Source: Stellaceae bacterium (GTDB lineage Bacteria > Pseudomonadota > Alphaproteobacteria > ATCC43930 > CGMCC-115725). Taken from it: DNA of 64,000 nucleotides. The DNA is taken from NCBI GenBank assembly GCA_035504235.1, contig DATJSH010000085.1:22-64021 (forward strand), read 5' to 3'. Positions 1 to 64,000 of this stretch are shown here, piece by piece (positions within the stretch are counted from its first letter, which is position 1; each line of letters starts with the position of its first letter). The notes under the pieces are model-generated. The model was not told the DNA's origin and ran no database searches. It saw nothing but the letters and a program-made list of their open reading frames with translations. Made by a program: the position numbers and the translations under genes.

Positions 1-99
1 GCCGGCGACCCCGTGCCGGGCGACATCCGCGCCCGGCTCGCGGCCCTTCTACATCAGCCCGCACGTCCCTACGCCGGCACCCTTCCCGGAGCAGACCGA

Positions 100-1620
100 A
101 TGACCCCCGAGCAGCACATCGCCGGCGGCGCGCGCCCGTTCACTGGCGCCGAATATATCGAGAGCCTCAAGGACGGGCGCGAGGTCTACATCAATGGCGA
201 GCGGGTCAAGGACGTGACGACGCATCCTGCGTTCCGCAACGCGGTGCGCTCGCTGGCCCGGCTCTATGACGCGCTGCACGACCCGGCGAAAAAGGACGTG
301 CTCACCTGCCCGACCGATACCGGCTCGGGCGGGTTCACGCATCGCTATTTCCGTGTCGCGCGCTCGCCCGAGGAGCTGAAGGCGCAGCAGCAAGCAATCG
401 CCGAATGGGCCCGCCTCACCTATGGTTGGATGGGCCGCACGCCCGATTACAAGGCGGCGCTGATGAACACGCTGGGCGCCAACGCCGAGTATTACGGCCA
501 GTTCGTCGGCAATGCCCGCGCCTGGTACAAGCGGGCGCAAGAGAACGTCCTCTTCATGAACCACGCGATCGTCAACCCGCCGGTCGATCGCGGCCGCCCG
601 ACCAACGAGGTCAAGGATGTCTATGTCTCGATCGAGAAGGAGACCGATGCCGGGGTGATCGTCTCAGGCGCCAAGGTCGTCGCCACCGCGGCGGCGCTGA
701 CGCATTACAATTTCCTCGGCCAGAACGCGGCGACCGCGACCAGCGACCCCGACATGGCGATCATGTTCATCCTGCCGATGGACGCGCCGGGGGTAAAGCT
801 GATCTGCCGCAATTCCTACGAGGAGATCGCGACACGGCTGGGCACGCCCTACGACTACCCGCTGTCGTCGCGGTTTGACGAGAACGACGCGATCTTCGTG
901 CTCGACAAGGTGCTGATCCCCTGGGAGAACATCCTCGTCCATCGCGACACCGAGAAGATATTGTCGTTCTATCCGCGCTCGGGGTTCCTCAACGGGTTCT
1001 GCTTTCAGGGCTGCACGCGCTACGCGGTGAAGCTCGACTTCATCGCCGGTCTGGTCGCCAAGGCGCTTCACGCGACCGGTGGCGACGAGTTTCGCGGCAA
1101 CCAGGCTATGCTCGGCGAGATTTGCGCCTGGCGAGAGCTGTTCTGGAGCCTCAGTAACGCGATGGCCTCAAACCCGCAGCCCTGGATCGGCGACGCGCTC
1201 CTGCCCAATTTGCAGCCGGCGATGGCCTATCGCGTCTTTGCCCCTGATGCGTACTCCAAGATCAAGGAGATCATCGAGAAGATCGTCGCCTCGGCGCTGA
1301 TCTTTCTGCCGTCCTCATCGCGCGATTTCGCCAACCCGGCGATCGATCCGCTCCTGAAACAATATGTCCGCGGCTCGAACGGCATCGATTACAAGGAGCG
1401 GATCAAGGTCATGAAGCTTCTATGGGATGCAATCGGCAGCGAATTCGGCGGTCGGCACGAGCTCTATGAGCGGAACTACGCTGGAAATCACGAGGACATC
1501 CGCATCCAGGTGCTAGCCGGTGCGCGGCGCAACGGGTCGATGAAGGCGATGACCGATCTGGTCGACAAGTGCATGGCCGAATACGACGAAACCGGCTGGC
1601 TCGACGAACACTGGCGATAG
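100..1620 (+). CDS. 4-hydroxyphenylacetate 3-monooxygenase oxygenase component family (HpaB-like flavin-dependent aromatic hydroxylase)
   Basis: ORF 13..1620. The N-terminus from the in-frame ATG at 100 (MTPEQHIAGGARPFTGAEYIESLKDGREVYINGERVKDVTTHPAFRNA) closely matches the canonical HpaB N-terminus. Length is about 506 aa. Confidence 0.85.
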   Translation: MTPEQHIAGGARPFTGAEYIESLKDGREVYINGERVKDVTTHPAFRNAVRSLARLYDALHDPAKKDVLTCPTDTGSGGFTHRYFRVARSPEELKAQQQAIAEWARLTYGWMGRTPDYKAALMNTLGANAEYYGQFVGNARAWYKRAQENVLFMNHAIVNPPVDRGRPTNEVKDVYVSIEKETDAGVIVSGAKVVATAAALTHYNFLGQNAATATSDPDMAIMFILPMDAPGVKLICRNSYEEIATRLGTPYDYPLSSRFDENDAIFVLDKVLIPWENILVHRDTEKILSFYPRSGFLNGFCFQGCTRYAVKLDFIAGLVAKALHATGGDEFRGNQAMLGEICAWRELFWSLSNAMASNPQPWIGDALLPNLQPAMAYRVFAPDAYSKIKEIIEKIVASALIFLPSSSRDFANPAIDPLLKQYVRGSNGIDYKERIKVMKLLWDAIGSEFGGRHELYERNYAGNHEDIRIQVLAGARRNGSMKAMTDLVDKCMAEYDETGWLDEHWR

Positions 1621-1623
1621 CCA

Positions 1624-2496
1624 CTATCCGCCGGTCGCGAAACCTGGATACAGCGTCATCCCGCCATCGACGAAGAGGGTCGTGCCGGTGATGTAATCCG
1701 CCGCGTCCGAGGCAAGCCACGCGACAGCGCGGGCGATGTCGTCCGGCTCGCCGATGCGCTTGTAGGGCACCAGCGTCATGAGTTCGGCGTAGGCCTCGGG
1801 CGTGCTCCATGCCGCGGTGTTGATTGGCGTGCGCACGGCGCCGGGCGCGATGCTATTGACGCGGATCCGGTAGGGCGCGAGTTCCTGCGCGATCGATCGC
1901 ATCAGCATCATCACCCCGCCTTTCGACGCGGCGTAATTGGCATGACCTGCCCAGGGGATTTCCTGATGGACCGAGCTCATGCAGACGATCTTGCCGGCCG
2001 CGATCGATACCGACGGCACGACCCCGCGCCGCTTGAATTCGCGTGCTGCCTCGCGCGCGCAGAGAAATTGGCCCGTCAGATTGACGCCGATGACCGTGTT
2101 CCACTGTGCCAGCGTCATCGCGTCGAACGGGGCGTCGCGCTGCAGCCCGGCATTGGGCACCACCACGTGCAGGGTGCCGAAATGCCCAATCGCCTGCGCG
2201 AACATCGCCGCGACCGCGTCTTCCTTGGCGACATCGGCCTTGATGGCAATCGCTCGGCGGCCCATCGCCTCGATGCGGTGACAGATTTCTTCGGCCGTTT
2301 CAGGCGTGGCCACGTAATTGACAGCCACATCGGCCCCCGCCCGCGCCAGCCCGAGCGCGACCGCCGCGCCTATCCCCGAATTTGCGCCAGTCACTAACGC
2401 AGACTGACCGGCCAAGGTGGCCGTAGCGCCGATCGGCGGGGCAGCTGCCGCGTCCGGTGCGGCCGGCGCGGCAGGATCTTTTGTCGATCTGGTCAT
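1624..2496 (-). CDS. SDR-family oxidoreductase, glucose 1-dehydrogenase-like
   Basis: TGANSGIG Rossmann motif, NAG, and SSVHQEIPWAGHANYAASKGG catalytic Ser/Tyr/Lys region. ATG at 2496. Confidence 0.85.
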   Translation of the reverse strand: MTRSTKDPAAPAAPDAAAAPPIGATATLAGQSALVTGANSGIGAAVALGLARAGADVAVNYVATPETAEEICHRIEAMGRRAIAIKADVAKEDAVAAMFAQAIGHFGTLHVVVPNAGLQRDAPFDAMTLAQWNTVIGVNLTGQFLCAREAAREFKRRGVVPSVSIAAGKIVCMSSVHQEIPWAGHANYAASKGGVMMLMRSIAQELAPYRIRVNSIAPGAVRTPINTAAWSTPEAYAELMTLVPYKRIGEPDDIARAVAWLASDAADYITGTTLFVDGGMTLYPGFATGG

Positions 2497-2730
2497 GCTG
2501 GCTTAAACGCCTGTGGACGGCGGTCATCGCGAGCGCCGCGAAGTTATCTCGCGTCGGACAGCCAGGCCGGTGCGGTTCCCGCGTCGCACCCCGTACTCCG
2601 CACAATGACAGCAGGCTGACCCTCTGCTACCGTTTGCCTCGGCCCGCCCGCTTGGCACGAACCATGCGGGTCGGAACGGGCCATGACGCGGCGATAATTT
2701 CGCGCCGCAACCAAAAAGGGGAGGCTTGAA

Positions 2731-3585
2731 GTGCTGTCACGTCGATCTTTAGCCCTTGGCGCCGCCGGCGCATCGGTGCTGTTCGCCGCCGCCGAGGCTA
2801 AGGCCCAGCAGAACGCGCCGGCGACGCCGAGCCAGTCTTCGACGATGGACCGGATCACCCAGACCAAGACGTTGCGCATTGCCGCGCTGCCGGGGGAGGC
2901 GCCGTATTTCAACAAAGACATCACTACCGGCGATTGGTCCGGCATGTGCATCGAGATGACGCAGGACATTGCCAAGGTGTTCGGCGCCAAGGTCGACTAT
3001 GTCGAGTCGACCTATGGCAACTCGGTGCTCGACCTGCAGTCCAACAAGATCGATCTGGCCTTTTCGCTGAACCCGACGCCGTTGCGCGCGCTGGTCATCG
3101 ACTTCACGCACCCGTTTTACATGCACGGCTTCGGGATGGTCGGCAAAAAGGGTTTTACCGCGACCAATTGGGCCGATATCGACAAGCCCGAGGTCAAGGT
3201 CGCCTGCGATATCGGCTCGGTGCACGAGATTGCCGCACGTCGTTTTGCCAGCCACGCGACCATCATCGCCTTGCCGAAACGCGACGACTGCATCCTCGCG
3301 GTTCAGTCCGGCCGGGCTGACTGCGTGATCCTCGCGGTCAATCTCGGCCTCACCGCGGTCAAGAAGAACCCCGAGCTCGGCAAGTTCATGATGCTGCACC
3401 ATCCGACGGTAAAGCTGCCGACCTGCATGGGCATTCAGATGGAGACCGATAAGCGCTGGCGCGACTTCCTCAACGCCTGGGTTGACTACAATCGCGGCAT
3501 CGAACAGGTCCGCCAGTGGCTCTACGACGGGCTGGCGATCAACGGCGTCAAGCCCGAGGACGTCCCGGCCGATGTGGAGTTGTAG
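2731..3585 (+). CDS. ABC transporter substrate-binding protein (polar amino acid, family 3)
   Basis: Signal peptide (LALGAAGASVLFAAAEAKA) and typical family-3 SBP layout. GTG start preceded by a GGGGAGG RBS. Confidence 0.8.
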   Translation: MLSRRSLALGAAGASVLFAAAEAKAQQNAPATPSQSSTMDRITQTKTLRIAALPGEAPYFNKDITTGDWSGMCIEMTQDIAKVFGAKVDYVESTYGNSVLDLQSNKIDLAFSLNPTPLRALVIDFTHPFYMHGFGMVGKKGFTATNWADIDKPEVKVACDIGSVHEIAARRFASHATIIALPKRDDCILAVQSGRADCVILAVNLGLTAVKKNPELGKFMMLHHPTVKLPTCMGIQMETDKRWRDFLNAWVDYNRGIEQVRQWLYDGLAINGVKPEDVPADVEL

Positions 3586-3619
3586 GAGCTGAACGCCTGA
3601 GAACCGCTATCCCCTTTGC

Positions 3620-3700
3620 CGTCTTTCCCGGGTTTGTCCCGGGAGGCCGCGTGGATGGCCGGAACAAGTCCGGCCATGACCAGCGAGTTCGGGTGGCTTG
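3620..3700. repeat. REP-like GC-rich intergenic hairpin element
   Basis: Two hairpins: tcccgg/ccggga (3626-3644) and ggccgga/tccggcc (3657-3675). Translations give VDGRNKSGHD and WMAGTSPAMT, the motifs typical of spurious ORFs over Bradyrhizobiaceae REP elements. Lies between the SBP and permease genes. Confidence 0.45.
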
Positions 3701-3730
3701 GAGCGATGTTCATCGGGTGGTCGAGAGGCC

Positions 3731-4501
3731 ATGAACCACGTCGGCTACAGCTGGGACTTTGGCTTCCTCTGGCACTACCGCGGCCTGATCGAGTGGGGAC
3801 TTCTCGTCACGATCCTCTATACGGTCGCAACGATCCTCGTTGGCATGGCGATCGGGCTGCTTGTCGGGCTGTTGCGGCTGTCATCGAACAAGCTCATCAC
3901 CCTCCCGCTCACCGCCTATGTCGAGGTGTTCCGCTGCACCCCGCTGCTGGTGCAGATCATCTGGTTCTACTACGCGCTGCCGGTGATCATCGGGATCGAC
4001 ATCCCCGGTGTCATCGCGGCCGGGCTGGTGCTGTCCCTCTATACCGGGGCGTTCTATGCCGAGATCGTGCGCGGCGGGGTCAATTCGATCGAGCAGGGCC
4101 AATGGGACGCGGCGCGCTCGCTCGGCCTGCGCTATGTGCCGATGATGCGCCTGGTGATCTTGCCGCAGGCGTTTCGCCGCATGATCCCACCCTTTATGAA
4201 CCAGTCGATCATCCAGCTGAAGAACACCTCGCTGGTCTCCACCATCGCCGTCGCCGATCTGCTCTATGAGGGGCAGATGATCACCGCCGCGACTTATCGG
4301 CCGCTCGAGGTCTACACGATGGTCGCGGTGCTGTATTTCGCCGTGCTGTTTCCGCTGACCCTCGCGGCGCAAGAGGTCGAGCGGCGGCTCGCGCGGACAG
4401 CGGCGAGGTCCAGCGCGGCTTCAGGCTACCGCGCGCTCCTGCGGCGGCTCATTCGGCGTAATAATGCGACTCAAGCAATAAGCATCCGCCGTTCGACTTG
4501 A
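3731..4501 (+). CDS. amino acid ABC transporter permease (His/Glu/Gln/Arg/opine family)
   Basis: ORF 3698..4501 with ATG at 3731. Contains the EAA-loop-like region (GVNSIEQGQWDAARSLGL) and multiple TM helices. Confidence 0.85.
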   Translation: MNHVGYSWDFGFLWHYRGLIEWGLLVTILYTVATILVGMAIGLLVGLLRLSSNKLITLPLTAYVEVFRCTPLLVQIIWFYYALPVIIGIDIPGVIAAGLVLSLYTGAFYAEIVRGGVNSIEQGQWDAARSLGLRYVPMMRLVILPQAFRRMIPPFMNQSIIQLKNTSLVSTIAVADLLYEGQMITAATYRPLEVYTMVAVLYFAVLFPLTLAAQEVERRLARTAARSSAASGYRALLRRLIRRNNATQAISIRRST

Positions 4502-4826
4502 ACGGGCCGTGTGCCGCGCCGGGCGGGCGGCAGGCATAGGTGCCCTGCTGGTAGTTTTCGCCACCGTTCCCTTGTGCGTCGTTGCCGACGGTCAGGTCGC
4601 CCTCGACCAGGAAAACCTCTTCCCAATAGTCATGGACGAAGGGCTCGGTGGTGTAGATTCCAGGCTGAAAGCGTAAGAGCCGAGTCCGGCTGCCGGCCTT
4701 GTTGGCTTCGTCGAGCGTGCCGGCGAGGATTTTCTGCTCGATGCCCTTTGGGTACCCGGTAGGCGTTTCCCAGCCCGATCCCATGTCGAGCCGGTGGAAT
4801 TCGAGATGCGGCTTCATCGGGTTCAT
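4449..4826 (-). CDS. cupin domain protein
   Basis: ORF 4449..4847. ATG at 4826 is preceded by a GAGGAGGA RBS. Beta-barrel cupin-like sequence (HDYWEEVFLVEGDLTV). Confidence 0.7.
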   Translation of the reverse strand: MNPMKPHLEFHRLDMGSGWETPTGYPKGIEQKILAGTLDEANKAGSRTRLLRFQPGIYTTEPFVHDYWEEVFLVEGDLTVGNDAQGNGGENYQQGTYACRPPGAAHGPFKSNGGCLLLESHYYAE

Positions 4827-4894
4827 GCGGCTTCCTCCTCGACCCATGCCGGCATTCTGCTACAACCGGACGAAACGCGCACGAGGTGCAAGGC

Positions 4895-6088
4895 ATGGAC
4901 GCGTGGTTTCACTGCGAAAATCCGTACCCCTTCGTCCCGGACGAGGTGCTGCGGCAGAGCGACTCGGTGCGCGCGAGCCTGCCCAACCGCTATTGCGACC
5001 CCGAGGTCGCGGCGCGGCTTTTCGAGGAGACCCTTGATGAGTATCTGCTGTGCGACGAGCTGGGCCTCAACATCACCGCGAGCGAGCACCACGCCGGCAT
5101 CAACTGCCTTTACGGCGCGAGTCCGGTGGTGCTCGGCATCGTCGCGCGGCAGACCAAGAACATCCGCCTCTTGTCGATGGGGACGCTGATCACGGTGCGC
5201 GACGACCCGGTTCGCGTCGCCGAGGAATACGCCACCGCGGATGTCATTTCACGCGGCCGGTTGGAGATCGGCTTTGTCAAATCGGGCGGCACCGAGATGG
5301 CTTCGGGCAACGCCAACCCGATCGGCATCCGCGAGCGCTTCTGGGAGTCGATCGACCTGATCGGCAAAACTCTGACCCACCAAGAAGGGCCTTTCTCGTG
5401 GGAGGGCAAGCATTTCACCCACCGCCACATCAACATCTGGCCACGGCCGTATCAACAGCCGCACCCGCCGATGTGGGCGGCGACCAGCGATCCCGTCGAT
5501 ACCGCCGAACTGGGGCGTCGCGGTATGGTCAACATCATGGTGATGCGCGGGGTCGATGTCACAAAACGCGCCTGGGGCGCCTATCGCGACGCCCGCAAGG
5601 AAGCAGGCATGCCGGCGCCGTCAACCGACCGTTTCGGCTACTCGGCCTTTGTCTATGTCGGCGACACCGACGAGGAGGGCGTGCGCGTCGGTTCGAAGCT
5701 GTTGTGGTTCGTCAACACCAGCATGAAGTCGGCGCCGCAATATAACAAATTCCTGCCGGGCACGACGCCCCCAGAGCTCGCGCCGCTTCTCTACCGAGAT
5801 CCAGATTCGGGCGGCAGCTTGGGGCGGCCGGGCCGCAACTCACCCCTGAACCGCGCCGGCGTCACCGCCGAGATGGCGATGGCGGGCGGCCGCATGTATG
5901 CCGGCAACCCCGACACGGTCTACCGGCAGATCATGGATTTCTACGAGAAGGTCGGCGGGTTCGGGCAACTGATCATGGTCGGAAAGACCGGCTTCATCAC
6001 GCACGACGAAGCGGTCAAGAACATCACCTTGTTCTCGAAAGAGGTACTGCCCCGCTTGCGCGAGATCAAGCCGGTCGTGGCGGAGTGA
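4895..6088 (+). CDS. LLM-class (luciferase-like) flavin-dependent oxidoreductase
   Basis: MDAWFHCENPYPF N-terminus and SEHH motif. Paralogous in layout to the ORF at 41085. ATG at 4895 with a GAGG RBS. Confidence 0.8.
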   Translation: MDAWFHCENPYPFVPDEVLRQSDSVRASLPNRYCDPEVAARLFEETLDEYLLCDELGLNITASEHHAGINCLYGASPVVLGIVARQTKNIRLLSMGTLITVRDDPVRVAEEYATADVISRGRLEIGFVKSGGTEMASGNANPIGIRERFWESIDLIGKTLTHQEGPFSWEGKHFTHRHINIWPRPYQQPHPPMWAATSDPVDTAELGRRGMVNIMVMRGVDVTKRAWGAYRDARKEAGMPAPSTDRFGYSAFVYVGDTDEEGVRVGSKLLWFVNTSMKSAPQYNKFLPGTTPPELAPLLYRDPDSGGSLGRPGRNSPLNRAGVTAEMAMAGGRMYAGNPDTVYRQIMDFYEKVGGFGQLIMVGKTGFITHDEAVKNITLFSKEVLPRLREIKPVVAE

Positions 6089-6111
6089 GGCCCCCGGGTA
6101 TTCGCTCGGCT

Positions 6112-6348
6112 TTACTTCTGCGGCGACGGGACGGCCGGGGTAGCGTCGGCGACAGGCGAAGCGTCGTCGGCGAGCCGGGTAACCTGGGGCAGCCGGTCGA
6201 CCACCTTCTGGGTGACCATAAAGGTCAGGTCGAGCGTTGCCAGACCGACGGCAAACACCAGCAGCACGACATTGAGATCGCCGGCGATACGGTCGATCCG
6301 CTGAAAGAACTGGCTGGGCACACGAATTTTTCTGAACGCTGCACGCAT
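6112..6348 (-). CDS. small hypothetical membrane protein
   Basis: 78-aa ORF with one clear hydrophobic helix (LNVVLLVFAVGLATLDLTFMV). ATG start. No recognisable family. Confidence 0.4.
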   Translation of the reverse strand: MRAAFRKIRVPSQFFQRIDRIAGDLNVVLLVFAVGLATLDLTFMVTQKVVDRLPQVTRLADDASPVADATPAVPSPQK

Positions 6349-6952
6349 CTTCTTATCGACCCCGGTCCGCCCTCGGCGAGACCGCAGTCGCTCCAGGGCT
6401 AAGTTGACAACTTCAACGGCGTTCCGAGCGATCGCTCGACCCTACCGTCATCGTATTATCTAGCGTTCGATATTGCGGTGCACAAACGCTGGCCTAACAG
6501 GTCAGCCATGCATACCTTTAATCCGGATCACCATGCCACCTTCACAATAGGCCGAGGGGCTCGGATTGCCAGTTTGCGCGGCTGTTTGCGGGACAGATGA
6601 TAGAGGTTAATTGGTTAACGATTCGCTGTCGCGACGCGGTGGTCGAACGTGCCTGGACGGCACCGAGGCAGGAATTAGCCGATGCAGTAATTGCCGATGC
6701 AGGAAATAAGCGTCGTTCAGCTATGCGAGTGTCTGGCGCCTTGGCCGGAGATATCGTGCCGCCCGGCTTTGCGGGGACCGATCGCAGGAAATCAGGTAAG
6801 ACGCGAAAATCAAGGAACCAAAGCAGCCGAAAATTGATTATCCGGCGAAAGTCGCCGGGCTCGCGGACCTTTGGATTTGCGCGGCGGGCAATGGAGGTTA
6901 TAGAAAGCCCGGTGGGGGAAGGGGTTCATCCAACGCGGGGTATCGACGAGGA

Positions 6953-7645
6953 ATGACGGGTTTTACAACGGAACGACGGTCAATCGGGCCGGCGAGCCGG
7001 CGAGTGTGGCCGGTGGCATTGGTTGGCGCGCTGCTTGTCGGCGTATCGGGCGGCCCGGCGGGAGCGATGGCAGAGTCGCCGCGCGAGCTTGTCTATAACG
7101 TCAAGCACTCGATCTTTGGCAGCATCGGCACTTATAGCAATCTGATCGAGAAGTCAGGCGCGACCACCACGGTCAAGACCACGGCGCACTTCTTGGTGAC
7201 GGCGCTTGGGGTCGGCCTGCATCGCGAGGACGCTCAACGCGTCGAGCAGTTTCAGGGCGACCGGCTGACGTTTTTTCACGGTGTCACCGTCAAGAACGGC
7301 GAGACGACCGAGATCAAGGGTCAAGCCAACGGCAATAATTTCGTGATCGATGGGCCGTCCGGCGAGGTCACCGCGCCGGGATCGGTCAAGCCTGCCAACC
7401 CGTGGTCAACGGCGAGCATCGAATCAAACGAGATGATGCGCGTCGACACCGGAAAGGTCGAGAAAGTCACGGTGAGCGATGGCGGCCAGACCAATGTCAA
7501 CGTCGATGGCGCCAGCACTCCGGTGCGCGAGTACGACATCACCGGAGCGACGAAATACAAGATCTATATCGACAATCATGACACGCCGGTGATGTTCGTG
7601 GTTGACGACGACAGTGGGCAAGTTACTTTCACGCTGAAAAAATAG
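6953..7645 (+). CDS. secreted hypothetical protein (beta-rich, DUF6134-like)
   Basis: 230-aa ORF with a signal peptide (VWPVALVGALLVGVSGGPAGAMA). The domain assignment is from memory only. Confidence 0.6.
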   Translation: MTGFTTERRSIGPASRRVWPVALVGALLVGVSGGPAGAMAESPRELVYNVKHSIFGSIGTYSNLIEKSGATTTVKTTAHFLVTALGVGLHREDAQRVEQFQGDRLTFFHGVTVKNGETTEIKGQANGNNFVIDGPSGEVTAPGSVKPANPWSTASIESNEMMRVDTGKVEKVTVSDGGQTNVNVDGASTPVREYDITGATKYKIYIDNHDTPVMFVVDDDSGQVTFTLKK

Positions 7646-7669
7646 GCCGGTAAGCACTTTTAGTGTGAC

Positions 7670-8542
7670 TTGCTCGCACGGAAGCTCCTGGCGATGAGCA
7701 GCGTTTCTATCGACACGATTGCCACCGCCGACCCGGCACCGCCGCGCTGGTCGCTTGATAGCATTGACTGGGCGGCGCTGCGTCGCGAGGCCGTCGTCGA
7801 TGATGAGGCGATGTTCTATCTGATTGCCGCTGCCTCATTTGTCGAGGCGACGACCGATCTCTACACCCAGAACCTGCTCGATTATTTCGCCGAGGACGGC
7901 GAGATCACCGAGTGGCTCCGCGTCCATTGGCTACCTGAGGAACTGCAACACGGCCGCGCCCTGCGCCACTATGTCCAGCTCGTCTGGCCAGATTTCGATT
8001 GGGACGGCGTCTATGAGGGGTTCCTCCCCGAATTCACCGCGCAATGCGCCGATGATGGAGTCGAGCCCACCCGCACCCGCGAGATGGCCTCGCGTTGTTG
8101 CGTCGAGATGGGCACGGCGAGCTATTACCGCACGCTCTCCCGCATGACCGCGGACCCGGTGCTGTCGGCGCTGACCCGCCACATCTCCGATGACGAGGTC
8201 AGCCATTACAAGCATTTCTACCGCTATTTGAAGAAATACCAGGCGCGCGAAGGCCAACGTCGCGTCGGCATCGCGCGGGCGCTGTGGGCCCGGCTGATGA
8301 TGATCGACGGCGCCGACAGCCGCATCGCGATGAGCCATATCTATCGCGCCCGCCATCCTGGCCGGCCGTTTGACGAGCGGCTCTATCGCCAGCTGCGCCG
8401 CGCCTCGCGGCCGCTGATCCAGCGGTACTTCCCGCATCGCATGTGTGTGCAGATGCTGCTGAAGCCGCTCGGGCTCGGCCCGCGGGCGCATGGCGTCGCG
8501 CTGCCGGTGGTCGAGGCCATCGTGCGGCGGGTGGTGCCGTAG
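7670..8542 (+). CDS. ferritin-like diiron-carboxylate protein (AurF / acyl-ACP-desaturase-like)
   Basis: Two ExxH-type motifs (PEELQHG and DDEVSHY) in a helical protein of about 290 aa. The start is uncertain: TTG at 7670 or ATG at 7694. Confidence 0.65.
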   Translation: MLARKLLAMSSVSIDTIATADPAPPRWSLDSIDWAALRREAVVDDEAMFYLIAAASFVEATTDLYTQNLLDYFAEDGEITEWLRVHWLPEELQHGRALRHYVQLVWPDFDWDGVYEGFLPEFTAQCADDGVEPTRTREMASRCCVEMGTASYYRTLSRMTADPVLSALTRHISDDEVSHYKHFYRYLKKYQAREGQRRVGIARALWARLMMIDGADSRIAMSHIYRARHPGRPFDERLYRQLRRASRPLIQRYFPHRMCVQMLLKPLGLGPRAHGVALPVVEAIVRRVVP

Positions 8543-8550
8543 GGGCTAAT

Positions 8551-9015
8551 TCACCCGATCGACCCGCGCGGCGTAGCAGCCCGGCGCGGCGAAATGAACG
8601 TGCAGATAGGCTGCGCGCGGATCGGCGAAAGCCGGTCGATCGCCGGCTCCAGCTCACGCCCCTCGATCAACTCCCAGCCGACCATCATCGCGTCCTTGTC
8701 AAAGGCGCGCACCGCCAGCGTGCGGCTGCGAAGCTGCGCAGGCACCTCGTCGATCGCGTCGAATTGCTTTTCGCCGCGCCGGACATAGATCGCGAAACGC
8801 ATCCGGTAGGGCGAAGCGACGGGGTGGTGCTCGTAATTGACGAGGATCAGCTCGTCGCCCGGCCGTGAGTCGGTGAGGCTGATGCGGCAAGGGTATCCGG
8901 GCTCGCGCTCGTCCGCGATCCGCCGAACAGCGCCGCGCTCGGCTAATTCCGCGTCGGACATCGCGAACAGCGGCGCGAAATTTTCGGCCTGCAGGCCGGT
9001 AATGCGAAAGCTCAT
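8551..9015 (-). CDS. DUF1203 domain protein
   Basis: ORF 8551..9117. ATG at 9015 gives MSFRITGLQAENFAPLF..., which resembles DUF1203 proteins. The longer start would overlap polA. Confidence 0.6.
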   Translation of the reverse strand: MSFRITGLQAENFAPLFAMSDAELAERGAVRRIADEREPGYPCRISLTDSRPGDELILVNYEHHPVASPYRMRFAIYVRRGEKQFDAIDEVPAQLRSRTLAVRAFDKDAMMVGWELIEGRELEPAIDRLSPIRAQPICTFISPRRAATPRGSIG

Positions 9016-9086
9016 CGCTGGGCTCCTCATGTTGCTGCTGCAAACATGAGGCGGGACGCGCGGCATATCTTCCCGGCAATTGCTCT

Positions 9087-11912
9087 CTAATGCGCGGCGT
9101 CCCAGGTTTTGGCCCAACCGGTCTCGACGACGAGTGGCACCGACAATTCGCAGTGCGGCGCGCAGGCGCCTTCCATCACTTCCTTGACCAGCGAAGCAGT
9201 GGCCTGGATTTCGTCCTCCGGGGTCTCGAATAAGAGCTCGTCATGTACCTGGAGCAGCATCCGAGCGCTGAGGCCGGCCGCGTGCAGCGCCGCCGGGATG
9301 CGGCTCATCGCCCGCTTGATGATGTCGGCGGCCGAGCCTTGGAGCGGCGCATTGATCGCCTGACGCTCGGCACCCATGCGCCGCGCCGGGTTGGCGTCGC
9401 GGATGCCGGGGATAAAGCATTTGCGGCCGAAGATCGTCTCGACATAGCCGGCGGTGCGGCACTCGGCCTTGATCCGCTCCATGTAGGCGCGGATGCCGGG
9501 GAAGCGCTCGAAATAGAGGTCGATATAGGCCTTCGCCTCGGCCTGCGGCACGCTGATTTGGTTGCCGAGCCCGAATGCGCTGATCCCGTAGAGAATGCCG
9601 AAATTGATCGCCTTGGCGCGCCGGCGGATCAACGGCGTCATTTCGTCGAGCGGCACGTTGAAGACTTCGCTCGCGGTCGCCGCGTGGATGTCGTGCCCGG
9701 CGAGGAACGCCTCTTTCAGCGATGGGATATCGGCGACATGCGCCGCGAGGCGCAGCTCTATCTGGCTGTAATCGGCCGACAGCAGCACATGGCCCGACTC
9801 GGCGATAAAGGCCTGTCGGATTTTGCGGCCTTCCTCGGTGCGCACCGGAATGTTCTGCAGATTCGGATCGTTCGATGAAAATCGACCGGTGGCCGCGACT
9901 GTCAATGCGTAGGTGGTATGGACGCGCTGGTCGTCCGCGTCGATCTCATCGACGAGCGCGTCGGCATAGGTCGATTTGAGCTTCGTCAGCTGCCGCCATT
10001 CGAGCACCCGGCCTGGCACTGGGTGCAGCGGCTGCAGCTGCTCGAGGATCGAGGCGTCGGTGCCGTAGGCGCCGGTCTTGCCCTTTTTGCCGCCGGGCAG
10101 GTTGAGCTTGTCGAACAGGACATCGCCGAGCTGCTTGGGCGAACCGATGTTGAACTCGTTGCCGACATCGCGATAGATCGACGTTTCGATCTCGGCGATG
10201 CGCTTGGCAAAGTCGGTCGACAATTCGCCGAGCGCGCCGCGGTCGACTTTGATCCCGGCGTGTTCCATGGCCGCGACGGTCGGCACCAGCGGCCGCTCGA
10301 CGGTCTCGTAGAACGCATCCATATGCTCAGCGACGAGCCGCGCCTTCAAATATGCGTGCAGGCGCAACGCCGCGTCGGCGCGCTCGGCGGCGAAGTCACG
10401 TGCCGCTTCCGGTGCCACTTCGGCGAACGGGATCAGGCTCTTGCCGCTGCCGACCAGCGCCTTCAGCGGCTGGAGGCTGTGTCCCGCGGCGCGGCTGACG
10501 AGCTCCCCGATGTCGTGGTCGAACTGGCCGCCGTCGAGCACGTAAGACATCAGCATCGTGCAGTCATAGGGTGCGATGCGGATGCCGTGGCGCAGCAAGA
10601 GACGCGCCGCACCCTTCATGTCATGACCGATTTTCAGGGTGTAACGGTCTTCGAGAAGCGGCTTCAGCCGTGCCAGCACCTCGCTCGCCTGCAGCGCATT
10701 GGCGCCGAGTGCAGCCCCAGGGGCAGTAAGATCGAGGCTCGCCTGTCCGCCCGCCGGCTGCCGCGCGAGCGGCACGTAGGCGGCCAGCCCCGGCGCCAGG
10801 GCCAGCGCTATGCCCGCCAGCCCAGGCGCCGGGTGGATTGCCACAAACCCAGCCTCCTCGGCCGCTTCGATCCAGTGGTCGAGGCCTTCGAGCGTATCGA
10901 TCAGCGCGTATTTGCGCTCGTCGCCAAACGGCGCGATTTCGGGAATGACCGGCTCGCTCGCCGCCGGGGTCTCGACCGTCGCCGGCGCGGCGCCCTCCAG
11001 GCGCTGCGCCATCCGCGTGCCGAGCGTGCGGAACTCCATCTCCCGGAGCCATGGCAGCAGCACATCAGGGTCGATCGGCTGTACCGCGAGCTCGCTGAGC
11101 GGGCAGGGCAGCGGCACGTGATCGTCGAGCTTCACCAGCTCGCGCGACAGCCGCGCCTTGGCCGCGTGCTCGATGAGGCTTTCGCGCCGCTTTGGCTGTT
11201 TGATCTCGGGCGCGTGCTCCAGCAGGTTTTCGAGATCGCCGTAGGTGTTGATCAGCTCCGCCGCGGTCTTGACTCCGATTCCCGGCACGCCAGGCACGTT
11301 GTCGACGCTATCGCCGCACAGCGCCTGCACTTCGATGACCTTGTCCGGCCCGACGCCAAACCGCTCACGCACCTCGGCATCGCCGATGGGACGGTTCTTG
11401 ATTGGGTCGAGCATCGTCACGCGCTCGCGCACGAGCTGCATCATGTCCTTGTCGGACGAGACGATGGTGACGACGGCGCCGGCTTCGTCGGCCTCGCGCG
11501 CATAAGTCGCGATCAGGTCGTCGGCCTCGAAATCCGGCACATCGATGATGCAGACGCCAAAAGCTCTCGTCGCGTCGCGCACCAGCTTGAATTGCGGCTT
11601 CAGGTCGTCGGGCGGCTCGGTGCGGTTGGCCTTGTACAGATCGTAGATCTGATTGCGGAACGAGCTGCCCGAGTGGTCGAAGACGACGGCGATGTGATCG
11701 GCATCCGTCTCCGACAGCAGCTTGGCCAGCATGTTTGAGAAGCCGAGCACCGCCGAGGTTGGTGTCCCGTCCGAGCGGGTCAGCGGCGGCAGCGCGTGAT
11801 AGGCGCGGAAGATAAAGCCCGAGCCGTCGATCAGATAGACATGGCGCGGCGCAACGGTCGAACCGTCGTGGCCCGAAGCGGGGCGATGTTCGGTTGGGGC
11901 GATGTCGTTCAC
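9087..11912 (-). CDS. polA: DNA polymerase I
   Basis: 941 aa. Has the 5'-nuclease N-terminus (YLIDGSGFIFRAYHALP), a 3'-5' exonuclease-like middle region and polymerase motifs (DYSQIELR, RRRAKAINFGILYG, QVHDELLFE). Confidence 0.97.
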   Translation of the reverse strand: MNDIAPTEHRPASGHDGSTVAPRHVYLIDGSGFIFRAYHALPPLTRSDGTPTSAVLGFSNMLAKLLSETDADHIAVVFDHSGSSFRNQIYDLYKANRTEPPDDLKPQFKLVRDATRAFGVCIIDVPDFEADDLIATYAREADEAGAVVTIVSSDKDMMQLVRERVTMLDPIKNRPIGDAEVRERFGVGPDKVIEVQALCGDSVDNVPGVPGIGVKTAAELINTYGDLENLLEHAPEIKQPKRRESLIEHAAKARLSRELVKLDDHVPLPCPLSELAVQPIDPDVLLPWLREMEFRTLGTRMAQRLEGAAPATVETPAASEPVIPEIAPFGDERKYALIDTLEGLDHWIEAAEEAGFVAIHPAPGLAGIALALAPGLAAYVPLARQPAGGQASLDLTAPGAALGANALQASEVLARLKPLLEDRYTLKIGHDMKGAARLLLRHGIRIAPYDCTMLMSYVLDGGQFDHDIGELVSRAAGHSLQPLKALVGSGKSLIPFAEVAPEAARDFAAERADAALRLHAYLKARLVAEHMDAFYETVERPLVPTVAAMEHAGIKVDRGALGELSTDFAKRIAEIETSIYRDVGNEFNIGSPKQLGDVLFDKLNLPGGKKGKTGAYGTDASILEQLQPLHPVPGRVLEWRQLTKLKSTYADALVDEIDADDQRVHTTYALTVAATGRFSSNDPNLQNIPVRTEEGRKIRQAFIAESGHVLLSADYSQIELRLAAHVADIPSLKEAFLAGHDIHAATASEVFNVPLDEMTPLIRRRAKAINFGILYGISAFGLGNQISVPQAEAKAYIDLYFERFPGIRAYMERIKAECRTAGYVETIFGRKCFIPGIRDANPARRMGAERQAINAPLQGSAADIIKRAMSRIPAALHAAGLSARMLLQVHDELLFETPEDEIQATASLVKEVMEGACAPHCELSVPLVVETGWAKTWDAAH

Positions 11913-11920
11913 AGCACGTC

Positions 11921-12196
11921 CTATGGCTGGCGCGGCGGTGGCCGCTCATCGTCGCGCGCGGCATCGACGGTGCTCCCCGCAACTCCCACGCCGGGTGTCG
12001 CGACGCTCGAATAGCCGGCCTCCCCGGCGCCGGGTTGCGCCGCGGATCGGTTGATGAATACCCGCGAGCAATACGGGCACTCGGCCCGGCCGGCCGGCGC
12101 CAGGTTCAGGAACACGCGTGGGTGGCCGAGCGCGCCACCGCTGCCGCTGCAGGCGGCGACCATCTCGTCGATCTCGACGGTTTCAAACGGAACCAT
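11921..12196 (-). CDS. zinc-finger (zf-CHCC-like) small protein
   Basis: ATG at 12196 within ORF 11921..12616. HPRVFLNL...CPYCSRVF motif, typical of the small alphaproteobacterial zinc-finger proteins. Confidence 0.6.
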   Translation of the reverse strand: MVPFETVEIDEMVAACSGSGGALGHPRVFLNLAPAGRAECPYCSRVFINRSAAQPGAGEAGYSSVATPGVGVAGSTVDAARDDERPPPRQP

Positions 12197-12347
12197 GAGC
12201 CATCCAAATTGCTGGGCCGAATCTCTGAGGCCGAATTGCCGGGCGAAGATGCCGCGAAGGGTGCTGCTGGTTGACCGTTCGCCAAAGCGGATGATACGCG
12301 TTGCGGCGGGAGTTTCAAATATGCGGACGCGGGTCTTCGGCGCGCGA

Positions 12348-13424
12348 ATGAATGAGTTGCGGCGGCATCGCTGGCTGCTCGCCGGGGTGGCTTGCGCCGT
12401 CCTGGCGGCGGCATTGGCAGCTTGCGCGCCAAACGGTCCGGACGCGCCCGGGCAGCAAGTCGCCGCGATCGCAATGGTCCCGCCGCAGCTGCCGCCCCCG
12501 ACGCTGCAGGACGCTGTCTTCACCACCACCGACGACAAGATCCTGCCGCTGCGACGCTGGCTCCCGAACAGCGGCGCTGCGCCCCGCGCGGTGATCCTCG
12601 CGCTACACGGCTTCAACGACTACAGCAACGCCTTTGATGCGCCGGCCAAGGAATGGGCAAAACACGGCATCGCCACCTACGCTTATGACCAGCGCGGGTT
12701 TGGCGGCGCGCCCGGCCGCGGCTTCTGGCCGGGCAGCCGGACGCTCACCACCGACGCGGTGACGGCCGCAACCTTGCTGCGCGCGAAATACCTGCATACG
12801 CCGCTCTATCTGCTTGGCGAGAGCATGGGCGGCGCGGTGGCGATCCTCGCCGCGACCGGCGCGACCGGCATCCACCCGGCCGCAGTTGACGGGGTGATCC
12901 TGTCCGCGCCAGCGGTGTGGACGCGCGAGTCGATGCAATTTCTGCCTCGGCTCGCACTGTGGGCCGGGGTGCGGCTGTTCCCCGGCTGGGTGCTGACCGG
13001 CGAAAGCCTGCACATCCTCGCTTCCGACAATATTCCGATGCTGATCGCGCTGAGCCGCGACCCGATGGTCATCAAAGGTACTCGGATCGATACGATCTAT
13101 GGGCTGGTCGACCTGATGGACCGTACGATCGAGGCTGCCCCGCGGCTTACCGCACCGCTCCTCATGATGTACGGCGCGCATGACGCGGTGATCCCGGCCG
13201 ACCCGGTTCGCACCTTTGTCGCTGCGCTACCGCCGCAAGACGCCACGCGCGAGCGTTTTGCGTACTACCGCAAGGGCTACCACATGCTGATGCGCGACCT
13301 CGAAGGCAAAGCGGTCGCTGACGACGTCGCGAGCTGGGTTCTCGATCGCCCCGCGGCGCTTCCCTCGCGCGCCGACGCGATTGACACGGAGCGGCCGTGG
13401 CCGCCGATTGCGGCGGGTGGCTAG
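12348..13424 (+). CDS. alpha/beta hydrolase lipoprotein (lysophospholipase / monoglyceride lipase-like)
   Basis: In-frame ATG at 12348 (or 12321) gives a lipobox signal (LLAGVACAVLAAALAAC). LHGFNDY and GESMGG nucleophile elbow are present. Confidence 0.8.
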   Translation: MNELRRHRWLLAGVACAVLAAALAACAPNGPDAPGQQVAAIAMVPPQLPPPTLQDAVFTTTDDKILPLRRWLPNSGAAPRAVILALHGFNDYSNAFDAPAKEWAKHGIATYAYDQRGFGGAPGRGFWPGSRTLTTDAVTAATLLRAKYLHTPLYLLGESMGGAVAILAATGATGIHPAAVDGVILSAPAVWTRESMQFLPRLALWAGVRLFPGWVLTGESLHILASDNIPMLIALSRDPMVIKGTRIDTIYGLVDLMDRTIEAAPRLTAPLLMMYGAHDAVIPADPVRTFVAALPPQDATRERFAYYRKGYHMLMRDLEGKAVADDVASWVLDRPAALPSRADAIDTERPWPPIAAGG

Positions 13425-13554
13425 AGGCTCTGGAAGCCGGATCGCTTGCGATTTAAGCAAAACGGCGATTTCGATCCAGATTTCAAGTGCCGGCCATAGA
13501 AATATCGACCGCCTTGCGCCGCGCGCGGCTTAGCGCTAATTCGTCGACCGGCGC

Positions 13555-13631
<77 letters not shown>

Positions 13632-13848
13632 GCCGATTCAACGCTTATCGGGGCATTAATGGTAGAGCCGAAAGCGATTCCGCCGCGCAAATCGGACTGC
13701 GCAGCAAAGCTGAATTGCTCTTTGGTATTGTGGTGGTATGGTTAAAAACTAATTAAATAATTAATGTCAGAAAGTTGCAATTGATTTAGAAAAAATTTGA
13801 GTCATATTGCGCCTAACGCTGGCTTGTCGCCAAAAGGTTTGCCTCGAT

Positions 13849-14013
13849 ATGCGTATCAAACGGCTCAGAAAATGCTTCGCTTACAAAACCAGAGCCGTGG
13901 CGATAGAGTATGGGCTGATTGCATTGCTGATTTCTATTGCGGCTAATTCAGTGCTCCAGCTTAGCGGAACGAACCTTGTCGCCACCGTCACGACGGTAGC
14001 GGCCAATTTGTGA
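13849..14013 (+). CDS. Flp/Fap-family pilin (orphan, atypical leader junction)
   Basis: MRIKRLRKCFAYKTRAVAIEYGLIALLISIAA... carries the Flp AIEYGLIA core. Lies in an AT-rich segment and is followed by a strong terminator. Confidence 0.7.
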   Translation: MRIKRLRKCFAYKTRAVAIEYGLIALLISIAANSVLQLSGTNLVATVTTVAANL

Positions 14014-14048
14014 TCCTACCATATCGGTTTCCTCCCACGGCTAACACC

Positions 14049-14083
14049 GAGAGCCCCGGTCGAAAGACCGGGGCTCTCTTTTT
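14049..14083 (+). terminator. rho-independent terminator
   Basis: 13-bp perfect stem gagagccccggtc / gaccggggctctc, GAAA tetraloop, then TTTTT. Confidence 0.7.
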
Positions 14084-14309
14084 GCCGGTACCGCGAGGCG
14101 CGTCGTTGGATCGAGGGACACGCGCCAAATCCGGCCGTTCACCCGCCGGGATGTGCGGAGCCGGCCAACGCTCCGAAAGTCCTTCGTTCTGGCGCAATGC
14201 CTGGTGAGATGATGTAGACTGGGCGCAGCGAGAGCGGTTTTTGACCCCCGCGTATTTCCGCGACGGCTCACCGAAAAAAAGCGAGTGCTCTTCCGAGGAC
14301 AGAAAACAA

Positions 14310-15104
14310 GTGAATTGGAACATTTTCGCCCTTACAGCCCTTTTGTTGTTTCTCGTCATGCTGGTGAGATATTTCGTCGTCGCCGGGCTGTTTTATCTGG
14401 TGATATGGAAACGCCCGCTGCGCTGGCGCGAGCGGGCACTGAACGCGGATCGCCCGATCCGCGCCGCGATCGCCCGCGAAATCTTGTGGTCGATTTCGGC
14501 GACGCTTATTTTTGCAATACCCGGTGCCTTCATGATTGAAGGCTGGAAACTCGGGTGGACGAAAATCTACGTCGACCCGATTCAATACGGTTGGCTTTAT
14601 TTTGCTCTTAGCCCGCTGATCTATATGATCCTTCATGATACGTACTTTTACTGGACGCATCGGCTGCTTCATTGGCGCTGGTGGTTTTGTCATGCGCATT
14701 ACGTGCATCACCAATCGCTCAGCCCGTCGCCATGGGCGTCGTTTTCGTTTCACCCCCTAGAGTCGCTGATCGAAGCATTATTCATCCCGGTACTGGTCTT
14801 CGTGTTGCCGATACATGTTATCGGCTTGATTTTGGTGCTGATGGCGATGACGATATTCGGTGTCGTCAATCATCTCGGGTATGAAATCTATCCGCGCTTT
14901 CTTGTGGATCGCGGTCCGGGGCGCTGGTTGATTTCCGTGACGCATCATAACTGGCATCATCGGCGCTTCAACTGCAACTATGCTTTGTATTTTCGGCTGT
15001 GGGATATCTGGATGGGGACCGACCGTTGGCCCAACGTCGCCGCCGCTCAACGGCACGAGCTCCCGGGGAAAGCCGAAACGGCAGCCCAGAGCGAAACCTC
15101 GTAG
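14310..15104 (+). CDS. fatty acid hydroxylase superfamily protein (sterol-desaturase-like membrane diiron enzyme); candidate carotenoid ring hydroxylase
   Basis: ORF 14241..15104. GTG at 14310 has a GAGGA RBS about 10 nt upstream. Histidine boxes HDTYFYWTH, HYVHH and HNWHH. Several TM helices. GC is much lower than in neighbouring genes. Confidence 0.75.
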   Translation: MNWNIFALTALLLFLVMLVRYFVVAGLFYLVIWKRPLRWRERALNADRPIRAAIAREILWSISATLIFAIPGAFMIEGWKLGWTKIYVDPIQYGWLYFALSPLIYMILHDTYFYWTHRLLHWRWWFCHAHYVHHQSLSPSPWASFSFHPLESLIEALFIPVLVFVLPIHVIGLILVLMAMTIFGVVNHLGYEIYPRFLVDRGPGRWLISVTHHNWHHRRFNCNYALYFRLWDIWMGTDRWPNVAAAQRHELPGKAETAAQSETS

Positions 15105-15138
15105 AAGGGCCGTTTCTGCTGCCCCCGGCCATCGCTGA

Positions 15139-16590
15139 ATGACAAGCCTCGTCAAAACCACGATCAACAACGTTATCGGCAAGGGCGCGACAGCGCTGGC
15201 GAGCTTCAACCGCTGGCGCATGCCCGCTCCGGACGGCCCGCATCCGTTCCTCACCGGGTTGCACGCCCCAATGACGGAAGAAGCGTCGATCGAGGATTTG
15301 CCGGTGACCGGCGTGATCCCGCAGGCGCTTGATGGCCGGTATTTGCGCATCGGTCCGAACCCAATCGCCGCCGACCCAAAAACCTACCGATGGTTCCTCG
15401 GCGACGGCATGGTCCATGGTGTGCGGATAGAGCGTGGTCGAGCGCGCTGGTACCGCAATCGCTGGGTCCGCTCAACCGCGGTCACGTCAGCCCTTGGCGA
15501 GCCGCGAGTGCCGGGGCCGCGTCATGCGGACCCCGATACCGTCAACACCAACGTGATCGGGTTCGCGGGACGGATTTGGGCGCTGGTCGAGGCGGGAAGC
15601 ACGCCCGTGTTGCTAGACGATACGCTCGGGACGCTGGCTTACGATGATTTCGGCGGTACGCTGCGCGGCGCCTTCAGCGCTCATCCGCATCTTGATCCGC
15701 TGACGGGCGAATTGCATGCGATCGCCTACAATCCACGTGATCCGACACTGATCCACCATGTCGTGGTCACGGGTGAGGGCCGCGTTCGCCGCGAGGAGCC
15801 GGTGCGGGTGAGCCAGGGGCCGATGATCCACGATTGTGCGATCACCGCCCGCTTCGCGGTGATCCTCGACCTGCCGGTAACCTTTTCGATGGGCGCGCTG
15901 ATTTCGGGAGAACCCTTCCCGTTTCGCTGGAACGCCTCTCATCCGGCCCGAGTTGGCTTGCTTCCTCGCGAGGGCGCCGGCAGCGAGGTGATCTGGTGCG
16001 ATGTCGATCCCTGCTTTGTGTTTCACGTCGCGAATGCCTACGACACGGGAAATGGCGAGGTCATCCTCGACGTCGTTGCCTATGACAGGATGTTCGCCGA
16101 AGCCTCGCTCGGGCCCGGCGCTCCTCGCGGTGCGTTAGAGCGCTGGACGATCGATTCATCCGAGCGGCGCGTCCTGCGCGCCGTGATCGACGATCATCAG
16201 CAGGATTTCCCACGTATCGATGAGCGCCGGTACGGTCAGCCTTACCGCTACGCGTATGCGATGGCGGTGCCCGAGACGTCCGAACCCGGATTTATCGCCG
16301 CTAACAGCCTGTTGAAGCACGATCTGCAAACGGGCGTCCGGCAGGTGCACGACTTCGGATCGCGCCGTTATCCGGGCGAGTTCGTCTTTGCACCCGCTCA
16401 TGCCGCGGCTGCGGAAGACGAGGGATGGCTGATCGGGCTCGTTATCAACGAGATCGATCAGACCACCGATCTAGTGATCGTCGATGCACGGAATTTCGAG
16501 GGCGTTCCCTGCGCCAGGATCCAAATACCGCATCGAATCCCTCCGGGTTTCCACGGCAACTGGCTGCCTTCCGGAAATCGGAAGAGTTAG
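15139..16590 (+). CDS. carotenoid oxygenase family protein (carotenoid/apocarotenoid or stilbene cleavage dioxygenase)
   Basis: 483 aa. The four conserved iron-ligand His contexts are present (FSAHPH, IHDCAIT, FVFHVANAY, PGFHGNW). Confidence 0.85.
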   Translation: MTSLVKTTINNVIGKGATALASFNRWRMPAPDGPHPFLTGLHAPMTEEASIEDLPVTGVIPQALDGRYLRIGPNPIAADPKTYRWFLGDGMVHGVRIERGRARWYRNRWVRSTAVTSALGEPRVPGPRHADPDTVNTNVIGFAGRIWALVEAGSTPVLLDDTLGTLAYDDFGGTLRGAFSAHPHLDPLTGELHAIAYNPRDPTLIHHVVVTGEGRVRREEPVRVSQGPMIHDCAITARFAVILDLPVTFSMGALISGEPFPFRWNASHPARVGLLPREGAGSEVIWCDVDPCFVFHVANAYDTGNGEVILDVVAYDRMFAEASLGPGAPRGALERWTIDSSERRVLRAVIDDHQQDFPRIDERRYGQPYRYAYAMAVPETSEPGFIAANSLLKHDLQTGVRQVHDFGSRRYPGEFVFAPAHAAAAEDEGWLIGLVINEIDQTTDLVIVDARNFEGVPCARIQIPHRIPPGFHGNWLPSGNRKS

Positions 16591-16659
16591 TGGCGTGGAA
16601 AGCATTCCCTTGGCGCAGCGGCCCATGATCAGGCTGGCGGTAATCATTTTTGCCAGCGA

Positions 16660-16908
16660 TCAGTCTTGATAGACGATGATCGCGATGTTTCCCGTGGACC
16701 GCTGTGTATGCCGGGTCGCGCGGTGGCTCCCGTAAGTGCCGGTGTCGCCTTTCGGCGTGTCAGCAATAATACCCAGATCCTCGGCGGCCCATCCCGGATA
16801 TTGGATGGCCACGATGCGCTTGCCGTCGGCCTCTAACTGACCGACTTCACGGGCAAGTTCTGCTTGGCCAACGGCAATGGGCTCAAGCGCGATCTCGATC
16901 TGGGGCAT
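16660..16908 (-). CDS. hypothetical small protein (82 aa)
   Basis: ATG at 16908 is preceded by a GGAGAGG RBS. No family recognised. Sits between the cleavage oxygenase and crtY. Confidence 0.45.
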   Translation of the reverse strand: MPQIEIALEPIAVGQAELAREVGQLEADGKRIVAIQYPGWAAEDLGIIADTPKGDTGTYGSHRATRHTQRSTGNIAIIVYQD

Positions 16909-17093
16909 TAAGGCCTCTCCGGATTTGCCGAACTCTATGCCCAAACCTGCCCAAGTGTAAGGAGAACCCCGGCATCAAACAAAGCCTAGTGCGGCGATGC
17001 AGCGGGCCAATTGGTCACATGCTTCATGCGAAGTGCCTGACGTTGCGGGGCATCCCGCTTGCGCCGTGCGAATTTCTTCGTCCAACTGCGCGA

Positions 17094-18263
17094 ATGGTGC
17101 TCGACTCCCATTTGGGAAAACGGACCTCGTTGCTTCTCGCGGGCGGCGGCTTGGCGAACGGCTTGATCGCCTATCGGCTTGCGCATCTGCGGCCGGAAAT
17201 ATCGGTGTTGCTGGTCGAAGGTGGAGACCGGCTGGGCGGATGCCACACATGGTCGTTCTTCGACACGGATATCGCGCCGGACGGCGGCTGGACGAGCGCC
17301 TTCGTCGCCAAGTCGTGGGCCGGCTACGAGGTCCGCTTCCCGAAGCAACGCCGCCGGATCTCTCATGCCTACCGCAGCATCACCTCGGAACGATTTCATA
17401 CGGTGCTGACGTCGGCGCTGGGCGACCGGATCGTTTTGCGCGCCACTATTGAGACGCTCGGCCCGGACTGGGTGCGTCTCGCGGATGCGCGGCTGCTGAC
17501 AGCTGATCTGGTGATCGACGGGCGGGGCCCTTCCGTCTCGCCCGATCTGACGCTCGCCTATCAGAAGTTTCTTGGCCAGACGGTGCAGCTTACCGCCGAT
17601 CACGGGCTCGAGTGGCCGATTATCATGGACGCCATGGTCGACCAGAAGGAAGGCTATCGCTTTGTTTATGTGCTGCCGTGGGACGCGCGCACCCTGTTGA
17701 TCGAGGACACCCGCTATACAGACGGCGCGAACCTCGACCGCGACGATTTACGACGCGGCATCGGCGATTATGCGCGTGGCCAGGGTTGGACAATCGATGC
17801 CGTGCTGAGCGAGGAGGAGGGTGTGCTTCCCGTCGCCTTGGAGGGCGACGTGGAAGCACATTGGCGACGTGCTGAAGGACGAGCCCTTTCCGGGTCGCGC
17901 GCGGCGCTGTTTCACCCGACGACGGGCTATTCCTTCCCCGATGCGGTGGCTTTGGCAGACGCGGTCTGCAGGCTGCCGACGATCGACGCTGTGTCGGTGG
18001 AACGGCTAATCCGCGAGCGCTCGATCGAGCTGTGGCGCAGCCGCGCCTTTTTTCGGCTGCTAAACCGTATGCTGTTCCGAGCCGCGCGGCCCGCCGAGCG
18101 CTACCGGGTGCTGGAACGGTTCTACGGTCTGCCGGAAGCACTCATCGCCCGATTTTACGCCGGCAAGCTCACGGGATTGGACAAGGTGCGGATTTTGAGC
18201 GGCAAACCGCCGGTGCCAATCGGGATGGCGCTGCGCTGCATCCGCGAAAAGGGCCATGCATGA
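17094..18263 (+). CDS. crtY: lycopene beta-cyclase
   Basis: In-frame ATG at 17094 within ORF 16989..18263. FAD motif LLAGGGLANGLIAYRL. CrtY-like throughout. Its stop overlaps the crtI ATG (ATGA). Confidence 0.85.
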   Translation: MVLDSHLGKRTSLLLAGGGLANGLIAYRLAHLRPEISVLLVEGGDRLGGCHTWSFFDTDIAPDGGWTSAFVAKSWAGYEVRFPKQRRRISHAYRSITSERFHTVLTSALGDRIVLRATIETLGPDWVRLADARLLTADLVIDGRGPSVSPDLTLAYQKFLGQTVQLTADHGLEWPIIMDAMVDQKEGYRFVYVLPWDARTLLIEDTRYTDGANLDRDDLRRGIGDYARGQGWTIDAVLSEEEGVLPVALEGDVEAHWRRAEGRALSGSRAALFHPTTGYSFPDAVALADAVCRLPTIDAVSVERLIRERSIELWRSRAFFRLLNRMLFRAARPAERYRVLERFYGLPEALIARFYAGKLTGLDKVRILSGKPPVPIGMALRCIREKGHA

Positions 18264-19744
18264 AGACGGCGGCGGTGATCGGCGCGGGTTTCGGAGGGAT
18301 CGCGCTTGCCATCCGGCTGCAGTCGGCCGGGGTGCAAACCACGTTGTTTGAAGCGCGCGACAAGCCGGGCGGCCGCGCCTACGTCTACGAGGACAAGGGC
18401 TTTCGTTTTGACGCGGGTCCCACGGTCATCACCGACCCCGGCGCGATCGAAGAGCTGTTCGCTTTGTCCGGCCGGCGGCTGGCCGACTATGTCGAGCTGA
18501 TGCCGATTTCGCCCTTCTATCGGCTGTGCTGGGAGGACGGTGACACCTTCGACTATGTCAACGACCAAGCCGAGCTCGACCGCCAAATCGCAGCCAGATC
18601 CCCCGGCGATGTCGCCGGCTACCGGCGTTTCCTAGGGTACTCCGAGGAATTGCTGGAGGAAGGGTACGTGAAACTCGGGGCCGTGCCGTTTCTCGAATTT
18701 TCCAGCATGCTGCGAGCCGCGCCCGCGCTGGTACGGCTGCAGGCCTGGAAATCCGTCTACGGCAAGGTCAGCGAATTCATTGCCGACGAGCATCTGCGCG
18801 AGGCCTTTAGCTTCCACTCGTTGCTGGTGGGCGGCAACCCGTTTACCGCCTCCAGCATCTATGGGCTGATCCACGCATTGGAGCGCCGCTGGGGGGTGTG
18901 GTTTCCGCGCGGCGGCACCGGCGCTCTCGTGCGAGCTATGGTGCAATTGTTTGAAGATTTGGGCGGGGTCTTTCGACCTGGGGCTCCCGTCGCGGCGATC
19001 GCAACAAAAGGAAACGAGGCTACCGGCGTTCGCCTCGCCGACGGGCGGATTCTCGGGTTCGACGCCGTCGCCAGCAACGCCGACGTGGTCTACACCTATG
19101 GCCAGCTTCTGGCCGCCCACCGGCGCGGCCGAGCTTACGGCGGCAAGCTGGCGAAAAAGCGACATTCCATGTCGCTATTCGTCTGCTATTTCGGGCTCAA
19201 GCGGCCACAGCCGCAGCTTGCGCATCACACCGTGCTGTTTGGGCCGCGCTATCGCGAACTGATCGCGGAGATCTTCAAGGGGCCGGCATTGCCGCCCGAT
19301 TTTTCGCTCTATCTGCACGCCCCGTCACGCAGCGACCCGTCGCTGGCGCCCCCGGGCCACGAGGCGTTCTACGTTTTGTCGCCGGTTCCGCATCTCGGGG
19401 CGGCGGACCTCGACTGGTCAACGATCGGGCCGGCCTATCGGGATCGAATTCTGGCCTACCTTGAGGCGCGCCTCATTCCGGGTCTCGCGGAGGACTTGGT
19501 TACTCACCGCCTATTGACGCCATTCGATTTCCGCGACGAGCTGAATGCTCATCAGGGCTCGGCCTTTTCGCTGGAGCCGATTTTGACCCAGAGCGCCTGG
19601 TTTCGTGTACACAATCGCGACGCCGTGATCGGCAATCTCTATATCGTCGGCGCCGGAACCCATCCCGGCGCCGGGATACCGGGCGTGATCGGTTCGGCCA
19701 AGGCCACCGCCTCACTCATGCTCGCCGGCGCGGGTGCACGATGA
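18260..19744 (+). CDS. crtI: phytoene desaturase
   Basis: ATG at 18260 gives MKTAAVIGAGFGGIALAIRLQSAG. C-terminal LYIVGAGTHPGAGIPGV motif. About 494 aa. Confidence 0.93.
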   Translation: MKTAAVIGAGFGGIALAIRLQSAGVQTTLFEARDKPGGRAYVYEDKGFRFDAGPTVITDPGAIEELFALSGRRLADYVELMPISPFYRLCWEDGDTFDYVNDQAELDRQIAARSPGDVAGYRRFLGYSEELLEEGYVKLGAVPFLEFSSMLRAAPALVRLQAWKSVYGKVSEFIADEHLREAFSFHSLLVGGNPFTASSIYGLIHALERRWGVWFPRGGTGALVRAMVQLFEDLGGVFRPGAPVAAIATKGNEATGVRLADGRILGFDAVASNADVVYTYGQLLAAHRRGRAYGGKLAKKRHSMSLFVCYFGLKRPQPQLAHHTVLFGPRYRELIAEIFKGPALPPDFSLYLHAPSRSDPSLAPPGHEAFYVLSPVPHLGAADLDWSTIGPAYRDRILAYLEARLIPGLAEDLVTHRLLTPFDFRDELNAHQGSAFSLEPILTQSAWFRVHNRDAVIGNLYIVGAGTHPGAGIPGVIGSAKATASLMLAGAGAR

Positions 19745-20670
19745 CCGACTCGGTGGTCGCTGCCAGCCAGCACAGCATCCAGCGCGGCTCGACCAGCTTC
19801 GCCGCCGCCGCACGCCTGTTCGCTCCGCGTGTCCGCGAGGACGCCTACATGCTCTACGCATGGTGCCGGCATTGCGATGACGAGATCGACGGCCAGATCA
19901 TGGGCCACGGCGCTGTCGGCGTCGATCCTGTTCGGGCCGGGCTGAAGCTCGCGGAGCTGGAGGACAAGACGCGCCGCGCGATCGCCGGCGAGGCGATGGC
20001 CGACACGGCCTTTAGCGCGTTCCAACGGGTCGTGCAGCGCCACGGCATCCCCGAGCGGCATCCGCTCGACCTGCTGCAAGGCTTTCGCATGGACGTCGAG
20101 GGGCGCAGCTATCCGACGCTGCAGGACACACTGATCTATGCCTATCACGTCGCGGGCGTCGTGGGCGTGATGATGGCTCAGGTCATGGGGGTCCATGACA
20201 GCGCCACGCTGCGCCGCGCTTCGGATCTCGGCGTCGCGCTGCAGCTCACCAACATCGCGCGCGATGTGATCGAGGACGCGAAAGGCGGCCGGGTTTACTT
20301 GCCGGCCGACTGGCTGGGCGCGGTAGGAAACCCAGCCGCCGTTCTCGACCCCGCCAATCGCGCCACCGTCTTTGCCGCTACCAGGCGGCTCCTCACGGAG
20401 GCCGAGCCTTATTACGCCTCCGCCCGCTGGGGGCTGAGAGCCCTCGCTTTCCGTTCGGCCTGGGCCGTCGCGGCAGCGCAAGGCATTTACCGCCAGATCG
20501 GCCTTAGGGTGCTGGCCGGGGGGCCGGCAGGGATGGATCGCCGGTCCTACACCGGCGCTCGGACCAAGCTTGCGCGAGCGCTGTTGGGCGGACTCGTCGC
20601 CGCGCGAGCGTCGACCACGGACCGGTGGTGGCACGAACCGGATCGCACGGCTTTGTGGGCGCCGTTCTAA
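19741..20670 (+). CDS. crtB: phytoene synthase
   Basis: YAWCRHCDDEID and NIARDVIEDA aspartate-rich motifs. ATGA overlap with crtI. Confidence 0.92.
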   Translation: MTDSVVAASQHSIQRGSTSFAAAARLFAPRVREDAYMLYAWCRHCDDEIDGQIMGHGAVGVDPVRAGLKLAELEDKTRRAIAGEAMADTAFSAFQRVVQRHGIPERHPLDLLQGFRMDVEGRSYPTLQDTLIYAYHVAGVVGVMMAQVMGVHDSATLRRASDLGVALQLTNIARDVIEDAKGGRVYLPADWLGAVGNPAAVLDPANRATVFAATRRLLTEAEPYYASARWGLRALAFRSAWAVAAAQGIYRQIGLRVLAGGPAGMDRRSYTGARTKLARALLGGLVAARASTTDRWWHEPDRTALWAPF

Positions 20671-21824
20671 AGCTGCCGCCGCCCTTCGATCACCAGCGCC
20701 GCCGCGAATCCCGCGGCCGCAAAGCCGAAGAGAACCGCCCAGGCCTGAACCACAGCGGTGTTGACGAGCCCGCGTGAGAGCACCGTTTGGTAGGCATCGA
20801 TGACCCAGGCGTGCGGCGTCAGCCAGCCGAGCCGTTGGAGCATTTCGGGCATCAGAAAACGCGGCGCCATCGAGCCGCCGACCGCCGCGAGAACAAGGAA
20901 AATGAACGTAGATACCGGCTGCGCCTGCTCGCGTGTGCGGCAGGCGGCAGCGAGGCCCAAGGCAATCCCGGCGCTCGCCGCCGCGCTGCAAATGGCGGTC
21001 GCCGACCAGGCTGCGAAGTTCTCCAGCAATGGCACTCGGAAGGCAATTGCGGCGACCGTGAACAGCACGAGGGCCTGAACGACGCCCAGGGCCGTCAGCC
21101 AAAGCATCCGGCCGCCCAGCAAAGGGGCAATGCCGCCCACGCTCAGAACCTGGCGCAGCCGGAGCCCCGCCCGCCGCTCGTCGATCAGGGTCATCGCCCC
21201 CTGCATGGCGGTAAACATCAGGAACAGGATGCTGACCGCGCCCCCATAATAGATCTGCAAAGGGTCGCTACCCGGCAGAACCTGCTGCGCCGCGAAGGGA
21301 GGTGGCGGGACCAAATTTTGGGGTAGGGCGGTCAAATGGCGGTTCTGATCCGGCGTCAGCTGCAAGATCGGCGCGAGACGTGCGGTCTCCCGCCGGAGCA
21401 TCAGCTCGGGCAAATCTTGCGTGGCGACGGCATTGACCTGCGCGGTAAGAAGCTCGCCGGCAGCCTTTCGGCCAGGGTGGATCAGCACGGTGACCGGCGT
21501 CTTCACCTCGGCAAAATTGCCGGCAAGCACCAGCCCGGCATCCGCCCGCCCCGATTGGATCGCCTCCTCCAACGCGGCGACGTTCGGCGCGAGAGTCAAC
21601 CGGCCGTCCAGCCGGTGTCGAAGCGCGTCGATCAGCCGGTGGCTGTCAGCGCTATTCGTCTGGTCGAAAACCTCAGCCCGGATGTCGAGCCGGCCGCTGA
21701 TGCCCGCGCCAAACACCGAGGCGAAGACGACATAAACCAGTGGCGGCAGCACAAAGACAAGCACGAGGCCGGCGCGGTCGCGCCACAGGCTTAGCGCCAT
21801 GACCCGCAGCATGACCAGGATCAC
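20667..21824 (-). CDS. ABC-2 type transporter permease
   Basis: ORF 20667..21974. A GTG at 21824 overlaps the ATPase stop (GTGA); an ATG at 21812 is the alternative start. Layout is N-terminal TM, large extracytoplasmic loop, then a 5-TM C-terminal bundle. Confidence 0.8.
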   Translation of the reverse strand: MILVMLRVMALSLWRDRAGLVLVFVLPPLVYVVFASVFGAGISGRLDIRAEVFDQTNSADSHRLIDALRHRLDGRLTLAPNVAALEEAIQSGRADAGLVLAGNFAEVKTPVTVLIHPGRKAAGELLTAQVNAVATQDLPELMLRRETARLAPILQLTPDQNRHLTALPQNLVPPPPFAAQQVLPGSDPLQIYYGGAVSILFLMFTAMQGAMTLIDERRAGLRLRQVLSVGGIAPLLGGRMLWLTALGVVQALVLFTVAAIAFRVPLLENFAAWSATAICSAAASAGIALGLAAACRTREQAQPVSTFIFLVLAAVGGSMAPRFLMPEMLQRLGWLTPHAWVIDAYQTVLSRGLVNTAVVQAWAVLFGFAAAGFAAALVIEGRRQL

Positions 21825-22765
21825 GGTGCCACCGATCCCGTCACCCAGCCGATCAACGCATCGAGTCCAGGAGGCTGCACTGTCAGCTCGCGCAATTTCA
21901 CATCGGCCCAGAGCAACGCCATTTCGATTTCGAGCGCGTGCGTGAAGGCGTCCGCAACGGTGCCGCTCCAGCATAACCCTCCATCGGACGGCGTCAGACC
22001 ATGTGCCGCGAGTACCGGTTCAATCGATGGCGTGGCTGCAGAGAGCCGGATGACGAGCTCGGTTCGGCCGCCGAACGCCTCCGTCATCAGAGTGTCGGGA
22101 CGCCCCTCCATGATCAGCCGGCCGGCCTCCATGACGCCCAACCGATCGGCGAGCACGGCAACGTCTTCGGTATTGTGGCTGATTAACAGGATCGCCGTGC
22201 GATCCGCCCGCAATCTGGCGATCAGACGGTGCAGGACGAGACGTGTCTCCACGTCCAGCCCTTCTGTCGGCTCGTCCAGGACCAATAGGCGTGGCCGGTG
22301 GACGATGGCGGCCGCCAAATTGGCGCGACGCTGCCACCCGCCCGACAAATGGTCCACCCGCTCGTCCGCTCGTTCGGCGCAGACCGCGTCATCCATCGCA
22401 TGGGCAACCGCGGCGGCCCGCTCGCGCCGGGACAGGCCGGCCAGAGCGGCGAAGGCATTCAGGTTCTCCGATATGGTCAAATGGGGATAGAGCGCGACGT
22501 CCTGAGGTGCGATGCCGATCGCGCGGCGAACCTTGAGATCATCGCGCGGATCTGCACCCAAGATCTGCACCAAACCCGCGTCCAGCGCCAGCGCCCCAAT
22601 CGCTGCCTTGGCGAGGGACGACTTGCCCGCGCCGTTGCGCCCGATCAGCGCGTAAACCTCGCCAGCGGTAAGCTCCAGGGTGACCTGGTCGAGGGCGATG
22701 CGGTTTCCGTAGCGACGCGAAATTTGGTCGAGGCGGAGAACGGCCTCCGTCGGCTCAACCGCCAT
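21821..22765 (-). CDS. ABC transporter ATP-binding protein (DrrA/CcmA-like with C-terminal extension)
   Basis: Walker A GRNGAGKSS, signature LSGGWQRR, Walker B LLVLDEPT. ATG at 22765 overlaps the crtE 3' end by 11 nt. Confidence 0.9.
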   Translation of the reverse strand: MAVEPTEAVLRLDQISRRYGNRIALDQVTLELTAGEVYALIGRNGAGKSSLAKAAIGALALDAGLVQILGADPRDDLKVRRAIGIAPQDVALYPHLTISENLNAFAALAGLSRRERAAAVAHAMDDAVCAERADERVDHLSGGWQRRANLAAAIVHRPRLLVLDEPTEGLDVETRLVLHRLIARLRADRTAILLISHNTEDVAVLADRLGVMEAGRLIMEGRPDTLMTEAFGGRTELVIRLSAATPSIEPVLAAHGLTPSDGGLCWSGTVADAFTHALEIEMALLWADVKLRELTVQPPGLDALIGWVTGSVAP

Positions 22766-23672
22766 AGCCCGCGTGATGGAACAAGTCGAGCGCGTAAAGC
22801 GCCAGCGGACAGCCCCGATCGCTAAAGCTCGCGAGCGCCTCATCGATCGTCTCCGCGATCGCCGCGCGTGTCCGCTTCTCGCCCCAGAGCGTGACGAAGG
22901 TCACGCGATCGTCCTTGCGGACGTCCTTGCCCATGGCCTCAAACGTGGAGACAGAATCCTGCAGGTCGTCCCACAATTGGAATGCGAGGCCCATACGGTT
23001 CGCGAAGAGGCGTGCTTGCGCCAGTGCGGCCTGGTCGGCGCCCGCGATCATCGCCCCTCCGACCAAGGCCGCGGCAAACAGCACACCGGTCTTTTGATAG
23101 TTGAGGCTGGTCAGTGCGGTTTCGTCGCGCAACGCTTCAGGATCGCGCAAGTCACGAAACTGGCCGGACACCAGGCCGTGAAAGCCGACCGTTTCGCTGA
23201 GCAAGGCAACCAAGGCCAAGCGCGTTCCGGCATCCAGCTTGGTATCGCCCGCGATGACGCCGTATGCATGGTTGAGGAGCGCGATCGCGGAAAGCACCGC
23301 GGTGTCCTCGCCAAAGCGGCGATGCACGGTCGGCTTGCCGCGGCGCATCGCGGCGTCATCCATGCAGGGCAGGTCATCGACGACCAACGAGGCCGCGTGG
23401 ATCAGTTCCAGTGCGCAGCCGAAATCGAGAGCCGCGAGTTCGCGTCCGCCGAAATGAGCTGCGGACAGCATGGCCAAACGGGGACGAACCCGCTTGCCCG
23501 CCCTCAGACAAATGTCGCGCACGGCATCGATCAACGGCCTGGGCGCCGAATCCGCCGGCGGCAGCACTTGCCGCAGACGCAGATCGACCGATATCCGCCA
23601 GGCAGCGGACGAATCCGGCAAGTCGACATTCCACGCGGCGGCGCTTTTCGGTAGAGCGCTGGCCATGGTCAT
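22755..23672 (-). CDS. crtE: geranylgeranyl diphosphate synthase
   Basis: Polyprenyl synthase motifs VVDDLPCMDD and WDDLQD. About 305 aa. Confidence 0.88.
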   Translation of the reverse strand: MTMASALPKSAAAWNVDLPDSSAAWRISVDLRLRQVLPPADSAPRPLIDAVRDICLRAGKRVRPRLAMLSAAHFGGRELAALDFGCALELIHAASLVVDDLPCMDDAAMRRGKPTVHRRFGEDTAVLSAIALLNHAYGVIAGDTKLDAGTRLALVALLSETVGFHGLVSGQFRDLRDPEALRDETALTSLNYQKTGVLFAAALVGGAMIAGADQAALAQARLFANRMGLAFQLWDDLQDSVSTFEAMGKDVRKDDRVTFVTLWGEKRTRAAIAETIDEALASFSDRGCPLALYALDLFHHAGYGG

Positions 23673-23842
23673 CGCCTCTCCCCGCGCCCGAACGCAGAAA
23701 TGCCGCCGGTTCGTGGTTCAAGCACAGTTGGATTTTTGATTGCCCCATCCCCCAGACTGAAAACCGTTTCCCCTTATTGGCACCTAACTTGACCGCCGTC
23801 GCAATCTTCCCGGTGGTGCGTCCTCGCTCGAAATCGCCCCGC

Positions 23843-24316
23843 TCAACGACCGCCCTCCGCCAAAAGCTTCAGTTTGAGCTCGCGGATCGGCCGGACCCAA
23901 AGAAAACCGAACGAGACGCATCCTTTCCGGCTGACGACCGCGTGGTGGATTCGATGGGCCTGTATCCGGGCGCGCCAAAACTTGCGCCGACCATCCAGAG
24001 GCACCGGAAATCGCTCGTGAACAAGTCCATCGTGGAACACCGCGTAAGCGGCGCCATATGCGGTGATCCCAAGCCCCAGCGGCAGCCACCATCCGGATAC
24101 ATTGACACCAAGCCAGATAAATAAAATTGCCGGCAGGGCGAAAATCACGGCGAACAGATCGTTGCGTTCGAACCGATCACGGCGCGGTTCATGGTGGCTG
24201 CGGTGCCAGCACCACAATGCGCCATGCATGACGAATCGGTGCGTCACATTAGCGACCGCCTCCATGCCGCCAAATGCGGCAAGGAAGATAGCGATTTTCG
24301 CGGCGACGACGACCAT
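23843..24316 (-). CDS. crtZ: beta-carotene 3-hydroxylase
   Basis: ATG at 24316 within ORF 23843..24478. His motifs HRFVMHG, WHRSHH, HDGLVH and HRIHH. About 157 aa, as for CrtZ. Confidence 0.88.
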   Translation of the reverse strand: MVVVAAKIAIFLAAFGGMEAVANVTHRFVMHGALWCWHRSHHEPRRDRFERNDLFAVIFALPAILFIWLGVNVSGWWLPLGLGITAYGAAYAVFHDGLVHERFPVPLDGRRKFWRARIQAHRIHHAVVSRKGCVSFGFLWVRPIRELKLKLLAEGGR

Positions 24317-24535
24317 CGGCAAATCTCCGGACCGTCCGGATGGCGTTCGAAGACCAATCTTGACCCGCCATCCCAAAGATTGAAAGCCGCTCCTTCGTTC
24401 CGAGCATCTCAGCGAGAGGGGCGCACTGCGACGGAACGATGGTGCCAGCGAAGATTTTGATCTTTGCGCATGTTCCAATCGAATCGGTTCGCCTGCCGAC
24501 GGGAAAGGGCCAATGGCTGCTACCCGTCTTGAAGA

Positions 24536-27500
24536 TCAGCGGTAATCCGGGTGTGCCGGCTTGCTTCGGACCCGCGCCGGCTCAGCGCGGCCTCCGGCAG
24601 GCGCCGCCCTCGCGCTGCCGCGCGAGCGGGCGAAGCGCGCGATCCAGTCGCCGAAGCGGTCCATGTAAAGGTAGGTGACCGGAATCGTGTACAGCGTCAG
24701 CGCCTGCGAAACAATCAGCCCACCCACCACCGCGACGCCCAAAGGCTGACGCAGCTCGGCGCCGGAGCCAAGCGCCAACGCGATCGGCATCGTGCCGAGG
24801 ATCGCCGACATTGTCGTCATCATGATCGGCCGGAAGCGCAGCGTCGCCGCCTCGAAGATCGCTTCTTCCGCCGTCTTGTTCCCGTTGCGCCGGCGCTCCA
24901 GCGCGAAGTCGATCATCATGATCGCGTTCTTCTTGACGATGCCGATCAGCATGATGAGCCCGATGATCGCTATCACCGTCAGGTCGAAGCCGAACAGCAT
25001 CAGGCATAAGAGCGCGCCGACACTCGCGGACGGCAGGCTCAAGAGGATCGTCACCGGATGGATGAAGCTTTCGTAGAGCACCCCTAGCACGACATAGACG
25101 GCGAAAATCGCCGCCGCGATCAGCAAGGGTTGTGTGGACAGCGAGCTTTGAAACGCCTCCGCGGTGCCCTGGAACGAGGTCTCGACCGTCTTCGGCAAGC
25201 CGATCTGCCGCGCCGCCTGCTGAATTCGGTCGACCGCCTGGCCGAGTGACGTGCCGGGCGCCAGGTTGAACGAGATGGTCACCGCGGGGAATTGGCCCTG
25301 GTGATTGACCGCAAGCGTTGTCGTGGTCGGCTTCAGGGTGGCGAAGTCGCTGAACGGAATCAGCTGGCCGCCGCTGCCGTGGACATAGAGCCGCGACAGC
25401 GCCGACACGTCCTCCTGGTATTGCGGCTCGACCTCGAGCACCACGTGATAGGTATTGAGCGTGCCGTATATTTGGGTGACATAGCCCTGCCCGAACGCGG
25501 CATTCAGCGTCGTCTCGATGCTCTGCGGGCTGATCCCGAGTCGGGAGGCGAGGTCGCGGTCGATATTGACCGTCAACTGCGGGCTGGTCGATTCCAGGTC
25601 GCTGGCGACATCCTGCAGACCGGGGACGCCTTTGAGCCTATCCTCCAGCTTCGGCGCCCAGGAATAGAGCTCCTGCATGTCGACGTCTTGCAGCGTGTAC
25701 TGGTATTGCGTGCGCGTCAGCCGTCCGCCGATGCGGATGCTCACGACGGGCTGCAGGTAGGTGGTGATCCCCGGTACCTTGGCGAGCTCGCCGCGCAGCC
25801 GTTGCATCACCGCGCCGATCGCCGGACGCTGGCCTTCCGGCTTGAGGCTGACGAACAGGCGCCCGGTATTAAGGCCCGAACTGCCGCCGCCGCCGATCGC
25901 CGAGCCGACGCTCGCGATCGCCGGGTCCTTCATGACCTCGGCCGCGGCGCGCTGCTGCAGATCGGCCATTCCCATGAAGGACACATCGGGCGAGGCCTCG
26001 GTGAAGCCGTAGATCATCCCGGTGTCCTCATCGGGGAAGAAACCCTTGGGGATGATCACGATCAGCACCGCGGTCAGCGCGATCAACGCAACGTTGAACA
26101 GCATCACCCACAGCCGCATCCGCAAGACCCATTTGAGCGAGCGCTCGTAGCCCCGGAACGTCGCGTCGAAGGCGCGCTCGCTCCACTGATAAAGCCGGCC
26201 GTGCTTGACCTCGCGCGGGTCCTTCAAAAACAGCGCCGCCATCATCGGCGACAGGGTCAGCGCAATCAGCGCCGAGAGGATGATCGCGGCGGTGACGGTA
26301 ATCGCGAACTCGCGGAAGAGCCGCCCGATGATCCCGCCCATGAACAGGAGCGGGATGAACACCGCAATCAACGACACAGTGATCGAAACGATGGTGAAGC
26401 CGATCTCGGCTGAGCCTTTGAGCGCGGCAGTCTTCGCGTCGTGACCTTGCTCGAGGTAGCGAAAGATGTTTTCGAGCATCACCACGGCGTCGTCGACAAC
26501 GAGGCCAACGGCGAGCGTCAACGCCATTAGCGACAAATTGTCGAGGCTGTATCCGCCGAGATAGAGCGCGGCGAAACTGCCGACCAGCGACAAAGGCACG
26601 GTAATGCTGGGGATGACCGTCGCCCATAGGCTGCGCAGAAAGACGAAGATCACCAGGACAACCAAGACGACCGTGAAGGCCAGCGTCATCTTCACGTCCC
26701 GAAAGCTGGCGCTGATCGACAGCGAGCGGTCGCTGACCATGGTCAGCTTCACCGAAGGCGGGATACCGGCCTGCAAGGCCGGCAGCATGTGCTTGATGCG
26801 ATTGACCAACTCGAGCGTATTGGAACCCGGCTGCCGCCAGATCCCAATCATCTCGCCGATGTGGTTGTTGACCCAGTCGAGCTGGAGCGGCACGTCGGAT
26901 CCGTCGACCACGCGGCCGATATCAGAGATGCGAACGGGCTGACCGTTGCGATAGGCGATGATGACCTTGCCAAGTTGATTGACGTCGAACAACTGACTAT
27001 TGGCGCCGATCTGGTAGGCCTGTTGCGGCCCTTGCAGCGTACCGATCGGCAATTCGACCGTGGTGCTGTCGATCGCATTGGCGACATCGTCGAAGCCGAG
27101 CCCGCGGGAGGCGAGGGCGCCCGGATTCACCTGCACGGTCGGCGCGTATTTCTGCTCGCCGAAGATCACCACCTGGCCGACACCGGGAAGCATCGAAATG
27201 CGCTGCGCGATATTGAGGTCGGCGTACTGATCGAGTTGGTGCAACGTCATCACGTCAGAGGTCAGGCCGAGGATCAGCACGGGCTGATCGGCCGGGTTGA
27301 CCTTTTTGTAGGTTGGCGGGCTCGGCAGGCTTTTCGGCAACTGCCCGCTCGCGGCGTTGATCGCGGACTGTACGTCGGACGCGGCGCCATCAATGCTCCG
27401 CGACAGGTCGAACTGGAGCGCGATGACGGTTGTCCCCTGAACGCTCGTCGAGGTGATCTGGTTGACTGAGGGCAGATCGGCGAATTGCCGTTCGAGAGGC

Positions 27501-27694
27501 TGCGCCACCGACGCGGCCATGATCTTAGGGCTGGCGCCAGGAAGGGTCGCGGTGACTTGCAGCGTCGGGAAATCAACCGTCGGCAGCGCCGCGACCGGCA
27601 GCAGATTGTAGCCGATCGCACCGCCGACAAAGAGCGCCATCATCAACAGTGCGGTCGCGATCGGCCGCCGGATGAATGGTTCCGAGATGCTCAT
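24536..27694 (-). CDS. RND efflux transporter permease (AcrB/MdtB/MdtC family)
   Basis: 1052 aa. Canonical N-terminus MSISEPFIRRPIATALLM and 12-TM / two-large-loop organisation. Confidence 0.95.
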   Translation of the reverse strand: MSISEPFIRRPIATALLMMALFVGGAIGYNLLPVAALPTVDFPTLQVTATLPGASPKIMAASVAQPLERQFADLPSVNQITSTSVQGTTVIALQFDLSRSIDGAASDVQSAINAASGQLPKSLPSPPTYKKVNPADQPVLILGLTSDVMTLHQLDQYADLNIAQRISMLPGVGQVVIFGEQKYAPTVQVNPGALASRGLGFDDVANAIDSTTVELPIGTLQGPQQAYQIGANSQLFDVNQLGKVIIAYRNGQPVRISDIGRVVDGSDVPLQLDWVNNHIGEMIGIWRQPGSNTLELVNRIKHMLPALQAGIPPSVKLTMVSDRSLSISASFRDVKMTLAFTVVLVVLVIFVFLRSLWATVIPSITVPLSLVGSFAALYLGGYSLDNLSLMALTLAVGLVVDDAVVMLENIFRYLEQGHDAKTAALKGSAEIGFTIVSITVSLIAVFIPLLFMGGIIGRLFREFAITVTAAIILSALIALTLSPMMAALFLKDPREVKHGRLYQWSERAFDATFRGYERSLKWVLRMRLWVMLFNVALIALTAVLIVIIPKGFFPDEDTGMIYGFTEASPDVSFMGMADLQQRAAAEVMKDPAIASVGSAIGGGGSSGLNTGRLFVSLKPEGQRPAIGAVMQRLRGELAKVPGITTYLQPVVSIRIGGRLTRTQYQYTLQDVDMQELYSWAPKLEDRLKGVPGLQDVASDLESTSPQLTVNIDRDLASRLGISPQSIETTLNAAFGQGYVTQIYGTLNTYHVVLEVEPQYQEDVSALSRLYVHGSGGQLIPFSDFATLKPTTTTLAVNHQGQFPAVTISFNLAPGTSLGQAVDRIQQAARQIGLPKTVETSFQGTAEAFQSSLSTQPLLIAAAIFAVYVVLGVLYESFIHPVTILLSLPSASVGALLCLMLFGFDLTVIAIIGLIMLIGIVKKNAIMMIDFALERRRNGNKTAEEAIFEAATLRFRPIMMTTMSAILGTMPIALALGSGAELRQPLGVAVVGGLIVSQALTLYTIPVTYLYMDRFGDWIARFARSRGSARAAPAGGRAEPARVRSKPAHPDYR

Positions 27695-27734
27695 CGGATG
27701 CGCACCGCGGCCCAGGGCATCGCGACTCCGGGCG

Positions 27735-28985
27735 TCATCGCGGGTTGACCCCTTGGCCGCCGGGCGCCGGCGTATTGACCCCGGTGCTGCCGACGCCCTC
27801 CGGGCCGATCTCCGGCTCTTGCGCGTTCATCTGCCCGGGTTCGCCTTGCTGGACGGCGACCTTGGCGCCGGGGAACAGCCGGTTGGTTCCCGAAACCACG
27901 ACCTTGTCGCCGGCCCGCAGACCCTTGCCGATCAGCGCGGTATTGTTTTCGATCTGCATGACATCGACACCGCGCGTGTCGACCGTCGAATCGGGCTTGA
28001 TGAAATAAACGAAGCTGCCTTTCGGCCCCATCTGCACCGCGGCAGATGGCACGGTCACACCGTTCTTGACCGTGTCGAGGACGAGATGGGCATTGACGAA
28101 GGCGCCCGGCCATAAAATCTCGTTATCGTTGGGAAACGTCGCCTTGAGCGTCACCATGCCGGTGGTCTGGTCGACCTGGTTGTCGATCAGGGTCAGCTTC
28201 CCTTCCGCGATTTGTTTCGCGTCACTGGCGTCGAAGGCGGCGACGGCCAACGGATGCTCTGCCATTTGCTCGCGGATGCGCGTGAGGCTTGCCCCTGACA
28301 GCGAGAAGGTGACAAAGATTGGCTTCATCTGGGTGATGACGACCAGCGGCGTCGCGGCGCTCGCCAGAACAAGATTGCCGATATCGACCTGGCGGCGGCC
28401 GGTGCGGCCGTCAATCGGCGAGCGGATCGAGGTGTAGTCGAGATTGACTTTGGCCTGCTCGACTTGCGCCTTGTCGCTGTCGACCGTCGCCTGATCGGAA
28501 GCGACGGTCGCCTTGTCGTTGTCGTATTGCTGCCGGGTGACCGCGATCTGCGTGTTCACGAGCGCCGCGTCGCGAGCCAGGTTGAGCTGGGCGTTCGAGA
28601 GGTTGGCTTGGTCCTTCTCCTGGTTGGCGATCGCCTGGTCGAGCGCTGCCTGGTAGGGACGCGGGTCGAGCTGAACCAGCAAATCGCCCGCCTTGACGTC
28701 CTGTCCCTCCTTGTATGCGACCTGGACGATGTTGCCGTCGACACGGCTCTTGACCGTTACCGTGTTGTAGGCCTGCACCGAGCCGATACCGCGCAGGATG
28801 ATAGGAACGTCTTCCGCCTTTGCCGCGGTCGCGAAAACGGGCACCGCCGCTTGCTGCCCAGACTGTGCCTGCCCGGTTTCCGGCGCGGCGTTGGCCCTGT
28901 GATGGTGCGCGGAAACCAGCCAGGCCACCACACACGCGGCGGCGACGGCGCCGAGCATCGCCATAAACTTGCGTGAAGATTGCAC
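27735..28985 (-). CDS. RND efflux periplasmic adaptor (MFP) subunit
   Basis: N-terminal TM anchor, coiled-coil hairpin region and beta-barrel domains. Sits directly upstream of the RND pump. Start is GTG at 28985 or ATG at 28964. Confidence 0.9.
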   Translation of the reverse strand: MQSSRKFMAMLGAVAAACVVAWLVSAHHHRANAAPETGQAQSGQQAAVPVFATAAKAEDVPIILRGIGSVQAYNTVTVKSRVDGNIVQVAYKEGQDVKAGDLLVQLDPRPYQAALDQAIANQEKDQANLSNAQLNLARDAALVNTQIAVTRQQYDNDKATVASDQATVDSDKAQVEQAKVNLDYTSIRSPIDGRTGRRQVDIGNLVLASAATPLVVITQMKPIFVTFSLSGASLTRIREQMAEHPLAVAAFDASDAKQIAEGKLTLIDNQVDQTTGMVTLKATFPNDNEILWPGAFVNAHLVLDTVKNGVTVPSAAVQMGPKGSFVYFIKPDSTVDTRGVDVMQIENNTALIGKGLRAGDKVVVSGTNRLFPGAKVAVQQGEPGQMNAQEPEIGPEGVGSTGVNTPAPGGQGVNPR

Positions 28986-29161
28986 CGGAATAACCTGCGA
29001 CTGCCGGATATGAGATAACGCCGCGCCGCTCCGATTATCCCCGCAACGCAGTTCACCGCTCTGTTGCGGGGATGGCGCCGACGGTTCCTGCCAATGACCT
29101 GATTGCCGCCAATGTTGCGTGCCGGGTCCGCCGGCCTCAGCTCAGCGGCTTCCGTCAGCTC

Positions 29162-30517
29162 TTAGGCCGAGCGGCGTGCCGTCTGCGGCGCGGCGCGATC
29201 GAAGGCGCTGTCCGGCCAGGCGAGGCCGTAATGCTCGCGCAGGGTGGCGCCCTCGTATTCGGTTCGAAACAGACCGCGCTTCTGCAGGATCGGGATGACC
29301 TCGGCGTTGAAGGCGTCGAGTTGCACCGGCAGCAAAGGCGGCATGACGTTGAACCCGTCGGCGGCGCCGTGGTGGAACCAGTCTTCGATCAAGTCGGCTA
29401 TCTGCTCCGGGGCGCCAGCGGTCACATAATGGCCGCGCGCGCCGGCCAAGTAGCCGAGCAATTGCCGCAAGGTCGGCTTGTCGCGCCGCACGAGGTTGAG
29501 AATGACCTCGGTTCGGCTGCGCGCCGCCTGGACCGTCGCGGGATCGGGAAAATCCTCGGGCCGCAAGGGTCGGTCGAGCGGCAGGCCGGAGAAATCATGC
29601 CCGCCAAAGCGGTTCGACAGCCGCTTGCGGCCGACTTCGGGGTCGGTGAGGTCGTTGGTCTCGCGCGCCAAGCGCTGCGCCTCCGCCTCGGTGCCGGCGA
29701 TCATCGGTGAGAGCCCCGGCAGGATCAGCACCTGGGCCGCGTCGCGGCCTTCCTCGACCGCCAGCCGCTTGAGGTCGGCATAGAACTCCTGCGCCGTCGC
29801 TTTCGCCATGTGCGCGGTGAACACTGCCTCGGCGTGCCTTGCCGCGAAGCGCCGCCCGGTATCGGACGACCCAGCCTGCACCAGCACCGGCCGCCCCTGC
29901 GGACAGCGCGGCATGTTGAGCGGTCCTTCGATCTTGTAGAAGTCGCCGCGATGATCGATCGGCCGGATGCGGTCCGCTCGTGCGTATTCCCCGCTTGCCC
30001 GGTCGTCGAGCACGGCGTCGTCGGCCCAGCTGTCCCACAGCGCCTTGACGACGGTCATGAATTCTTCGCCGCGGGTGTAACGGTCGGCATGACTGACCTG
30101 GCCGTCGCCACCAAAATTGGCCGCGGCGGTCGCCAGCCACGAGGTTACGATGTTCCATGCCGCGCGGCCATTCGAGATGTGGTCGATCGAGGCGAATTGT
30201 CGGGCGAGGTTGAAGGGTTCGGTGTAGGTGGTCGAGCAGGTGGCGATGAGCCCGATGCGCTGGGTCGCCACGGCGACCGCCGCCAGCACCGTCAGCGGCT
30301 CGAGCCAGGTGCGTGCCGCCTGCGCCACGTCGCCGCCCAGCGCCAGTTGGTCGGCGAGGAAGATGGAGTCGAACTTGGCCGCCTCGGCGCGCTGCGCCAG
30401 GTCCTGGTAATAGCGGATGTCGGTCAGCGGCAGCGGCGAGGTATCCGGGTGCCGCCACGACGCCTCGTGGTGCCCGCGGCTGTGGATGAACAGGTTGAGG
30501 TGCAACTGCCGTTTCAT
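29162..30517 (-). CDS. NtaA/SnaA/DszA-family LLM flavin-dependent monooxygenase
   Basis: MKRQLHLNLFIHSRGHHEASWRHP N-terminus, typical of this family. About 451 aa. Confidence 0.85.
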   Translation of the reverse strand: MKRQLHLNLFIHSRGHHEASWRHPDTSPLPLTDIRYYQDLAQRAEAAKFDSIFLADQLALGGDVAQAARTWLEPLTVLAAVAVATQRIGLIATCSTTYTEPFNLARQFASIDHISNGRAAWNIVTSWLATAAANFGGDGQVSHADRYTRGEEFMTVVKALWDSWADDAVLDDRASGEYARADRIRPIDHRGDFYKIEGPLNMPRCPQGRPVLVQAGSSDTGRRFAARHAEAVFTAHMAKATAQEFYADLKRLAVEEGRDAAQVLILPGLSPMIAGTEAEAQRLARETNDLTDPEVGRKRLSNRFGGHDFSGLPLDRPLRPEDFPDPATVQAARSRTEVILNLVRRDKPTLRQLLGYLAGARGHYVTAGAPEQIADLIEDWFHHGAADGFNVMPPLLPVQLDAFNAEVIPILQKRGLFRTEYEGATLREHYGLAWPDSAFDRAAPQTARRSA

Positions 30518-30589
30518 GCCGCTCAATCCATATGTCCGGGCCTTGCTGCCGCGCGCATTGTGAAGGACACGGCAGCGCGGCGCCAGCGG

Positions 30590-31792
30590 TTACGGCCGCT
30601 TCAGGAGCCGTGCATCGGGCGGGACGGGGTCGTCGGCGAGTTGCACGGCGCGGTGCCGCGCTTGCGCCTCCTCGATCAGCAGCGACAGGAGCGCGGTGAA
30701 GCCAACGGGTTCCGGCGCCGCCTCCCACAAATAGAAACCGAATGAGCCGGGACACGGGTTGACCTCGTTGAGCCAGACCTCGCCGGTCGCTTCATTACTC
30801 AAGAAGTCGATGCGCGGCGCACCCGTGCCGCCGACCGCCTCGAAGGCGGCGATCGCCCAGCGCCGCAGATTGTCCGCAAACGCTTGCGGCAGGTCGGGGT
30901 TGATCTCGCGGGTCAGCGACAGCATGCCCTGGCTCGATTGCCCGAGCAACTTGCCGCCAGCGATCTTGCTGTCGCCGCCGGAGAGATATTTCTGGCGGAA
31001 GTCGAGCAGTTCCTCGACCCGTTTCGGCCGCTCGATCGCCGAGCATCGGATAGCCCCGCCAAAGCGCGCCACCGAGACGTTGTACTCGACGAGGTTCGGC
31101 ACAAACGGCTCGATCAGTGCCTGTGCGTCGAGCCGGAAGATCGCCGCCAGCAACGCCCGCGCTTCCTCGATAGTCTCGGCCTTGCCGACACCGATGCTGC
31201 TGCCGAGATGCACCGGCTTGACGATGCAGGGAAAGCCGATATTGGCGAGCTGCATCTCTTCGGTCAGCGCCTCCGCTCCGGGCAGCCCGCTCGCCGGACG
31301 GTCGATCACCGCCTGGCGCAGCAGCGGGATGCCGCTGCCTTCGAGCGCGCGCTTGGTCACGGCCTTGTCCATGAGCACCGCCGAGGCCAGCGTGCGCATC
31401 CCGGTATAGGGAATGTTGGCGGCCTCGCAGAGGCCCTGCATCTGCCCATCTTCGCCGCCCGAGCCGTGAAACGCGAGCAACGCCACGTCGAACTCGGTCG
31501 GCGGCCGGCGCGAGAAGAGCCCGGTCTGGCGCGGGATGAGCCGTCCGCCACTGTCCGCGGCGATATCGAGCGTCACTTCGGTCAACTTGGCGCGCAGCTG
31601 CGCGCCGGGCAGGTAGTTCCGGCGCTCGTCGAGACCCGGCCCGATGAGCCAGTCGCCCTGCGGTGTCACATAGACGACGAAGGCGTCGAACCGCGCCTGG
31701 TCGAGCGCCGCAACGGCCTGCAGTCCGGTTACGACACTGACATCGTGCTCCGGCGAGCGGCCGCCGAGGAACACCGCAATTCGGGTTTTCAT
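30590..31792 (-). CDS. D-alanine--D-alanine ligase family ATP-grasp protein (long paralog)
   Basis: FLGGRSPEHDVSVVTG, FHGSGGEDGQMQG, VKPVHLGSSIGV and NEVNPCPG motifs. At 400 aa it is longer than canonical Ddl. Confidence 0.8.
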   Translation of the reverse strand: MKTRIAVFLGGRSPEHDVSVVTGLQAVAALDQARFDAFVVYVTPQGDWLIGPGLDERRNYLPGAQLRAKLTEVTLDIAADSGGRLIPRQTGLFSRRPPTEFDVALLAFHGSGGEDGQMQGLCEAANIPYTGMRTLASAVLMDKAVTKRALEGSGIPLLRQAVIDRPASGLPGAEALTEEMQLANIGFPCIVKPVHLGSSIGVGKAETIEEARALLAAIFRLDAQALIEPFVPNLVEYNVSVARFGGAIRCSAIERPKRVEELLDFRQKYLSGGDSKIAGGKLLGQSSQGMLSLTREINPDLPQAFADNLRRWAIAAFEAVGGTGAPRIDFLSNEATGEVWLNEVNPCPGSFGFYLWEAAPEPVGFTALLSLLIEEAQARHRAVQLADDPVPPDARLLKRP

Positions 31793-31824
31793 CGCGATGT
31801 CTTATCCTATAGGCAAGGGGGCAA

Positions 31825-32613
31825 ATGCTACTCGAACGTCAGGATATAGATGCGGCGGGAACGCGCTTTGCCGCCTTTCGCCTCGCCGGCGTCGCGCGCG
31901 CCGACGCGCCGGAATTGGTCTGGGCGCATGGCTGGGCGCACAGTCATCTGTCGCTGGCGCCGCTCGCCGAGGCGATGCGAGGACGGGCCGATTCGTGGCT
32001 GGCGGATCTGCCGGGGTTTGGCGCGTCGCCGCTGCCGCCGGGTCCCTGGGGCACAGCGGATTATGCCGATGCGATGGCCGACTGGCTGGCGACGTTGCCG
32101 GCGCGCAAGCGAGTGTGGGTCGGCCACTCCTTCGGCTGCCGTGTCGGGTTGCAGCTAGCGGCACGACATCCCGAGGCAGTGGCCGCCTTGTTCCTGATCG
32201 CCGCCGCCGGGTTGCCGCCGCATCGCTCGCTGGCGACGCGGCTCCGACGCATGCCGCGACGCCTCGCGTTTCGTGCGACGCGGGCGATGACCCCCGAAGG
32301 GCCGGCGCGCGAACGGTTGCGCGAGCGCTACGGCAGCAGCGATTACCGCACCGCCGGGGCGATGCGCCCGGTGCTGGTGAAGGCGGTGAACGAGGACCTG
32401 ACCGCCGTCGCCCGTCGCATCGGACTGCCGGTGATGCTGGTGCATGGCGAGGCCGACACCGAAAGCCCGCCGGAGATCGCGACCCGGCTGCACGCGTTGA
32501 TTACCGGCTCGCAGCTGCATCTGCTGCGAGGATTCGACCATCTGACGATCCTTGGTGACGGGCGGCACCAAGTGATCCATCTGCTCGGCGAATTGCTGGT
32601 GAGCCTCAAATGA
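31825..32613 (+). CDS. alpha/beta hydrolase
   Basis: HGW oxyanion region and GHSFG nucleophile elbow. C-terminal GFDH supplies the catalytic His. RBS AAGGGGG. The stop overlaps the next ATG. Confidence 0.75.
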   Translation: MLLERQDIDAAGTRFAAFRLAGVARADAPELVWAHGWAHSHLSLAPLAEAMRGRADSWLADLPGFGASPLPPGPWGTADYADAMADWLATLPARKRVWVGHSFGCRVGLQLAARHPEAVAALFLIAAAGLPPHRSLATRLRRMPRRLAFRATRAMTPEGPARERLRERYGSSDYRTAGAMRPVLVKAVNEDLTAVARRIGLPVMLVHGEADTESPPEIATRLHALITGSQLHLLRGFDHLTILGDGRHQVIHLLGELLVSLK

Positions 32614-34196
32614 GCGGCCTCTTCGCGCTCGCCGGTTTTGCGCTGCTCGCGCTCAAGCGGCTCCTGACCTATCTCCATCTTTTTCAGCAAGAGGAATACG
32701 ATAACCGGCGCTTTCTCGCATGGGTCGCAAAGAGTCGCGCCTTCGACCGCCGGTTGTCTGTTGCTTTTCTTGCCGTATGGCTGATGCAGCTTGTGCTGCA
32801 CGGGGTTCCGGATTGGGCATTTGGTGCGCTTGCCGGCGTAGCTGCGGCAGCGATCGCCGCGTTCGAGCCCGACCCGCGCAAGACCGCCAAGAAGCGGCTG
32901 ACGATGACTGCGCGCGCCATGCGTATCTATCTTGTCGCGCTGGGCCTCTTGGCGCTTGTCGGTGTCGCCGCGGCATTGCTGACCGGCCCGATTGTCTTAT
33001 GGATCGTACCGGTGCAGTTGGTGCCGCTGGCGCTTGTCGCCGGCAATCTGCTGCTCGCGCCGGTCGAGGCAAGGACGCAGCACCGCTATTGGGACGAGGC
33101 GCAGGCGACCCTGCGCCGCATCGACCCGATGGTCATCGCCATCACCGGCTCCTATGGTAAGACCTCGGTCAAGCACATCCTCGGCCACGTGCTCGAAACC
33201 GCGGCGCCGACGCTGATCACCCCCGGCAGCGTCAACACCGCGATGGGCATCGCGCGGGTGATCCGCGAGCAGCTGCAACCGCATCAGCGCTTTTTTGTCG
33301 TCGAGATGGGCGCCTACGGGCCGGGCTCGATCCGCCGGCTCTGCGAGTTGACGCCGCCGAAAATGGGCATCGTCACCGCGATCGGCATGGCGCATTACGA
33401 GCGCTTCAAATCGCTGGAGACCGTTGCCGAGGCCAAGTTCGAGCTTGCCGAAGCGACGGCCGTGCAAGGCGGTACGGTGATCGCCGCCGCCGACGTGCTG
33501 GAATTTGCCGCGCCGCAGCGTTTCGCGGCAGCGCATCCCGACATTTTCCTGACGGTGGGCGCCCCCGACAATGCCGCAGTCGCCGTCACCGCGATGCGCC
33601 AGGACATCGACGGCATTGCGGTCCGCGTGACCTGGCGAGACCAGCAATACGAGCTGCGCGCGCCGCTCTTCGGACTGCAGCAGGGCAAGAACGTGGCGCT
33701 CGCCTTTGCCGCCGCCTGTACGCTCGGCCTCCCGCCGGAAGATGTCGTCGCCAGCCTGCGGTCGACACCACAGATCGCGCACCGGCTCGAGGTGAAGCGC
33801 GAGCGGAACGGCGCGACCTTGATCGACGACGCCTACAACTCCAACCCGGTGGGTTTTGCCGCGGCGCTCGACGTGCTCGATTTGCTGCGCGGGGCGGAGG
33901 GCCGGCGCATCCTCGTGACCCCCGGCATGGTCGAACTCGGCGCAGCGCACGATGACGAGCACCGCCGTATCGGCCGGCTCGCCGCCGCACATGTCGATGT
34001 GCTGGTCGCGGTGGCGCCGCACCGCGTCGCACCGCTCGCCGAGGCTTTCAAGGAGACCGCCCCCGCGGCCGAGGTCGTCTCCTGCCCCGGTTTTGCCGAG
34101 GCGCAGGCGTGGATGGCGCGCAACATCGCGCCGGGCGACGTGGTGCTGCTAGAGAACGACCTGCCCGACCTCTTGGAGCAAAAGCTTCGCCTTTAG
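32610..34196 (+). CDS. Mur ligase family protein, MurF-like catalytic and C-terminal domains with an N-terminal multi-TM region
   Basis: P-loop ITGSYGKTS, VVEMGA, GIVTAIGMAHYERF, DDAYNSNP and PGMVELG. The first ~140 aa form 4-5 hydrophobic helices where a MurF domain 1 would be. Confidence 0.8.
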   Translation: MSGLFALAGFALLALKRLLTYLHLFQQEEYDNRRFLAWVAKSRAFDRRLSVAFLAVWLMQLVLHGVPDWAFGALAGVAAAAIAAFEPDPRKTAKKRLTMTARAMRIYLVALGLLALVGVAAALLTGPIVLWIVPVQLVPLALVAGNLLLAPVEARTQHRYWDEAQATLRRIDPMVIAITGSYGKTSVKHILGHVLETAAPTLITPGSVNTAMGIARVIREQLQPHQRFFVVEMGAYGPGSIRRLCELTPPKMGIVTAIGMAHYERFKSLETVAEAKFELAEATAVQGGTVIAAADVLEFAAPQRFAAAHPDIFLTVGAPDNAAVAVTAMRQDIDGIAVRVTWRDQQYELRAPLFGLQQGKNVALAFAAACTLGLPPEDVVASLRSTPQIAHRLEVKRERNGATLIDDAYNSNPVGFAAALDVLDLLRGAEGRRILVTPGMVELGAAHDDEHRRIGRLAAAHVDVLVAVAPHRVAPLAEAFKETAPAAEVVSCPGFAEAQAWMARNIAPGDVVLLENDLPDLLEQKLRL

Positions 34197-35038
34197 GCTT
34201 TAACCGCCTTGGCGATCAATACCGTGCCCGGCAGGCGCATCCCGGCGCGAGTCAGGTAGGGCGCGTAGGCGGCCGCAGTTTCAGCGACGATCGCCTGGCG
34301 CACGCTTTCGGGCGCCTGCTTTTCTTCCATCAGCCGCCAGGCAGGGCCGAACATGGCGGCGTGCTCTGCCTCGCTTTTTGCGGTCAGGCCGATGATCTTG
34401 AACCCTTGCGGCGCGATGTCGATCTCGGCGAACCCGGCCTTGACGAGGATGTCGCGCAAATAGGCGGGGTCACGAAACGCCATAGGCCCGGGCGCGTGGG
34501 GGTCGACCGACGCAGGTTCGCCGAGATGCTTCGCCGCGATGTCGAACGGGATCTTCCAGTGTGCGTTCTCCGCCATCGATGCCCAGACCGCCATGCAAAG
34601 CCGCCCGCCGCGCCGCAACCCCGCGAACAGGTTGGTGAAGGCGGCGACCGGGTCGGCGAAGAACATCACGCCGAAGCGCGAGATCAGCAGGTCGAAGCTG
34701 TCAGCCGGAAAGCGCTGCGCCTGCGCATCGGCCCGGATCAGCGCGATGTTCGACACGCCGGCTTTGGCGATGTTCTCGCGCGCCTGGTCGAGCATCGGCT
34801 CGGAAATGTCGATGCCGGTGACGTGGCCGCTGGGTGCCACCGCCTGGGCGAACGGAATCGCCGTCGCGCCGGTGCCGCAGCCGATGTCGAGCACCCGCTC
34901 GCCGGGTTGCGGCGCCGCCGCGCGTTGCAAGAGGTGCGCGGCCTCGATATTGCGCGCTTCCTGAAGCCCCGCGCGGGCGACCCAGCGCGGCCCAGCGACC
35001 TTGTTCCAGTATTCTCCCATCGCCGCGTTGTCGGGCAT
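34193..35038 (-). CDS. class I SAM-dependent methyltransferase
   Basis: VLDIGCGTGAT motif I and a downstream DLLISRFG motif. 281 aa. Confidence 0.8.
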   Translation of the reverse strand: MPDNAAMGEYWNKVAGPRWVARAGLQEARNIEAAHLLQRAAAPQPGERVLDIGCGTGATAIPFAQAVAPSGHVTGIDISEPMLDQARENIAKAGVSNIALIRADAQAQRFPADSFDLLISRFGVMFFADPVAAFTNLFAGLRRGGRLCMAVWASMAENAHWKIPFDIAAKHLGEPASVDPHAPGPMAFRDPAYLRDILVKAGFAEIDIAPQGFKIIGLTAKSEAEHAAMFGPAWRLMEEKQAPESVRQAIVAETAAAYAPYLTRAGMRLPGTVLIAKAVKA

Positions 35039-35100
35039 CGGTGCCTCCCTCGCCTCTCATCCGCCTCTCCCGAAATGCGGAGAGGGGAGAGCAGTCACGG

Positions 35101-36342
35101 CTACTTGCCGAGCACGCCGTCGGCTTTGAGACCGTCGATCTCGCCGGCGCTCATGCCGAGCCAGCCCTGCAGCACCTCGCCGGTATGCTGGCCGAGCAGC
35201 GGTGATGGCTTGACCTTGGCCGGCGAGCCGTCAAAGCGCACCGGCCAGGCCGGCATCTTGACCGTGCCGGTCGTGGGATGCTCGAAGGTCTGCATGATGC
35301 CGCGCTCGGCGAGCGACGGGTCGGCCATCAATTCGGCGGTGTCGAACACCGCGCCGGCCGGCACCCCCGCCTCGCCGATCAGCTTCATCGCCTCATCCTT
35401 GCCGTGCTCGCGGGTCCAGGCGGAGATGATCTCGTCGACCTCGGCGGCGCGCTGGCTGCGCGCGTTCTGTGTGTCGTAGCGCTCGTCGCCCGCCAAATCC
35501 TCGCGACCGATGACGCGCAACAGGCGCTGCCAATGTTCGGGGTTGGCGCGGCTGCAGAACACATACACATAGTCGTTCGGCCCGCCCGGCTTGCACGGGT
35601 AGAGCGCCGAGGGCACGAGCCCGCCGGGCTGTGACTTGGCGCTGCCACCGCGCGGCGGCGCTTTGCCCGATGCCTGGGTGCGCGAGAAGGGCACGCGCAT
35701 GTAGTGGATCATCGCGTCCTGCATCGCGACCTGGAGCCGGCGGCCCTGGCCGGTCTTGGCCCGCTTGTAAAGCGCACCCAGAATGCTGATCGCCATCAGC
35801 ATCCCGGTGCCGGTGTCGCCGAAGCTGGGGCCGGGCTTGACCGGCGCCTGCCCGGCCTCGCCGGTGACGCTGGTCGGGCCGCCCGCCGCCTGCGCGATCA
35901 TGTCGAAGGCAAGGTTCTTCTCATACGGGCTGCCGGTGCCGAAGCCCTTGACCTGGCAGTAGATGATGCCGGGGTTGATGTTCTTGACCTCGTCATAGCC
36001 GAGGCCGAGCCGCTCGATCGTGCCGGGCGCCATGTTCTCGATCGTGACGTCGGCCTTGGCGAGCAACGCCTTGACGATTTCGAGGCCGCGCGGCGATTTG
36101 AGGTCGACCGTCAGCGATTTCTTGTTGGCGTTGAACTGGTGGAAATACCACGGGTCCTTGTCGGGCGCGCCGGGTCCTTGCAGGCGGCGCCCGGGGTCGC
36201 CGGTCAGCGGGTTCTCGATCTTGACGACCTCGGCGCCGAGCCAGGCCAGCGATTCGGTGCAGGACGGCCCCGCCTCGAACTGGGTGAAATCGACGATTTT
36301 GATGCCTTCGAGGCAATCGATCTCAACGCCGAGATTCGCCAT
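35101..36342 (-). CDS. CaiB/BaiF family III CoA-transferase
   Basis: ATG at 36342. IKIVDFTQFEAGPSCTESLAWLGAEVVKIENP resembles the Frc/CaiB N-terminus. Confidence 0.88.
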   Translation of the reverse strand: MANLGVEIDCLEGIKIVDFTQFEAGPSCTESLAWLGAEVVKIENPLTGDPGRRLQGPGAPDKDPWYFHQFNANKKSLTVDLKSPRGLEIVKALLAKADVTIENMAPGTIERLGLGYDEVKNINPGIIYCQVKGFGTGSPYEKNLAFDMIAQAAGGPTSVTGEAGQAPVKPGPSFGDTGTGMLMAISILGALYKRAKTGQGRRLQVAMQDAMIHYMRVPFSRTQASGKAPPRGGSAKSQPGGLVPSALYPCKPGGPNDYVYVFCSRANPEHWQRLLRVIGREDLAGDERYDTQNARSQRAAEVDEIISAWTREHGKDEAMKLIGEAGVPAGAVFDTAELMADPSLAERGIMQTFEHPTTGTVKMPAWPVRFDGSPAKVKPSPLLGQHTGEVLQGWLGMSAGEIDGLKADGVLGK

Positions 36343-36503
36343 GTCAAATCCCCCCGGAAAGTTGCGTACACAGTAGCGCTCCTCTCGGCGAGGCGCCATT
36401 TTGAATTGGCTTCACGGCGAGAGCCGGGGGCCGCTCACCCAAGTTCTCGGGCGCTGAAAACTGGGATCCGGCTTCGCCGGGACCCTTAAGAGGGCTTGAA
36501 GAA

Positions 36504-37685
36504 CTATCCCGTCAGCCGGTCCAGCCGCTTTTCGACGAGCTTGACGAAAAGGCTCGAGCCGAAGGGCAGCGCCGCGTCGTTGAAGTCGTAACCCGGGTTG
36601 TGCACCTCGCAGGCGCCTTCTCCGTCAACGTCGCCATTGCCGATTTGGATATAGGCGCCGGGGACCACGCGCAACATCCAGGCAAAATCTTCCGACGCCA
36701 TGGTTGGCGTCATCGAGCGGTTGATGTTCTCCTCGCCGACGACGTCAGCCGCGCAATCGAGGATGAATTGCGTCTCGTCCGTATGGTTCATCAGCACCGG
36801 GAACAGCAGGCGGAAATCGAGTTCGGCCTTGGCGCCAAACCCGGCCGCGACGCTCTCGGCGATATGGCGCATCCGCTCTTCGACGAGTGTCATCACCTGG
36901 TCGCTGAAGCACCGCACGGTGCCGCCCAAAACCGCCTTGTCGGGAATCACGTTGTAGGCCTGGCCGGCATGGAAGCGGGTGATGCTCACCACCGCGGTCT
37001 CGACCGGCCGCACGTTGCGCGAAACGATCGTTTGCAAGGCCGAAGCGATGGCGGAGCCGACAACCACCGGATCGACACCGGATTCGGGACGCGCCCCGTG
37101 CGAGCCGACGCCCGTGATGTCGATGTCGAAATAGGCACCGCTTGCCATCATCGCGCCGGACCGCGTCTGGAACTTGCCGACCGCCAGTCCCGGCCGGTTG
37201 TGCATGCCGAAGAGCACATCGCACGGGAAGCGCTCGAACAGCCCGTCGTCGAGCATTGCCGACGCGCCGCCGAGCCCCTCCTCGGCCGGCTGAAAGATGA
37301 AATGCACCGTGCCGTCAAAATTGCGCGTCTGCGACAGGTACCGCGCCGCGCCGAGAAGCATCGTCGTGTGCCCGTCATGGCCGCAGGCATGCATCTTGCC
37401 GTTATGGGTGGAGCGATGGCCGAAGGTGTTGGCTTCGAGGATGGGTAAGCAGTCCATGTCGGCGCGCAAGCCGATCGAGCGCGGCGAATTGCCCACCTGC
37501 AGCCGGCCGACGAGCCCAGTCTTGCCGATGCCGCGGGTCACCTCGATGCCGAATTGTTCCAGCTTCGCCGCGACCAGGTCGGCGGTCCGCGTTTCCTCGA
37601 AGCCGAGCTCGGGATGCGCGTGGATGTCGCGCCGCCAGGCGGTCATGTCGTTGTGGTAGGCGGTGATGGCGTCAAGCGGCGGCAT
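36504..37685 (-). CDS. M20-family amidohydrolase (hippurate hydrolase / aminoacylase-like)
   Basis: ATG at 37685 inside the fused track ORF 36504..38456. WRRDIHAHPELGFEE and ACGHDGH metal-ligand motifs. Confidence 0.88.
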   Translation of the reverse strand: MPPLDAITAYHNDMTAWRRDIHAHPELGFEETRTADLVAAKLEQFGIEVTRGIGKTGLVGRLQVGNSPRSIGLRADMDCLPILEANTFGHRSTHNGKMHACGHDGHTTMLLGAARYLSQTRNFDGTVHFIFQPAEEGLGGASAMLDDGLFERFPCDVLFGMHNRPGLAVGKFQTRSGAMMASGAYFDIDITGVGSHGARPESGVDPVVVGSAIASALQTIVSRNVRPVETAVVSITRFHAGQAYNVIPDKAVLGGTVRCFSDQVMTLVEERMRHIAESVAAGFGAKAELDFRLLFPVLMNHTDETQFILDCAADVVGEENINRSMTPTMASEDFAWMLRVVPGAYIQIGNGDVDGEGACEVHNPGYDFNDAALPFGSSLFVKLVEKRLDRLTG

Positions 37686-37705
37686 GAAATTTCCCTCAAT
37701 TTTAT

Positions 37706-38461
37706 TCAGTTTAGCGCAGCGTGCGCGGCCAGCGCGAGCGTATAGAGCCCGGTCGCACCGAGCACGATGAGCGCCAGCGCCCCGGCGGCGGCCTCGCCCA
37801 TCCTGTCGCCGACCCGCAGCCCGAGGCGGCCGCCGACCCAGACAAAGGGCAAAAGGCTCAGTGCGATCAGCCAATCGCGCGCCGGCACGCCGATGAAAAT
37901 CGCATTCGCTGTCAGCGTCGCGGCGTAGATCAACGCGAAGAAGCCGATCAGTGTGGCGCGCACCGAGCGCATCGGCGCGCCACCCAGCATCAGGTAGATC
38001 AGCACCGGCGGGCCGGCCATGCCGACGAGGCCGGTGGCGACCCCGGCGACCGCGCCGACCGCGAAGTCGCCGCGCGGCCCGGTCGCGATGCAATGCGTGA
38101 TCCCGCGATAGCGCAACCACGCCAGCACGATCGCAAAGCCGGTGACAATGGTGCCGGCGACCGTCCCGACGATCGTCGGGTTCGCATGATGGAAGGCGAT
38201 AATGCCGAGCGGCAAAGCCACAAGGCTGCCGACCGTCAGGCGGCGCAGCAGACCGCGATCGGCCGAGCGATAAAGCCCCGGCATCACAAACAGCGACACC
38301 GCAAGGCTGATAATGACAATGATCGGAACCGCCTCGGCTGGGGGCGACAGCAGCAGAAAAAAAGGCACCGCCAGCACCGCGAAGCCGAACCCGTTGGTCG
38401 CCTGCAGCAGGGAAGCGGCAAAACACGTCACCACGAGCCCGGCCCAATTCGTCCAATCCAC
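37706..38461 (-). CDS. TauE/SafE family sulfite/anion exporter
   Basis: GTG at 38461 gives a ~251-aa polytopic membrane protein with the TauE-like repeat (LLQATNGFGFAVLAVPFF... and VGMAGPPVLIYLML). Confidence 0.8.
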   Translation of the reverse strand: MDWTNWAGLVVTCFAASLLQATNGFGFAVLAVPFFLLLSPPAEAVPIIVIISLAVSLFVMPGLYRSADRGLLRRLTVGSLVALPLGIIAFHHANPTIVGTVAGTIVTGFAIVLAWLRYRGITHCIATGPRGDFAVGAVAGVATGLVGMAGPPVLIYLMLGGAPMRSVRATLIGFFALIYAATLTANAIFIGVPARDWLIALSLLPFVWVGGRLGLRVGDRMGEAAAGALALIVLGATGLYTLALAAHAALN

Positions 38462-38658
38462 CGTCAGCCTGCGCCTCGCGTGCGAGCTTCTAAAGCGGTT
38501 CCGTAGGAGCGCGTCGTTATAGTCCAATGCTCCCAGGGCGTCTTGTGCACAAGGGCCGGACGGCATGGCAGCGCCTCGTAAATTCGGACGTGACGCCGCG
38601 GCCCGGCAGTAGCAAGCTTCCCACAAACCCAACAAAAGAAGACGGGAGGAGAGGCCCC

Positions 38659-40398
38659 ATGACCATCGAGCGGATGCTGAAGGAAGAGACGCCGTCGCGC
38701 GTCCTGGTGGCGCGGGTCTTGGCCGAAGCCGGCATCGAATATGTCTTTGGCATCTCCGGCGGGCATACCGGGCGCATCATCTCGGGCCTCGCGCAGGTGC
38801 AGAACCAGGTGCGCATGGTGACGGTGCGCGAGGAATCGCTCGCCGGCGTCATGGCAGAGGTGTATGGGCGCCTCACGCGGCGGCCCGGCGTGATGATCGG
38901 GCAGGGGCCGTGGGTGCTCGGCAACGGGCTGATCGGCACGCTCGAGGCGTATCTCTCGTCGTCGCCGATGGTGCTGCTGACCGATTTCTCCGATGCGCCG
39001 CATTTCCACCTGCACGCGCCCTATCAGCAGGCGACCGGCGATTACGGCAGCTGGGACGCGCGTCGTGCGTTTGGCGGCGTCACCAAGCAGGTGATGCAGG
39101 CGCACGAGCCGCTCGAAGCGGTTCAGGCGACGCAGCTCGCGATCAAGCACGCGCTTTCGGGGCAGATGGGACCGGTGGCGATCCTCTTCAGCCACGACTC
39201 ATTGGCCGGCACGATCACCCCCGACCAGCCGCCGCCGCTCTACCCGACACGCTTCTACCTGCCGCCCGATCCGCCGCCGATCGACGTGGCGCAAATCGAC
39301 CAGGCGGCCGAGCGCATCCTCGCCGCGCGAAGGCCGATCATCATCGCCGGCAACGGCGTGCGCATCTCGCAGGCCTATGAGGAATTGCAGCAGATCGCCG
39401 AGACGCTCGGCCTCCCGGTCGGCACCACGGCGGCCGGCAAGGGCACCTTTCCCGAGACGCATCCGCTCGCGCTCGGTGTGTTCGGCACGTTCGGCACGCC
39501 GGCGGCCAATGCCTGCATCGGCGAAGCCGACCTCGTGCTGGTGCTCGGCTCCAAGCTCTCGCCCAGCGACACCGCCTGGGCCAATGGCAAGCTGCTCGAT
39601 CCGACCCGGCAATCCTTCATCCAGGTCGATATCGAGCCGCGCAACGCGTCATGGACCATTCCGGCCGAGCAGGTCGTGCTCGGCGACGTCAAGGTGTTCC
39701 TCGGCCAATTGCACGAGGCGTTGCGCACCAAGGCGGGGCATCGCCGCGAGGAAGCCGAGAAGCGTGTTGCGGCGCACCGCGCCGCGCACGGCTATTTCAA
39801 CACCCCGGCCTATGACAGCGACGACAAGCCGATCCTGCCGCAGCGGGTGATCGGCGAATTGATGAAGAACCTGCCGGAAAACGCGATCGTCACCTGCGAT
39901 GCCGGCGAGAACCGCATCCTGATGACGCATTTCTACCAGACCAAGATGGCCGGTGGCTTCCTGCAGGCGGCGGGGTCGGGGCCGATGGGGTTCGGCATCC
40001 CGGCGGCACTGGCGGCAAAACTGGTGCATCCCGACCGGCCGGTCGTCGCGGTGTGCGGCGATGGCGGGTTCGCGATGACGATGAACGGCATGATGACCGC
40101 CCTCGAACACGACATCTCGATCATCACGGTGGTGTTCAACAACAACGCGCTCGGCTGGGTGCTACATGGCGGGGGACCGTTTGCCGCCGAGTTCAACGAT
40201 TTCGACCACGCCGCGATCGCCCGGGCAATGGGCTGCAAGGGCATCCGCGTCGAGGCGGCGAACGACCTGACCCCGGCGCTGCAAGAGGCGCTCGCCGGGC
40301 GGGTGCCGACCGTGATCGACGTGCGCACCTCGCTCAAGACGTCGTTCGCCGACGTCACCTCGGCGCTGGCGAACGAGGCGTCGCCGCGGCGGCGGTAG
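38659..40398 (+). CDS. thiamine-pyrophosphate-binding enzyme (acetolactate synthase large subunit-like)
   Basis: ATG at 38659. The N-terminal Pyr domain and the C-terminal GDGGFAM...NN TPP-binding motif are present. Confidence 0.88.
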   Translation: MTIERMLKEETPSRVLVARVLAEAGIEYVFGISGGHTGRIISGLAQVQNQVRMVTVREESLAGVMAEVYGRLTRRPGVMIGQGPWVLGNGLIGTLEAYLSSSPMVLLTDFSDAPHFHLHAPYQQATGDYGSWDARRAFGGVTKQVMQAHEPLEAVQATQLAIKHALSGQMGPVAILFSHDSLAGTITPDQPPPLYPTRFYLPPDPPPIDVAQIDQAAERILAARRPIIIAGNGVRISQAYEELQQIAETLGLPVGTTAAGKGTFPETHPLALGVFGTFGTPAANACIGEADLVLVLGSKLSPSDTAWANGKLLDPTRQSFIQVDIEPRNASWTIPAEQVVLGDVKVFLGQLHEALRTKAGHRREEAEKRVAAHRAAHGYFNTPAYDSDDKPILPQRVIGELMKNLPENAIVTCDAGENRILMTHFYQTKMAGGFLQAAGSGPMGFGIPAALAAKLVHPDRPVVAVCGDGGFAMTMNGMMTALEHDISIITVVFNNNALGWVLHGGGPFAAEFNDFDHAAIARAMGCKGIRVEAANDLTPALQEALAGRVPTVIDVRTSLKTSFADVTSALANEASPRRR

Positions 40399-40938
40399 TC
40401 AGCAGCTTCCGCCGCCGAACCCGCGGCGCAGCGCGGTGTAGGCGGCGGGCTCGGTCGTCGCGCTCCAGAAGCACGAGAATTTGGGGTCGCCGCGCAGTTC
40501 GTGGTCGGCGAAGGCCAGCTGGGTGTCGAGCTGCGGGCAGCCGGGATAGCCGGCGAATTTTTGCAGCTGCTCGAGCCGCGCGCTGCTCCACTGGAAGAGG
40601 TAGTGATATCCACCCGGCCCGGCGGCGCAGGCACGGAACCCACTTTCGGTGCGGGCGTGCTCGACCATCGCCTGTATCTGGAAATCCTGGTAGCCGTGCT
40701 TGTGCAGCCAGTCGACGATCTCGGCATGCGCCGCTTCCGGAGTCGGCGCAGATGTTGGTTGCGGCGCCGGTTGCGTCGAAAAAACCGAAAGAAACGGCGC
40801 TGGTTGCGGCGGCATTGGCCCCGGCACCGCTGACCCCGGCACCGGCAATTTCAGCCCTTCGAAGACCGAACACGCCGACATCGACAGCATGATGGAAAGC
40901 CACGCGACGATCGCAGCGCCGTTTCGAACCCCCCTCAT
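40399..40938 (-). CDS. lipoprotein with phage-tail-lysozyme-like domain
   Basis: Lipobox LSMSAC, a Pro-rich linker, then MVEHARTESGFRACAAGPGGYHYLFQWSSARLEQL, which resembles the Phage_lysozyme2-type fold (assignment from memory). Confidence 0.55.
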   Translation of the reverse strand: MRGVRNGAAIVAWLSIMLSMSACSVFEGLKLPVPGSAVPGPMPPQPAPFLSVFSTQPAPQPTSAPTPEAAHAEIVDWLHKHGYQDFQIQAMVEHARTESGFRACAAGPGGYHYLFQWSSARLEQLQKFAGYPGCPQLDTQLAFADHELRGDPKFSCFWSATTEPAAYTALRRGFGGGSC

Positions 40939-41084
40939 GGGGCCGGGAGGCTAGTGCACAAGACGCGCAATCGCAACCCGTTGGCGTCCGCGGCCGAGAT
41001 TGTCCCAGAGGTTACGGTTGACCGAAACGTAAGCCTTGCTAACTTTTGCCGGCGGATTTCGAGCGCCCGTTTGAGGAGCGAGCC

Positions 41085-42377
41085 ATGAAGCTGATGTGGT
41101 TCCACCTGATGCCCTACACCGAGCTGCCCGACGATTTCCGGGAAAAGAACCCGTCAGTGTGGGTCGACATCCATTCCTCGCTGTTCGACCCGCGGCGAGC
41201 GCACCACATGTACAACGACTTTATGGACGAGCTCGAATACGCCGCGGAATGCGGCTTTGACGCTATCTGTGTCAACGAGCATCACTCGAACGGCTATGGG
41301 CTGATGCCGTCGCCAAATCTCATCGCCAGCTCGCTGGCGCGGCGAACCACCGACACGGCGCTCTGCATCCTCGGCAACAGCCTCGCGCTCTACAATCCGC
41401 CGACCCGCGTCGCCGAAGAGTTCGCGATGATCGACTGCATCTCGGGTGGGCGCTTGATCGCCGGCTTTCCGGTCGGGTCGCCGATGGACACCTGTTTTGC
41501 CTACGGGCAGAACCCGTCGATGCTGCGCGAGCGCTATTACGAAGCGCACGACCTCGTCAAAAAGGCGTGGACCGCGCCCGACACCTTTGCCTTCAACGGC
41601 CGCTTCAACCAGCAGCGCTATGTTAATGTCTGGCCGCGTCCGATCCAGCGGCCGCACCCGCCGATCTGGATCCCTGGCGGCGGCTCGGTCGAGACCTGGC
41701 AGTGGTGCGCCGAAATGGACTATGTCTACTGCTATCTGTCGTATTACGGCTACAAGGCCGGGAAATCGACGATGGACGGGTTCTGGGCCGAGATGGCGAA
41801 GCTCGGCAAGGACCGGAACCCGAACCGCGCCGGCTTCCTGCAATTTGTCGGCGTCGCCGAGACGCGCGAGCAGGCGATGGAGCTTTACGCCGAGCCGGCC
41901 GAGTATTTCTACGGCCGCTGCCTCCACATCGACCCGCGCTTTGCCGGCCCGCCGGGCTACGCGACCGAGGAGACGCAGCGGCGCGGCATCAAGGGCATGG
42001 TCTCGCAAGCCGCCGACAACAGCCGCAACAACGAGCACCAGCGCTACGAGACCAAGTTCGCGGCGCTCGCGCGCGAGATGGACTCGATCGTCGACAAGGG
42101 CTACGTGATCGTCGGCTCGCCCGACGAGGTCGTCGAGCAACTGACCGAGGTCGCGACCAACCTCAATGTTGGCCACCTGATGATGCTTTTGCAGTTCGGC
42201 AACATGTCGAAGGAGCTCGCCAAGTACAACACGGCGCTCTTCGCCGAGAAGGTCATGCCGCGGTTGAAACACGTCCATTCGCAATGGGAAGACCGTTGGT
42301 GGCCGCGGCCCATGCACAAGGCCGAGCGCGCCGCTCCGGCGTCGTTCGTGCCGATCGCGCAGGCGGCGGCGGAGTAG
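41085..42377 (+). CDS. LLM-class flavin-dependent oxidoreductase
   Basis: ATG at 41085. MKLMWFHLMPYTELPDDF and NEHH motifs. Paralog-like to the ORF at 4895. Confidence 0.82.
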   Translation: MKLMWFHLMPYTELPDDFREKNPSVWVDIHSSLFDPRRAHHMYNDFMDELEYAAECGFDAICVNEHHSNGYGLMPSPNLIASSLARRTTDTALCILGNSLALYNPPTRVAEEFAMIDCISGGRLIAGFPVGSPMDTCFAYGQNPSMLRERYYEAHDLVKKAWTAPDTFAFNGRFNQQRYVNVWPRPIQRPHPPIWIPGGGSVETWQWCAEMDYVYCYLSYYGYKAGKSTMDGFWAEMAKLGKDRNPNRAGFLQFVGVAETREQAMELYAEPAEYFYGRCLHIDPRFAGPPGYATEETQRRGIKGMVSQAADNSRNNEHQRYETKFAALAREMDSIVDKGYVIVGSPDEVVEQLTEVATNLNVGHLMMLLQFGNMSKELAKYNTALFAEKVMPRLKHVHSQWEDRWWPRPMHKAERAAPASFVPIAQAAAE

Positions 42378-42386
42378 TCGCCGGCC

Positions 42387-43169
42387 ATGGCTGAACCCAA
42401 GATCACCACAGTCGATGTCAACGGCTTTTCCTGCCGGGTGTGGACCGCCGGCTCAGGACCGAAACTGGGCTTTCTCGCGGGGTTCGGCGGCTTGCCGCAG
42501 TGGGTGCCGTTTCTCGACGCGCTGGCAAAAGAACGCACGGTGATCGTGCCCTCGCTCCCCGGCTTTCCCGGCGGTGAGCGCGGTCATGTCGTGCTCGACG
42601 GCCATCTCGACTGGCTGCTGGCGACGCGGCAGCTGCTGGAAGGGGCGGGGCTCGCAGCCGCCGACCTCGCCGGAAGCTCGGTCGGCGGCTCGCTGGCTGC
42701 AGAGATTGCGGCGCTATGGCCGCAAATGGTCAAGCGCCTAGCGCTGATCGCGCCGTTCGGCTTGTTCGACGAAAACGACCCGGCGACCGACCCCTGGGCG
42801 CAGCGCCCCGGCGATGTCGCCGGCCTGTTCTGCGCCGACCCGGCGAAATGGGAAGCGCTCAAGGCCGAGCCCGAAGGCCATAACGACCCGGAATGGCCGA
42901 TCGAACAGGTCCGCGCCAGCGAGGCCGCGGCCCGCATCTTCTGGCCCCTCGGCAACACCAAGCTCGAAAAGCGGTTGCCGCTCATCGCCGCGCCGACTCT
43001 GCTTGTCTGGGGCAGCGAGGACCGCATCATGCCGCGCAGCTACGCCGACAAGTTCGCCCGTGGCATCAAGGTCAAGACCGCAATCAAAATCGTTCCTGGC
43101 GCCGGCCACCTCGCCGAAATCGACAAGCCCGAGGAGACGGCAGCGGCGATCCTTGACTGGACGCGCTGA
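42387..43169 (+). CDS. alpha/beta hydrolase
   Basis: Alpha/beta fold with a GSSVGG nucleophile elbow and a C-terminal GAGH. Starts 10 nt after the LLM gene. Confidence 0.8.
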   Translation: MAEPKITTVDVNGFSCRVWTAGSGPKLGFLAGFGGLPQWVPFLDALAKERTVIVPSLPGFPGGERGHVVLDGHLDWLLATRQLLEGAGLAAADLAGSSVGGSLAAEIAALWPQMVKRLALIAPFGLFDENDPATDPWAQRPGDVAGLFCADPAKWEALKAEPEGHNDPEWPIEQVRASEAAARIFWPLGNTKLEKRLPLIAAPTLLVWGSEDRIMPRSYADKFARGIKVKTAIKIVPGAGHLAEIDKPEETAAAILDWTR

Positions 43170-43261
43170 GCGCCGCCCCAGAAAAAATTGAATAAAAGCT
43201 CGTTGTGCTAGCCATCGATTTGCGCAACCCTAGGTCGCAATAGACCTGGGGGAGGGCGGCG

Positions 43262-46200
43262 ATGGCTCGGGGACAACAGACCAGCCGACGCGAGCTGTCC
43301 GAGGTCCTGGCGGAAGAATACAAGGCGATCACGGAGGAGTGGAGGGTTAACGCCGCGGTCGGAGACAAGCAGTCGATCGACATCGCCCTTGATGCCGCGG
43401 GAGATGCGGCGCGCGGCCGCACCCCAAGCCCCCCGAGTGATCCGGACATGGCAGCCGAACAAGCTCGGCGGAAATTGCTCTACAAGGTCGGCCACCAGCT
43501 CGACCTAAGCGCCCTCTGCTTGTCGGGCGGAGGCATCCGCAGCGCCGCGATTTCGCTCGGAGTCATTCAGGGGCTGGCGGATCACGGTGTGCTCGACAAG
43601 TTCGACTATCTCTCGACGGTTTCGGGCGGCGGCTATATCGGCTCGTGGCTGTCGGCCTGGCTCTACCGCGTGCGCAGGGCGGGCGGCTCGTCGGACGATG
43701 TACTGAAGCGACTCGGGTCCCGCAGGAACGCGCCGGATGTGGAGGTGCCGCCGCTCAATCATCTGCGTGAATACAGCAACTATCTTACCCCGAAGCTCGG
43801 AATTTTTTCCGCCGACACCTGGGCAGCGCTGGCGATCGTGCTGCGCAATATCGTCGTCAATTGGCTCATCCTGCTCCCGGTGCTGGCGATCCTTGTGACA
43901 GTGGTGAAGCTGATTGCGCTGGGGCTGACCGCCCCGGCGCCTCACACGCCCGCGCAGGCACTGGATCAGTGGTCCTTGGCGCAGGAGATAGAACTTAGCG
44001 TCGCGATCCTGTGCTGGGCCTGCGGCGGTGTCGGGCTGGGTTATAAGCTGTACCGGCTTTACCGGCCGGCCTATAGCCAGATCCGCCGGGGTCCGGAGCA
44101 GTTGGCCGACCAGAAAGCGATGAGGGCCGCACAGGGCTGGTTCATCTGGTTTAGCCTGTTGCCGGCCGTGATCGGCGGGTTCTGTTTTGTTTGGCTTGCC
44201 TACAACAAGTTGACGCCTGGACTTTTTTCCAACGTATTCAGTGATTTATGGCCAAATCTCGTTGCCATTGCGGCGGCGGCGCGCCATGCAATCGCCCAGT
44301 CCTTGCCCGCTGAGATCACCGCGTTCATTTCGGCCCATGTGCCCGATACATTTCCCGCGCTGGTCGTATTCGCGCTTTGTGTCTACGCTCTGGCGCTGGT
44401 AATCGGGTGGACCTTCGCGGCGGTAGCCGCCATGCAACAGGTCTTTCACCGTCCGGCCCCCATTGCTCCTGCGGCGAACGCTCCGGCCCCGAATCCTCCT
44501 GCGGCGAACTTTCCCGCGCAACCGCAGCTCAACGGAGCGAGGCGTGCCTGGGCAGCCATATGCCGATGGTTTGTGGTCATGCCCCGGTGGTTTGCCGCCA
44601 CCTTTATGGGTCGATGGTTGGCGGCCATCTTGGGCATCGGTCGGGCTCGCGCGTTCAACATCCACTTGAGCGACTTCTTGAGTTGGATCATCGCGGTTCT
44701 TGTGTTCGCGGCGATGATTTGTGGTGGCGCTTTCGTCATTAATGCGATGGGCGCCCCGATAACGGGAGGCGTTTCCATCGGAGGCGTCACGGTTCAGCGC
44801 GAGGCGCTGATCGCGATTTTCGGTGTGCCGTGGTTTCTTCTGACGACAATCCTGGCGCATGACATCTATCTGCTGCTCGACAGCACCTCGCCATACGGCG
44901 ACGTCGAGCGCGAATGGCTGGCCCGCGGCAGCGGCTGGCATTTCATTGTCGGGCTGGCCTGGATCATCCTGTTCACGGTCGTGCTGCTCGGGCCGGCGGT
45001 CTACTATTTCATGCCGCAAACCGTTCACGTCGTGACCGTCATCAGCGGCACGGTGACGGCGCTGCTCGGCAAGAGCGGCCTGACCTCCGCCTCCGGGGAG
45101 AAAAGCGACTGGAAGGGCCTCGCCGCCAATATCGGTCTGGCGGTGGCCGGCCCGATCTTCGCGGTTCTGCTGCTCATTCTGCTGTCGGTGGTGATCGACT
45201 GGGTGGTCTTTGGCTATCACTACCCCTGCCTGCCGACAGACAGCCACTGGGATCGCTGTCGCAGCGGTGACTGGCTGTTCAGTCTCCGATGGCTCCTGCC
45301 ATTGGGAATTTCGGTGCTAACCCTGCTGCTTGCCGATCGCTGTTCTAACGTAAATGCGTTCTCGCTCCATGCCGTCTATCGCAACCGGCTGATACGCTGC
45401 TTCCTCGGCGGGGCGCGCGATCCGCATCGCCATCCGGACGGTTTCACCGATTTCGACTGGGACGACGATCTGCGCGTCGCCGAATTATGGCGGTTGCCGC
45501 GTTTGAGAGGAGAATGGCGGCCGTTCCACGTTATCAACATGACGCTCAACGTCGCCGACACCAACCGCCTCTCCTGGCAGCAGCGCAAGGCGATGCCGTT
45601 TTCCGTAAGCCCACTCTCCTGCGGCAACGCCGATCTCGGCTATCGTCCGACTTGGTGCTATGCCGGGCCGCCACCCAAGCATGATCCGCAGCCTGATCAA
45701 GAAATCCGCTCCGGGATTTCCCTCGGCACAGCCATGGCGATCTCAGGTGCGGCGGTCAGCTCGAATATGGGCTACCATTCATCGATGTCGCTGTCGTTCT
45801 TGCTGACGTTCTTCAACGTTCGGCTGGGCGTGTGGCTCGGGAACCCCGGCAAAGCAGGGCAAAGGTCCTTTGTTTCGTTGGCCCCCCAGCCTTACGAGGC
45901 AGAGGGCCCCCCTTTCGCCGTTCGACCGCTCGTAAGCGAGTTGTTTGGGCTGACATCGGGTGACAGCCAATTTGTCTACCTCTCCGATGGCGGACATTTC
46001 GAGAATTTGGGTCTTTACGAGATGGTCCGGCGGCGGTGCCGGTGGATTGTCGTCGTCGATGCCGGCCAAGATGCGTCGCGTGGGTACGCCGACTTGGGCA
46101 ATGCGGTGCGCAAGATCTGGATCGACCTCGGTATCCGGGTGACCTTTGATAATTCGCCGCTGTTGAAAGCCGACAAGGATGCCAAGCCCGATGGTGTGCC

Positions 46201-46585
46201 CTATTTTGCGATCGGCACGGTGAACTATCTCAGCGACCCGCCAGTCGATATCCGGCAGGCGGACGGGAGTGTCGTGCAGGGGTTGGCAAAGGGAAAAATC
46301 CTCTATCTGAAGGCTGTAGTGCGCGGCGATGAGGGCGCGGCCGATGTGATCGCCTATAAGCGGGCCAATAAACCGTTCCCCGACCAATCGACCGCCGATC
46401 AATGGTTCGACGAGTCGCAATTCGAAGCGTATCGCCGGCTCGGACAACTGATGGTCGAGCGCATCGTCGGCGCTGCGACCAGTCCGGTGCGCGATTTCTC
46501 ATCGCTGTTCGGCGGGCTTAAGGGCGTCGACCCGAGCAAGGTGCCGCCACCATCGGCTGGCGCCGGGGTATCTGGAGCCACCTGA
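43262..46585 (+). CDS. patatin/cPLA2-like phospholipase domain protein with a large internal polytopic membrane region
   Basis: GGGIRS oxyanion motif (aa 89-94), TVSGG serine motif (S121, nt 43622-43624) and LSDGGHFENLG aspartate motif (D909, nt 45986-45988). About 10-12 hydrophobic helices lie between aa ~185 and ~700. RBS GGGGGAGGG. Confidence 0.8.
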   Translation: MARGQQTSRRELSEVLAEEYKAITEEWRVNAAVGDKQSIDIALDAAGDAARGRTPSPPSDPDMAAEQARRKLLYKVGHQLDLSALCLSGGGIRSAAISLGVIQGLADHGVLDKFDYLSTVSGGGYIGSWLSAWLYRVRRAGGSSDDVLKRLGSRRNAPDVEVPPLNHLREYSNYLTPKLGIFSADTWAALAIVLRNIVVNWLILLPVLAILVTVVKLIALGLTAPAPHTPAQALDQWSLAQEIELSVAILCWACGGVGLGYKLYRLYRPAYSQIRRGPEQLADQKAMRAAQGWFIWFSLLPAVIGGFCFVWLAYNKLTPGLFSNVFSDLWPNLVAIAAAARHAIAQSLPAEITAFISAHVPDTFPALVVFALCVYALALVIGWTFAAVAAMQQVFHRPAPIAPAANAPAPNPPAANFPAQPQLNGARRAWAAICRWFVVMPRWFAATFMGRWLAAILGIGRARAFNIHLSDFLSWIIAVLVFAAMICGGAFVINAMGAPITGGVSIGGVTVQREALIAIFGVPWFLLTTILAHDIYLLLDSTSPYGDVEREWLARGSGWHFIVGLAWIILFTVVLLGPAVYYFMPQTVHVVTVISGTVTALLGKSGLTSASGEKSDWKGLAANIGLAVAGPIFAVLLLILLSVVIDWVVFGYHYPCLPTDSHWDRCRSGDWLFSLRWLLPLGISVLTLLLADRCSNVNAFSLHAVYRNRLIRCFLGGARDPHRHPDGFTDFDWDDDLRVAELWRLPRLRGEWRPFHVINMTLNVADTNRLSWQQRKAMPFSVSPLSCGNADLGYRPTWCYAGPPPKHDPQPDQEIRSGISLGTAMAISGAAVSSNMGYHSSMSLSFLLTFFNVRLGVWLGNPGKAGQRSFVSLAPQPYEAEGPPFAVRPLVSELFGLTSGDSQFVYLSDGGHFENLGLYEMVRRRCRWIVVVDAGQDASRGYADLGNAVRKIWIDLGIRVTFDNSPLLKADKDAKPDGVPYFAIGTVNYLSDPPVDIRQADGSVVQGLAKGKILYLKAVVRGDEGAADVIAYKRANKPFPDQSTADQWFDESQFEAYRRLGQLMVERIVGAATSPVRDFSSLFGGLKGVDPSKVPPPSAGAGVSGAT

Positions 46586-46630
46586 TGAGCGAAGTTCGCG
46601 TGCAGGCGGGCGAATAATGGCCGGGCGAGC

Positions 46631-46965
46631 GTGACCGCCGGAGTAAGCCTGCCAACGACGCCTTCCGACTACGCCAACAAATACAAGACCGTGCGCTTCG
46701 AGCGGTCGAACGGCCTCCTGTAGATGACGCTGCGTACCGATGGCGGCTCGCTGCGCCGGGGTTTCTGCCGCATGGCGAGTTGCCCGACGCGTTCTACGAT
46801 GTCGGCGACGACCGCGAGAACCGGGTCGTCATCATCACCGGCATGGGCGCTGAATTCGCCGGGCCGCGCGCCAATCCCGGCACATGGTTCTTCCCGACGC
46901 GGCCGACGATCGAGACGGTCGATCGCATCCACTGGGAAGGCATCTCTTGATAAAGCTTCTCGATA
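46631..46965 (+). pseudogene. decayed enoyl-CoA hydratase/isomerase (crotonase) family gene fragment
   Basis: Reading from GTG at 46631 gives ...DYANKYKTVRFERSNGLL, an in-frame TAG at 46721, then MTLRTDGGSLR. A frameshift restores LPHGELPDAFYDVGDDRENRVVIITGMGAEFAGPR...VDRIHWEG. A second shift gives LLIKLLDIDA. The remainder of the gene is missing. Confidence 0.55.
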
Positions 46966-47040
46966 TCGACGCGCGGAAGCCGGAAGCGTCGACCTAAGGA
47001 CAGGCACTGCGGCTCAGATGCAACCGGGATCGGCTGATCG

Positions 47041-48285
47041 TCATTCCGTCGGCGGCCGCACTAGCGGACATTTCGACTGGGCCAGGGGCTCGAAGGCCTC
47101 GTCGCCGGGAATCGTCGAAACGAGTTGTAGGTCATCCCAGTCGCCATGGGATTCAGCCGGCGTCTTGACGCGGAACAGATACATGTCGTGGACCATCAGC
47201 CCGTCGGCGCGGATGACGCCGTTATGTGCGAAAAAGTCGTTGATCGGCGCGGTACGCATCGCCTTCATCACGGGTACCGTCGCGTCGGTGCCGGCCTTCG
47301 CCACGGCCTGGAGATAATGCATCGTCGACGAATACGTTCCGGCCTGCAGCGCGTTCGGCATTGCTCCTGTGCGGGCGAAAAACCGCTTCGACCAATCGCG
47401 CGCTGCGTCACTTTGATCCCAGTAGAAAGATTCGCTCAGCATCATGCCTTGCGTCGTCCCGAGGCCCAAATCATGCACCTGATTGATGCGCATCGACAGG
47501 CCGGCAAAGGTTTGCGGGCCGGGGATCATCTTCAGCTCCGCGGCCTTCCTGACCGCGTTGGTCGTATCGGCGCCGCCATCCGCGAGACCGACGACTTCGG
47601 CGCCCGATTGCTGTGCCTGCAGCAGGTATGACGAGAAATCCTCAGCGCCGAGCGGGTGGCGCGCATGGCCGACCACCGTGCCGCCGCTGGCCTTGACGAC
47701 GGCCGCAGTTTCGTCTTCGAGGTCATAACCGTAGCTGTAGTCGACGGTCACGAAAAACCAGCTTTTGCCGCCATTGGCGACGATCGCCTTGCCGAGCGTG
47801 TGGGCGATTGCGTAGGTGTCGTTGGTGTAGTGTACCGAGGTCGCGGTGCAGCCCTCCTGCGTCAGCCGGTTCGCGCCCGGCGCGTTGAGGATGACGATCT
47901 TGTTGCGCGTATCGGCGATGCGCTGGACGAAGAGCGCCTCCGAGGAGCCGGCGACATCCATGATCGCATCGACATGCTGGTGGTCGAACCAGTCGCGCGC
48001 GATCGTCGCGGCCTGGTCGGGGTTGTCGTGATGGTCGGCGACGACGACCTGTATCGGTGCCCCGAGCACTTTACCGCCAAAATCCTCGACCGCCATCTTG
48101 GCCGCGGTCTCGCTGCCCTTGCCGGTGAGCTCTGCATAGGGGCCGCTCATGTCGAGGATGAGGCCGAGCTTGACGACGTCGTCCGAGACCGCGCCTGGCG
48201 CAGGCGGTTGCGCGCCGGCGCCGGCGACGCAAAGCGCCGCGGTGAGCGCCAAGCTGCCACCCAGGATATGAGCTCTTATTCGCAT
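47041..48285 (-). CDS. ABC transporter substrate-binding protein (branched-chain amino acid / LivJ-like, type 1)
   Basis: ATG at 48285 gives a signal peptide (ALTAALCVAGAGAQ). Type-1 periplasmic binding protein features. Confidence 0.85.
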   Translation of the reverse strand: MRIRAHILGGSLALTAALCVAGAGAQPPAPGAVSDDVVKLGLILDMSGPYAELTGKGSETAAKMAVEDFGGKVLGAPIQVVVADHHDNPDQAATIARDWFDHQHVDAIMDVAGSSEALFVQRIADTRNKIVILNAPGANRLTQEGCTATSVHYTNDTYAIAHTLGKAIVANGGKSWFFVTVDYSYGYDLEDETAAVVKASGGTVVGHARHPLGAEDFSSYLLQAQQSGAEVVGLADGGADTTNAVRKAAELKMIPGPQTFAGLSMRINQVHDLGLGTTQGMMLSESFYWDQSDAARDWSKRFFARTGAMPNALQAGTYSSTMHYLQAVAKAGTDATVPVMKAMRTAPINDFFAHNGVIRADGLMVHDMYLFRVKTPAESHGDWDDLQLVSTIPGDEAFEPLAQSKCPLVRPPTE

Positions 48286-49247
48286 GATGCCGTGTATGGC
48301 TCTTCGTAGATCGCGGTGTACACGATTCCGTCGTCTTTGACATAGCCGCGATACATGCCAGCGCAATTGAACGGCAGCGCCAGCGTGCCGTCATGCCCAA
48401 CGGCGACAAGGCCGCCGGAGCCGCCGACCGCACGAAGCTCGACGACAACCGCCCGCGCTGCGTCGACGAGTCCCAGCCCGCCATGCGCGATCCGCGCCGC
48501 GAGCTCGTGCGCGGCGCTGTAGCGGATGAAGAGTTCGCCATGTCCGGTGGCGGACACCGCGCAGGTCGCATTGTCGGCAAAGGTGCCGGCGCCGATGATC
48601 GGACTGTCACCGACCCGCCCGGGCAGCTTGCCGGTCATCCCGCCCGTCGAGGTCGCCGCCGCGAGATTGCCGGCCCGGTCTCGGGCTACCGCGCCGACCG
48701 TGCCGTGACGACGCGATTCGTCCGCATCGACCCGCCCGGCGCGCTCCTGCTCGAGCGTCTCGGTAAGCGCTCGCCAGCGCGCCTCGGTGAAGAAATAATC
48801 TTGGTCTGCAAAGGCGAGCCCGGCTTCGCGGCAGAACGCCGTCGCGCCCTCGCCGGTCAGCAACACGTGCGGCGATCGTTCCATGACCGCGCGTGCCGCC
48901 AACACCGGGTTTTTCGGCCCGAAAATCCCGGCGACCGCACCGGCGCGGCGGTCGTGCCCGTCCATCACCGCAGCGTCCATCTCTTGGCCGCCGGCGCGGG
49001 TGAAGACGGCGCCGCGCCCCGCGTTGAACAGCTCGTCGTCCTCGAGCGCACAGACTGCCTGGGTCACCGCATCGAGCGCGCCGCCGTCGCGTGCAAGGAC
49101 ATCGCGGCCGGCGGCAAGCGCGCGGGCGAGGCCGGCGCGGTAAAGCGCATCGCGCTCGGCGCTCATCTCGGCATGCTTCAGCGTTCCGGCGCCGCCGTGA
49201 ATGGCGAGGGCGTAGCCGTTGCCGCCGCTAATCGCGCTGTCGTGCAT
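48276..49247 (-). CDS. isoaspartyl peptidase / L-asparaginase (Ntn hydrolase)
   Basis: ATG at 49247 with a GAGGGAAG RBS. IHGGAGT is present, as is the autoprocessing nucleophile context HGTVGAVARD. Confidence 0.88.
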   Translation of the reverse strand: MHDSAISGGNGYALAIHGGAGTLKHAEMSAERDALYRAGLARALAAGRDVLARDGGALDAVTQAVCALEDDELFNAGRGAVFTRAGGQEMDAAVMDGHDRRAGAVAGIFGPKNPVLAARAVMERSPHVLLTGEGATAFCREAGLAFADQDYFFTEARWRALTETLEQERAGRVDADESRRHGTVGAVARDRAGNLAAATSTGGMTGKLPGRVGDSPIIGAGTFADNATCAVSATGHGELFIRYSAAHELAARIAHGGLGLVDAARAVVVELRAVGGSGGLVAVGHDGTLALPFNCAGMYRGYVKDDGIVYTAIYEEPYTASCE

Positions 49248-49340
49248 ATCTTCCCTCAAGCGCCCGACGTGAAATGGGGCGCAGGCCTGTTTTCGGCAAT
49301 CAACTTTCCGCGATTACGGGTATGGCGGTATTGTTGGGGG

Positions 49341-50756
49341 ATGGCTGAGACCTCCTCGCCGCTAGCGGCGCACGATGTTGCCGGGCGCCAAGCGGTGGCA
49401 GCGGGTCACGGCTTCCGACTAGTGATGCTCGGGCTCGGCATGTCGATCGTGCCGCTCGACACCGCGGTCAATATCAGCTTTCCCGACATCACGGGCAGCT
49501 TCGGCCTGCCGCTGTCTATGATTCAATGGGTAGTGATCTGCTACACCCTGACCTATGCGGCGCTGATGCTGGCTTGCGGCCGTATCGGCGATATCTGGGG
49601 GCATGCGCGCGTGTTCCGCGCCGGCCTGGCATGGAGCGTTGTCGCCTATTTGCTCTGCGCCGCCGCGCCGGGGTTCGGTTGGCTCCTGTTTTTCCGCTTT
49701 CTGCAGGGTATCGGCGCGGGATTGGTGATCAGCTGCGCGCCGGCGCTCGTCACCGGGCTCTACCCCGAGGAACGGCGCAGCCACGCGGTCGGCGTGTTCA
49801 CCCTGATCTTCGCGCTGAGCTCCGCGTCGGGGCCGCTGATCGGCGGCGCGCTGGTGGCGCGTTGGGGCTGGCCGGCGGTATTCTGGTTCCGCGCGCCGAT
49901 CGCGCTCGCGAGCCTGTTGTTTCTTCGCGGACTGCCGCCGAGCCCGACCAGCGCCGGTGAGCGGTTCGATATTGCCGGCGCGCTGCTGCTGGCGTTCGGG
50001 CTCACGATACTGTTGCTGGGGATCAACGCCGGCTCGCGGCTCGGGCCCGGTATTCAGATGGTGGCGCTGCTGGCCACGGCAGTCGTGACGCTGGGTCTCT
50101 TTGCCTGGTGGGAGGGTCAAGCGCCGCGGCCGATGATCCGCATCGCCCTCTTCCGCGATCCCAGCTTCGCGGTCATCAACGCGGTCTATGTGCTGATGAA
50201 CCTGGCGGCGTTCTCGGTACTGCTGTTCGTACCGTATTTCTTCGTCCGGTTCAGTTCGATGCCGCTCTGGTTGGCGGGAATGGTGCTGGCGTCCGGCTCG
50301 ACGGCGATGGCGCTGACCTCGCCACTCGCCGGCCGACTGATCGTGCGCGTCGCCGCCGAGAAGATCGGCGCGCTCGGCATTCTGATCGTCGGGGGCGGGC
50401 TGTTCCTGATCGGCTTGTGGCCGCCCGACATTTCTCCCGGCGCGATGGCGCTGATCCTGTCGGTGCAGGGGATCGGCGTCGGGTTGTTCCAGGTGGCCTA
50501 CACGGACATTGTGATCCGCTCGTCGCCGCTCGCCGATCGCGGCGTCGCCGGCAGCCTGTCGATCCTCACACGCACCATGGGTACGGTGACCGGCGCGGCC
50601 CTCCTGACGCTGATCTTCAACCGCGTCGGACGCGGCGCGACAAGCGAGCCAGCCGTGTTCCTCACCGCATTCGCCGCGGTCTTCAAGATCGCCGGGGCAG
50701 CGGTCGCGCTGAGCGTCGTAGCGATCCCGTGGTGGCGCCGGTCGAACTCCGATTGA
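49341..50756 (+). CDS. MFS transporter (DHA2/EmrB-like drug:H+ antiporter type)
   Basis: ATG at 49341 inside the fused track ORF 48393..50756. About 471 aa and about 14 TM helices. GRIGDIWGHARVF motif A-like loop. Confidence 0.85.
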   Translation: MAETSSPLAAHDVAGRQAVAAGHGFRLVMLGLGMSIVPLDTAVNISFPDITGSFGLPLSMIQWVVICYTLTYAALMLACGRIGDIWGHARVFRAGLAWSVVAYLLCAAAPGFGWLLFFRFLQGIGAGLVISCAPALVTGLYPEERRSHAVGVFTLIFALSSASGPLIGGALVARWGWPAVFWFRAPIALASLLFLRGLPPSPTSAGERFDIAGALLLAFGLTILLLGINAGSRLGPGIQMVALLATAVVTLGLFAWWEGQAPRPMIRIALFRDPSFAVINAVYVLMNLAAFSVLLFVPYFFVRFSSMPLWLAGMVLASGSTAMALTSPLAGRLIVRVAAEKIGALGILIVGGGLFLIGLWPPDISPGAMALILSVQGIGVGLFQVAYTDIVIRSSPLADRGVAGSLSILTRTMGTVTGAALLTLIFNRVGRGATSEPAVFLTAFAAVFKIAGAAVALSVVAIPWWRRSNSD

Positions 50757-51039
50757 CGTGCGCCAGGCACAATCGCACCGCGGCGAGAAGCTGGCTCGGC
50801 GTAAACGGCTTTTGCAGCCCATTGTCGCCGCCCGTGGTTAGCACGTGCGCGGCGGGATGATGGCGTTGCAGTCCGGCAGCGCTGGTTGCGGTAAGGTCGG
50901 CGATGACGAGATCGGGGCGGGACGATATTTCATTCGCCGCGTCTTCGGCGTCGCTTACGGCGAACCCCGCCGCTTCCAGCGCGCGCCGGGCGGCCAGCCG
51001 CATCGCGGGGTCGCGGTCGATGATGTGGATCGTGACCAT
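50683..51039 (-). CDS. single-domain response regulator receiver protein
   Basis: REC landmarks are present: IIDRD, LVIADL (acceptor Asp), TTGG and KPF. The 3' end overlaps the convergent MFS gene by about 74 nt, so the true stop or extent is uncertain. Confidence 0.6.
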   Translation of the reverse strand: MVTIHIIDRDPAMRLAARRALEAAGFAVSDAEDAANEISSRPDLVIADLTATSAAGLQRHHPAAHVLTTGGDNGLQKPFTPSQLLAAVRLCLAHVNRSSTGATTGSLRRSARPLPRRS

Positions 51040-51157
51040 GGCCGACCCTAGCCGGCCATTACGCGCGATGCAGCGCGTTACCCCCTAGCCGAAGGGCTGC
51101 GGATTAGACCTTTGGTATGGGGTACTGTCGTTTTTTGCGGCTGTCGCGGGATGGTCG

Positions 51158-51553
51158 CTAAGCTGCCAGACAGCGTTTCACAGCCGCCAGCAGGGCCACC
51201 GGCTCGAATGGCTTTTTGAGGCTGTTGTCAGCGCCCAGCAACTCGGCGATGCGCAGCACGTCGTGCGCGGCGAAGTTGCCGCCGCCGGTGATCGCCAGGA
51301 TACGTGCCTCGGGGCTCGACTCGCGCAGTTCGAGGATTGTCGCCATGCCCTCCTTGCCAGGCATCAAGATGTCGACGATGACGAGATCGGGCCTCAACTC
51401 GCCGAACCGGCTGATGCCGGTCTGCGCGTCGCCGGCCGTCATCACCTCGTACCCGTCCCTTTCGAGGACGCCTTCGACGATCGTGCAAAACACGGGATCG
51501 TCGTCGATCACCAGAACCGAGTTCATCTGTCGAACCTCCGAGGTTCCATTCAT
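51158..51553 (-). CDS. CheY-like single-domain response regulator
   Basis: VLVIDDD, DLVIVDILMPG, AITGG and KKPF. Its ATG overlaps the upstream gene's stop (ATGA). Confidence 0.85.
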   Translation of the reverse strand: MNGTSEVRQMNSVLVIDDDPVFCTIVEGVLERDGYEVMTAGDAQTGISRFGELRPDLVIVDILMPGKEGMATILELRESSPEARILAITGGGNFAAHDVLRIAELLGADNSLKKPFEPVALLAAVKRCLAA

Positions 51554-52176
51554 AGCCCGCTCATCCCTTGCAGCATTGCGATCCGCACCGCGTCCGAGCG
51601 GTTGCGTGCCCCCATCTTCTTGAACGCGCTGTTGAGGTGCAGCTTGACGGTGATTTCCGAGATCGCCAGCCGATCCGCTATTTCACGGTTTGGCGAGCCG
51701 CGCACCAGATGCTCAATGCAATCGAGCTCCCGCGGAGTCAGATCGCCGAAGGACGGACGCGTCGCGTGGCGTCCAGACCGTGCGTTGACCACCGAGCGCG
51801 GTACATAGGTCTCGCCCGCCGCCATCAGCCGCAGCGCGGTCAGTAGCGCCGTGCCACGCAGATTCTTCATGATCACCCCCGCCGCGCCGCGCTCCAGCGC
51901 GCGCTCGGCTTCGCCTGCGTCCATCGCACCTGACAGCACCGCGACCGGCGTTTGCGGCAGGCTTGCCCTGACCTCGTCGAGGCCGGTCAACCCGTTCATC
52001 CCCGGCATCCGGTAATCGAGGATCACGAGGTCGAAGGCGCCGCTGTCTTCCAGTCGCTCGCGGACCTGCTGAAAATCTGCCGCTTCGATGCAGATGATGT
52101 CCGCCGCCACACGCGTCAGATAACTGGCGATCGCCTCGCGCACCAGATGATGATCGTCGGCGAGCAATATTCTCAT
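51550..52176 (-). CDS. LuxR/FixJ-family two-component response regulator (REC + HTH)
   Basis: MRILLADDHHL, LVILDYRMPG, and a C-terminal LTPRELDCIEHLVRGSPNREIADRLAISEITVKLH LuxR-type HTH. Confidence 0.9.
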   Translation of the reverse strand: MRILLADDHHLVREAIASYLTRVAADIICIEAADFQQVRERLEDSGAFDLVILDYRMPGMNGLTGLDEVRASLPQTPVAVLSGAMDAGEAERALERGAAGVIMKNLRGTALLTALRLMAAGETYVPRSVVNARSGRHATRPSFGDLTPRELDCIEHLVRGSPNREIADRLAISEITVKLHLNSAFKKMGARNRSDAVRIAMLQGMSGL

Positions 52177-52356
52177 GCGTCGTCCGCGGTCACGAGCCGG
52201 TCCGGCACGGCAAAGCGCCGCGCGTCGCGGTTCGATCGTCGGGACGGTAGTGAGTTTAGGTTAATAAGTGGCAAAGAGCCTCAGGCGTTACATGCCCGGG
52301 CGGATAACCAATTTTTCAGTGATACATCTTTAAGGTCATAAATACTCGTATTTAGT

Positions 52357-53595
52357 GTGTCAGAGACGCATGTGGTGAGCGATGCGGATGTGATCGCGTT
52401 GGCCTTGGCGGCGCGACCCCCGAACCGAGGCATACCCGAGCCGCCGCCCGGTCCCCGCTTTGAGGATCGGCTGCGCCATGCTCAGAAGATGGATGCGCTG
52501 GGTCAGATCACCGGCGGGATCGCGCACGATTTCAATAATCTGCTGCTGGCCATCAACTTCAACCTCGAGTCGCTCGCCGAGGAGGTGCCGTCGACCGGCG
52601 CTACCGAGCCGCTCTTTGAGGGCGCAAGGCAGGCGATCGACCAGGCGCACAGCCTTATCGGCCATCTGCTTGCGTTTGCGCGGCGCCAGCCGCTGAAGCC
52701 GACCGGTGTCGATATCAACGAGAGCGTGCGGCAGACGCAGCTGATGCTCCGCCGGGCAATCCCCGCCGGAATCGAGATCGAGACCCGGCTCGCCCGCAAT
52801 GCCGGCCTTGTGCTGGCCGACCGCAATCAATTTGAGACCGCTCTCCTGAACCTCGCGCTCAACGCCCGCGATGCGATGCCCGAGGGCGGCCGGCTCACCG
52901 TCGGCACGCTCGACGTTACGCTGGACGATGCCTATGCGGCGCTGCACCCTGGCGAGCCGGCGGGCCGCTATGTGATGGTCGCGGTCAGCGACACCGGGTC
53001 GGGGATGCGCCGCGACATCGCCGAGCGCGCTTTCGAACCGTTTTTCACCACCAAGTCCGGCGCGGAGCATAGCGGGCTGGGATTGAGCCAGGTTTATGGC
53101 TACGCCAAGCAGTCGGGCGGTCACGCGCGCATCGACAGCGAGCCGGAGCGCGGTACAACCGTGCAATTGTTCCTGCCGCGCTTCGGCGATGTCGCGCCGG
53201 CCGAGCATCACAGCACGGCGCCAAACCGCGGCCGCGGCGAAACAATCCTCGTCGTTGAGGACGCGATGCTCGTGCGCAATGCGGTGGCGAAGATGCTCGC
53301 CGATCTCGGCTACAAGCCGGTGCTGGCGGCCGGCTCCGACGAAGCGCTGGCGCTCCTCGAAAGCGGCGGCACGATCGACCTGTTGCTTGCCGATCTCGTG
53401 CTGCCCGGCGGACTCGGGGGCGAGGAACTTGCGGCGCTGGCGCAACGCCTCCGGCCCGATCTCGCGATCCTCTACATGTCGGGTTATGCCGAGCTCTCGC
53501 CGGCGGGCGCTGCCTTTATTGGGAAGCCTTTCACCAAGGCCCAGCTCGCTGAGCAGCTGCGGACAGTGCTCCGTCGCGAGACCGCAAACGCCTGA
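52357..53595 (+). CDS. hybrid sensor histidine kinase (HisKA-HATPase-REC) without a recognisable input domain
   Basis: H-box [11 protein letters not shown] begins about 60 aa from the N-terminus. N, G1 and G2 boxes are present (NARDAM, DTGSGM, GLGLS). C-terminal REC has [18 protein letters not shown] and KPF. Confidence 0.88.
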
Positions 53596-53708
53596 CGGCG
53601 CGTACAAAACCGGATCGTTCTCGCCCGCTCGGTTGTTCGCTCGTATTGTCGTGCCTGCGTCGCGCAATGTGGGCGCTCACGGCGAGCGAGGCACATAGGG
53701 AGGCAGGT

Positions 53709-53921
53709 ATGGAAGACCACGTCTACCGCGTCATTCAAATCGTCGGTTCGTCAGAAAAAAGTATCGATGATGCGATCCACTCGGCGATTTCCCGTGCGTC
53801 GAAGACCCTGCGTGAATTGCGCTGGTTTGAGGTCCTCGAGACGCGGGGCCATATCGAGAATGGCAAGGTTCACCATTTTCAGGTGACGCTGAAGGTCGGG
53901 TTCACGCTCGAAGGGGCGTGA
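53709..53921 (+). CDS. dodecin family flavin-binding protein
   Basis: ATG at 53709 with an AGGGAGG RBS. The 70-aa sequence [23 protein letters not shown]...[10 protein letters not shown] matches the dodecin pattern. Confidence 0.8.
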
Positions 53922-53939
53922 GCCTCAGGGGGATAAAGA

Positions 53940-54266
53940 ATGGCCAAGGCCTATCTCGCGGTGCGCGCAGAGGTTCCGGAGGCGGATCGCGCGCAATTCG
54001 ATCATTGGTACGAGACCGACCATCTGCCCTGGGCGTTACGCGTCTTCAAGGCGCGCCGCGCCTGGCGCTGCTGGAGCAAAAGCGATGTCTCGAATGGCGT
54101 TGGGGTGCACGTCGCGTTCTACGAGTTCGACTCGGTCGCAGCCGCCGAGGCGATCTCCAAATCCGAGGCGATCAAGCCGCTCGTCGAGGATTTCGATCGG
54201 GTCTGGCAGAACAGCGTCACGCGTCGCCGCGCGGTGCTCGATGTGGTGCAGGTGATCGAGGGCTGA
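53940..54266 (+). CDS. hypothetical protein (possible dimeric alpha/beta-barrel, EthD/DUF4286-like)
   Basis: 108-aa ORF with an AGGGGGA RBS. The fold guess rests only on size and sequence pattern. Confidence 0.5.
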   Translation: MAKAYLAVRAEVPEADRAQFDHWYETDHLPWALRVFKARRAWRCWSKSDVSNGVGVHVAFYEFDSVAAAEAISKSEAIKPLVEDFDRVWQNSVTRRRAVLDVVQVIEG

Positions 54267-54362
54267 CCCACGTTTCAGCCGTCACGGGCTGCGGATAAGT
54301 CAATACCGGCCTCTGCCGGTCCGACATATGCTCGCCTTAAATTCGAGGGGAGCACGCCTGCC

Positions 54363-55556
54363 ATGAGCCTCAACGGCGTCGTCAACATCGAAGATCTGCA
54401 TCAACTCGCCAAGAAGCGGCTGCCCGAGATCGCCTTCGACTTTATCGAGGGTGGGGTCGAGGACGAGCGCGCGCTCGAAACCAACCGCGCCGCGTTCCAC
54501 AAGCACCAATTGCTGCCGCGCTATCTGGTCGACGTCTCAAAGCGCGACCAATCGCAGACCCTCTTCGGCCGTAAGTTCAGCTCGCCATTCGGCATCTCGC
54601 CGACCGGTACGGCCGGCCTTTTCCGGCGCGGCGCCGATCTGATGCTGGCCGAGGCGGCGCGCGACGCCAATGTGCCCTACATCCAGTCGGGCGGCAGCAA
54701 CGATTCCATGGAGGCGGCCGCCAAGATCGCGCCGCACAACACCTGGTATCAGCTTTACGCCGCGCGCGACAAAGCGATCTCCGAGGATTTGGTGCGCCGG
54801 GCCGCCGATTGCGGGATCGAGACGCTGGTGCTGACCGTCGATGTGCCGGTACGGCCACGCCGCGAGCGGAACATCCGCAACGGTTTCGCGGCCATCCGCG
54901 GCACCTGGCTCAAGGCGGCGTTGCGCCTCAAGCCGGCGATCCTCGCCGAGGCGATGCAGCACCCTGGCTGGGTCTGGGAATACATCAGCCACGGCGGCAC
55001 GCCCAATCTCGACAACTGGAAGCCGTATGCGGCAACGGACGCCACCGTTGACGACGTCGTCGATTTGTTCAGCACCAATACGCCCGCGCATTCGCAGACC
55101 TGGAAGGAGCTCGAGACCTACCGCAAGCTCTTCCCGCGCAACATCGTCATCAAAGGGCTGATGAACCCGGCCGATGCGATCCGCGCCGCCGATATCGGTT
55201 GCGAGGGCGTGCTGGTGTCGAACCATGGCGGGCGGCAGCTCGATCAGGCGCCGGGATCGCTCGATGTGCTGCCGGCGATGAAGGCCGCGGTGGGCGACCG
55301 TATGACCTTGCTGCTCGACAGCGGGGTGCGCCGCGGCGCCGACATCATCATCGCGCTGTGCCTTGGCGCGAAGATGTGTACCTTCGGCCGGCCGACGCTC
55401 TACGGCGCGGTTGCCGGAGGCCTCGACGGCGTCAAGCTGGCGATCGACATCTTTCGCACCGAGATCGACCTCGTGATGGGCCAGATCGGCTGCCCGAGCC
55501 TCGACCAGCTCGGCCCCGATTTCCTGTGGCGGGACGATTACCAAAGGAACCGCTGA
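54363..55556 (+). CDS. FMN-dependent alpha-hydroxy acid dehydrogenase/oxidase (LldD / mandelate dehydrogenase family)
   Basis: Family landmarks VSNHGGRQLD and DSGVRRGADI. 397 aa. Confidence 0.9.
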   Translation: MSLNGVVNIEDLHQLAKKRLPEIAFDFIEGGVEDERALETNRAAFHKHQLLPRYLVDVSKRDQSQTLFGRKFSSPFGISPTGTAGLFRRGADLMLAEAARDANVPYIQSGGSNDSMEAAAKIAPHNTWYQLYAARDKAISEDLVRRAADCGIETLVLTVDVPVRPRRERNIRNGFAAIRGTWLKAALRLKPAILAEAMQHPGWVWEYISHGGTPNLDNWKPYAATDATVDDVVDLFSTNTPAHSQTWKELETYRKLFPRNIVIKGLMNPADAIRAADIGCEGVLVSNHGGRQLDQAPGSLDVLPAMKAAVGDRMTLLLDSGVRRGADIIIALCLGAKMCTFGRPTLYGAVAGGLDGVKLAIDIFRTEIDLVMGQIGCPSLDQLGPDFLWRDDYQRNR

Positions 55557-55599
55557 GCTCTCCTTTCTTCCCGCGGGCCCGCGGGAAGAAAGGAGAGCT
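55556..55599. terminator. 44-nt perfect palindrome, likely bidirectional terminator
   Basis: agctctcctttcttcccgcggg|cccgcgggaagaaaggagagct lies between convergent genes ending at 55556 and 55618. Confidence 0.7.
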
Positions 55600-55617
55600 G
55601 AAAAGGCGCAGGGCCAA

Positions 55618-56892
55618 TTACGCAAGCACGATATCGGGAACCAGCTCCTTGCCGCGCGTTTCCGGGCTGAACAGCATGGCGACGACGAGACAGGCCGCCG
55701 ACATCGTCGTTCCGACGAGCATCGGAATGGCAAAGCCCAGGTGCCAACTCGTCGCGAAATAAGCGAGCACCGGACCGACAAGGCCGCCGAAAATCGCTCC
55801 CTGGTGATAGCAAAACCCCGCCGCGGTCGCGCGTACCTCGGTCGGAAATCGCTCCGACAAGTAGTGCGGGTATTGCACATGCATGCCGCCGCCGCCAAAG
55901 CAGCCCTGCAAGGTGAAGAACAATACGATCATCGTGTAATTGGTCGTCAGCAGATAAAGCGGCGCCACCGGGATCGTCAGCAAGGCGGTGACGATGATCG
56001 CCCCGCGCCGACCGAAGCGATCGGCGTACCAGCCCCAAAACGCCGCCGAGAGGAAGAACATCAGGCTCGACAGCATGACCGGCAGGGCGACGAGCCCGGG
56101 GGTGAAGCCGAGATCCTTCTGCAGATACGACGGGAACATCCCGCCGACCGAGTAGCCGACGACAAAGGCGCTGGCCATCATCCAGCATGCCGTCAGCGTG
56201 TTGCCCAGCACCTGGGGCTTGAAAATGCTGAACAGAGGCGTGCGGACTTCGCGTCTTTGCGTGCGCTGCAGCCGGCGGTTTTCGAGCCAGACCGGCGGCT
56301 CCTTAACGAAAATGCGGATGTAGACGATCGACAGCGCCGGCAGCACGCCGATCCATAAAAGGCCGCGCCAGCCGATCGATGTATAGAATGCGCCGTAGGC
56401 GGCGCTCGACAGCAACGCGCCGAGTCCCCATGAGCCTTGTAGCACCGCCCCCATAAAGCCGCGCGAGCGCTGCGGCCAGGTCTCCATCGCCAGCGCCGCG
56501 CCCGCCGGCCACTCGGCGCCCATGCCGATGCCCAGCAGGGCGCGGAACAGGAACAGAAACCAGAAGCTCGGGGAAAAGCCGGCGGCGAAGTTGCACACCG
56601 AGTACCAGGCAATCGCGATCATCATCGGCTTTTTGCGGCCGATCCGGTCGGCCAGCCAACCGGAGGCCGTCGCACCCACCAGGCGCATCCACAAGGTGAT
56701 CGTAAACACCGCCGTCACGGCCGTCAGCGGCACCTTAAAGTCCTGCGAGATCGGCACCATGATCATCAGAAAGATGGTGAAATCGAACGCATCCAGCGTC
56801 CAACCCAGCCACGCCGCCACCCAGGCGAGCCACTGCTCCTTGGTCGGCTCCTTCCACCATGGAATCGAATTTGCCGTCGCGACTGCCGTCAT
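55618..56892 (-). CDS. MFS transporter (metabolite/sialate:H+ symporter-like)
   Basis: ATG at 56892. 12-TM organisation with LGWTLDAFDFTIF and ADRIGRKKPM motifs. Confidence 0.85.
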   Translation of the reverse strand: MTAVATANSIPWWKEPTKEQWLAWVAAWLGWTLDAFDFTIFLMIMVPISQDFKVPLTAVTAVFTITLWMRLVGATASGWLADRIGRKKPMMIAIAWYSVCNFAAGFSPSFWFLFLFRALLGIGMGAEWPAGAALAMETWPQRSRGFMGAVLQGSWGLGALLSSAAYGAFYTSIGWRGLLWIGVLPALSIVYIRIFVKEPPVWLENRRLQRTQRREVRTPLFSIFKPQVLGNTLTACWMMASAFVVGYSVGGMFPSYLQKDLGFTPGLVALPVMLSSLMFFLSAAFWGWYADRFGRRGAIIVTALLTIPVAPLYLLTTNYTMIVLFFTLQGCFGGGGMHVQYPHYLSERFPTEVRATAAGFCYHQGAIFGGLVGPVLAYFATSWHLGFAIPMLVGTTMSAACLVVAMLFSPETRGKELVPDIVLA

Positions 56893-57061
56893 CGTCGGTC
56901 TCCCTGTCCGTGCCGGCTCTTTGGCGAACCGTGCGCAAGGGAGCGTAGGCCGGACAAACGGCAAACGTCGCAATCAAATGATAGGCATGTCATCGAATGC
57001 GAAGGGACGCCCCAACCGATGAAGCGTGCCAATCCCCTGCGAAAAAAGGGGAACGCTCTAG

Positions 57062-57898
57062 CTATCTACCCTGCCGGCGCAAGAAGTCGATAAAGGTCGC
57101 CGCCAACAGCCCCTCCTTCGCATCCCAATCGGCGAACGCCTCGTCGAGGGTCGCCTTCAGCTCGGTGACGACCTCGTGGAATTCGGCGTTTGGCATCAAC
57201 TGGTGGCAGGCGAAGCCGGCGGGCGGCGGGTGCACCGGGTCCTTGCCGGGGCAGATGCAAGCCGGCATCGTCAGCGAACGCAGTTCCGCCGGGCTGAGGC
57301 CGATCACCGGATGCTCGCTGCCGGCGTCGAAGCTGTCGCGCCAGCGCTCCATGCGGCTGATAAAGTCGCTTGGGTTTATCGCCATCAGCGTGTCGCGGCT
57401 TGCCGGGTTGGCGGCGATGACCTCTTTCCAATGGTCGAGTTGGCAGACCGCCGCCATGCCGCCCGCCTTCGCCGCCTCGATGTGCGAGGTGTAGTACTGG
57501 TTGGCGAGGTGGACGGCCGCATGCCGGCCGCCGGTCACTCGCCACAACAGCAGGCCGCGCACCGCCTCGGGATGGCGCAGCGCCAGGATCAGCGCCAGCC
57601 GGCATCCCGAAGAGCTGCCGCCGATATAGGCCGGCAGCGCATCAATCTTTTGCAGCAATTCGAAAAGGTCCTCGGCCCACTCGTCGTTCTCGGATTCGCC
57701 GGTGATCGCGATGCCGGAGGCGCCACAATTGCGCCGGTCATAGATGACGACGCGATACCCAGCCTCGGCGATCTTCTGCGCCAGCGGCTTGACCGAAATG
57801 CCGGCCCGCCGGCCGCCCGGCTGCAGCGCGATGAACTGCCCCCGCTCACCGAGAATCTCGTAATTGATGTCGATACCGCGGATTTGCGTGACGGGCAT
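57062..57898 (-). CDS. alpha/beta hydrolase
   Basis: ATG at 57898 (MPVTQIRGIDINYEILG). GGSSSG nucleophile elbow. Confidence 0.75.
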   Translation of the reverse strand: MPVTQIRGIDINYEILGERGQFIALQPGGRRAGISVKPLAQKIAEAGYRVVIYDRRNCGASGIAITGESENDEWAEDLFELLQKIDALPAYIGGSSSGCRLALILALRHPEAVRGLLLWRVTGGRHAAVHLANQYYTSHIEAAKAGGMAAVCQLDHWKEVIAANPASRDTLMAINPSDFISRMERWRDSFDAGSEHPVIGLSPAELRSLTMPACICPGKDPVHPPPAGFACHQLMPNAEFHEVVTELKATLDEAFADWDAKEGLLAATFIDFLRRQGR

Positions 57899-57959
57899 GG
57901 AGGCGTCTCCCGGAGCCAGCATTTATCTGCGTGATGTTAGCGAGCCGCATGGCACGACG

Positions 57960-58069
57960 CCATGCTCTCTCGACCACCCCGGCGCAGGCCGGGACCCATG
58001 TTTTAACCGCACGAACAGCGAAAGAATGGGTCGCGGCCTCCGCGGGATGGAATAGTAACGGCGCTGGTC
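57960..58069. repeat. REP-like cluster of short GC-rich hairpins
   Basis: Hairpins cccggc-gcag-gccggg (57978-57993), cgcgg-cct-ccgcg (58032-58044) and ggaatag/ctattcc (58049-58076). Translation gives PAQAGTH, a motif typical of proteobacterial REP elements. Confidence 0.3.
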
Positions 58070-59476
58070 CTATTCCGCCGGCGCCCGCCGTGCCTGTGCC
58101 AGTGTCGGTTCCGCGCCGGCGGTGAGCTGGCTGTCGATCTCCTCGATCGAGCGGCCCTTGGTCTCGATCCCGAACAGGAAGGCAAACCCCGACAGGAACG
58201 ACCAGAAGGCGAGGAAGATCATCGCCGGCATGATGAAGTCGAGCGACGCCTTGGGGCTAACGAAATTCGACTGGCCGCAGATCAGCGCCAGGCCCAGCGG
58301 CCCGATCACCTTGCCGAGATTGCCCAGACCGTAGCCAAAGCCCATGCCGCTGGCGCGCAGTCCCGCCGGCCATATCTCGGCCGAATACGGACCGATGATC
58401 GCGTAGGCGCCGTCGCCAAAGAAGCGCTGCGCCATCACGAACAGCCAGAACGCCGACACGCCACCGATCATCCCGGCGTAATAGAAGCCGGCGAGGCACA
58501 TCAAGATGCCGCCGCCCATGCCAACGAGAAAGCCGGCCGGCCGCCGGCCGATCGCGTCGCTCGCGTAGGAGCAGACCAGCCGCCCGATAAAGCCGCTGAC
58601 CCCGACCCAAATCATCAAAGACGCCGCTTGTGCCGGGGTGATCTTGAGGATCAGCACCAGAAGTGTCGTCGCCCACATCAGAAGCCCGATGCCGCTCGTC
58701 TGGCTGAGGCTCGTCAGCACCGAAACGACCATGCTGCGCGGATATTTGAAAATCTCGACCCAAGGCGTGTGCGGCGTCTCCTCGATCGTCGTTGGCAGCG
58801 CGACATCCTTCGGATCGATCATCAGCGCCCAGGCGACTGATTGGCGCGCCTCCTCGACGCGGCCCTTGCGGATCAACCAGCGCGGGGATTCGGGAACCCA
58901 CGCGCGGATCAAGAGGGTGAGCAGCGCCGGCAACAGGCCGATCGCGAACAATCCGCGCCAGCCGAACACCGGCGCCAGGAACGCGCCGAGAAACGCGCCA
59001 AAAATATTGCCGAGCGGCAGACAGGAGGTGACGAGCCCGCCGACCCAGCCGCGCTTGTAGGTCGGGATGAACTCCTGCACGAGCGGCAGGTCGACCGTGA
59101 ACAGCCCCGAGACGCCAAAGCCGACGAGAAATCGGCAGGCTGTCAGGTAGAGCCACCCGCCGGCATCGGGGGTCAGCGCCATCAGCCCGGTGGGGATCGA
59201 GAAATTGAGCGCGGTCAGAATGAACACCTTGCGGCGCCCGACCTTGTCGGCCATCCAGCCCCAGAAGAAGGCGCCCGGAATGGCGCCCATGCCGGCCGAC
59301 AGCAGTACCATCGCCGACTGACCGAAGGTCAGCTTCCATGGGCCGACGATGAAGGCCAGTACATAGCCGATCAGGTAGAAGTCGAAAAAGTCGAGCATGT
59401 CGCCCAAAATTGCCGCGACGATGATTTTCCACTGATTGATCGTGAGCCGCGCCTGCCGCTCGATCATGTCCAACAT
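58070..59476 (-). CDS. MFS transporter (aromatic acid / metabolite:H+ symporter-like)
   Basis: ATG at 59476. 12-TM organisation with MADKVGRRKVF and ASDAIGRRP motif-A loops. Confidence 0.85.
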   Translation of the reverse strand: MLDMIERQARLTINQWKIIVAAILGDMLDFFDFYLIGYVLAFIVGPWKLTFGQSAMVLLSAGMGAIPGAFFWGWMADKVGRRKVFILTALNFSIPTGLMALTPDAGGWLYLTACRFLVGFGVSGLFTVDLPLVQEFIPTYKRGWVGGLVTSCLPLGNIFGAFLGAFLAPVFGWRGLFAIGLLPALLTLLIRAWVPESPRWLIRKGRVEEARQSVAWALMIDPKDVALPTTIEETPHTPWVEIFKYPRSMVVSVLTSLSQTSGIGLLMWATTLLVLILKITPAQAASLMIWVGVSGFIGRLVCSYASDAIGRRPAGFLVGMGGGILMCLAGFYYAGMIGGVSAFWLFVMAQRFFGDGAYAIIGPYSAEIWPAGLRASGMGFGYGLGNLGKVIGPLGLALICGQSNFVSPKASLDFIMPAMIFLAFWSFLSGFAFLFGIETKGRSIEEIDSQLTAGAEPTLAQARRAPAE

Positions 59477-59676
59477 GCGTATCCTCCGGCGTCGCGACTT
59501 TGCCCCGTCGCGGCTGATGCTGCGACGTGATACCGGCCCTGTTCGCATGTCGTGATTTGCCGTGACGATAGCCTAAACCGGCGGATTCGCAAATCGCTTG
59601 GGACGCGGTATAAGTGCTTTCACCGAGGGCGCTCGCGGCGAATTCTGGCGCGGCTCATCAGGCGAGGGAGCAAACG

Positions 59677-60624
59677 ATGAAGCTATTATATTTCAACGAC
59701 TTCAAGCTCGGCGTCTTGAAGGGCGACGCCGTGGTCGACGTCAGCGCCGAGGTTGCGGGCATCGCCCATACCGGGCCGGGCGACCTGATGAACAACCTCA
59801 TCGAGCAGTGGGACGGCTATAAGGCGCGGCTTGAGGCGGCGGTCGCCAAGGGCAGCGGCGTCCCGGTGTCGAGCGTGCGCATCCGTCCGCCGGTACCGGG
59901 CCCGCGGACGATCGACTGCATGGCCGTCAATTACATGGAAGACGGCACGCGCAGCGCGCCGGCGCCGATCAACGCGTTCCACAAAAGCCCCTCCGCTATT
60001 ATCGGCCAGGGCGACACGATGGTGCTGCCCGACGTGCCGGCCGCGATCTTTGAGGGCGAGGCCGAGATGGCCGCCGTCATCGGCAAGAAATGCTCGAACG
60101 TCAGCGAAGCGCAGGCGCTGAGCTATGTGTTCGGCTACATGAACTTCATCGACGGGTCCGCGCGCGGTCTGCCACCGCCGGGCAACGTGTTCTTTCAGAT
60201 GAAGAGCCGCGACACGTTTGCGCCGATCGGCCCCTATCTTGTCACCGCCGACGAGATCGCGAACCCGCAGAAGCTGCAGATCAAGCTGTGGAACAACGGC
60301 ATCTTGATGCAGAACTTCAACACCGACGACATGGGCCACAACATCGCCAAGTCGATCGCCTGGCTGTCGTCGATCCACACGCTGCTGCCGGGCGACATCG
60401 TCGCCACCGGTACCAACCACCGCGGGCTCAACCCGTTCATGGATGGTGACAAGATCGAGCTCGAGACCGAAGGCCTCGGCCGCCTGTCGTTCAACATCAA
60501 GGACGAGCTGAAGCGCACCTGGGCGCGCAAGACGCGCCTGCAATGCCACGAAGAGGCGAGGGAAAAGACCCCGGGCGCGTACCCGGACTTCACCCCGCAG
60601 CTCACGGGCAAATACGCGAAGTAA
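59677..60624 (+). CDS. fumarylacetoacetate hydrolase (FAH) family protein
   Basis: ATG at 59677 with a GAGGGAG RBS. FAH-like C-terminal domain (CMAVNY..., EGEAEMAAVIGK, GDIVATGT). Confidence 0.88.
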   Translation: MKLLYFNDFKLGVLKGDAVVDVSAEVAGIAHTGPGDLMNNLIEQWDGYKARLEAAVAKGSGVPVSSVRIRPPVPGPRTIDCMAVNYMEDGTRSAPAPINAFHKSPSAIIGQGDTMVLPDVPAAIFEGEAEMAAVIGKKCSNVSEAQALSYVFGYMNFIDGSARGLPPPGNVFFQMKSRDTFAPIGPYLVTADEIANPQKLQIKLWNNGILMQNFNTDDMGHNIAKSIAWLSSIHTLLPGDIVATGTNHRGLNPFMDGDKIELETEGLGRLSFNIKDELKRTWARKTRLQCHEEAREKTPGAYPDFTPQLTGKYAK

Positions 60625-60629
60625 CGCGG

Positions 60630-61463
60630 GTGGCGGCCGATCCCTCATCGACAAGGCGAAAGCGCGACGAGGGATCGGGCCGTCGTGGCGGCCTGGGCCC
60701 GGGCAAGGAAAGCACGCCCCCGGCAATTCGCATTCTTGACAACGAATTGTTTGAAATCGCCGGGATACGGTTTCGCTGGGTGAGCAGCGATTATGGCAGC
60801 TGGCACACCTCGGCGAAGGAGGTCATTGTCCTCAAGCCCGCCAGCTGGTTTGAGTATTACGCCGGCATCATTCGCGAGCGCGGCATCCGCAACGTCGTAG
60901 AGCTGGGTATTTTCGAGGGCGGCTCGGTGATCGCGCTCGCGCTGTTGTTTGATGAGTTGCGCATTGCCGCGTTCGATTTGCGGCAGCCCGACGCGCCGGT
61001 GCTCGATCTTCTCGACCGGTTGAAAATCGCCGACCGAGTCAAGTTGTTCTATGGCGTCTATCAGGATGACCGGAAGCTCGTCGAGAAGGCCGTCTTCGAC
61101 GTCTTCGGCGGTGCGCCGATCGACATGGTCGTCGACGATGCCTCGCACCAATATGCGCCCACGCGCGCCTCTTTCGAGATGCTGTTTCCGTTGCTGCGGT
61201 ACGCAGGGGTTTACATCATCGAGGATTGGGCCTGGGCGCATTGGCCGGGCACGTTTCAGACGGAGCAATGGCTCGACCAGCCGGCGATGTCGAACCTCAT
61301 TTTCGAGTTGACCATGTTGGCCGGCTCCGGACATGTGCCGATCGAGAAAATCGACATACGCACCGCCACGGCGGCGGTTTACAAATCGGAGGCGGGATCG
61401 CTGCCGAATTTCCGGCTGAACGGCGCGTTTCCGATGCGCGGCAAAGCCCTGCCGCTGATCTGA
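60630..61463 (+). CDS. class I SAM-dependent methyltransferase (CmcI / Methyltransf_24-like)
   Basis: [11 protein letters not shown] and MVVDDASH motifs. There is no in-frame ATG near the 5' end. The GTG at 60630, just after the FAH stop, is the best candidate start. Confidence 0.6.
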
Positions 61464-61485
61464 CCGACGGCCGCACCCGCATCCC

Positions 61486-63183
61486 ATGAAACGGCTCCGT
61501 TCCGACATCACCCGCGAGGGGCTGCACCGCACCCCGCACCGCGCCTTCATGCGTGCGATGGGTTTGGACGACGCCGCGATCCGGAAGCCGATGATCGGCG
61601 TCGTGTCGATGAAGGGCGAGCAGACCCCGTGCAACATGACGCACGGCTTCCAGGTCGATGCCGCAAAGGAGGGCATCGCTGAGGCCGGTGGCACGCCGCG
61701 CGAATTCACCACGATCTCGGTTTCTGACGGGATCAGCATGAACCATGAGGGGATGAAGTTCTCGCTGGTCTCGCGCGAGCTCATCGCCGACTCGATCGAG
61801 GCGGTGGTGCATGGCCTCGCCTATGACGGGCTTGTCGGCTTTGGCGGCTGCGACAAGACGCTGCCCGGTGTGATGATGGGCATGGTCCGCTGCAACGTGC
61901 CGTCGGTGTTCATCTATGGCGGCGCCGCGCTCCCCGGCCGCTTTGAGGGCCGGGACGTGACGATCCTCGATTCCTATGAGGCGATCGGTGCGGTATTGAC
62001 CGGCGATATGGACGAGGCGGAACTGGCAAAGCTCGAACATGCCTGTTTGCCGAGCGTTGGCGCCTGTGCCGGTCAGTTCACCGCCAACACGATGGGCATG
62101 GTGTCGGAGGCGCTCGGCCTCAGCATGCCGAACGTCTCGATGATCCCCGGCGTCTACAGCGAGCGCGCCGGACACGCGCGCCGTGCCGGCGCGATCGTCA
62201 TGCGCGCGGTGCTGGGTAACGGCCCGCGTCCGCGGGACATTGTCACCCGCAAGGCGCTGGAGAATGCGTGCGCCATCGTCGCGGCCACCGGCGGCTCGAC
62301 CAACGCGGCGCTGCATATCCCGGCGATCGCGCACGAGGCGGGCACCGCCTTCGACTTGGATGATGTCGCCGAAGTCTTCGCGCGCACGCCGCTGATCGCC
62401 GACCTGCGGCCGGGGGGACGGTTCACCGCGAAGGACGTGCACGAGATAGGCGGTACCGCCGTCATCATCCGCGCGCTGATCGAATTGGGCGCGATCGACG
62501 GGTCTTGCCTGACGGTGAGCGGCGAAACGCTTGCGCTGGTCTACGGCATTGCCGCCGCGCCCGATGGCGCGGTAGTCCGGGCGAAGGAAGCGCCGATCGC
62601 GCCCGATGGCGGGGTCGCGGTGCTGAAAGGCAATCTTTGCCCTGACGGTGCGCTCATCAAGGTCGCCGGGCTCAAGACGCTGGTTCATGAGGGCCCGGCG
62701 CGGGTCTTCGAAAGCGAGCAGGATTGTGCCCGTGCGGTCGAGGCACGCGACTACCGCGCCGGCGACGTGCTGATCATCCGCAACGAAGGCCCGGTGGGCG
62801 GGCCGGGCATGCAGGAAATGCTCGGCGTTACCGCGCTGATCTATGGCCAGAAAATGGGGGAGGCGGTCGCGCTCGTCACCGATGGCCGGTTCTCGGGCGC
62901 GACGCGGGGCATCTGCGTCGGCTATGTCGCGCCGGAGGCGGCAATTGGCGGGCCGCTCGCGCTGGTGCGCGACGGGGATCCGGTCCGTATCGACTGCACC
63001 GCCCGATGCATGGATTTACTGATCTCCAAGGACGAGCTCGCGCGCCGCCGCGCGGTTTGGAAACCCGCGGCTGCGCGGCACAAGGCGGGGCTGCTCGCCA
63101 AATATGCCGCGCAGGTCGGCCAAGCCAACAAGGGCGCCGTCACCCATGCCGGTGGCGCCGAATGGCCGTGGTTTGACGAATAG
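61486..63183 (+). CDS. ilvD: IlvD/Edd family dehydratase (dihydroxy-acid or sugar-acid dehydratase)
   Basis: 565 aa. Family motifs CDKTLPG and SDGRFSG-like ([11 protein letters not shown]). The symbol is tentative because sugar-acid dehydratase paralogs are common. Confidence 0.85.
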
Positions 63184-63241
63184 CTGCTACCTTCACGCGA
63201 TGCTCTCGGGGAGGCAGGCGCGGCGAAAAGGGTGCGTCCGG

Positions 63242-63541
63242 TCAGCGGCACTCCGGCAGCGCCAACAGCGTCTCGGGTTGCAGCCCGTCGCCGACGCTCT
63301 TGATGTATTTGCTGCCGTATCTGCTGACCGCGACGATGACCGGCAGTTCACGCCCGTCGGCCTTGATATAGAAGCTCCAGCGCCCGGTTTCGATTGCCGC
63401 GATGGCTTGGTCCTGGCTGATTCGCCAATGCGCGCCATCGAGGTTGACCCCGCCGAAGCCGAGAATGCGCCGGTCATGGTTCACCAAGTCGGAGCGCTTG
63501 ACGCACGTGATGCAGTATCGCCCCGGCACCGCTGATCGCAC
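63242..63541 (-). CDS. DUF3892 domain protein
   Basis: ITCVKRSD...ILGFGG...WRISQDQAIAAIETGRWSFYIK pattern. Family assignment is from memory. Confidence 0.55.
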   Translation of the reverse strand: MRSAVPGRYCITCVKRSDLVNHDRRILGFGGVNLDGAHWRISQDQAIAAIETGRWSFYIKADGRELPVIVAVSRYGSKYIKSVGDGLQPETLLALPECR

Positions 63542-63620
63542 CGCCGACCATCCCCCAACGTCAACAGCTCCAGGGTAAATCTACCAGAAGCCGCGCCGAA
63601 AAGTTAAGTGCGCGGCGGAG

Positions 63621-64000
63621 CTACTCCGCCGCCTGGGCGAGCGGCGGCCGTCGCACATCGGCGAGCGCCTCCTCGTAGAGCTCAACCCAGTCGCGTCCGG
63701 CGGGCGCGATGATCTCGCCCGATCGCACATTGCCGGCGGCTTCCGGGTCGTCGACCAGCGGCGGTACGGTGCCATGCTCTTTTAGCGCCCAGGCGGCCTC
63801 GTACAGCCGTCGGCGGGTCATGACGATCATCCGGTCGCTTGGCACCAGGTGTTCGAGCGTGCGGTCGGCGATTACGTCCATGCTCTCGGTCATCGCCGAA
63901 TCCTGCGGGAAAAGCCCGCTGATCCCCGAGAAGCTGACGGTCCGCTGCATCTCGCGGTCGATCAGATAGTCGTTCTCCGCGCTCGCCACAGTCCGCCAGC
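63621..64000 (-). CDS. aromatic ring-hydroxylating (Rieske-type) oxygenase alpha subunit, C-terminal part (partial; runs off the window)
   Basis: ENDYLIDREMQ...FSGISG...QDSAMTESMDVIADRTLEHL resembles the phthalate-dioxygenase-family catalytic domain tail. The reading frame stays open to position 64000. Confidence 0.55.
   Translation of the reverse strand, partial: WRTVASAENDYLIDREMQRTVSFSGISGLFPQDSAMTESMDVIADRTLEHLVPSDRMIVMTRRRLYEAAWALKEHGTVPPLVDDPEAAGNVRSGEIIAPAGRDWVELYEEALADVRRPPLAQAAE

Follow-up and report, generated by a model that had tools for sequence, protein, structure and literature searches.

We found that a Stellaceae bacterium carries, side by side, the genes of a Ddl-like ATP-grasp ligase, an alpha/beta serine hydrolase and a MurF-like ligase with an N-terminal membrane domain, and that this trio is an ancient module, present in about 10 phyla. 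The reading that we prefer, at a probability of roughly 0.6, is that the MurF-like protein is a membrane-anchored, domain-1-less MurF-type enzyme adding D-Ala-D-Ala to peptidoglycan precursors, and not a polymerase of the cyanophycin or polyglutamate kind. It draws on the domain architecture, the conserved catalytic residues, the synteny and the occupancy of the murF and ddl slots of the dcw cluster in other phyla, from which we infer the substrates, the topology and the role of the hydrolase. In the literature searched we found no earlier account of the trio.

The module lies in a 64-kb window, the whole stretch of DNA that was analysed (Table 1). The three open reading frames, the 32-bp divergent spacer and the motifs GSYGKTS, VVEMGA, DDAYNSNP, PGMVELG and GHSFG, as listed in the original prediction, were all verified in the sequence and its translated proteins, and so was the ATGA overlap at 32610-32613, where the hydrolase gene ends and the ligase gene begins. 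The spacer between the homologous ddl and hydrolase genes is 24 bp in one related locus (L001) and 102 bp in another (L002). The Ddl-like gene is indeed followed by that of a monooxygenase, of the luciferase-like type. The nearest named relatives are Stellaceae (Rhodospirillales), as opposed to the Hyphomicrobiales named earlier, and the flanks of the module differ among Stellaceae genomes.

Table 1. Features of the three-gene module, in positions of the 64-kb window.
Feature	Position	Strand	Basis or remark
Ddl-like ATP-grasp ligase, 400 aa	30590-31792	-	long DdlA/VanA-type N-domain, extra insertion, C-terminal tail
Family-specific insertion after the omega-loop Lys-Tyr, residues ~270-326	30815-30985	-	DdlB alignment
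Divergent intergenic spacer between Ddl-like and hydrolase genes, 32 bp	31793-31824		sequence read
Alpha/beta serine hydrolase, 262 aa, small cap domain	31825-32613	+	Pfam, conserved triad
Catalytic Ser102	32128-32130	+	
Catalytic Asp211	32455-32457	+	
Catalytic His239	32539-32541	+	
MurF-like ligase, 528 aa, whole ORF	32610-34196	+	
N-terminal membrane domain, residues 1-172	32610-33125	+	hydropathy/charge, AF2 helices
Mur ligase central ATP-binding domain	33141-33716	+	Pfam Mur_ligase_M, E 2e-30; alignment with P. aeruginosa MurF
Mur ligase C-terminal domain (DDAYNSNP, PGMVELG) and C-terminal motif	33780-34196	+	Pfam Mur_ligase_C, E 2.7e-15; alignment with P. aeruginosa MurF

Upon comparing the ligase with family profiles, we observe that MurF is the closest (TIGR01143, 215.8 bits; the murD and murE models reach 69 and 52), with a score under the curated cutoff of 288.6 and a match that begins at profile position 65; the equivalogs NF008041 and NF010693 yield 118-119 bits against cutoffs of 544-551. 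Pfam places Mur_ligase_M at residues 178-369 and Mur_ligase_C at residues 391-514. The best PDB sequence match is again MurF, Foldseek superposes the ligase on MurF with TM-scores of 0.6-0.69 across some 370 columns, which are domains 2 and 3 alone, and for each of the 82 homologues E. coli MurF is a better match than MurC, MurD or MurE. Conservation follows the catalytic core, with the P-loop GSYGKTS, E232, H262 and K276 (the Lys at H+14) and, in the C-terminal domain, D407, N410, N412, P438, G439 and E442 invariant across phyla, while D406 and P413 are invariant in the closer set only. The protein ends in a family-specific motif, L-x-E-N-D-L-P-D, of which L513, N516, L518 and D520 are invariant across phyla. 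The ligase shares with known MurF enzymes (TIGR01143; PDB 1GG4, 4CVK, 4QF5) the central and C-terminal domains, the P-loop, the catalytic His and Lys and the DDxYNxNP motif, but differs from them in lacking domain 1, in its five-helix membrane domain with conserved motifs of its own, in the ENDLPD end and in the pairing with an alpha/beta hydrolase gene, besides the score below the cutoff.

Within residues 1-170 of the ligase, Pfam yields no match and, in particular, none to PF01225, the MurF domain 1. Where four to five hydrophobic helices had been proposed in place of this domain, hydropathy reveals five segments (about residues 3-15, 49-63, 67-85, 106-124 and 128-150), and the UDP-binding domain is absent. 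The membrane domain thus comprises five predicted transmembrane helices, two basic loops that are predicted to be cytoplasmic (16-48 and 86-105, both K/R-rich) and a long linker helix. The AF2 model, which has a pLDDT of 90.9 and a pTM of 0.85, is helical over residues 1-170, with helices at 2-27, 32-41, 47-62, 68-85, 101-123, 128-136 and 138-171, all of high confidence; it suggests that the membrane and ligase domains may be held in a fixed arrangement. Q26, Y30, K94, T100, R102 and E153 of the membrane domain are invariant across phyla, and the domain was found only fused to the N-terminus of Mur ligases of about 505-565 aa (one of 634 aa). Because the UDP-binding domain 1 is missing, UDP-MurNAc-tripeptide may not be the acceptor.

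When examining the 82 related loci, we find the three genes adjacent in most of them, across about 10 phyla, so that their association is far beyond chance. The order hyd>mur>ddl occurs in 43/82 loci and the divergent order of the Stellaceae window, <ddl hyd>mur, in 14; another 14 have hyd>mur and five have mur>ddl. The hydrolase and ligase genes are closely spaced or overlapping across loci, and this, together with the synteny across phyla, bears out the idea of a functional module. The only conserved neighbours of the ligase gene are the hydrolase gene and the Ddl-like gene, joined in some lineages by dcw genes. When grouped at 50% identity, the family of transmembrane ligases forms no fewer than 333 clusters, with gut Bacteroidales and Clostridia among its members.

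The absence of cell-wall gene context, noted in the original prediction, holds for the 64-kb window, in which tblastn with E. coli MurE, MraY, MurD, FtsW, MurG, MurC and FtsQ detected no further dcw genes, but not for relatives, whose dcw cluster contains the module at the places of murF and ddl. In Poribacteria (L033, L051) the order is ftsI-murE-hyd-TMmur-ddl-mraY-murD-ftsW, with the murF slot, that is the murE-mraY interval, filled by the trio. In Micavibrio-like Alphaproteobacteria (L085, L088) it is ftsI-murE-(small ORF)-mraY-murD-ftsW-murG-murC-murB, then hyd> TMmur> and then <ddl-ftsQ-ftsA-ftsZ (arrowheads mark direction; ftsI is visible in L085 only), and at another locus (L010) the stretch from hyd/TMmur through murB to murE was seen. 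The Micavibrio-like Ddl-like gene therefore occupies the ddl slot immediately upstream of ftsQ; the ligase gene is also within the cluster, but between murB and ddl, and no canonical murF stands between murE and mraY in these loci. Bdellovibrionota loci display a matching local arrangement. Canonical MurF was found in none of the 82 neighbourhoods, although murE is present in five and mraY in nine. The transmembrane MurF appears to be the sole MurF-type gene of the dcw cluster in Poribacteria and Micavibrio-like Alphaproteobacteria, and the module appears to be the housekeeping MurF/Ddl pair in some lineages. The original prediction took the Stellaceae pair as probably not the housekeeping one; in that genome the module may be either the sole MurF/Ddl pair or a second copy.

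The missing domain 1 leads to a possible, if doubtful, alternative, by which the ligase would add D-Ala-D-Ala to a lipid-linked tripeptide precursor (lipid I or lipid II) at the inner membrane face, after MraY, carrying out the MurF step at the membrane stage where canonical MurF has been lost and elsewhere repairing trimmed lipid-linked stems. A polytopic membrane domain in place of the UDP-binding one is consistent with this, as are the invariant basic residues K94, R102 and R105 in a predicted cytoplasmic loop, the conserved Pro, Asn and Glu at the predicted cytoplasmic end of TM5, the resemblance of the hydrolase to lipid esterases and the Micavibrio-like order, in which murE is followed by a small ORF and then directly by mraY. 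However, a plain membrane tether would account for the architecture as well, and the tripeptide nucleotide would have to be an efficient substrate of MraY. There is also a precedent in MurT, a homologue of the Mur ligases that lacks the UDP-binding domain 1 and acts on lipid II at the membrane stage with a hydrolytic partner, GatD. The module resembles MurT/GatD, the lipid II isoglutaminyl synthase, in these two respects, whereas MurT has no membrane helices, is partnered by a glutaminase rather than an alpha/beta hydrolase and serves amidation rather than dipeptide addition. The module was rejected as a MurT/GatD system, with NF052464 at 23.2 bits against a cutoff of 800 and no glutaminase in the neighbourhood.

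Next, we consider the hydrolase, which matches the Pfam families Abhydrolase_1, Abhydrolase_6 and Hydrolase_4 and reaches the cutoff of no specific NCBIfam subfamily. In a set of 71 sequences, S102, D211 and H239 are conserved without exception and the HGW oxyanion motif and a family motif, GSxDY, are conserved as well; judged by these residues the enzyme is catalytically intact. Its AF2 model (pLDDT 91.7) has small esterases and lipases as top Foldseek matches, e.g. PlaF, a membrane phospholipase, and ABHD6, and not peptidases. To our knowledge, no peptidoglycan step requires a cytoplasmic alpha/beta hydrolase. An intact hydrolase would suit an accessory salvage or editing unit, running in this genome in parallel to canonical dcw enzymes encoded elsewhere, in which it would trim aberrant or recycled stems (tetrapeptides, depsipeptide ends) to the tripeptide and the MurF/Ddl pair would rebuild the pentapeptide. 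The position of the module outside the dcw cluster, with flanks that vary between Stellaceae genomes, agrees with such a unit, and in Cyanobacteria and Labrys the ligase occurs with or without the hydrolase and has no Ddl partner nearby, which fits an accessory role of the ligase there. We nevertheless regard it as unlikely, given that the hydrolase is retained even in essential dcw slots and that in fold it is close to esterases and lipases, not to peptidases.

The same esterase-like character could point away from peptidoglycan, to products such as a peptide polymer like those of CapB/PgsB or cyanophycin synthetase, an envelope lipid modified with amino acids or an N-acyl-D-Ala-D-Ala lipopeptide, with the hydrolase, whose top matches are PlaF and ABHD6, releasing or trimming the product, as the original prediction had it. 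In favour, an ATP-grasp enzyme here accompanies a Mur ligase with a membrane anchor, every family-model score is below its cutoff and the window is devoid of cell-wall context. PgsB couples Mur-ligase-type chemistry to a membrane anchor, and CphA combines the same chemistry with ATP-grasp. The analogy with these two systems, raised in the original prediction, failed on comparison, with MurF as the best match. The match to TIGR02068, the cyanophycin synthetase model, is confined to the C-terminal region and reaches 18.8 bits, where the cutoff is 850, and the ATP-grasp enzyme is a separate protein of Ddl type; no PgsB model is among the NCBIfam matches (E<=0.01), and neither PgsC nor PgsA is among the conserved neighbours. 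Since the module also takes the dcw positions of murF and ddl in several phyla and the catalytic set of its Ddl-like member is that of a dipeptide ligase, not of a polymerase, we find a product outside peptidoglycan improbable.

The Ddl-like protein itself was correctly described as an ATP-grasp enzyme with Ddl motifs that is longer than canonical Ddl, and we regard it as a divergent Ddl. Both Dala_Dala_lig_N (PF01820) and Dala_Dala_lig_C (PF07478) match, its best PDB matches are all Ddl, and 14 of 15 DdlB catalytic or substrate residues (E15, H63, K97, K144, S150, E180, K215, Y216, R255, D257, E270, N272, G276 and L282, among them the omega-loop Lys-Tyr) are kept in 64/64 family members. The exception is DdlB S281, a known ligand of the D-Ala2 carboxylate, which is Tyr or Phe across the whole family. 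The protein further departs from DdlA and DdlB in its C-terminal tail and in a stretch of 58 residues from K268/Y269 to R327, against 39 in E. coli DdlB, an insertion of about 19 residues, and its scores are below the cutoffs (TIGR01205, 212.8 bits against 245.65; NF002528, 210.2 against 262). In a Van-like variant-terminus system, D-Ala-D-X, with X being Ser, Lac or another residue, would come from the Ddl-like enzyme and be attached by the dedicated ligase, while the hydrolase would remove the competing normal dipeptide or terminus. The altered D-Ala2 subsite and the insertion beside the omega loop, the joint travel of ligase, MurF-type enzyme and hydrolase and the extra murF copies that are common on actinomycete plasmids would fit such a system; extra murF copies also accompany glycopeptide-resistance clusters. 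It is nevertheless very improbable, as Tyr216 of the omega loop, which is characteristic of D-Ala-D-Ala ligases, does not vary, no VanH, VanX, VanR or VanS-like genes are among the conserved neighbours and, in dcw-embedded cases, the main precursor would have to come from the module.

Under the preferred reading of MurF-type D-Ala-D-Ala addition, the trio would by itself provide the D-Ala-D-Ala branch of peptidoglycan precursor synthesis. The ATP-grasp enzyme would supply D-Ala-D-Ala or a close D-Ala-D-X dipeptide. The ligase, with its catalytic domains in the cytoplasm and a five-helix domain of predicted N-out/C-in topology in place of domain 1, would convert the terminal carboxylate of the stem tripeptide to an acyl phosphate and then add the dipeptide next to MraY, with the conserved basic cytoplasmic loops probably serving as the acceptor-binding site at the membrane surface. 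The hydrolase, encoded upstream and often translationally coupled, is a predicted Ser-Asp-His enzyme of esterase/lipase type that would act in the same pathway. Against this reading we count that the module adjoins no cell-wall gene in the 64-kb window, that the MurF and Ddl family-model scores are under their curated cutoffs, that the UDP-binding domain of MurF is missing, that DdlB Ser281 is replaced family-wide, that Cyanobacteria and Labrys have the ligase with no Ddl partner nearby and that the hydrolase folds are those of esterases and lipases, not peptidases.

MurF, an antibiotic target, is generally seen as a cytoplasmic enzyme of three domains that is soluble in all bacteria. The transmembrane MurF family departs from this picture, being a polytopic membrane protein without the UDP-binding domain that is linked to a serine hydrolase and usually has its own Ddl. 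Automatic annotation at present labels it either plain MurF or "pimeloyl-ACP methyl ester carboxylesterase". If the preferred reading is true, the family would represent a membrane-bound variant of the D-Ala-D-Ala step, possibly acting on lipid-linked precursors, and would need a name of its own, and a cytoplasmic alpha/beta hydrolase would gain a role in cell-wall precursor synthesis. If addition to lipid-linked precursors is true, the last "cytoplasmic" precursor step would take place after MraY in several phyla, amounting to a re-ordered peptidoglycan pathway with an esterase-like hydrolase as its obligatory partner.

We found that the three open reading frames of the trio are laid out as the original prediction had it, with a spacer of 32 bp between the divergent Ddl-like and hydrolase genes and an ATGA shared by the hydrolase stop and the ligase start, as confirmed by ORF and sequence checks. 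It had also seen no further cell-wall genes in the 64 kb, and in the window nothing else homologous to E. coli MurE, MraY, MurD, FtsW, MurG, MurC or FtsQ was detected, the flanking genes encoding an RND pump, a luciferase-like monooxygenase, a methyltransferase, a CoA-transferase, an M20 peptidase, TauE and a TPP enzyme. The source organism is Stellaceae-like and belongs to Rhodospirillales, not to Hyphomicrobiales as first assumed.

Coordinates of the trio genes in the window and of a short ORF in related clusters
Feature	Position	Strand	Remarks
Ddl-like protein, 400 aa	30590-31792	-	both Ddl domains by Pfam
Alpha/beta hydrolase, 262 aa	31825-32613	+	alpha/beta-hydrolase families by Pfam
Mur-type ligase, 528 aa	32610-34196	+	Pfam Mur_ligase_M (residues 178-369), Mur_ligase_C (391-514)
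150-158 aa ORF	L085:19101-19577, L088:21072-21524, L010 about 9450-9905	-	exactly at the usual murF site, overlapping or abutting murE/mraY

Beyond the luciferase-like monooxygenase downstream of the Ddl-like gene, an AcrB-type RND transporter (1052 aa) and an HlyD-type membrane-fusion protein are encoded (24536-28985, minus strand), a linkage to the trio that is absent from related loci. On the 3' side of the ligase (34193-38635, minus strand), the genes for a SAM methyltransferase, a CoA-transferase III, an M20 peptidase and TauE are shared with one Stellaceae locus (L001:11692-19549) and not with another (L002). Between Stellaceae genomes, conservation is limited to the trio itself. Many long ORFs in other frames cover the trio on both strands (29595-34126), for example 30884-31849(+), 32997-34022(-) and 29595-30755(-); these are typical artefacts of 67% G+C DNA and are without independent support.

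The ligase, labelled an ordinary MurF in source annotations, combines a MurF-type catalytic part with a membrane domain. An AlphaFold2 model of it, computed from 62 family members, has high confidence along its whole length (pLDDT 90.9, pTM 0.85). In a Foldseek search of the PDB, MurF structures ranked first (4QF5, 4CVM, 1GG4; TM-score 0.6-0.69 over about 370 columns), ahead of MurE and MurC, and a PDB sequence search gave the same answer. The family shows no variation in the catalytic P-loop or at E232, H262 and K276, and carries a C-terminal motif of its own, L-x-E-N-D-L-P-D. NCBIfam matches of the trio ligases are the Ddl and MurF models, all below curated cutoffs: the Mur-type ligase scores 215.8 against TIGR01143 (cutoff 288.6), in an alignment beginning at profile position 65, and the Ddl-like protein scores 212.8 against TIGR01205 (cutoff 245.65).

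Residues 1-170 of the ligase have no Pfam assignment and comprise five hydrophobic segments (about 3-15, 49-63, 67-85, 106-124 and 128-150), with Lys/Arg-rich loops at 16-48 (8 K+R) and 86-105 (7 K+R). From the positive-inside rule, applied to the sequence, we infer that the N-terminus would lie outside and the ligase domains in the cytoplasm. The model predicts helices at 2-27, 32-41, 47-62, 68-85, 101-123 and 128-136, and a long helix (138-171) that would run into the ligase fold. When residues 1-170 were searched by themselves against a set of 1.84 billion representative proteins, at least 333 clusters were recovered, and in all full-length matches the domain is N-terminal in a ligase of ~505-565 aa (one of 634 aa); the membrane domain is thus confined to this family of ligases. 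Six of its residues are invariant across phyla (Q26, Y30, K94, T100, R102, E153) and five nearly so (W38, L97, R105, P139, P151), all of them placed by the predicted topology at cytoplasmic loops or the cytoplasmic end of TM5. Foldseek found no match to this domain in the PDB, and Pfam, NCBIfam and PADLOC hold no model for it or for the trio. Additionally, full-text literature, including work on the evolution of Mur ligases, on dcw clusters and on MurE-MurF chimeras, yielded no membrane-anchored MurF and no such trio, an absence of evidence only, the library being incomplete.

When the Ddl-like family (64 sequences) was aligned with E. coli DdlB, we observed that E15, H63, K97, K144, S150, E180, K215, Y216, R255, D257, E270, N272, G276 and L282 (DdlB numbering) are kept in 64/64. 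The sole differing position is S281, replaced by Tyr (52 sequences) or Phe (12), and in this family the omega-loop Lys-Tyr is followed by an insertion of ~19 residues.

In the hydrolase, Ser102 (GHSFG), Asp211 and His239 are kept in 71/71 sequences; also conserved are the oxyanion motif HGW and, in the small cap, a GSxDY motif peculiar to the family. The enzyme is catalytically intact, and its translation is often coupled to that of the ligase. Foldseek matches of its AlphaFold model (pLDDT 91.7) are small esterases and lipases, including the membrane phospholipase PlaF, a Thermogutta esterase, ABHD6 and an enol-lactonase, as well as generic dehalogenase neighbours, with no peptidase among the top 50. 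PDB sequence and NCBIfam searches gave generic matches only, those in the PDB being weak; there is no obvious signal peptide, and source annotations read 'pimeloyl-ACP methyl ester carboxylesterase'. At one related locus on a 1.84-Mb contig (L087:9750-10001, plus strand), the hydrolase is called as 83 aa only, upstream of an intact ligase and with an intact Ddl-like gene; this may reflect a pseudogene or an error in gene calling.

Across taxa, a conservation scan with one genome per species identified 80 loci with full-length relatives, in Alphaproteobacteria, Acidobacteriota, Bdellovibrionota, Omnitrophota, Cyanobacteriota (including Melainabacteria), Chlamydiota, Bacteroidota, Poribacteria, Chloroflexota and Bacillota. 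Using tblastn with the three window proteins, we find the trio together almost everywhere among related loci, its conservation as a neighbourhood extending across phyla. Writing hyd for the hydrolase gene, mur or TMmur for the membrane-domain ligase gene and ddl for the Ddl-like gene, the orders among 82 loci were hyd>mur>ddl (43), <ddl hyd>mur, which is that of the window (14), hyd>mur (14) and mur>ddl (5), with gaps between hyd and mur mostly of -8 to +30 bp. Several incomplete trios are located at contig ends, and in Labrys and some cyanobacteria there is no Ddl partner nearby. Upon clustering all neighbouring ORFs, only the trio's three genes were conserved throughout. An apparent hydrolase-ligase fusion in one locus (L005) is an artefact, a long out-of-frame ORF in GC-rich DNA. 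Carriage of the module on plasmids was likewise rejected, the plasmid murF matches being canonical extra copies, none of which covers the membrane domain. Such copies are numerous on plasmids and on linear replicons, above all those of Streptomyces and its relatives (e.g. NZ_CP108559.1 18053-19078), and match only query residues ~162-526.

Lineages in which the module is found outside the dcw cluster include Acidobacteriota and Stellaceae (the window, L001 and L002), and the related locus L089 is a further case. In a subset of lineages, the next commonest neighbours after the trio are MurG, FtsW, MurB, MraY, FtsZ, FtsA, FtsQ and FtsI. Two Poribacteria loci (L033, L051) show the order mraW-ftsL-ftsI-murE-hyd-TMmur-ddl-mraY-murD-ftsW, with MurE and MurD confirmed against E. 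coli, which puts the membrane ligase where murF canonically stands. A UPF0236/ISL3-like transposase gene lies between hydrolase and ligase in L033 (6475-7794, plus strand) and is absent from its sister L051. In Micavibrio-like Alphaproteobacteria (L085, L088), the order is ftsI-murE-(150-158 aa ORF)-mraY-murD-ftsW-murG-murC-murB, then hyd> TMmur>, then <ddl-ftsQ-ftsA-ftsZ-lpxC (ftsI seen only in L085), with the murE-to-murB part visible in L010. The Ddl-like gene here takes the canonical ddl slot, and no murF lies between murE and mraY in any of the three; the local arrangement recurs in Bdellovibrionota (L014, L015, L021). The 150-158 aa ORF has no Pfam match, does not resemble E. coli MurF and was found only in the Micavibrio-like lineage; on these grounds it was rejected as a split-off MurF domain 1. 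Overall, canonical MurF occurs in 0/82 neighbourhoods, though murE is present in 5 and mraY in 9, and every best match to MurF is the membrane form.

The simplest reading, to which we assign a probability of roughly 0.6, is that the trio forms a variant D-Ala-D-Ala branch in the synthesis of peptidoglycan precursors. It would comprise a Ddl, a membrane-anchored MurF-type adding enzyme and a near-constant hydrolase companion, which is retained even in dcw-embedded versions; as a guess, the hydrolase might edit or trim the ends of stem peptides or serve a lipid-related step. The membrane-associated ligation module of the original prediction is real, whereas its detachment from the cell wall is probably wrong, given the dcw context in relatives. 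Where MurF has domain 1, which binds UDP-MurNAc-tripeptide, the ligase has a membrane domain whose invariant basic and polar residues lie where membrane and cytoplasm meet, and this fits either a tethered enzyme acting on UDP-MurNAc-tripeptide or one acting on lipid I/II-tripeptide. A precedent for the latter acceptor is MurT, a lipid II-acting enzyme that likewise has no domain 1. That the ligase adds D-Ala-D-Ala to a lipid-linked acceptor, in a re-ordered pathway, seems to us rather unlikely. A cyanophycin- or polyglutamate-like polymerase, as first suggested, does not fit, because profile scores are negligible or absent, conserved PgsC/PgsA partners are lacking and the ATP-grasp enzyme has the dipeptide-ligase residue set; profile scores and partners likewise rule out membership of CapB/PgsB, cyanophycin synthetase or MurT. 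Anti-phage defence is rejected, with no PADLOC matches for any of the three proteins. Returning to the peptidoglycan variant, the window shares its divergent <ddl hyd>mur order with the dcw cluster of the Micavibrio type, and the trio in Stellaceae could therefore represent either housekeeping genes that have moved or a second copy that was acquired.

Follow-up and report, generated by a model that had tools for sequence, protein, structure and literature searches.

A predicted integral-membrane cPLA2/patatin-type lipase from a Stellaceae bacterium with a catalytic domain divided by a polytopic membrane region

The window analysed here, a 64,000-nucleotide stretch of contig DATJSH010000085.1 from a Stellaceae bacterium, contains an open reading frame of 1107 amino acids at 43262-46585 on the plus strand, which an initial annotation made from the sequence alone had described as patatin/cPLA2-like. 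The ORF list, a Pfam Patatin match, homologues and an AlphaFold model all bear this out, and we annotate the frame as the coding sequence (CDS) of a putative integral-membrane cPLA2/patatin-type acyl hydrolase, hereafter the lipase. Direct reading of the sequence places a Shine-Dalgarno-like GGGAGG (43250-43255, plus strand) 6 nt 5' of the opening ATG at 43262, and this start is backed by the conservation among homologues of the N-terminal motif LSxVLxEE, which lies within a helical region spanning amino acids 1-80 (43262-43501, plus strand; model helices 12-24, 26-33, 39-52 and 61-80). The database's own gene call for this protein, P0001, has 1045 amino acids and starts 62 codons too late. 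A promoter and terminator scan of the spacers flanking the gene found no promoter-like or terminator-like site. A gene fusion or assembly artefact was rejected, since thousands of clusters share this architecture.

Upstream on the plus strand lie a luciferase-like monooxygenase (41046-42377) and an alpha/beta hydrolase (42387-43169), both identified with Pfam and present in the same order in two relatives; this pair (41046-43169) accompanies the lipase only within the close lineage and is not conserved in 80 wider loci. Downstream, tblastn with the intact syntenic gene from a relative, L082, revealed a remnant of an enoyl-CoA hydratase (ECH_1) at 46649-46941 on the plus strand, a neighbour that is not part of the enzyme. 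The remnant, which corresponds to the decayed pseudogene reported at this position, is truncated to the first ~98 of 257 codons and is interrupted by a frameshift and an in-frame stop, with 79% identity to the L082 gene over one 61-residue segment and a second segment, 38% identical, in another frame and containing a stop. ECH_1 is intact at the same position in relatives. The neighbours of the lipase within the window comprise a TPP enzyme, a lysozyme-like protein, the monooxygenase, the hydrolase, an SBP and an asparaginase, and relatives 48-61% identical keep the order Phage_lysozyme2, luciferase-like monooxygenase, alpha/beta hydrolase, patatin, ECH and, further on, SBP, asparaginase and MFS.

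The initial annotation had also seen in this gene a horizontal acquisition, with local GC below 50% and an AT-rich spacer upstream. The lipase ORF has a GC content of 61.9% against 64.5% for the window and a GC3 of 0.75 against 0.78-0.87 in its neighbours. Values below 50% are found in single 60-nt lines (48%) but in none of the 120-nt windows, the lowest of which is not below 53%, and 500-nt windows range from 59 to 67%; the spacer (92 bp, 57% GC) is mildly AT-rich and no more than that. With so mild a deviation in GC and GC3, and with the locus syntenic in relatives 48-61% identical, a recent horizontal transfer was rejected. A prophage or integrative-element context was likewise rejected, the only tRNA being 30 kb away and no phage match being present. 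We propose that the lipase is a stand-alone chromosomal gene, vertically inherited in the lineage of the window.

In an alignment of 46 homologous sequences with 39-68% identity to the query lipase, SGGGIRS (88-94), S118-Y125 including S121, and SDGGHFE (S908-E914) including D909 are invariant; the GGGIRS, TVSGG (S121) and DGG (D909) motifs noted from the sequence are thus present and conserved throughout. The first two lie in an N-terminal catalytic piece (amino acids 81-183; 43502-43810, plus strand), delimited by invariant columns, by the Pfam profile and by a strand-loop-helix arrangement in both of our models. Its order is strand 1, the oxyanion loop SGGGIRS (43523-43543, plus strand; GGGIR at 89-93), strand 2 and the nucleophile elbow STVSGGGY (43613-43636, plus strand; S121 codon 43622-43624). 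An invariant Thr replaces the first Gly of the GxSxG motif, a departure from the usual elbow sequence, and in the AlphaFold model strand 116-119, S121 and helix 122-139 are predicted to follow one another. The C-terminal catalytic piece (amino acids 695-1075; 45344-46486, plus strand) opens with an invariant juxtamembrane helix, NxNxFSLHxxYRNRLxRxFLG, and contains SDGGHFE (45983-46003, plus strand; D909 codon 45986-45988; DGG at 909-911), with strand 904-908 preceding D909 in the model.

Profile searches recognise a small part of this protein. Pfam Patatin (PF01734) is matched with 38.5 bits (cut-off 27.7, E 1.8e-9) by amino acids 85-162, which correspond to profile positions 1-70 of 191 only. 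Pfam PLA2_B (PF01735) gave no match at E<=1 with either the whole protein or the C-terminal piece alone, the latter matched nothing in Pfam, and no Pfam C2 domain was found in the lipase, the N-terminus of which is helical in the model. NCBIfam and a PDB search with the single sequence yielded nothing significant, and a profile search of the PDB returned marginal N-terminal matches only; the E-values of the weak PDB matches were 0.16-0.5. A profile alignment to cPLA2 alpha places the Arg of GGGxR 28 residues from the Ser in both proteins.

Between the two catalytic pieces lies a membrane domain of ~510 amino acids (184-694; 43811-45343, plus strand), defined by hydropathy, AlphaFold helices and K+R counts. 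The initial annotation had estimated roughly 10-12 helices in a long polytopic region; Kyte-Doolittle peaks together with AlphaFold predict about 10 (188-222, 241-263, 292-314, 364-392, 470-494, 514-537, 557-582, 586-602, 619-649 and 672-693), of which 241-263 and 586-602 are weakly hydrophobic. Four predicted cytoplasmic loops hold 19 K+R and five predicted periplasmic loops hold 5. On account of ten long hydrophobic helices with such a positive-inside pattern we rejected a soluble cap, and hydropathy, predicted helices and the positive-inside rule together suggest an N-in/C-in topology in which both catalytic halves would be cytoplasmic. A cytoplasmic location is also indicated by the terminal extensions of relatives, which comprise charged N-terminal extensions of 160-330 amino acids lacking signal peptides and a long C-terminal extension common to three relatives, in one of which only (P0169) Pfam finds a GNAT acyltransferase domain; a further Pfam search on the extension domains of relatives found nothing.

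The TM6-TM7 loop, for which a cytoplasmic position is predicted, carries the conserved motif GDxEREWLxRxxGW (amino acids 546-559; 44897-44938, plus strand), in which R550, E551, W552, R555 and G558 are invariant and L553, G554 and W559 are at least 90% conserved. A second predicted cytoplasmic loop holds an insert (44447-44632, plus strand) consisting of a disordered Pro/Ala-rich stretch (amino acids ~396-424, pLDDT<50) and an Arg/Trp-rich helix (425-457). The Pro/Ala-rich low-complexity insert noticed earlier is real; it is gapped in most aligned homologues, and within it Tandem Repeats Finder detects a 30-bp near-tandem duplication (44452-44509; 1.9 copies, 89% match).

The separation of the Ser and Asp motifs by this membrane region, which the initial annotation had singled out, raises the question as to whether its two flanks belong to one domain. 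The full-length AlphaFold model (pLDDT 81.5, pTM 0.81; N-terminal piece pLDDT>90) has cPLA2 alpha and delta as its best PDB matches. We also modelled a construct deleted for the membrane region, joining amino acids 58-183 to 695-1075, from an alignment headed by this window-derived construct, with natural homologues filling the remaining rows. It is predicted as a single domain (pLDDT 80.3, pTM 0.87) and its ten best Foldseek matches belong without exception to cPLA2 alpha or delta (E 8e-10 to 4e-6, probability 1.00), with the joined flanks aligned over their whole length, in 558-595 columns, at E 8e-10 and a TMq of 0.42-0.51. The compact patatin-fold proteins CapV and PlpD align over about 485-542 columns (TMt 0.43-0.55), patatin and CapE structures are matched as well, and ExoU and VipD align over only ~240-285 columns. 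The two flanks of the membrane region are thus predicted, from the deletion construct, to form one cPLA2-like domain, and we regard cPLA2-like as the better label because human cPLA2 alpha and delta are the top structural matches and the Arg-to-Ser spacing is the same.

With the Group IV enzymes cPLA2 alpha (PDB 1CJY) and delta (5IZ5), its best structural matches, the lipase shares a predicted Ser-Asp dyad, the SGGGxR loop with its 28-residue spacing and a long segment separating Ser from Asp, which in cPLA2 forms a cap/lid. It differs in lacking a C2 domain and Ca2+-driven membrane recruitment, in carrying the ~510-residue, about 10-TM domain between the catalytic pieces, and in being bacterial, without a PLA2_B match and with a sequence identity of 12-16%. 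Patatin-fold lipases (Pat17, CapV/CapE of CBASS, ExoU, VipD and PlpD) have in common with it the PF01734 match, which in the lipase falls on the N-terminal piece, GGGxR, a putative Ser elbow and DGG, and in CapV and PlpD the fold aligns over the whole length of the joined flanks; their domains, however, are contiguous and of about 190-350 amino acids, and the enzymes themselves, whether soluble, secreted or recruited peripherally, are activated by partners (cGAMP, ubiquitin, Rab5, autotransporter). NTE/PNPLA6 is an integral-membrane lysophospholipase/phospholipase of the patatin superfamily, with a cytoplasm-facing catalytic domain and a role in membrane-lipid homeostasis. The lipase resembles it in its membrane integration and in the predicted orientation of its catalytic domain; NTE, however, has an N-terminal TM anchor outside the catalytic domain and cNMP-binding domains, whereas in the lipase the membrane domain lies inside the catalytic domain and Pfam recognises no regulatory domain. 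PlaF of Pseudomonas aeruginosa, an inner-membrane-tethered phospholipase A1 that remodels the cell's own glycerophospholipids, would be a functional analogue only and is not homologous, having an alpha/beta-hydrolase fold, only one TM helix and a catalytic domain that faces the periplasm.

To our knowledge every characterised cPLA2/patatin enzyme is either soluble or recruited peripherally, and its access to the membrane is the point of control, exerted by Ca2+ and C2 in cPLA2, ubiquitin in ExoU and cGAMP in CapV. Where this catalytic fold instead surrounds a polytopic membrane domain of its own, both regulation and the entry of substrate must follow another route.

The family is large, with 9,991, 16,314 and 21,650 clusters (50% identity) at E<=1e-30, 1e-10 and 1e-3 respectively, and 6864 homologues fall in the same length class as the lipase. 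It occurs in at least 593 species genomes from more than 10 phyla, is common in bacteria from soils, wetlands and the rhizosphere, among them Bradyrhizobium, Methylobacterium, Azospirillum, Nitrospira and Acidobacteriota, and is distributed patchily over many phyla and also on megaplasmids. In Nitrospira loci the gene is paired with a lipoprotein-type patatin paralogue. The sole annotation of the family is "patatin-like phospholipase family protein". Our literature search brought up no publication on a patatin/cPLA2 family split by a membrane domain; the lipocone paper mentions a patatin solely as an operon partner. No Pfam model exists for the ~510-residue membrane domain or for the ~400-residue C-terminal piece. 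Knowledge of a structure and a substrate would establish a new membrane-protein fold, explain how an interfacial lipase is wired into the bilayer and possibly uncover a widespread bacterial route of membrane-lipid turnover.

With moderate confidence we place the lipase in the cPLA2/patatin superfamily as a lipid acyl hydrolase, either a phospholipase A or a lysophospholipase, that is integrated in the membrane permanently. One catalytic domain would be assembled from two chain pieces (amino acids ~81-183 and ~695-1075) flanking a ~10-helix inner-membrane domain, with S121 of the nucleophile elbow and D909 as the putative dyad, G89-G91 as the oxyanion hole and R93 as the likely counterpart of the phosphate-binding Arg200 of cPLA2 alpha. 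The juxtamembrane segments at TM1 and TM10, by which the two pieces emerge from the bilayer, are highly conserved, so the active site should lie at the cytoplasmic face, immediately against the membrane domain. The latter would replace the Ca2+/C2-domain recruitment of cPLA2 and would probably also present or gate lipids of the inner leaflet, the presumed substrate side, by way of the conserved cytoplasmic loops GDxEREWLGRAxGW and LLGKSxxTP. It is plausible that the enzyme helps soil and wetland bacteria to turn over or remodel their membrane lipids. The label hydrolase is itself not certain because cPLA2-family enzymes can be transacylases.

A bolder version, which we regard as rather unlikely, makes the lipase the founding example of an unrecognised integral-membrane class of cPLA2-type enzymes. 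Here a previously unseen ~10-TM domain at the cap/lid position would extract, flip or gate lipids for a cytoplasmic Ser-Asp site, giving a regulated 'membrane-editing' machine that in some branches would act as a self-lysis device set off by a trigger, instead of a simple anchored lipase. Another unlikely alternative is a coupled transporter and enzyme, in which the 10-TM domain flips or extracts a lipid such as an outer-leaflet lysophospholipid and passes it to the cytoplasmic domain for deacylation or transacylation, with a logic like that of LplT-Aas. The size of the membrane domain and its invariant residues (R550, E551, W552, R555, G603 and S605) go beyond the requirements of a simple anchor, lysophospholipase and transacylase activities are known from cPLA2-family catalytic domains, and the long C-terminal extensions of some relatives, with GNAT in P0169, point in the same direction. 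Against it, the membrane domain has no significant structural match to transporters or flippases (GltPh, MATE and MurJ at a probability of at most 0.06) and is covered by no Pfam or NCBIfam model.

Lipases of the patatin type are known to serve as toxins and defence effectors, and the initial annotation had considered a defence or abortive module. This would be a self-contained suicide effector, the membrane domain of which responds to a trigger such as phage infection or damage to the envelope by turning the phospholipase against the inner membrane of its own cell, in the style of abortive infection. The fold matches to CapV and CapE, the solitary gene and its patchy distribution over phyla and megaplasmids are in keeping with such a role, as are a few neighbours that match PADLOC models and a distant paralogue of the same split design on a conjugative Bradyrhizobium plasmid, which sits in a defence-like island among JAB/MPN protein, small patatin, WYL, helicase, ATPase and YaaC genes. 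However, the lipase itself has no PADLOC match, which sets it apart from CBASS CapV-type effectors, and the family has no conserved neighbour, defence genes included, in 80 loci. The suggestion that homologues might reside in defence islands found little support among 252 flanking genes (120 directly adjacent, 132 two or three genes away), where PADLOC matches are sparse and scattered, no defence family recurs more than twice, most matches are generic ATPases, RecF/SMC or ThiF-like proteins, and the genes are mostly metabolic or housekeeping. No phage copies were found, and synteny of the locus down to 48% identity is unlike fast-turnover defence islands. Nor does a secreted toxin of the ExoU/VipD type fit, given about 10 TM helices and no secretion genes nearby; no CD-NTase, secretion system or chaperone lies near the gene. 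We therefore judge a defence function quite improbable for the lipase, and a conflict role could still apply to some branches of the family.

It is very improbable that the catalytic domain instead lies in the periplasm (N-out/C-out), with lipids of the outer leaflet or the envelope as its substrates: the two C-terminal peptidoglycan-binding domains of relative P0229, which directly follow the catalytic domain with no TM helix in between, would fit such a location, as would the Nitrospira pairing, but no signal peptide precedes the 187-residue N-terminal segment, the positive-inside count favours N-in/C-in, many relatives have the charged extensions described above, and the GNAT domain of one relative needs cytoplasmic acyl/acetyl-CoA.

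With regard to transcription of the family, a search of RNA runs with a Nitrospira homologue gave no match, and contigs from a leaf-litter metatranscriptome cover a homologue 39% identical to the window protein.

An open reading frame encoding 1107 aa at 43262-46585 on the forward strand, described in the initial annotation as a patatin/cPLA2-like lipase, is present in the ORF list and carries a GGGAGG box 6 nt before its ATG. The LSxVLxEE motif, which alignment places at the conserved N-termini of homologues, begins a few residues past this ATG. In the public protein collection the gene is entered as P0001, a 1045-aa protein starting at M63 that leaves out window positions 43262-43447. As the first 25 residues including LSxVLxEE are conserved in homologues and the GGGAGG box is in place, the 1107-aa reading is the right one and P0001 begins too late, the true start being the ATG at 43262. 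Both catalytic motifs were located as described, with GGGIR from residue 89 and DGG from residue 909, and in an alignment of 46 sequences with 39-68% identity to the query S88-G-G-G-I-R-S94, S118-T-V-S121-G-G-G-Y125 and S908-D909-G-G-H-F-E914 are all invariant. The Pfam patatin match scores 38.5 bits (cut-off 27.7) and is limited to the first third of the domain (aa 85-162, profile positions 1-70 of 191), and neither Pfam nor NCBIfam has a model for the membrane domain or the C-terminal catalytic piece.

The oxyanion loop and Ser lie on the N-terminal piece and the Asp on the C-terminal piece, which raises the question as to whether the two form a single catalytic domain. The AlphaFold model of the full-length protein has a mean pLDDT of 81.5 and a pTM of 0.81, with pLDDT above 90 over most of aa 11-160, and in the PDB only human cPLA2 alpha and delta match it significantly. 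These matches span 413-585 columns, which is too short to take in both flanks across the 510-residue insert. We joined aa 58-183 directly to aa 695-1075 and predicted this deletion construct with natural full-length homologues as the alignment. Prediction gave one domain for the joined flanks (pLDDT 80.3, pTM 0.87), whose strands and helices are those of the full-length model. In structural comparison it aligns with cPLA2 alpha and delta across 558-595 columns (E 8e-10 to 4e-6, TMq 0.42-0.51) and with CapV and PlpD, both compact patatin-fold proteins, across about 485-542 columns (TMt 0.43-0.55). The models thus bear out the proposal of a patatin/cPLA2 enzyme whose invariant Ser and Asp motifs are split by some ten hydrophobic helices, and in them the two pieces behave as halves of a common cPLA2/patatin fold that would bring Ser and Asp next to each other. 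In agreement with this two-piece reading, the spacing from R93 to S121 is 28 residues in the profile alignment, equal to that from R200 to S228 in cPLA2 alpha, and an unsplit 544-aa patatin paralogue from Nitrospira loci can be weakly aligned with the two motif regions, which in it are only about 205 residues apart. This paralogue carries a lipoprotein-type signal (...LTGC) and is encoded at nine loci, mostly of Nitrospira (8430-10064 at L023 and eight others), directly upstream of the split gene on the same strand, about 84 bp from it.

AlphaFold helices together with hydropathy give ten candidate transmembrane (TM) helices at aa 188-222, 241-263, 292-314, 364-392, 470-494, 514-537, 557-582, 586-602, 619-649 and 672-693, with 241-263 and 586-602 only weakly hydrophobic. 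An even number is needed if the two catalytic pieces are to meet, and an arrangement with both termini inside places 19 Lys and Arg residues in the four inside loops versus 5 in the five outside loops, with two Cys in the outside loop that joins TM9 to TM10. The Pro/Ala-rich segment reported initially was also found (aa ~396-424), is disordered in the model and missing from most aligned homologues, and lies in a predicted inside (cytoplasmic) loop. Part of it is encoded by a 30-bp near-tandem duplication at 44452-44509 (1.9 copies, 89% match) and the insert is a low-complexity expansion. Many relatives have charged, helical N-terminal extensions of 160-330 aa without signal peptides and a subgroup has two extra N-terminal TM helices, so that the count stays even; a C-terminal extension of about 300-330 aa with the motif FHAHPLNRGWMN is common to the relatives P0169, P0244 and P0260, with a Pfam match to a GNAT acetyltransferase/acyltransferase domain at its end in P0169 only. 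These extensions and the even helix count give independent support for a cytoplasmic catalytic domain. The opposite, periplasmic orientation is less well supported; the relative P0229 has two peptidoglycan-binding domains at its C-terminal end after the catalytic domain (aa ~1170-1292), which better match a periplasmic location and are difficult to square with catalysis in the cytoplasm. In a further subgroup (P0207, P0245, P0236 and P0263) the segments FTGFD and PLHVVN of the C-terminal catalytic piece are separated by a charged helical insert of about 250 aa that has no Pfam match.

The best-supported reading is that of a cPLA2-type Ser-Asp acyl hydrolase integral to the inner membrane, with the active site predicted to be held at the cytoplasmic face of the protein's own membrane domain, where it would act on the cell's own lipids. 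To our knowledge a recruitment step to the membrane controls all characterised cPLA2/patatin relatives and the membrane domain may take the place of this step. The size of this domain and its conserved polar residues point to a role beyond anchoring, such as substrate presentation or gating. The best conserved parts of the alignment outside the catalytic motifs are the juxtamembrane segment HLRxYSNYLTPxxG..D.W...RN..W..P at TM1, the segment NxNxFSLHxxYRNRLxRxFLG after TM10 and the predicted cytoplasmic loops GDxEREWLGRAxGW and LLGKSxxTP, which we infer to be candidates for a portal or gate through which lipids reach the catalytic domain at its interface with the membrane domain. The protein has the predicted fold and, apart from a Thr in place of the first Gly of GxSxG, the motifs of the patatin/cPLA2 superfamily but neither the profile nor the domain architecture of cPLA2 proper.

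Recent horizontal acquisition was not borne out. The GC content below 50% was overstated, as 48% is reached only in single 60-nt lines while the ORF has 61.9% versus 64.5% for the window, with a GC3 of 0.75 against 0.78-0.87 in neighbouring genes; likewise the 92-bp upstream spacer, said to be AT-rich, has 57% GC. Upstream on the same strand are a luciferase-like monooxygenase and an alpha/beta hydrolase and downstream are the remnant of an enoyl-CoA hydratase (ECH) gene, an ABC substrate-binding protein, an asparaginase and an MFS transporter. The remnant (46649-46941) is the decayed pseudogene noted initially; it is truncated after the first ~98 codons and also carries an in-frame stop and a frameshift. 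The arrangement recurs in two relatives, with 48% and ~60% identity in the lipase protein, which indicates that the gene has long resided at this chromosomal site within the lineage. Both carry an intact ECH at the position of the remnant and one or two extra downstream genes (GFA and sulfatase, or an esterase), so that the lineage of the window has lost a small block downstream of the lipase. The flanking hydrolase, ECH and esterase genes of the close lineage hint weakly at a link to fatty-acid or ester metabolism. The gene at 40399-40938 (reverse strand), whose 179-aa product combines a hydrophobic N-terminus with a Phage_lysozyme2 (phage tail lysozyme) domain, occupies the same position in the two relatives and is thus resident on the chromosome rather than prophage debris. 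The mechanically called ORF for the substrate-binding protein (47041-48366, reverse strand) overlaps the asparaginase gene (48276-49259, reverse strand) by 91 nt, and its actual start is probably further in (416-431 aa in relatives versus 441 aa in the window).

A trigger-activated self-lysis or defence effector is also less well supported than the acyl hydrolase acting on the cell's own lipids. Across 80 wider loci we found no conserved neighbour; no neighbour family is common to more than 11 loci, and the shared ones reflect within-genus synteny. The 120 genes immediately adjacent represent 111 Pfam families of at most three members each, and the 132 second and third neighbours 149 families of at most five, including DnaB, DNA ligase, Dus, malic enzyme and alanine racemase. 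Matches to PADLOC defence-system models were few and scattered, mostly of generic ATPase, RecF/SMC or ThiF type, so that a defence-island setting is not supported, with the exception of one distant paralogue. This 879-aa protein (locus L087; flanks 29-36% identity) has the same split design with a shorter membrane region and is encoded on the conjugative Bradyrhizobium barranii plasmid pBb323S2c (record 157436-179855), next to genes for a JAB/MPN protein, a 403-aa small patatin, WYL, helicase-related and large ATPase proteins and YaaC, a setting that resembles a defence island and differs from those seen in the main family. Two further loci inspected in detail have ordinary contexts, one bordering a possible mobile element, and the lipase lacks the genomic context of CapV and ExoU. 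A transporter-coupled enzyme likewise has less support.

The lipase is noteworthy chiefly at the level of its family rather than as a peculiarity of the window. A word-indexed search gave 6864 homologues among 8000 candidates, nearly all of 900-1100 aa, and an HMM search of 1.84 billion cluster representatives matched 9,991 clusters at E<=1e-30, 16,314 at 1e-10 and 21,650 at 1e-3. At least 593 species genomes carry a homologue, and the listed carriers include Alpha-, Beta-, Gamma- and Deltaproteobacteria, Nitrospira, Acidobacteriota, Gemmatimonadota, Bacteroidota, Verrucomicrobiota, Planctomycetota, Methylomirabilota and Chloroflexota. Culturable carriers include Methylobacterium radiotolerans JCM 2831 (MRAD2831_RS61425), Azospirillum ramasamyi (DM194_RS20000), Nitrospirillum amazonense and Bradyrhizobium spp. 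Phage records had none. Forty plasmid records had a homologue, mostly megaplasmids of Rhizobiales, Methylobacterium and Burkholderiaceae, where it is annotated as 'patatin-like phospholipase family protein' or 'hypothetical protein'. Such generic labels are already in the databases and our literature search found no publication on the family or its split architecture. The window sequence itself derives from a wetland metagenome. Contigs from a leaf-litter metatranscriptome cover a Nitrospirillum-like homologue, 39% identical to the window protein, almost end to end at a depth similar to that of its neighbours, which is weak evidence for its transcription given possible DNA carry-over. In the ~60% identical relative (L082) the gene calls give a lipase of 896 aa and then an overlapping ORF of 129 aa at 12664-13053; this split probably stems from a frameshift error in a long-read assembly and not from a true truncation.
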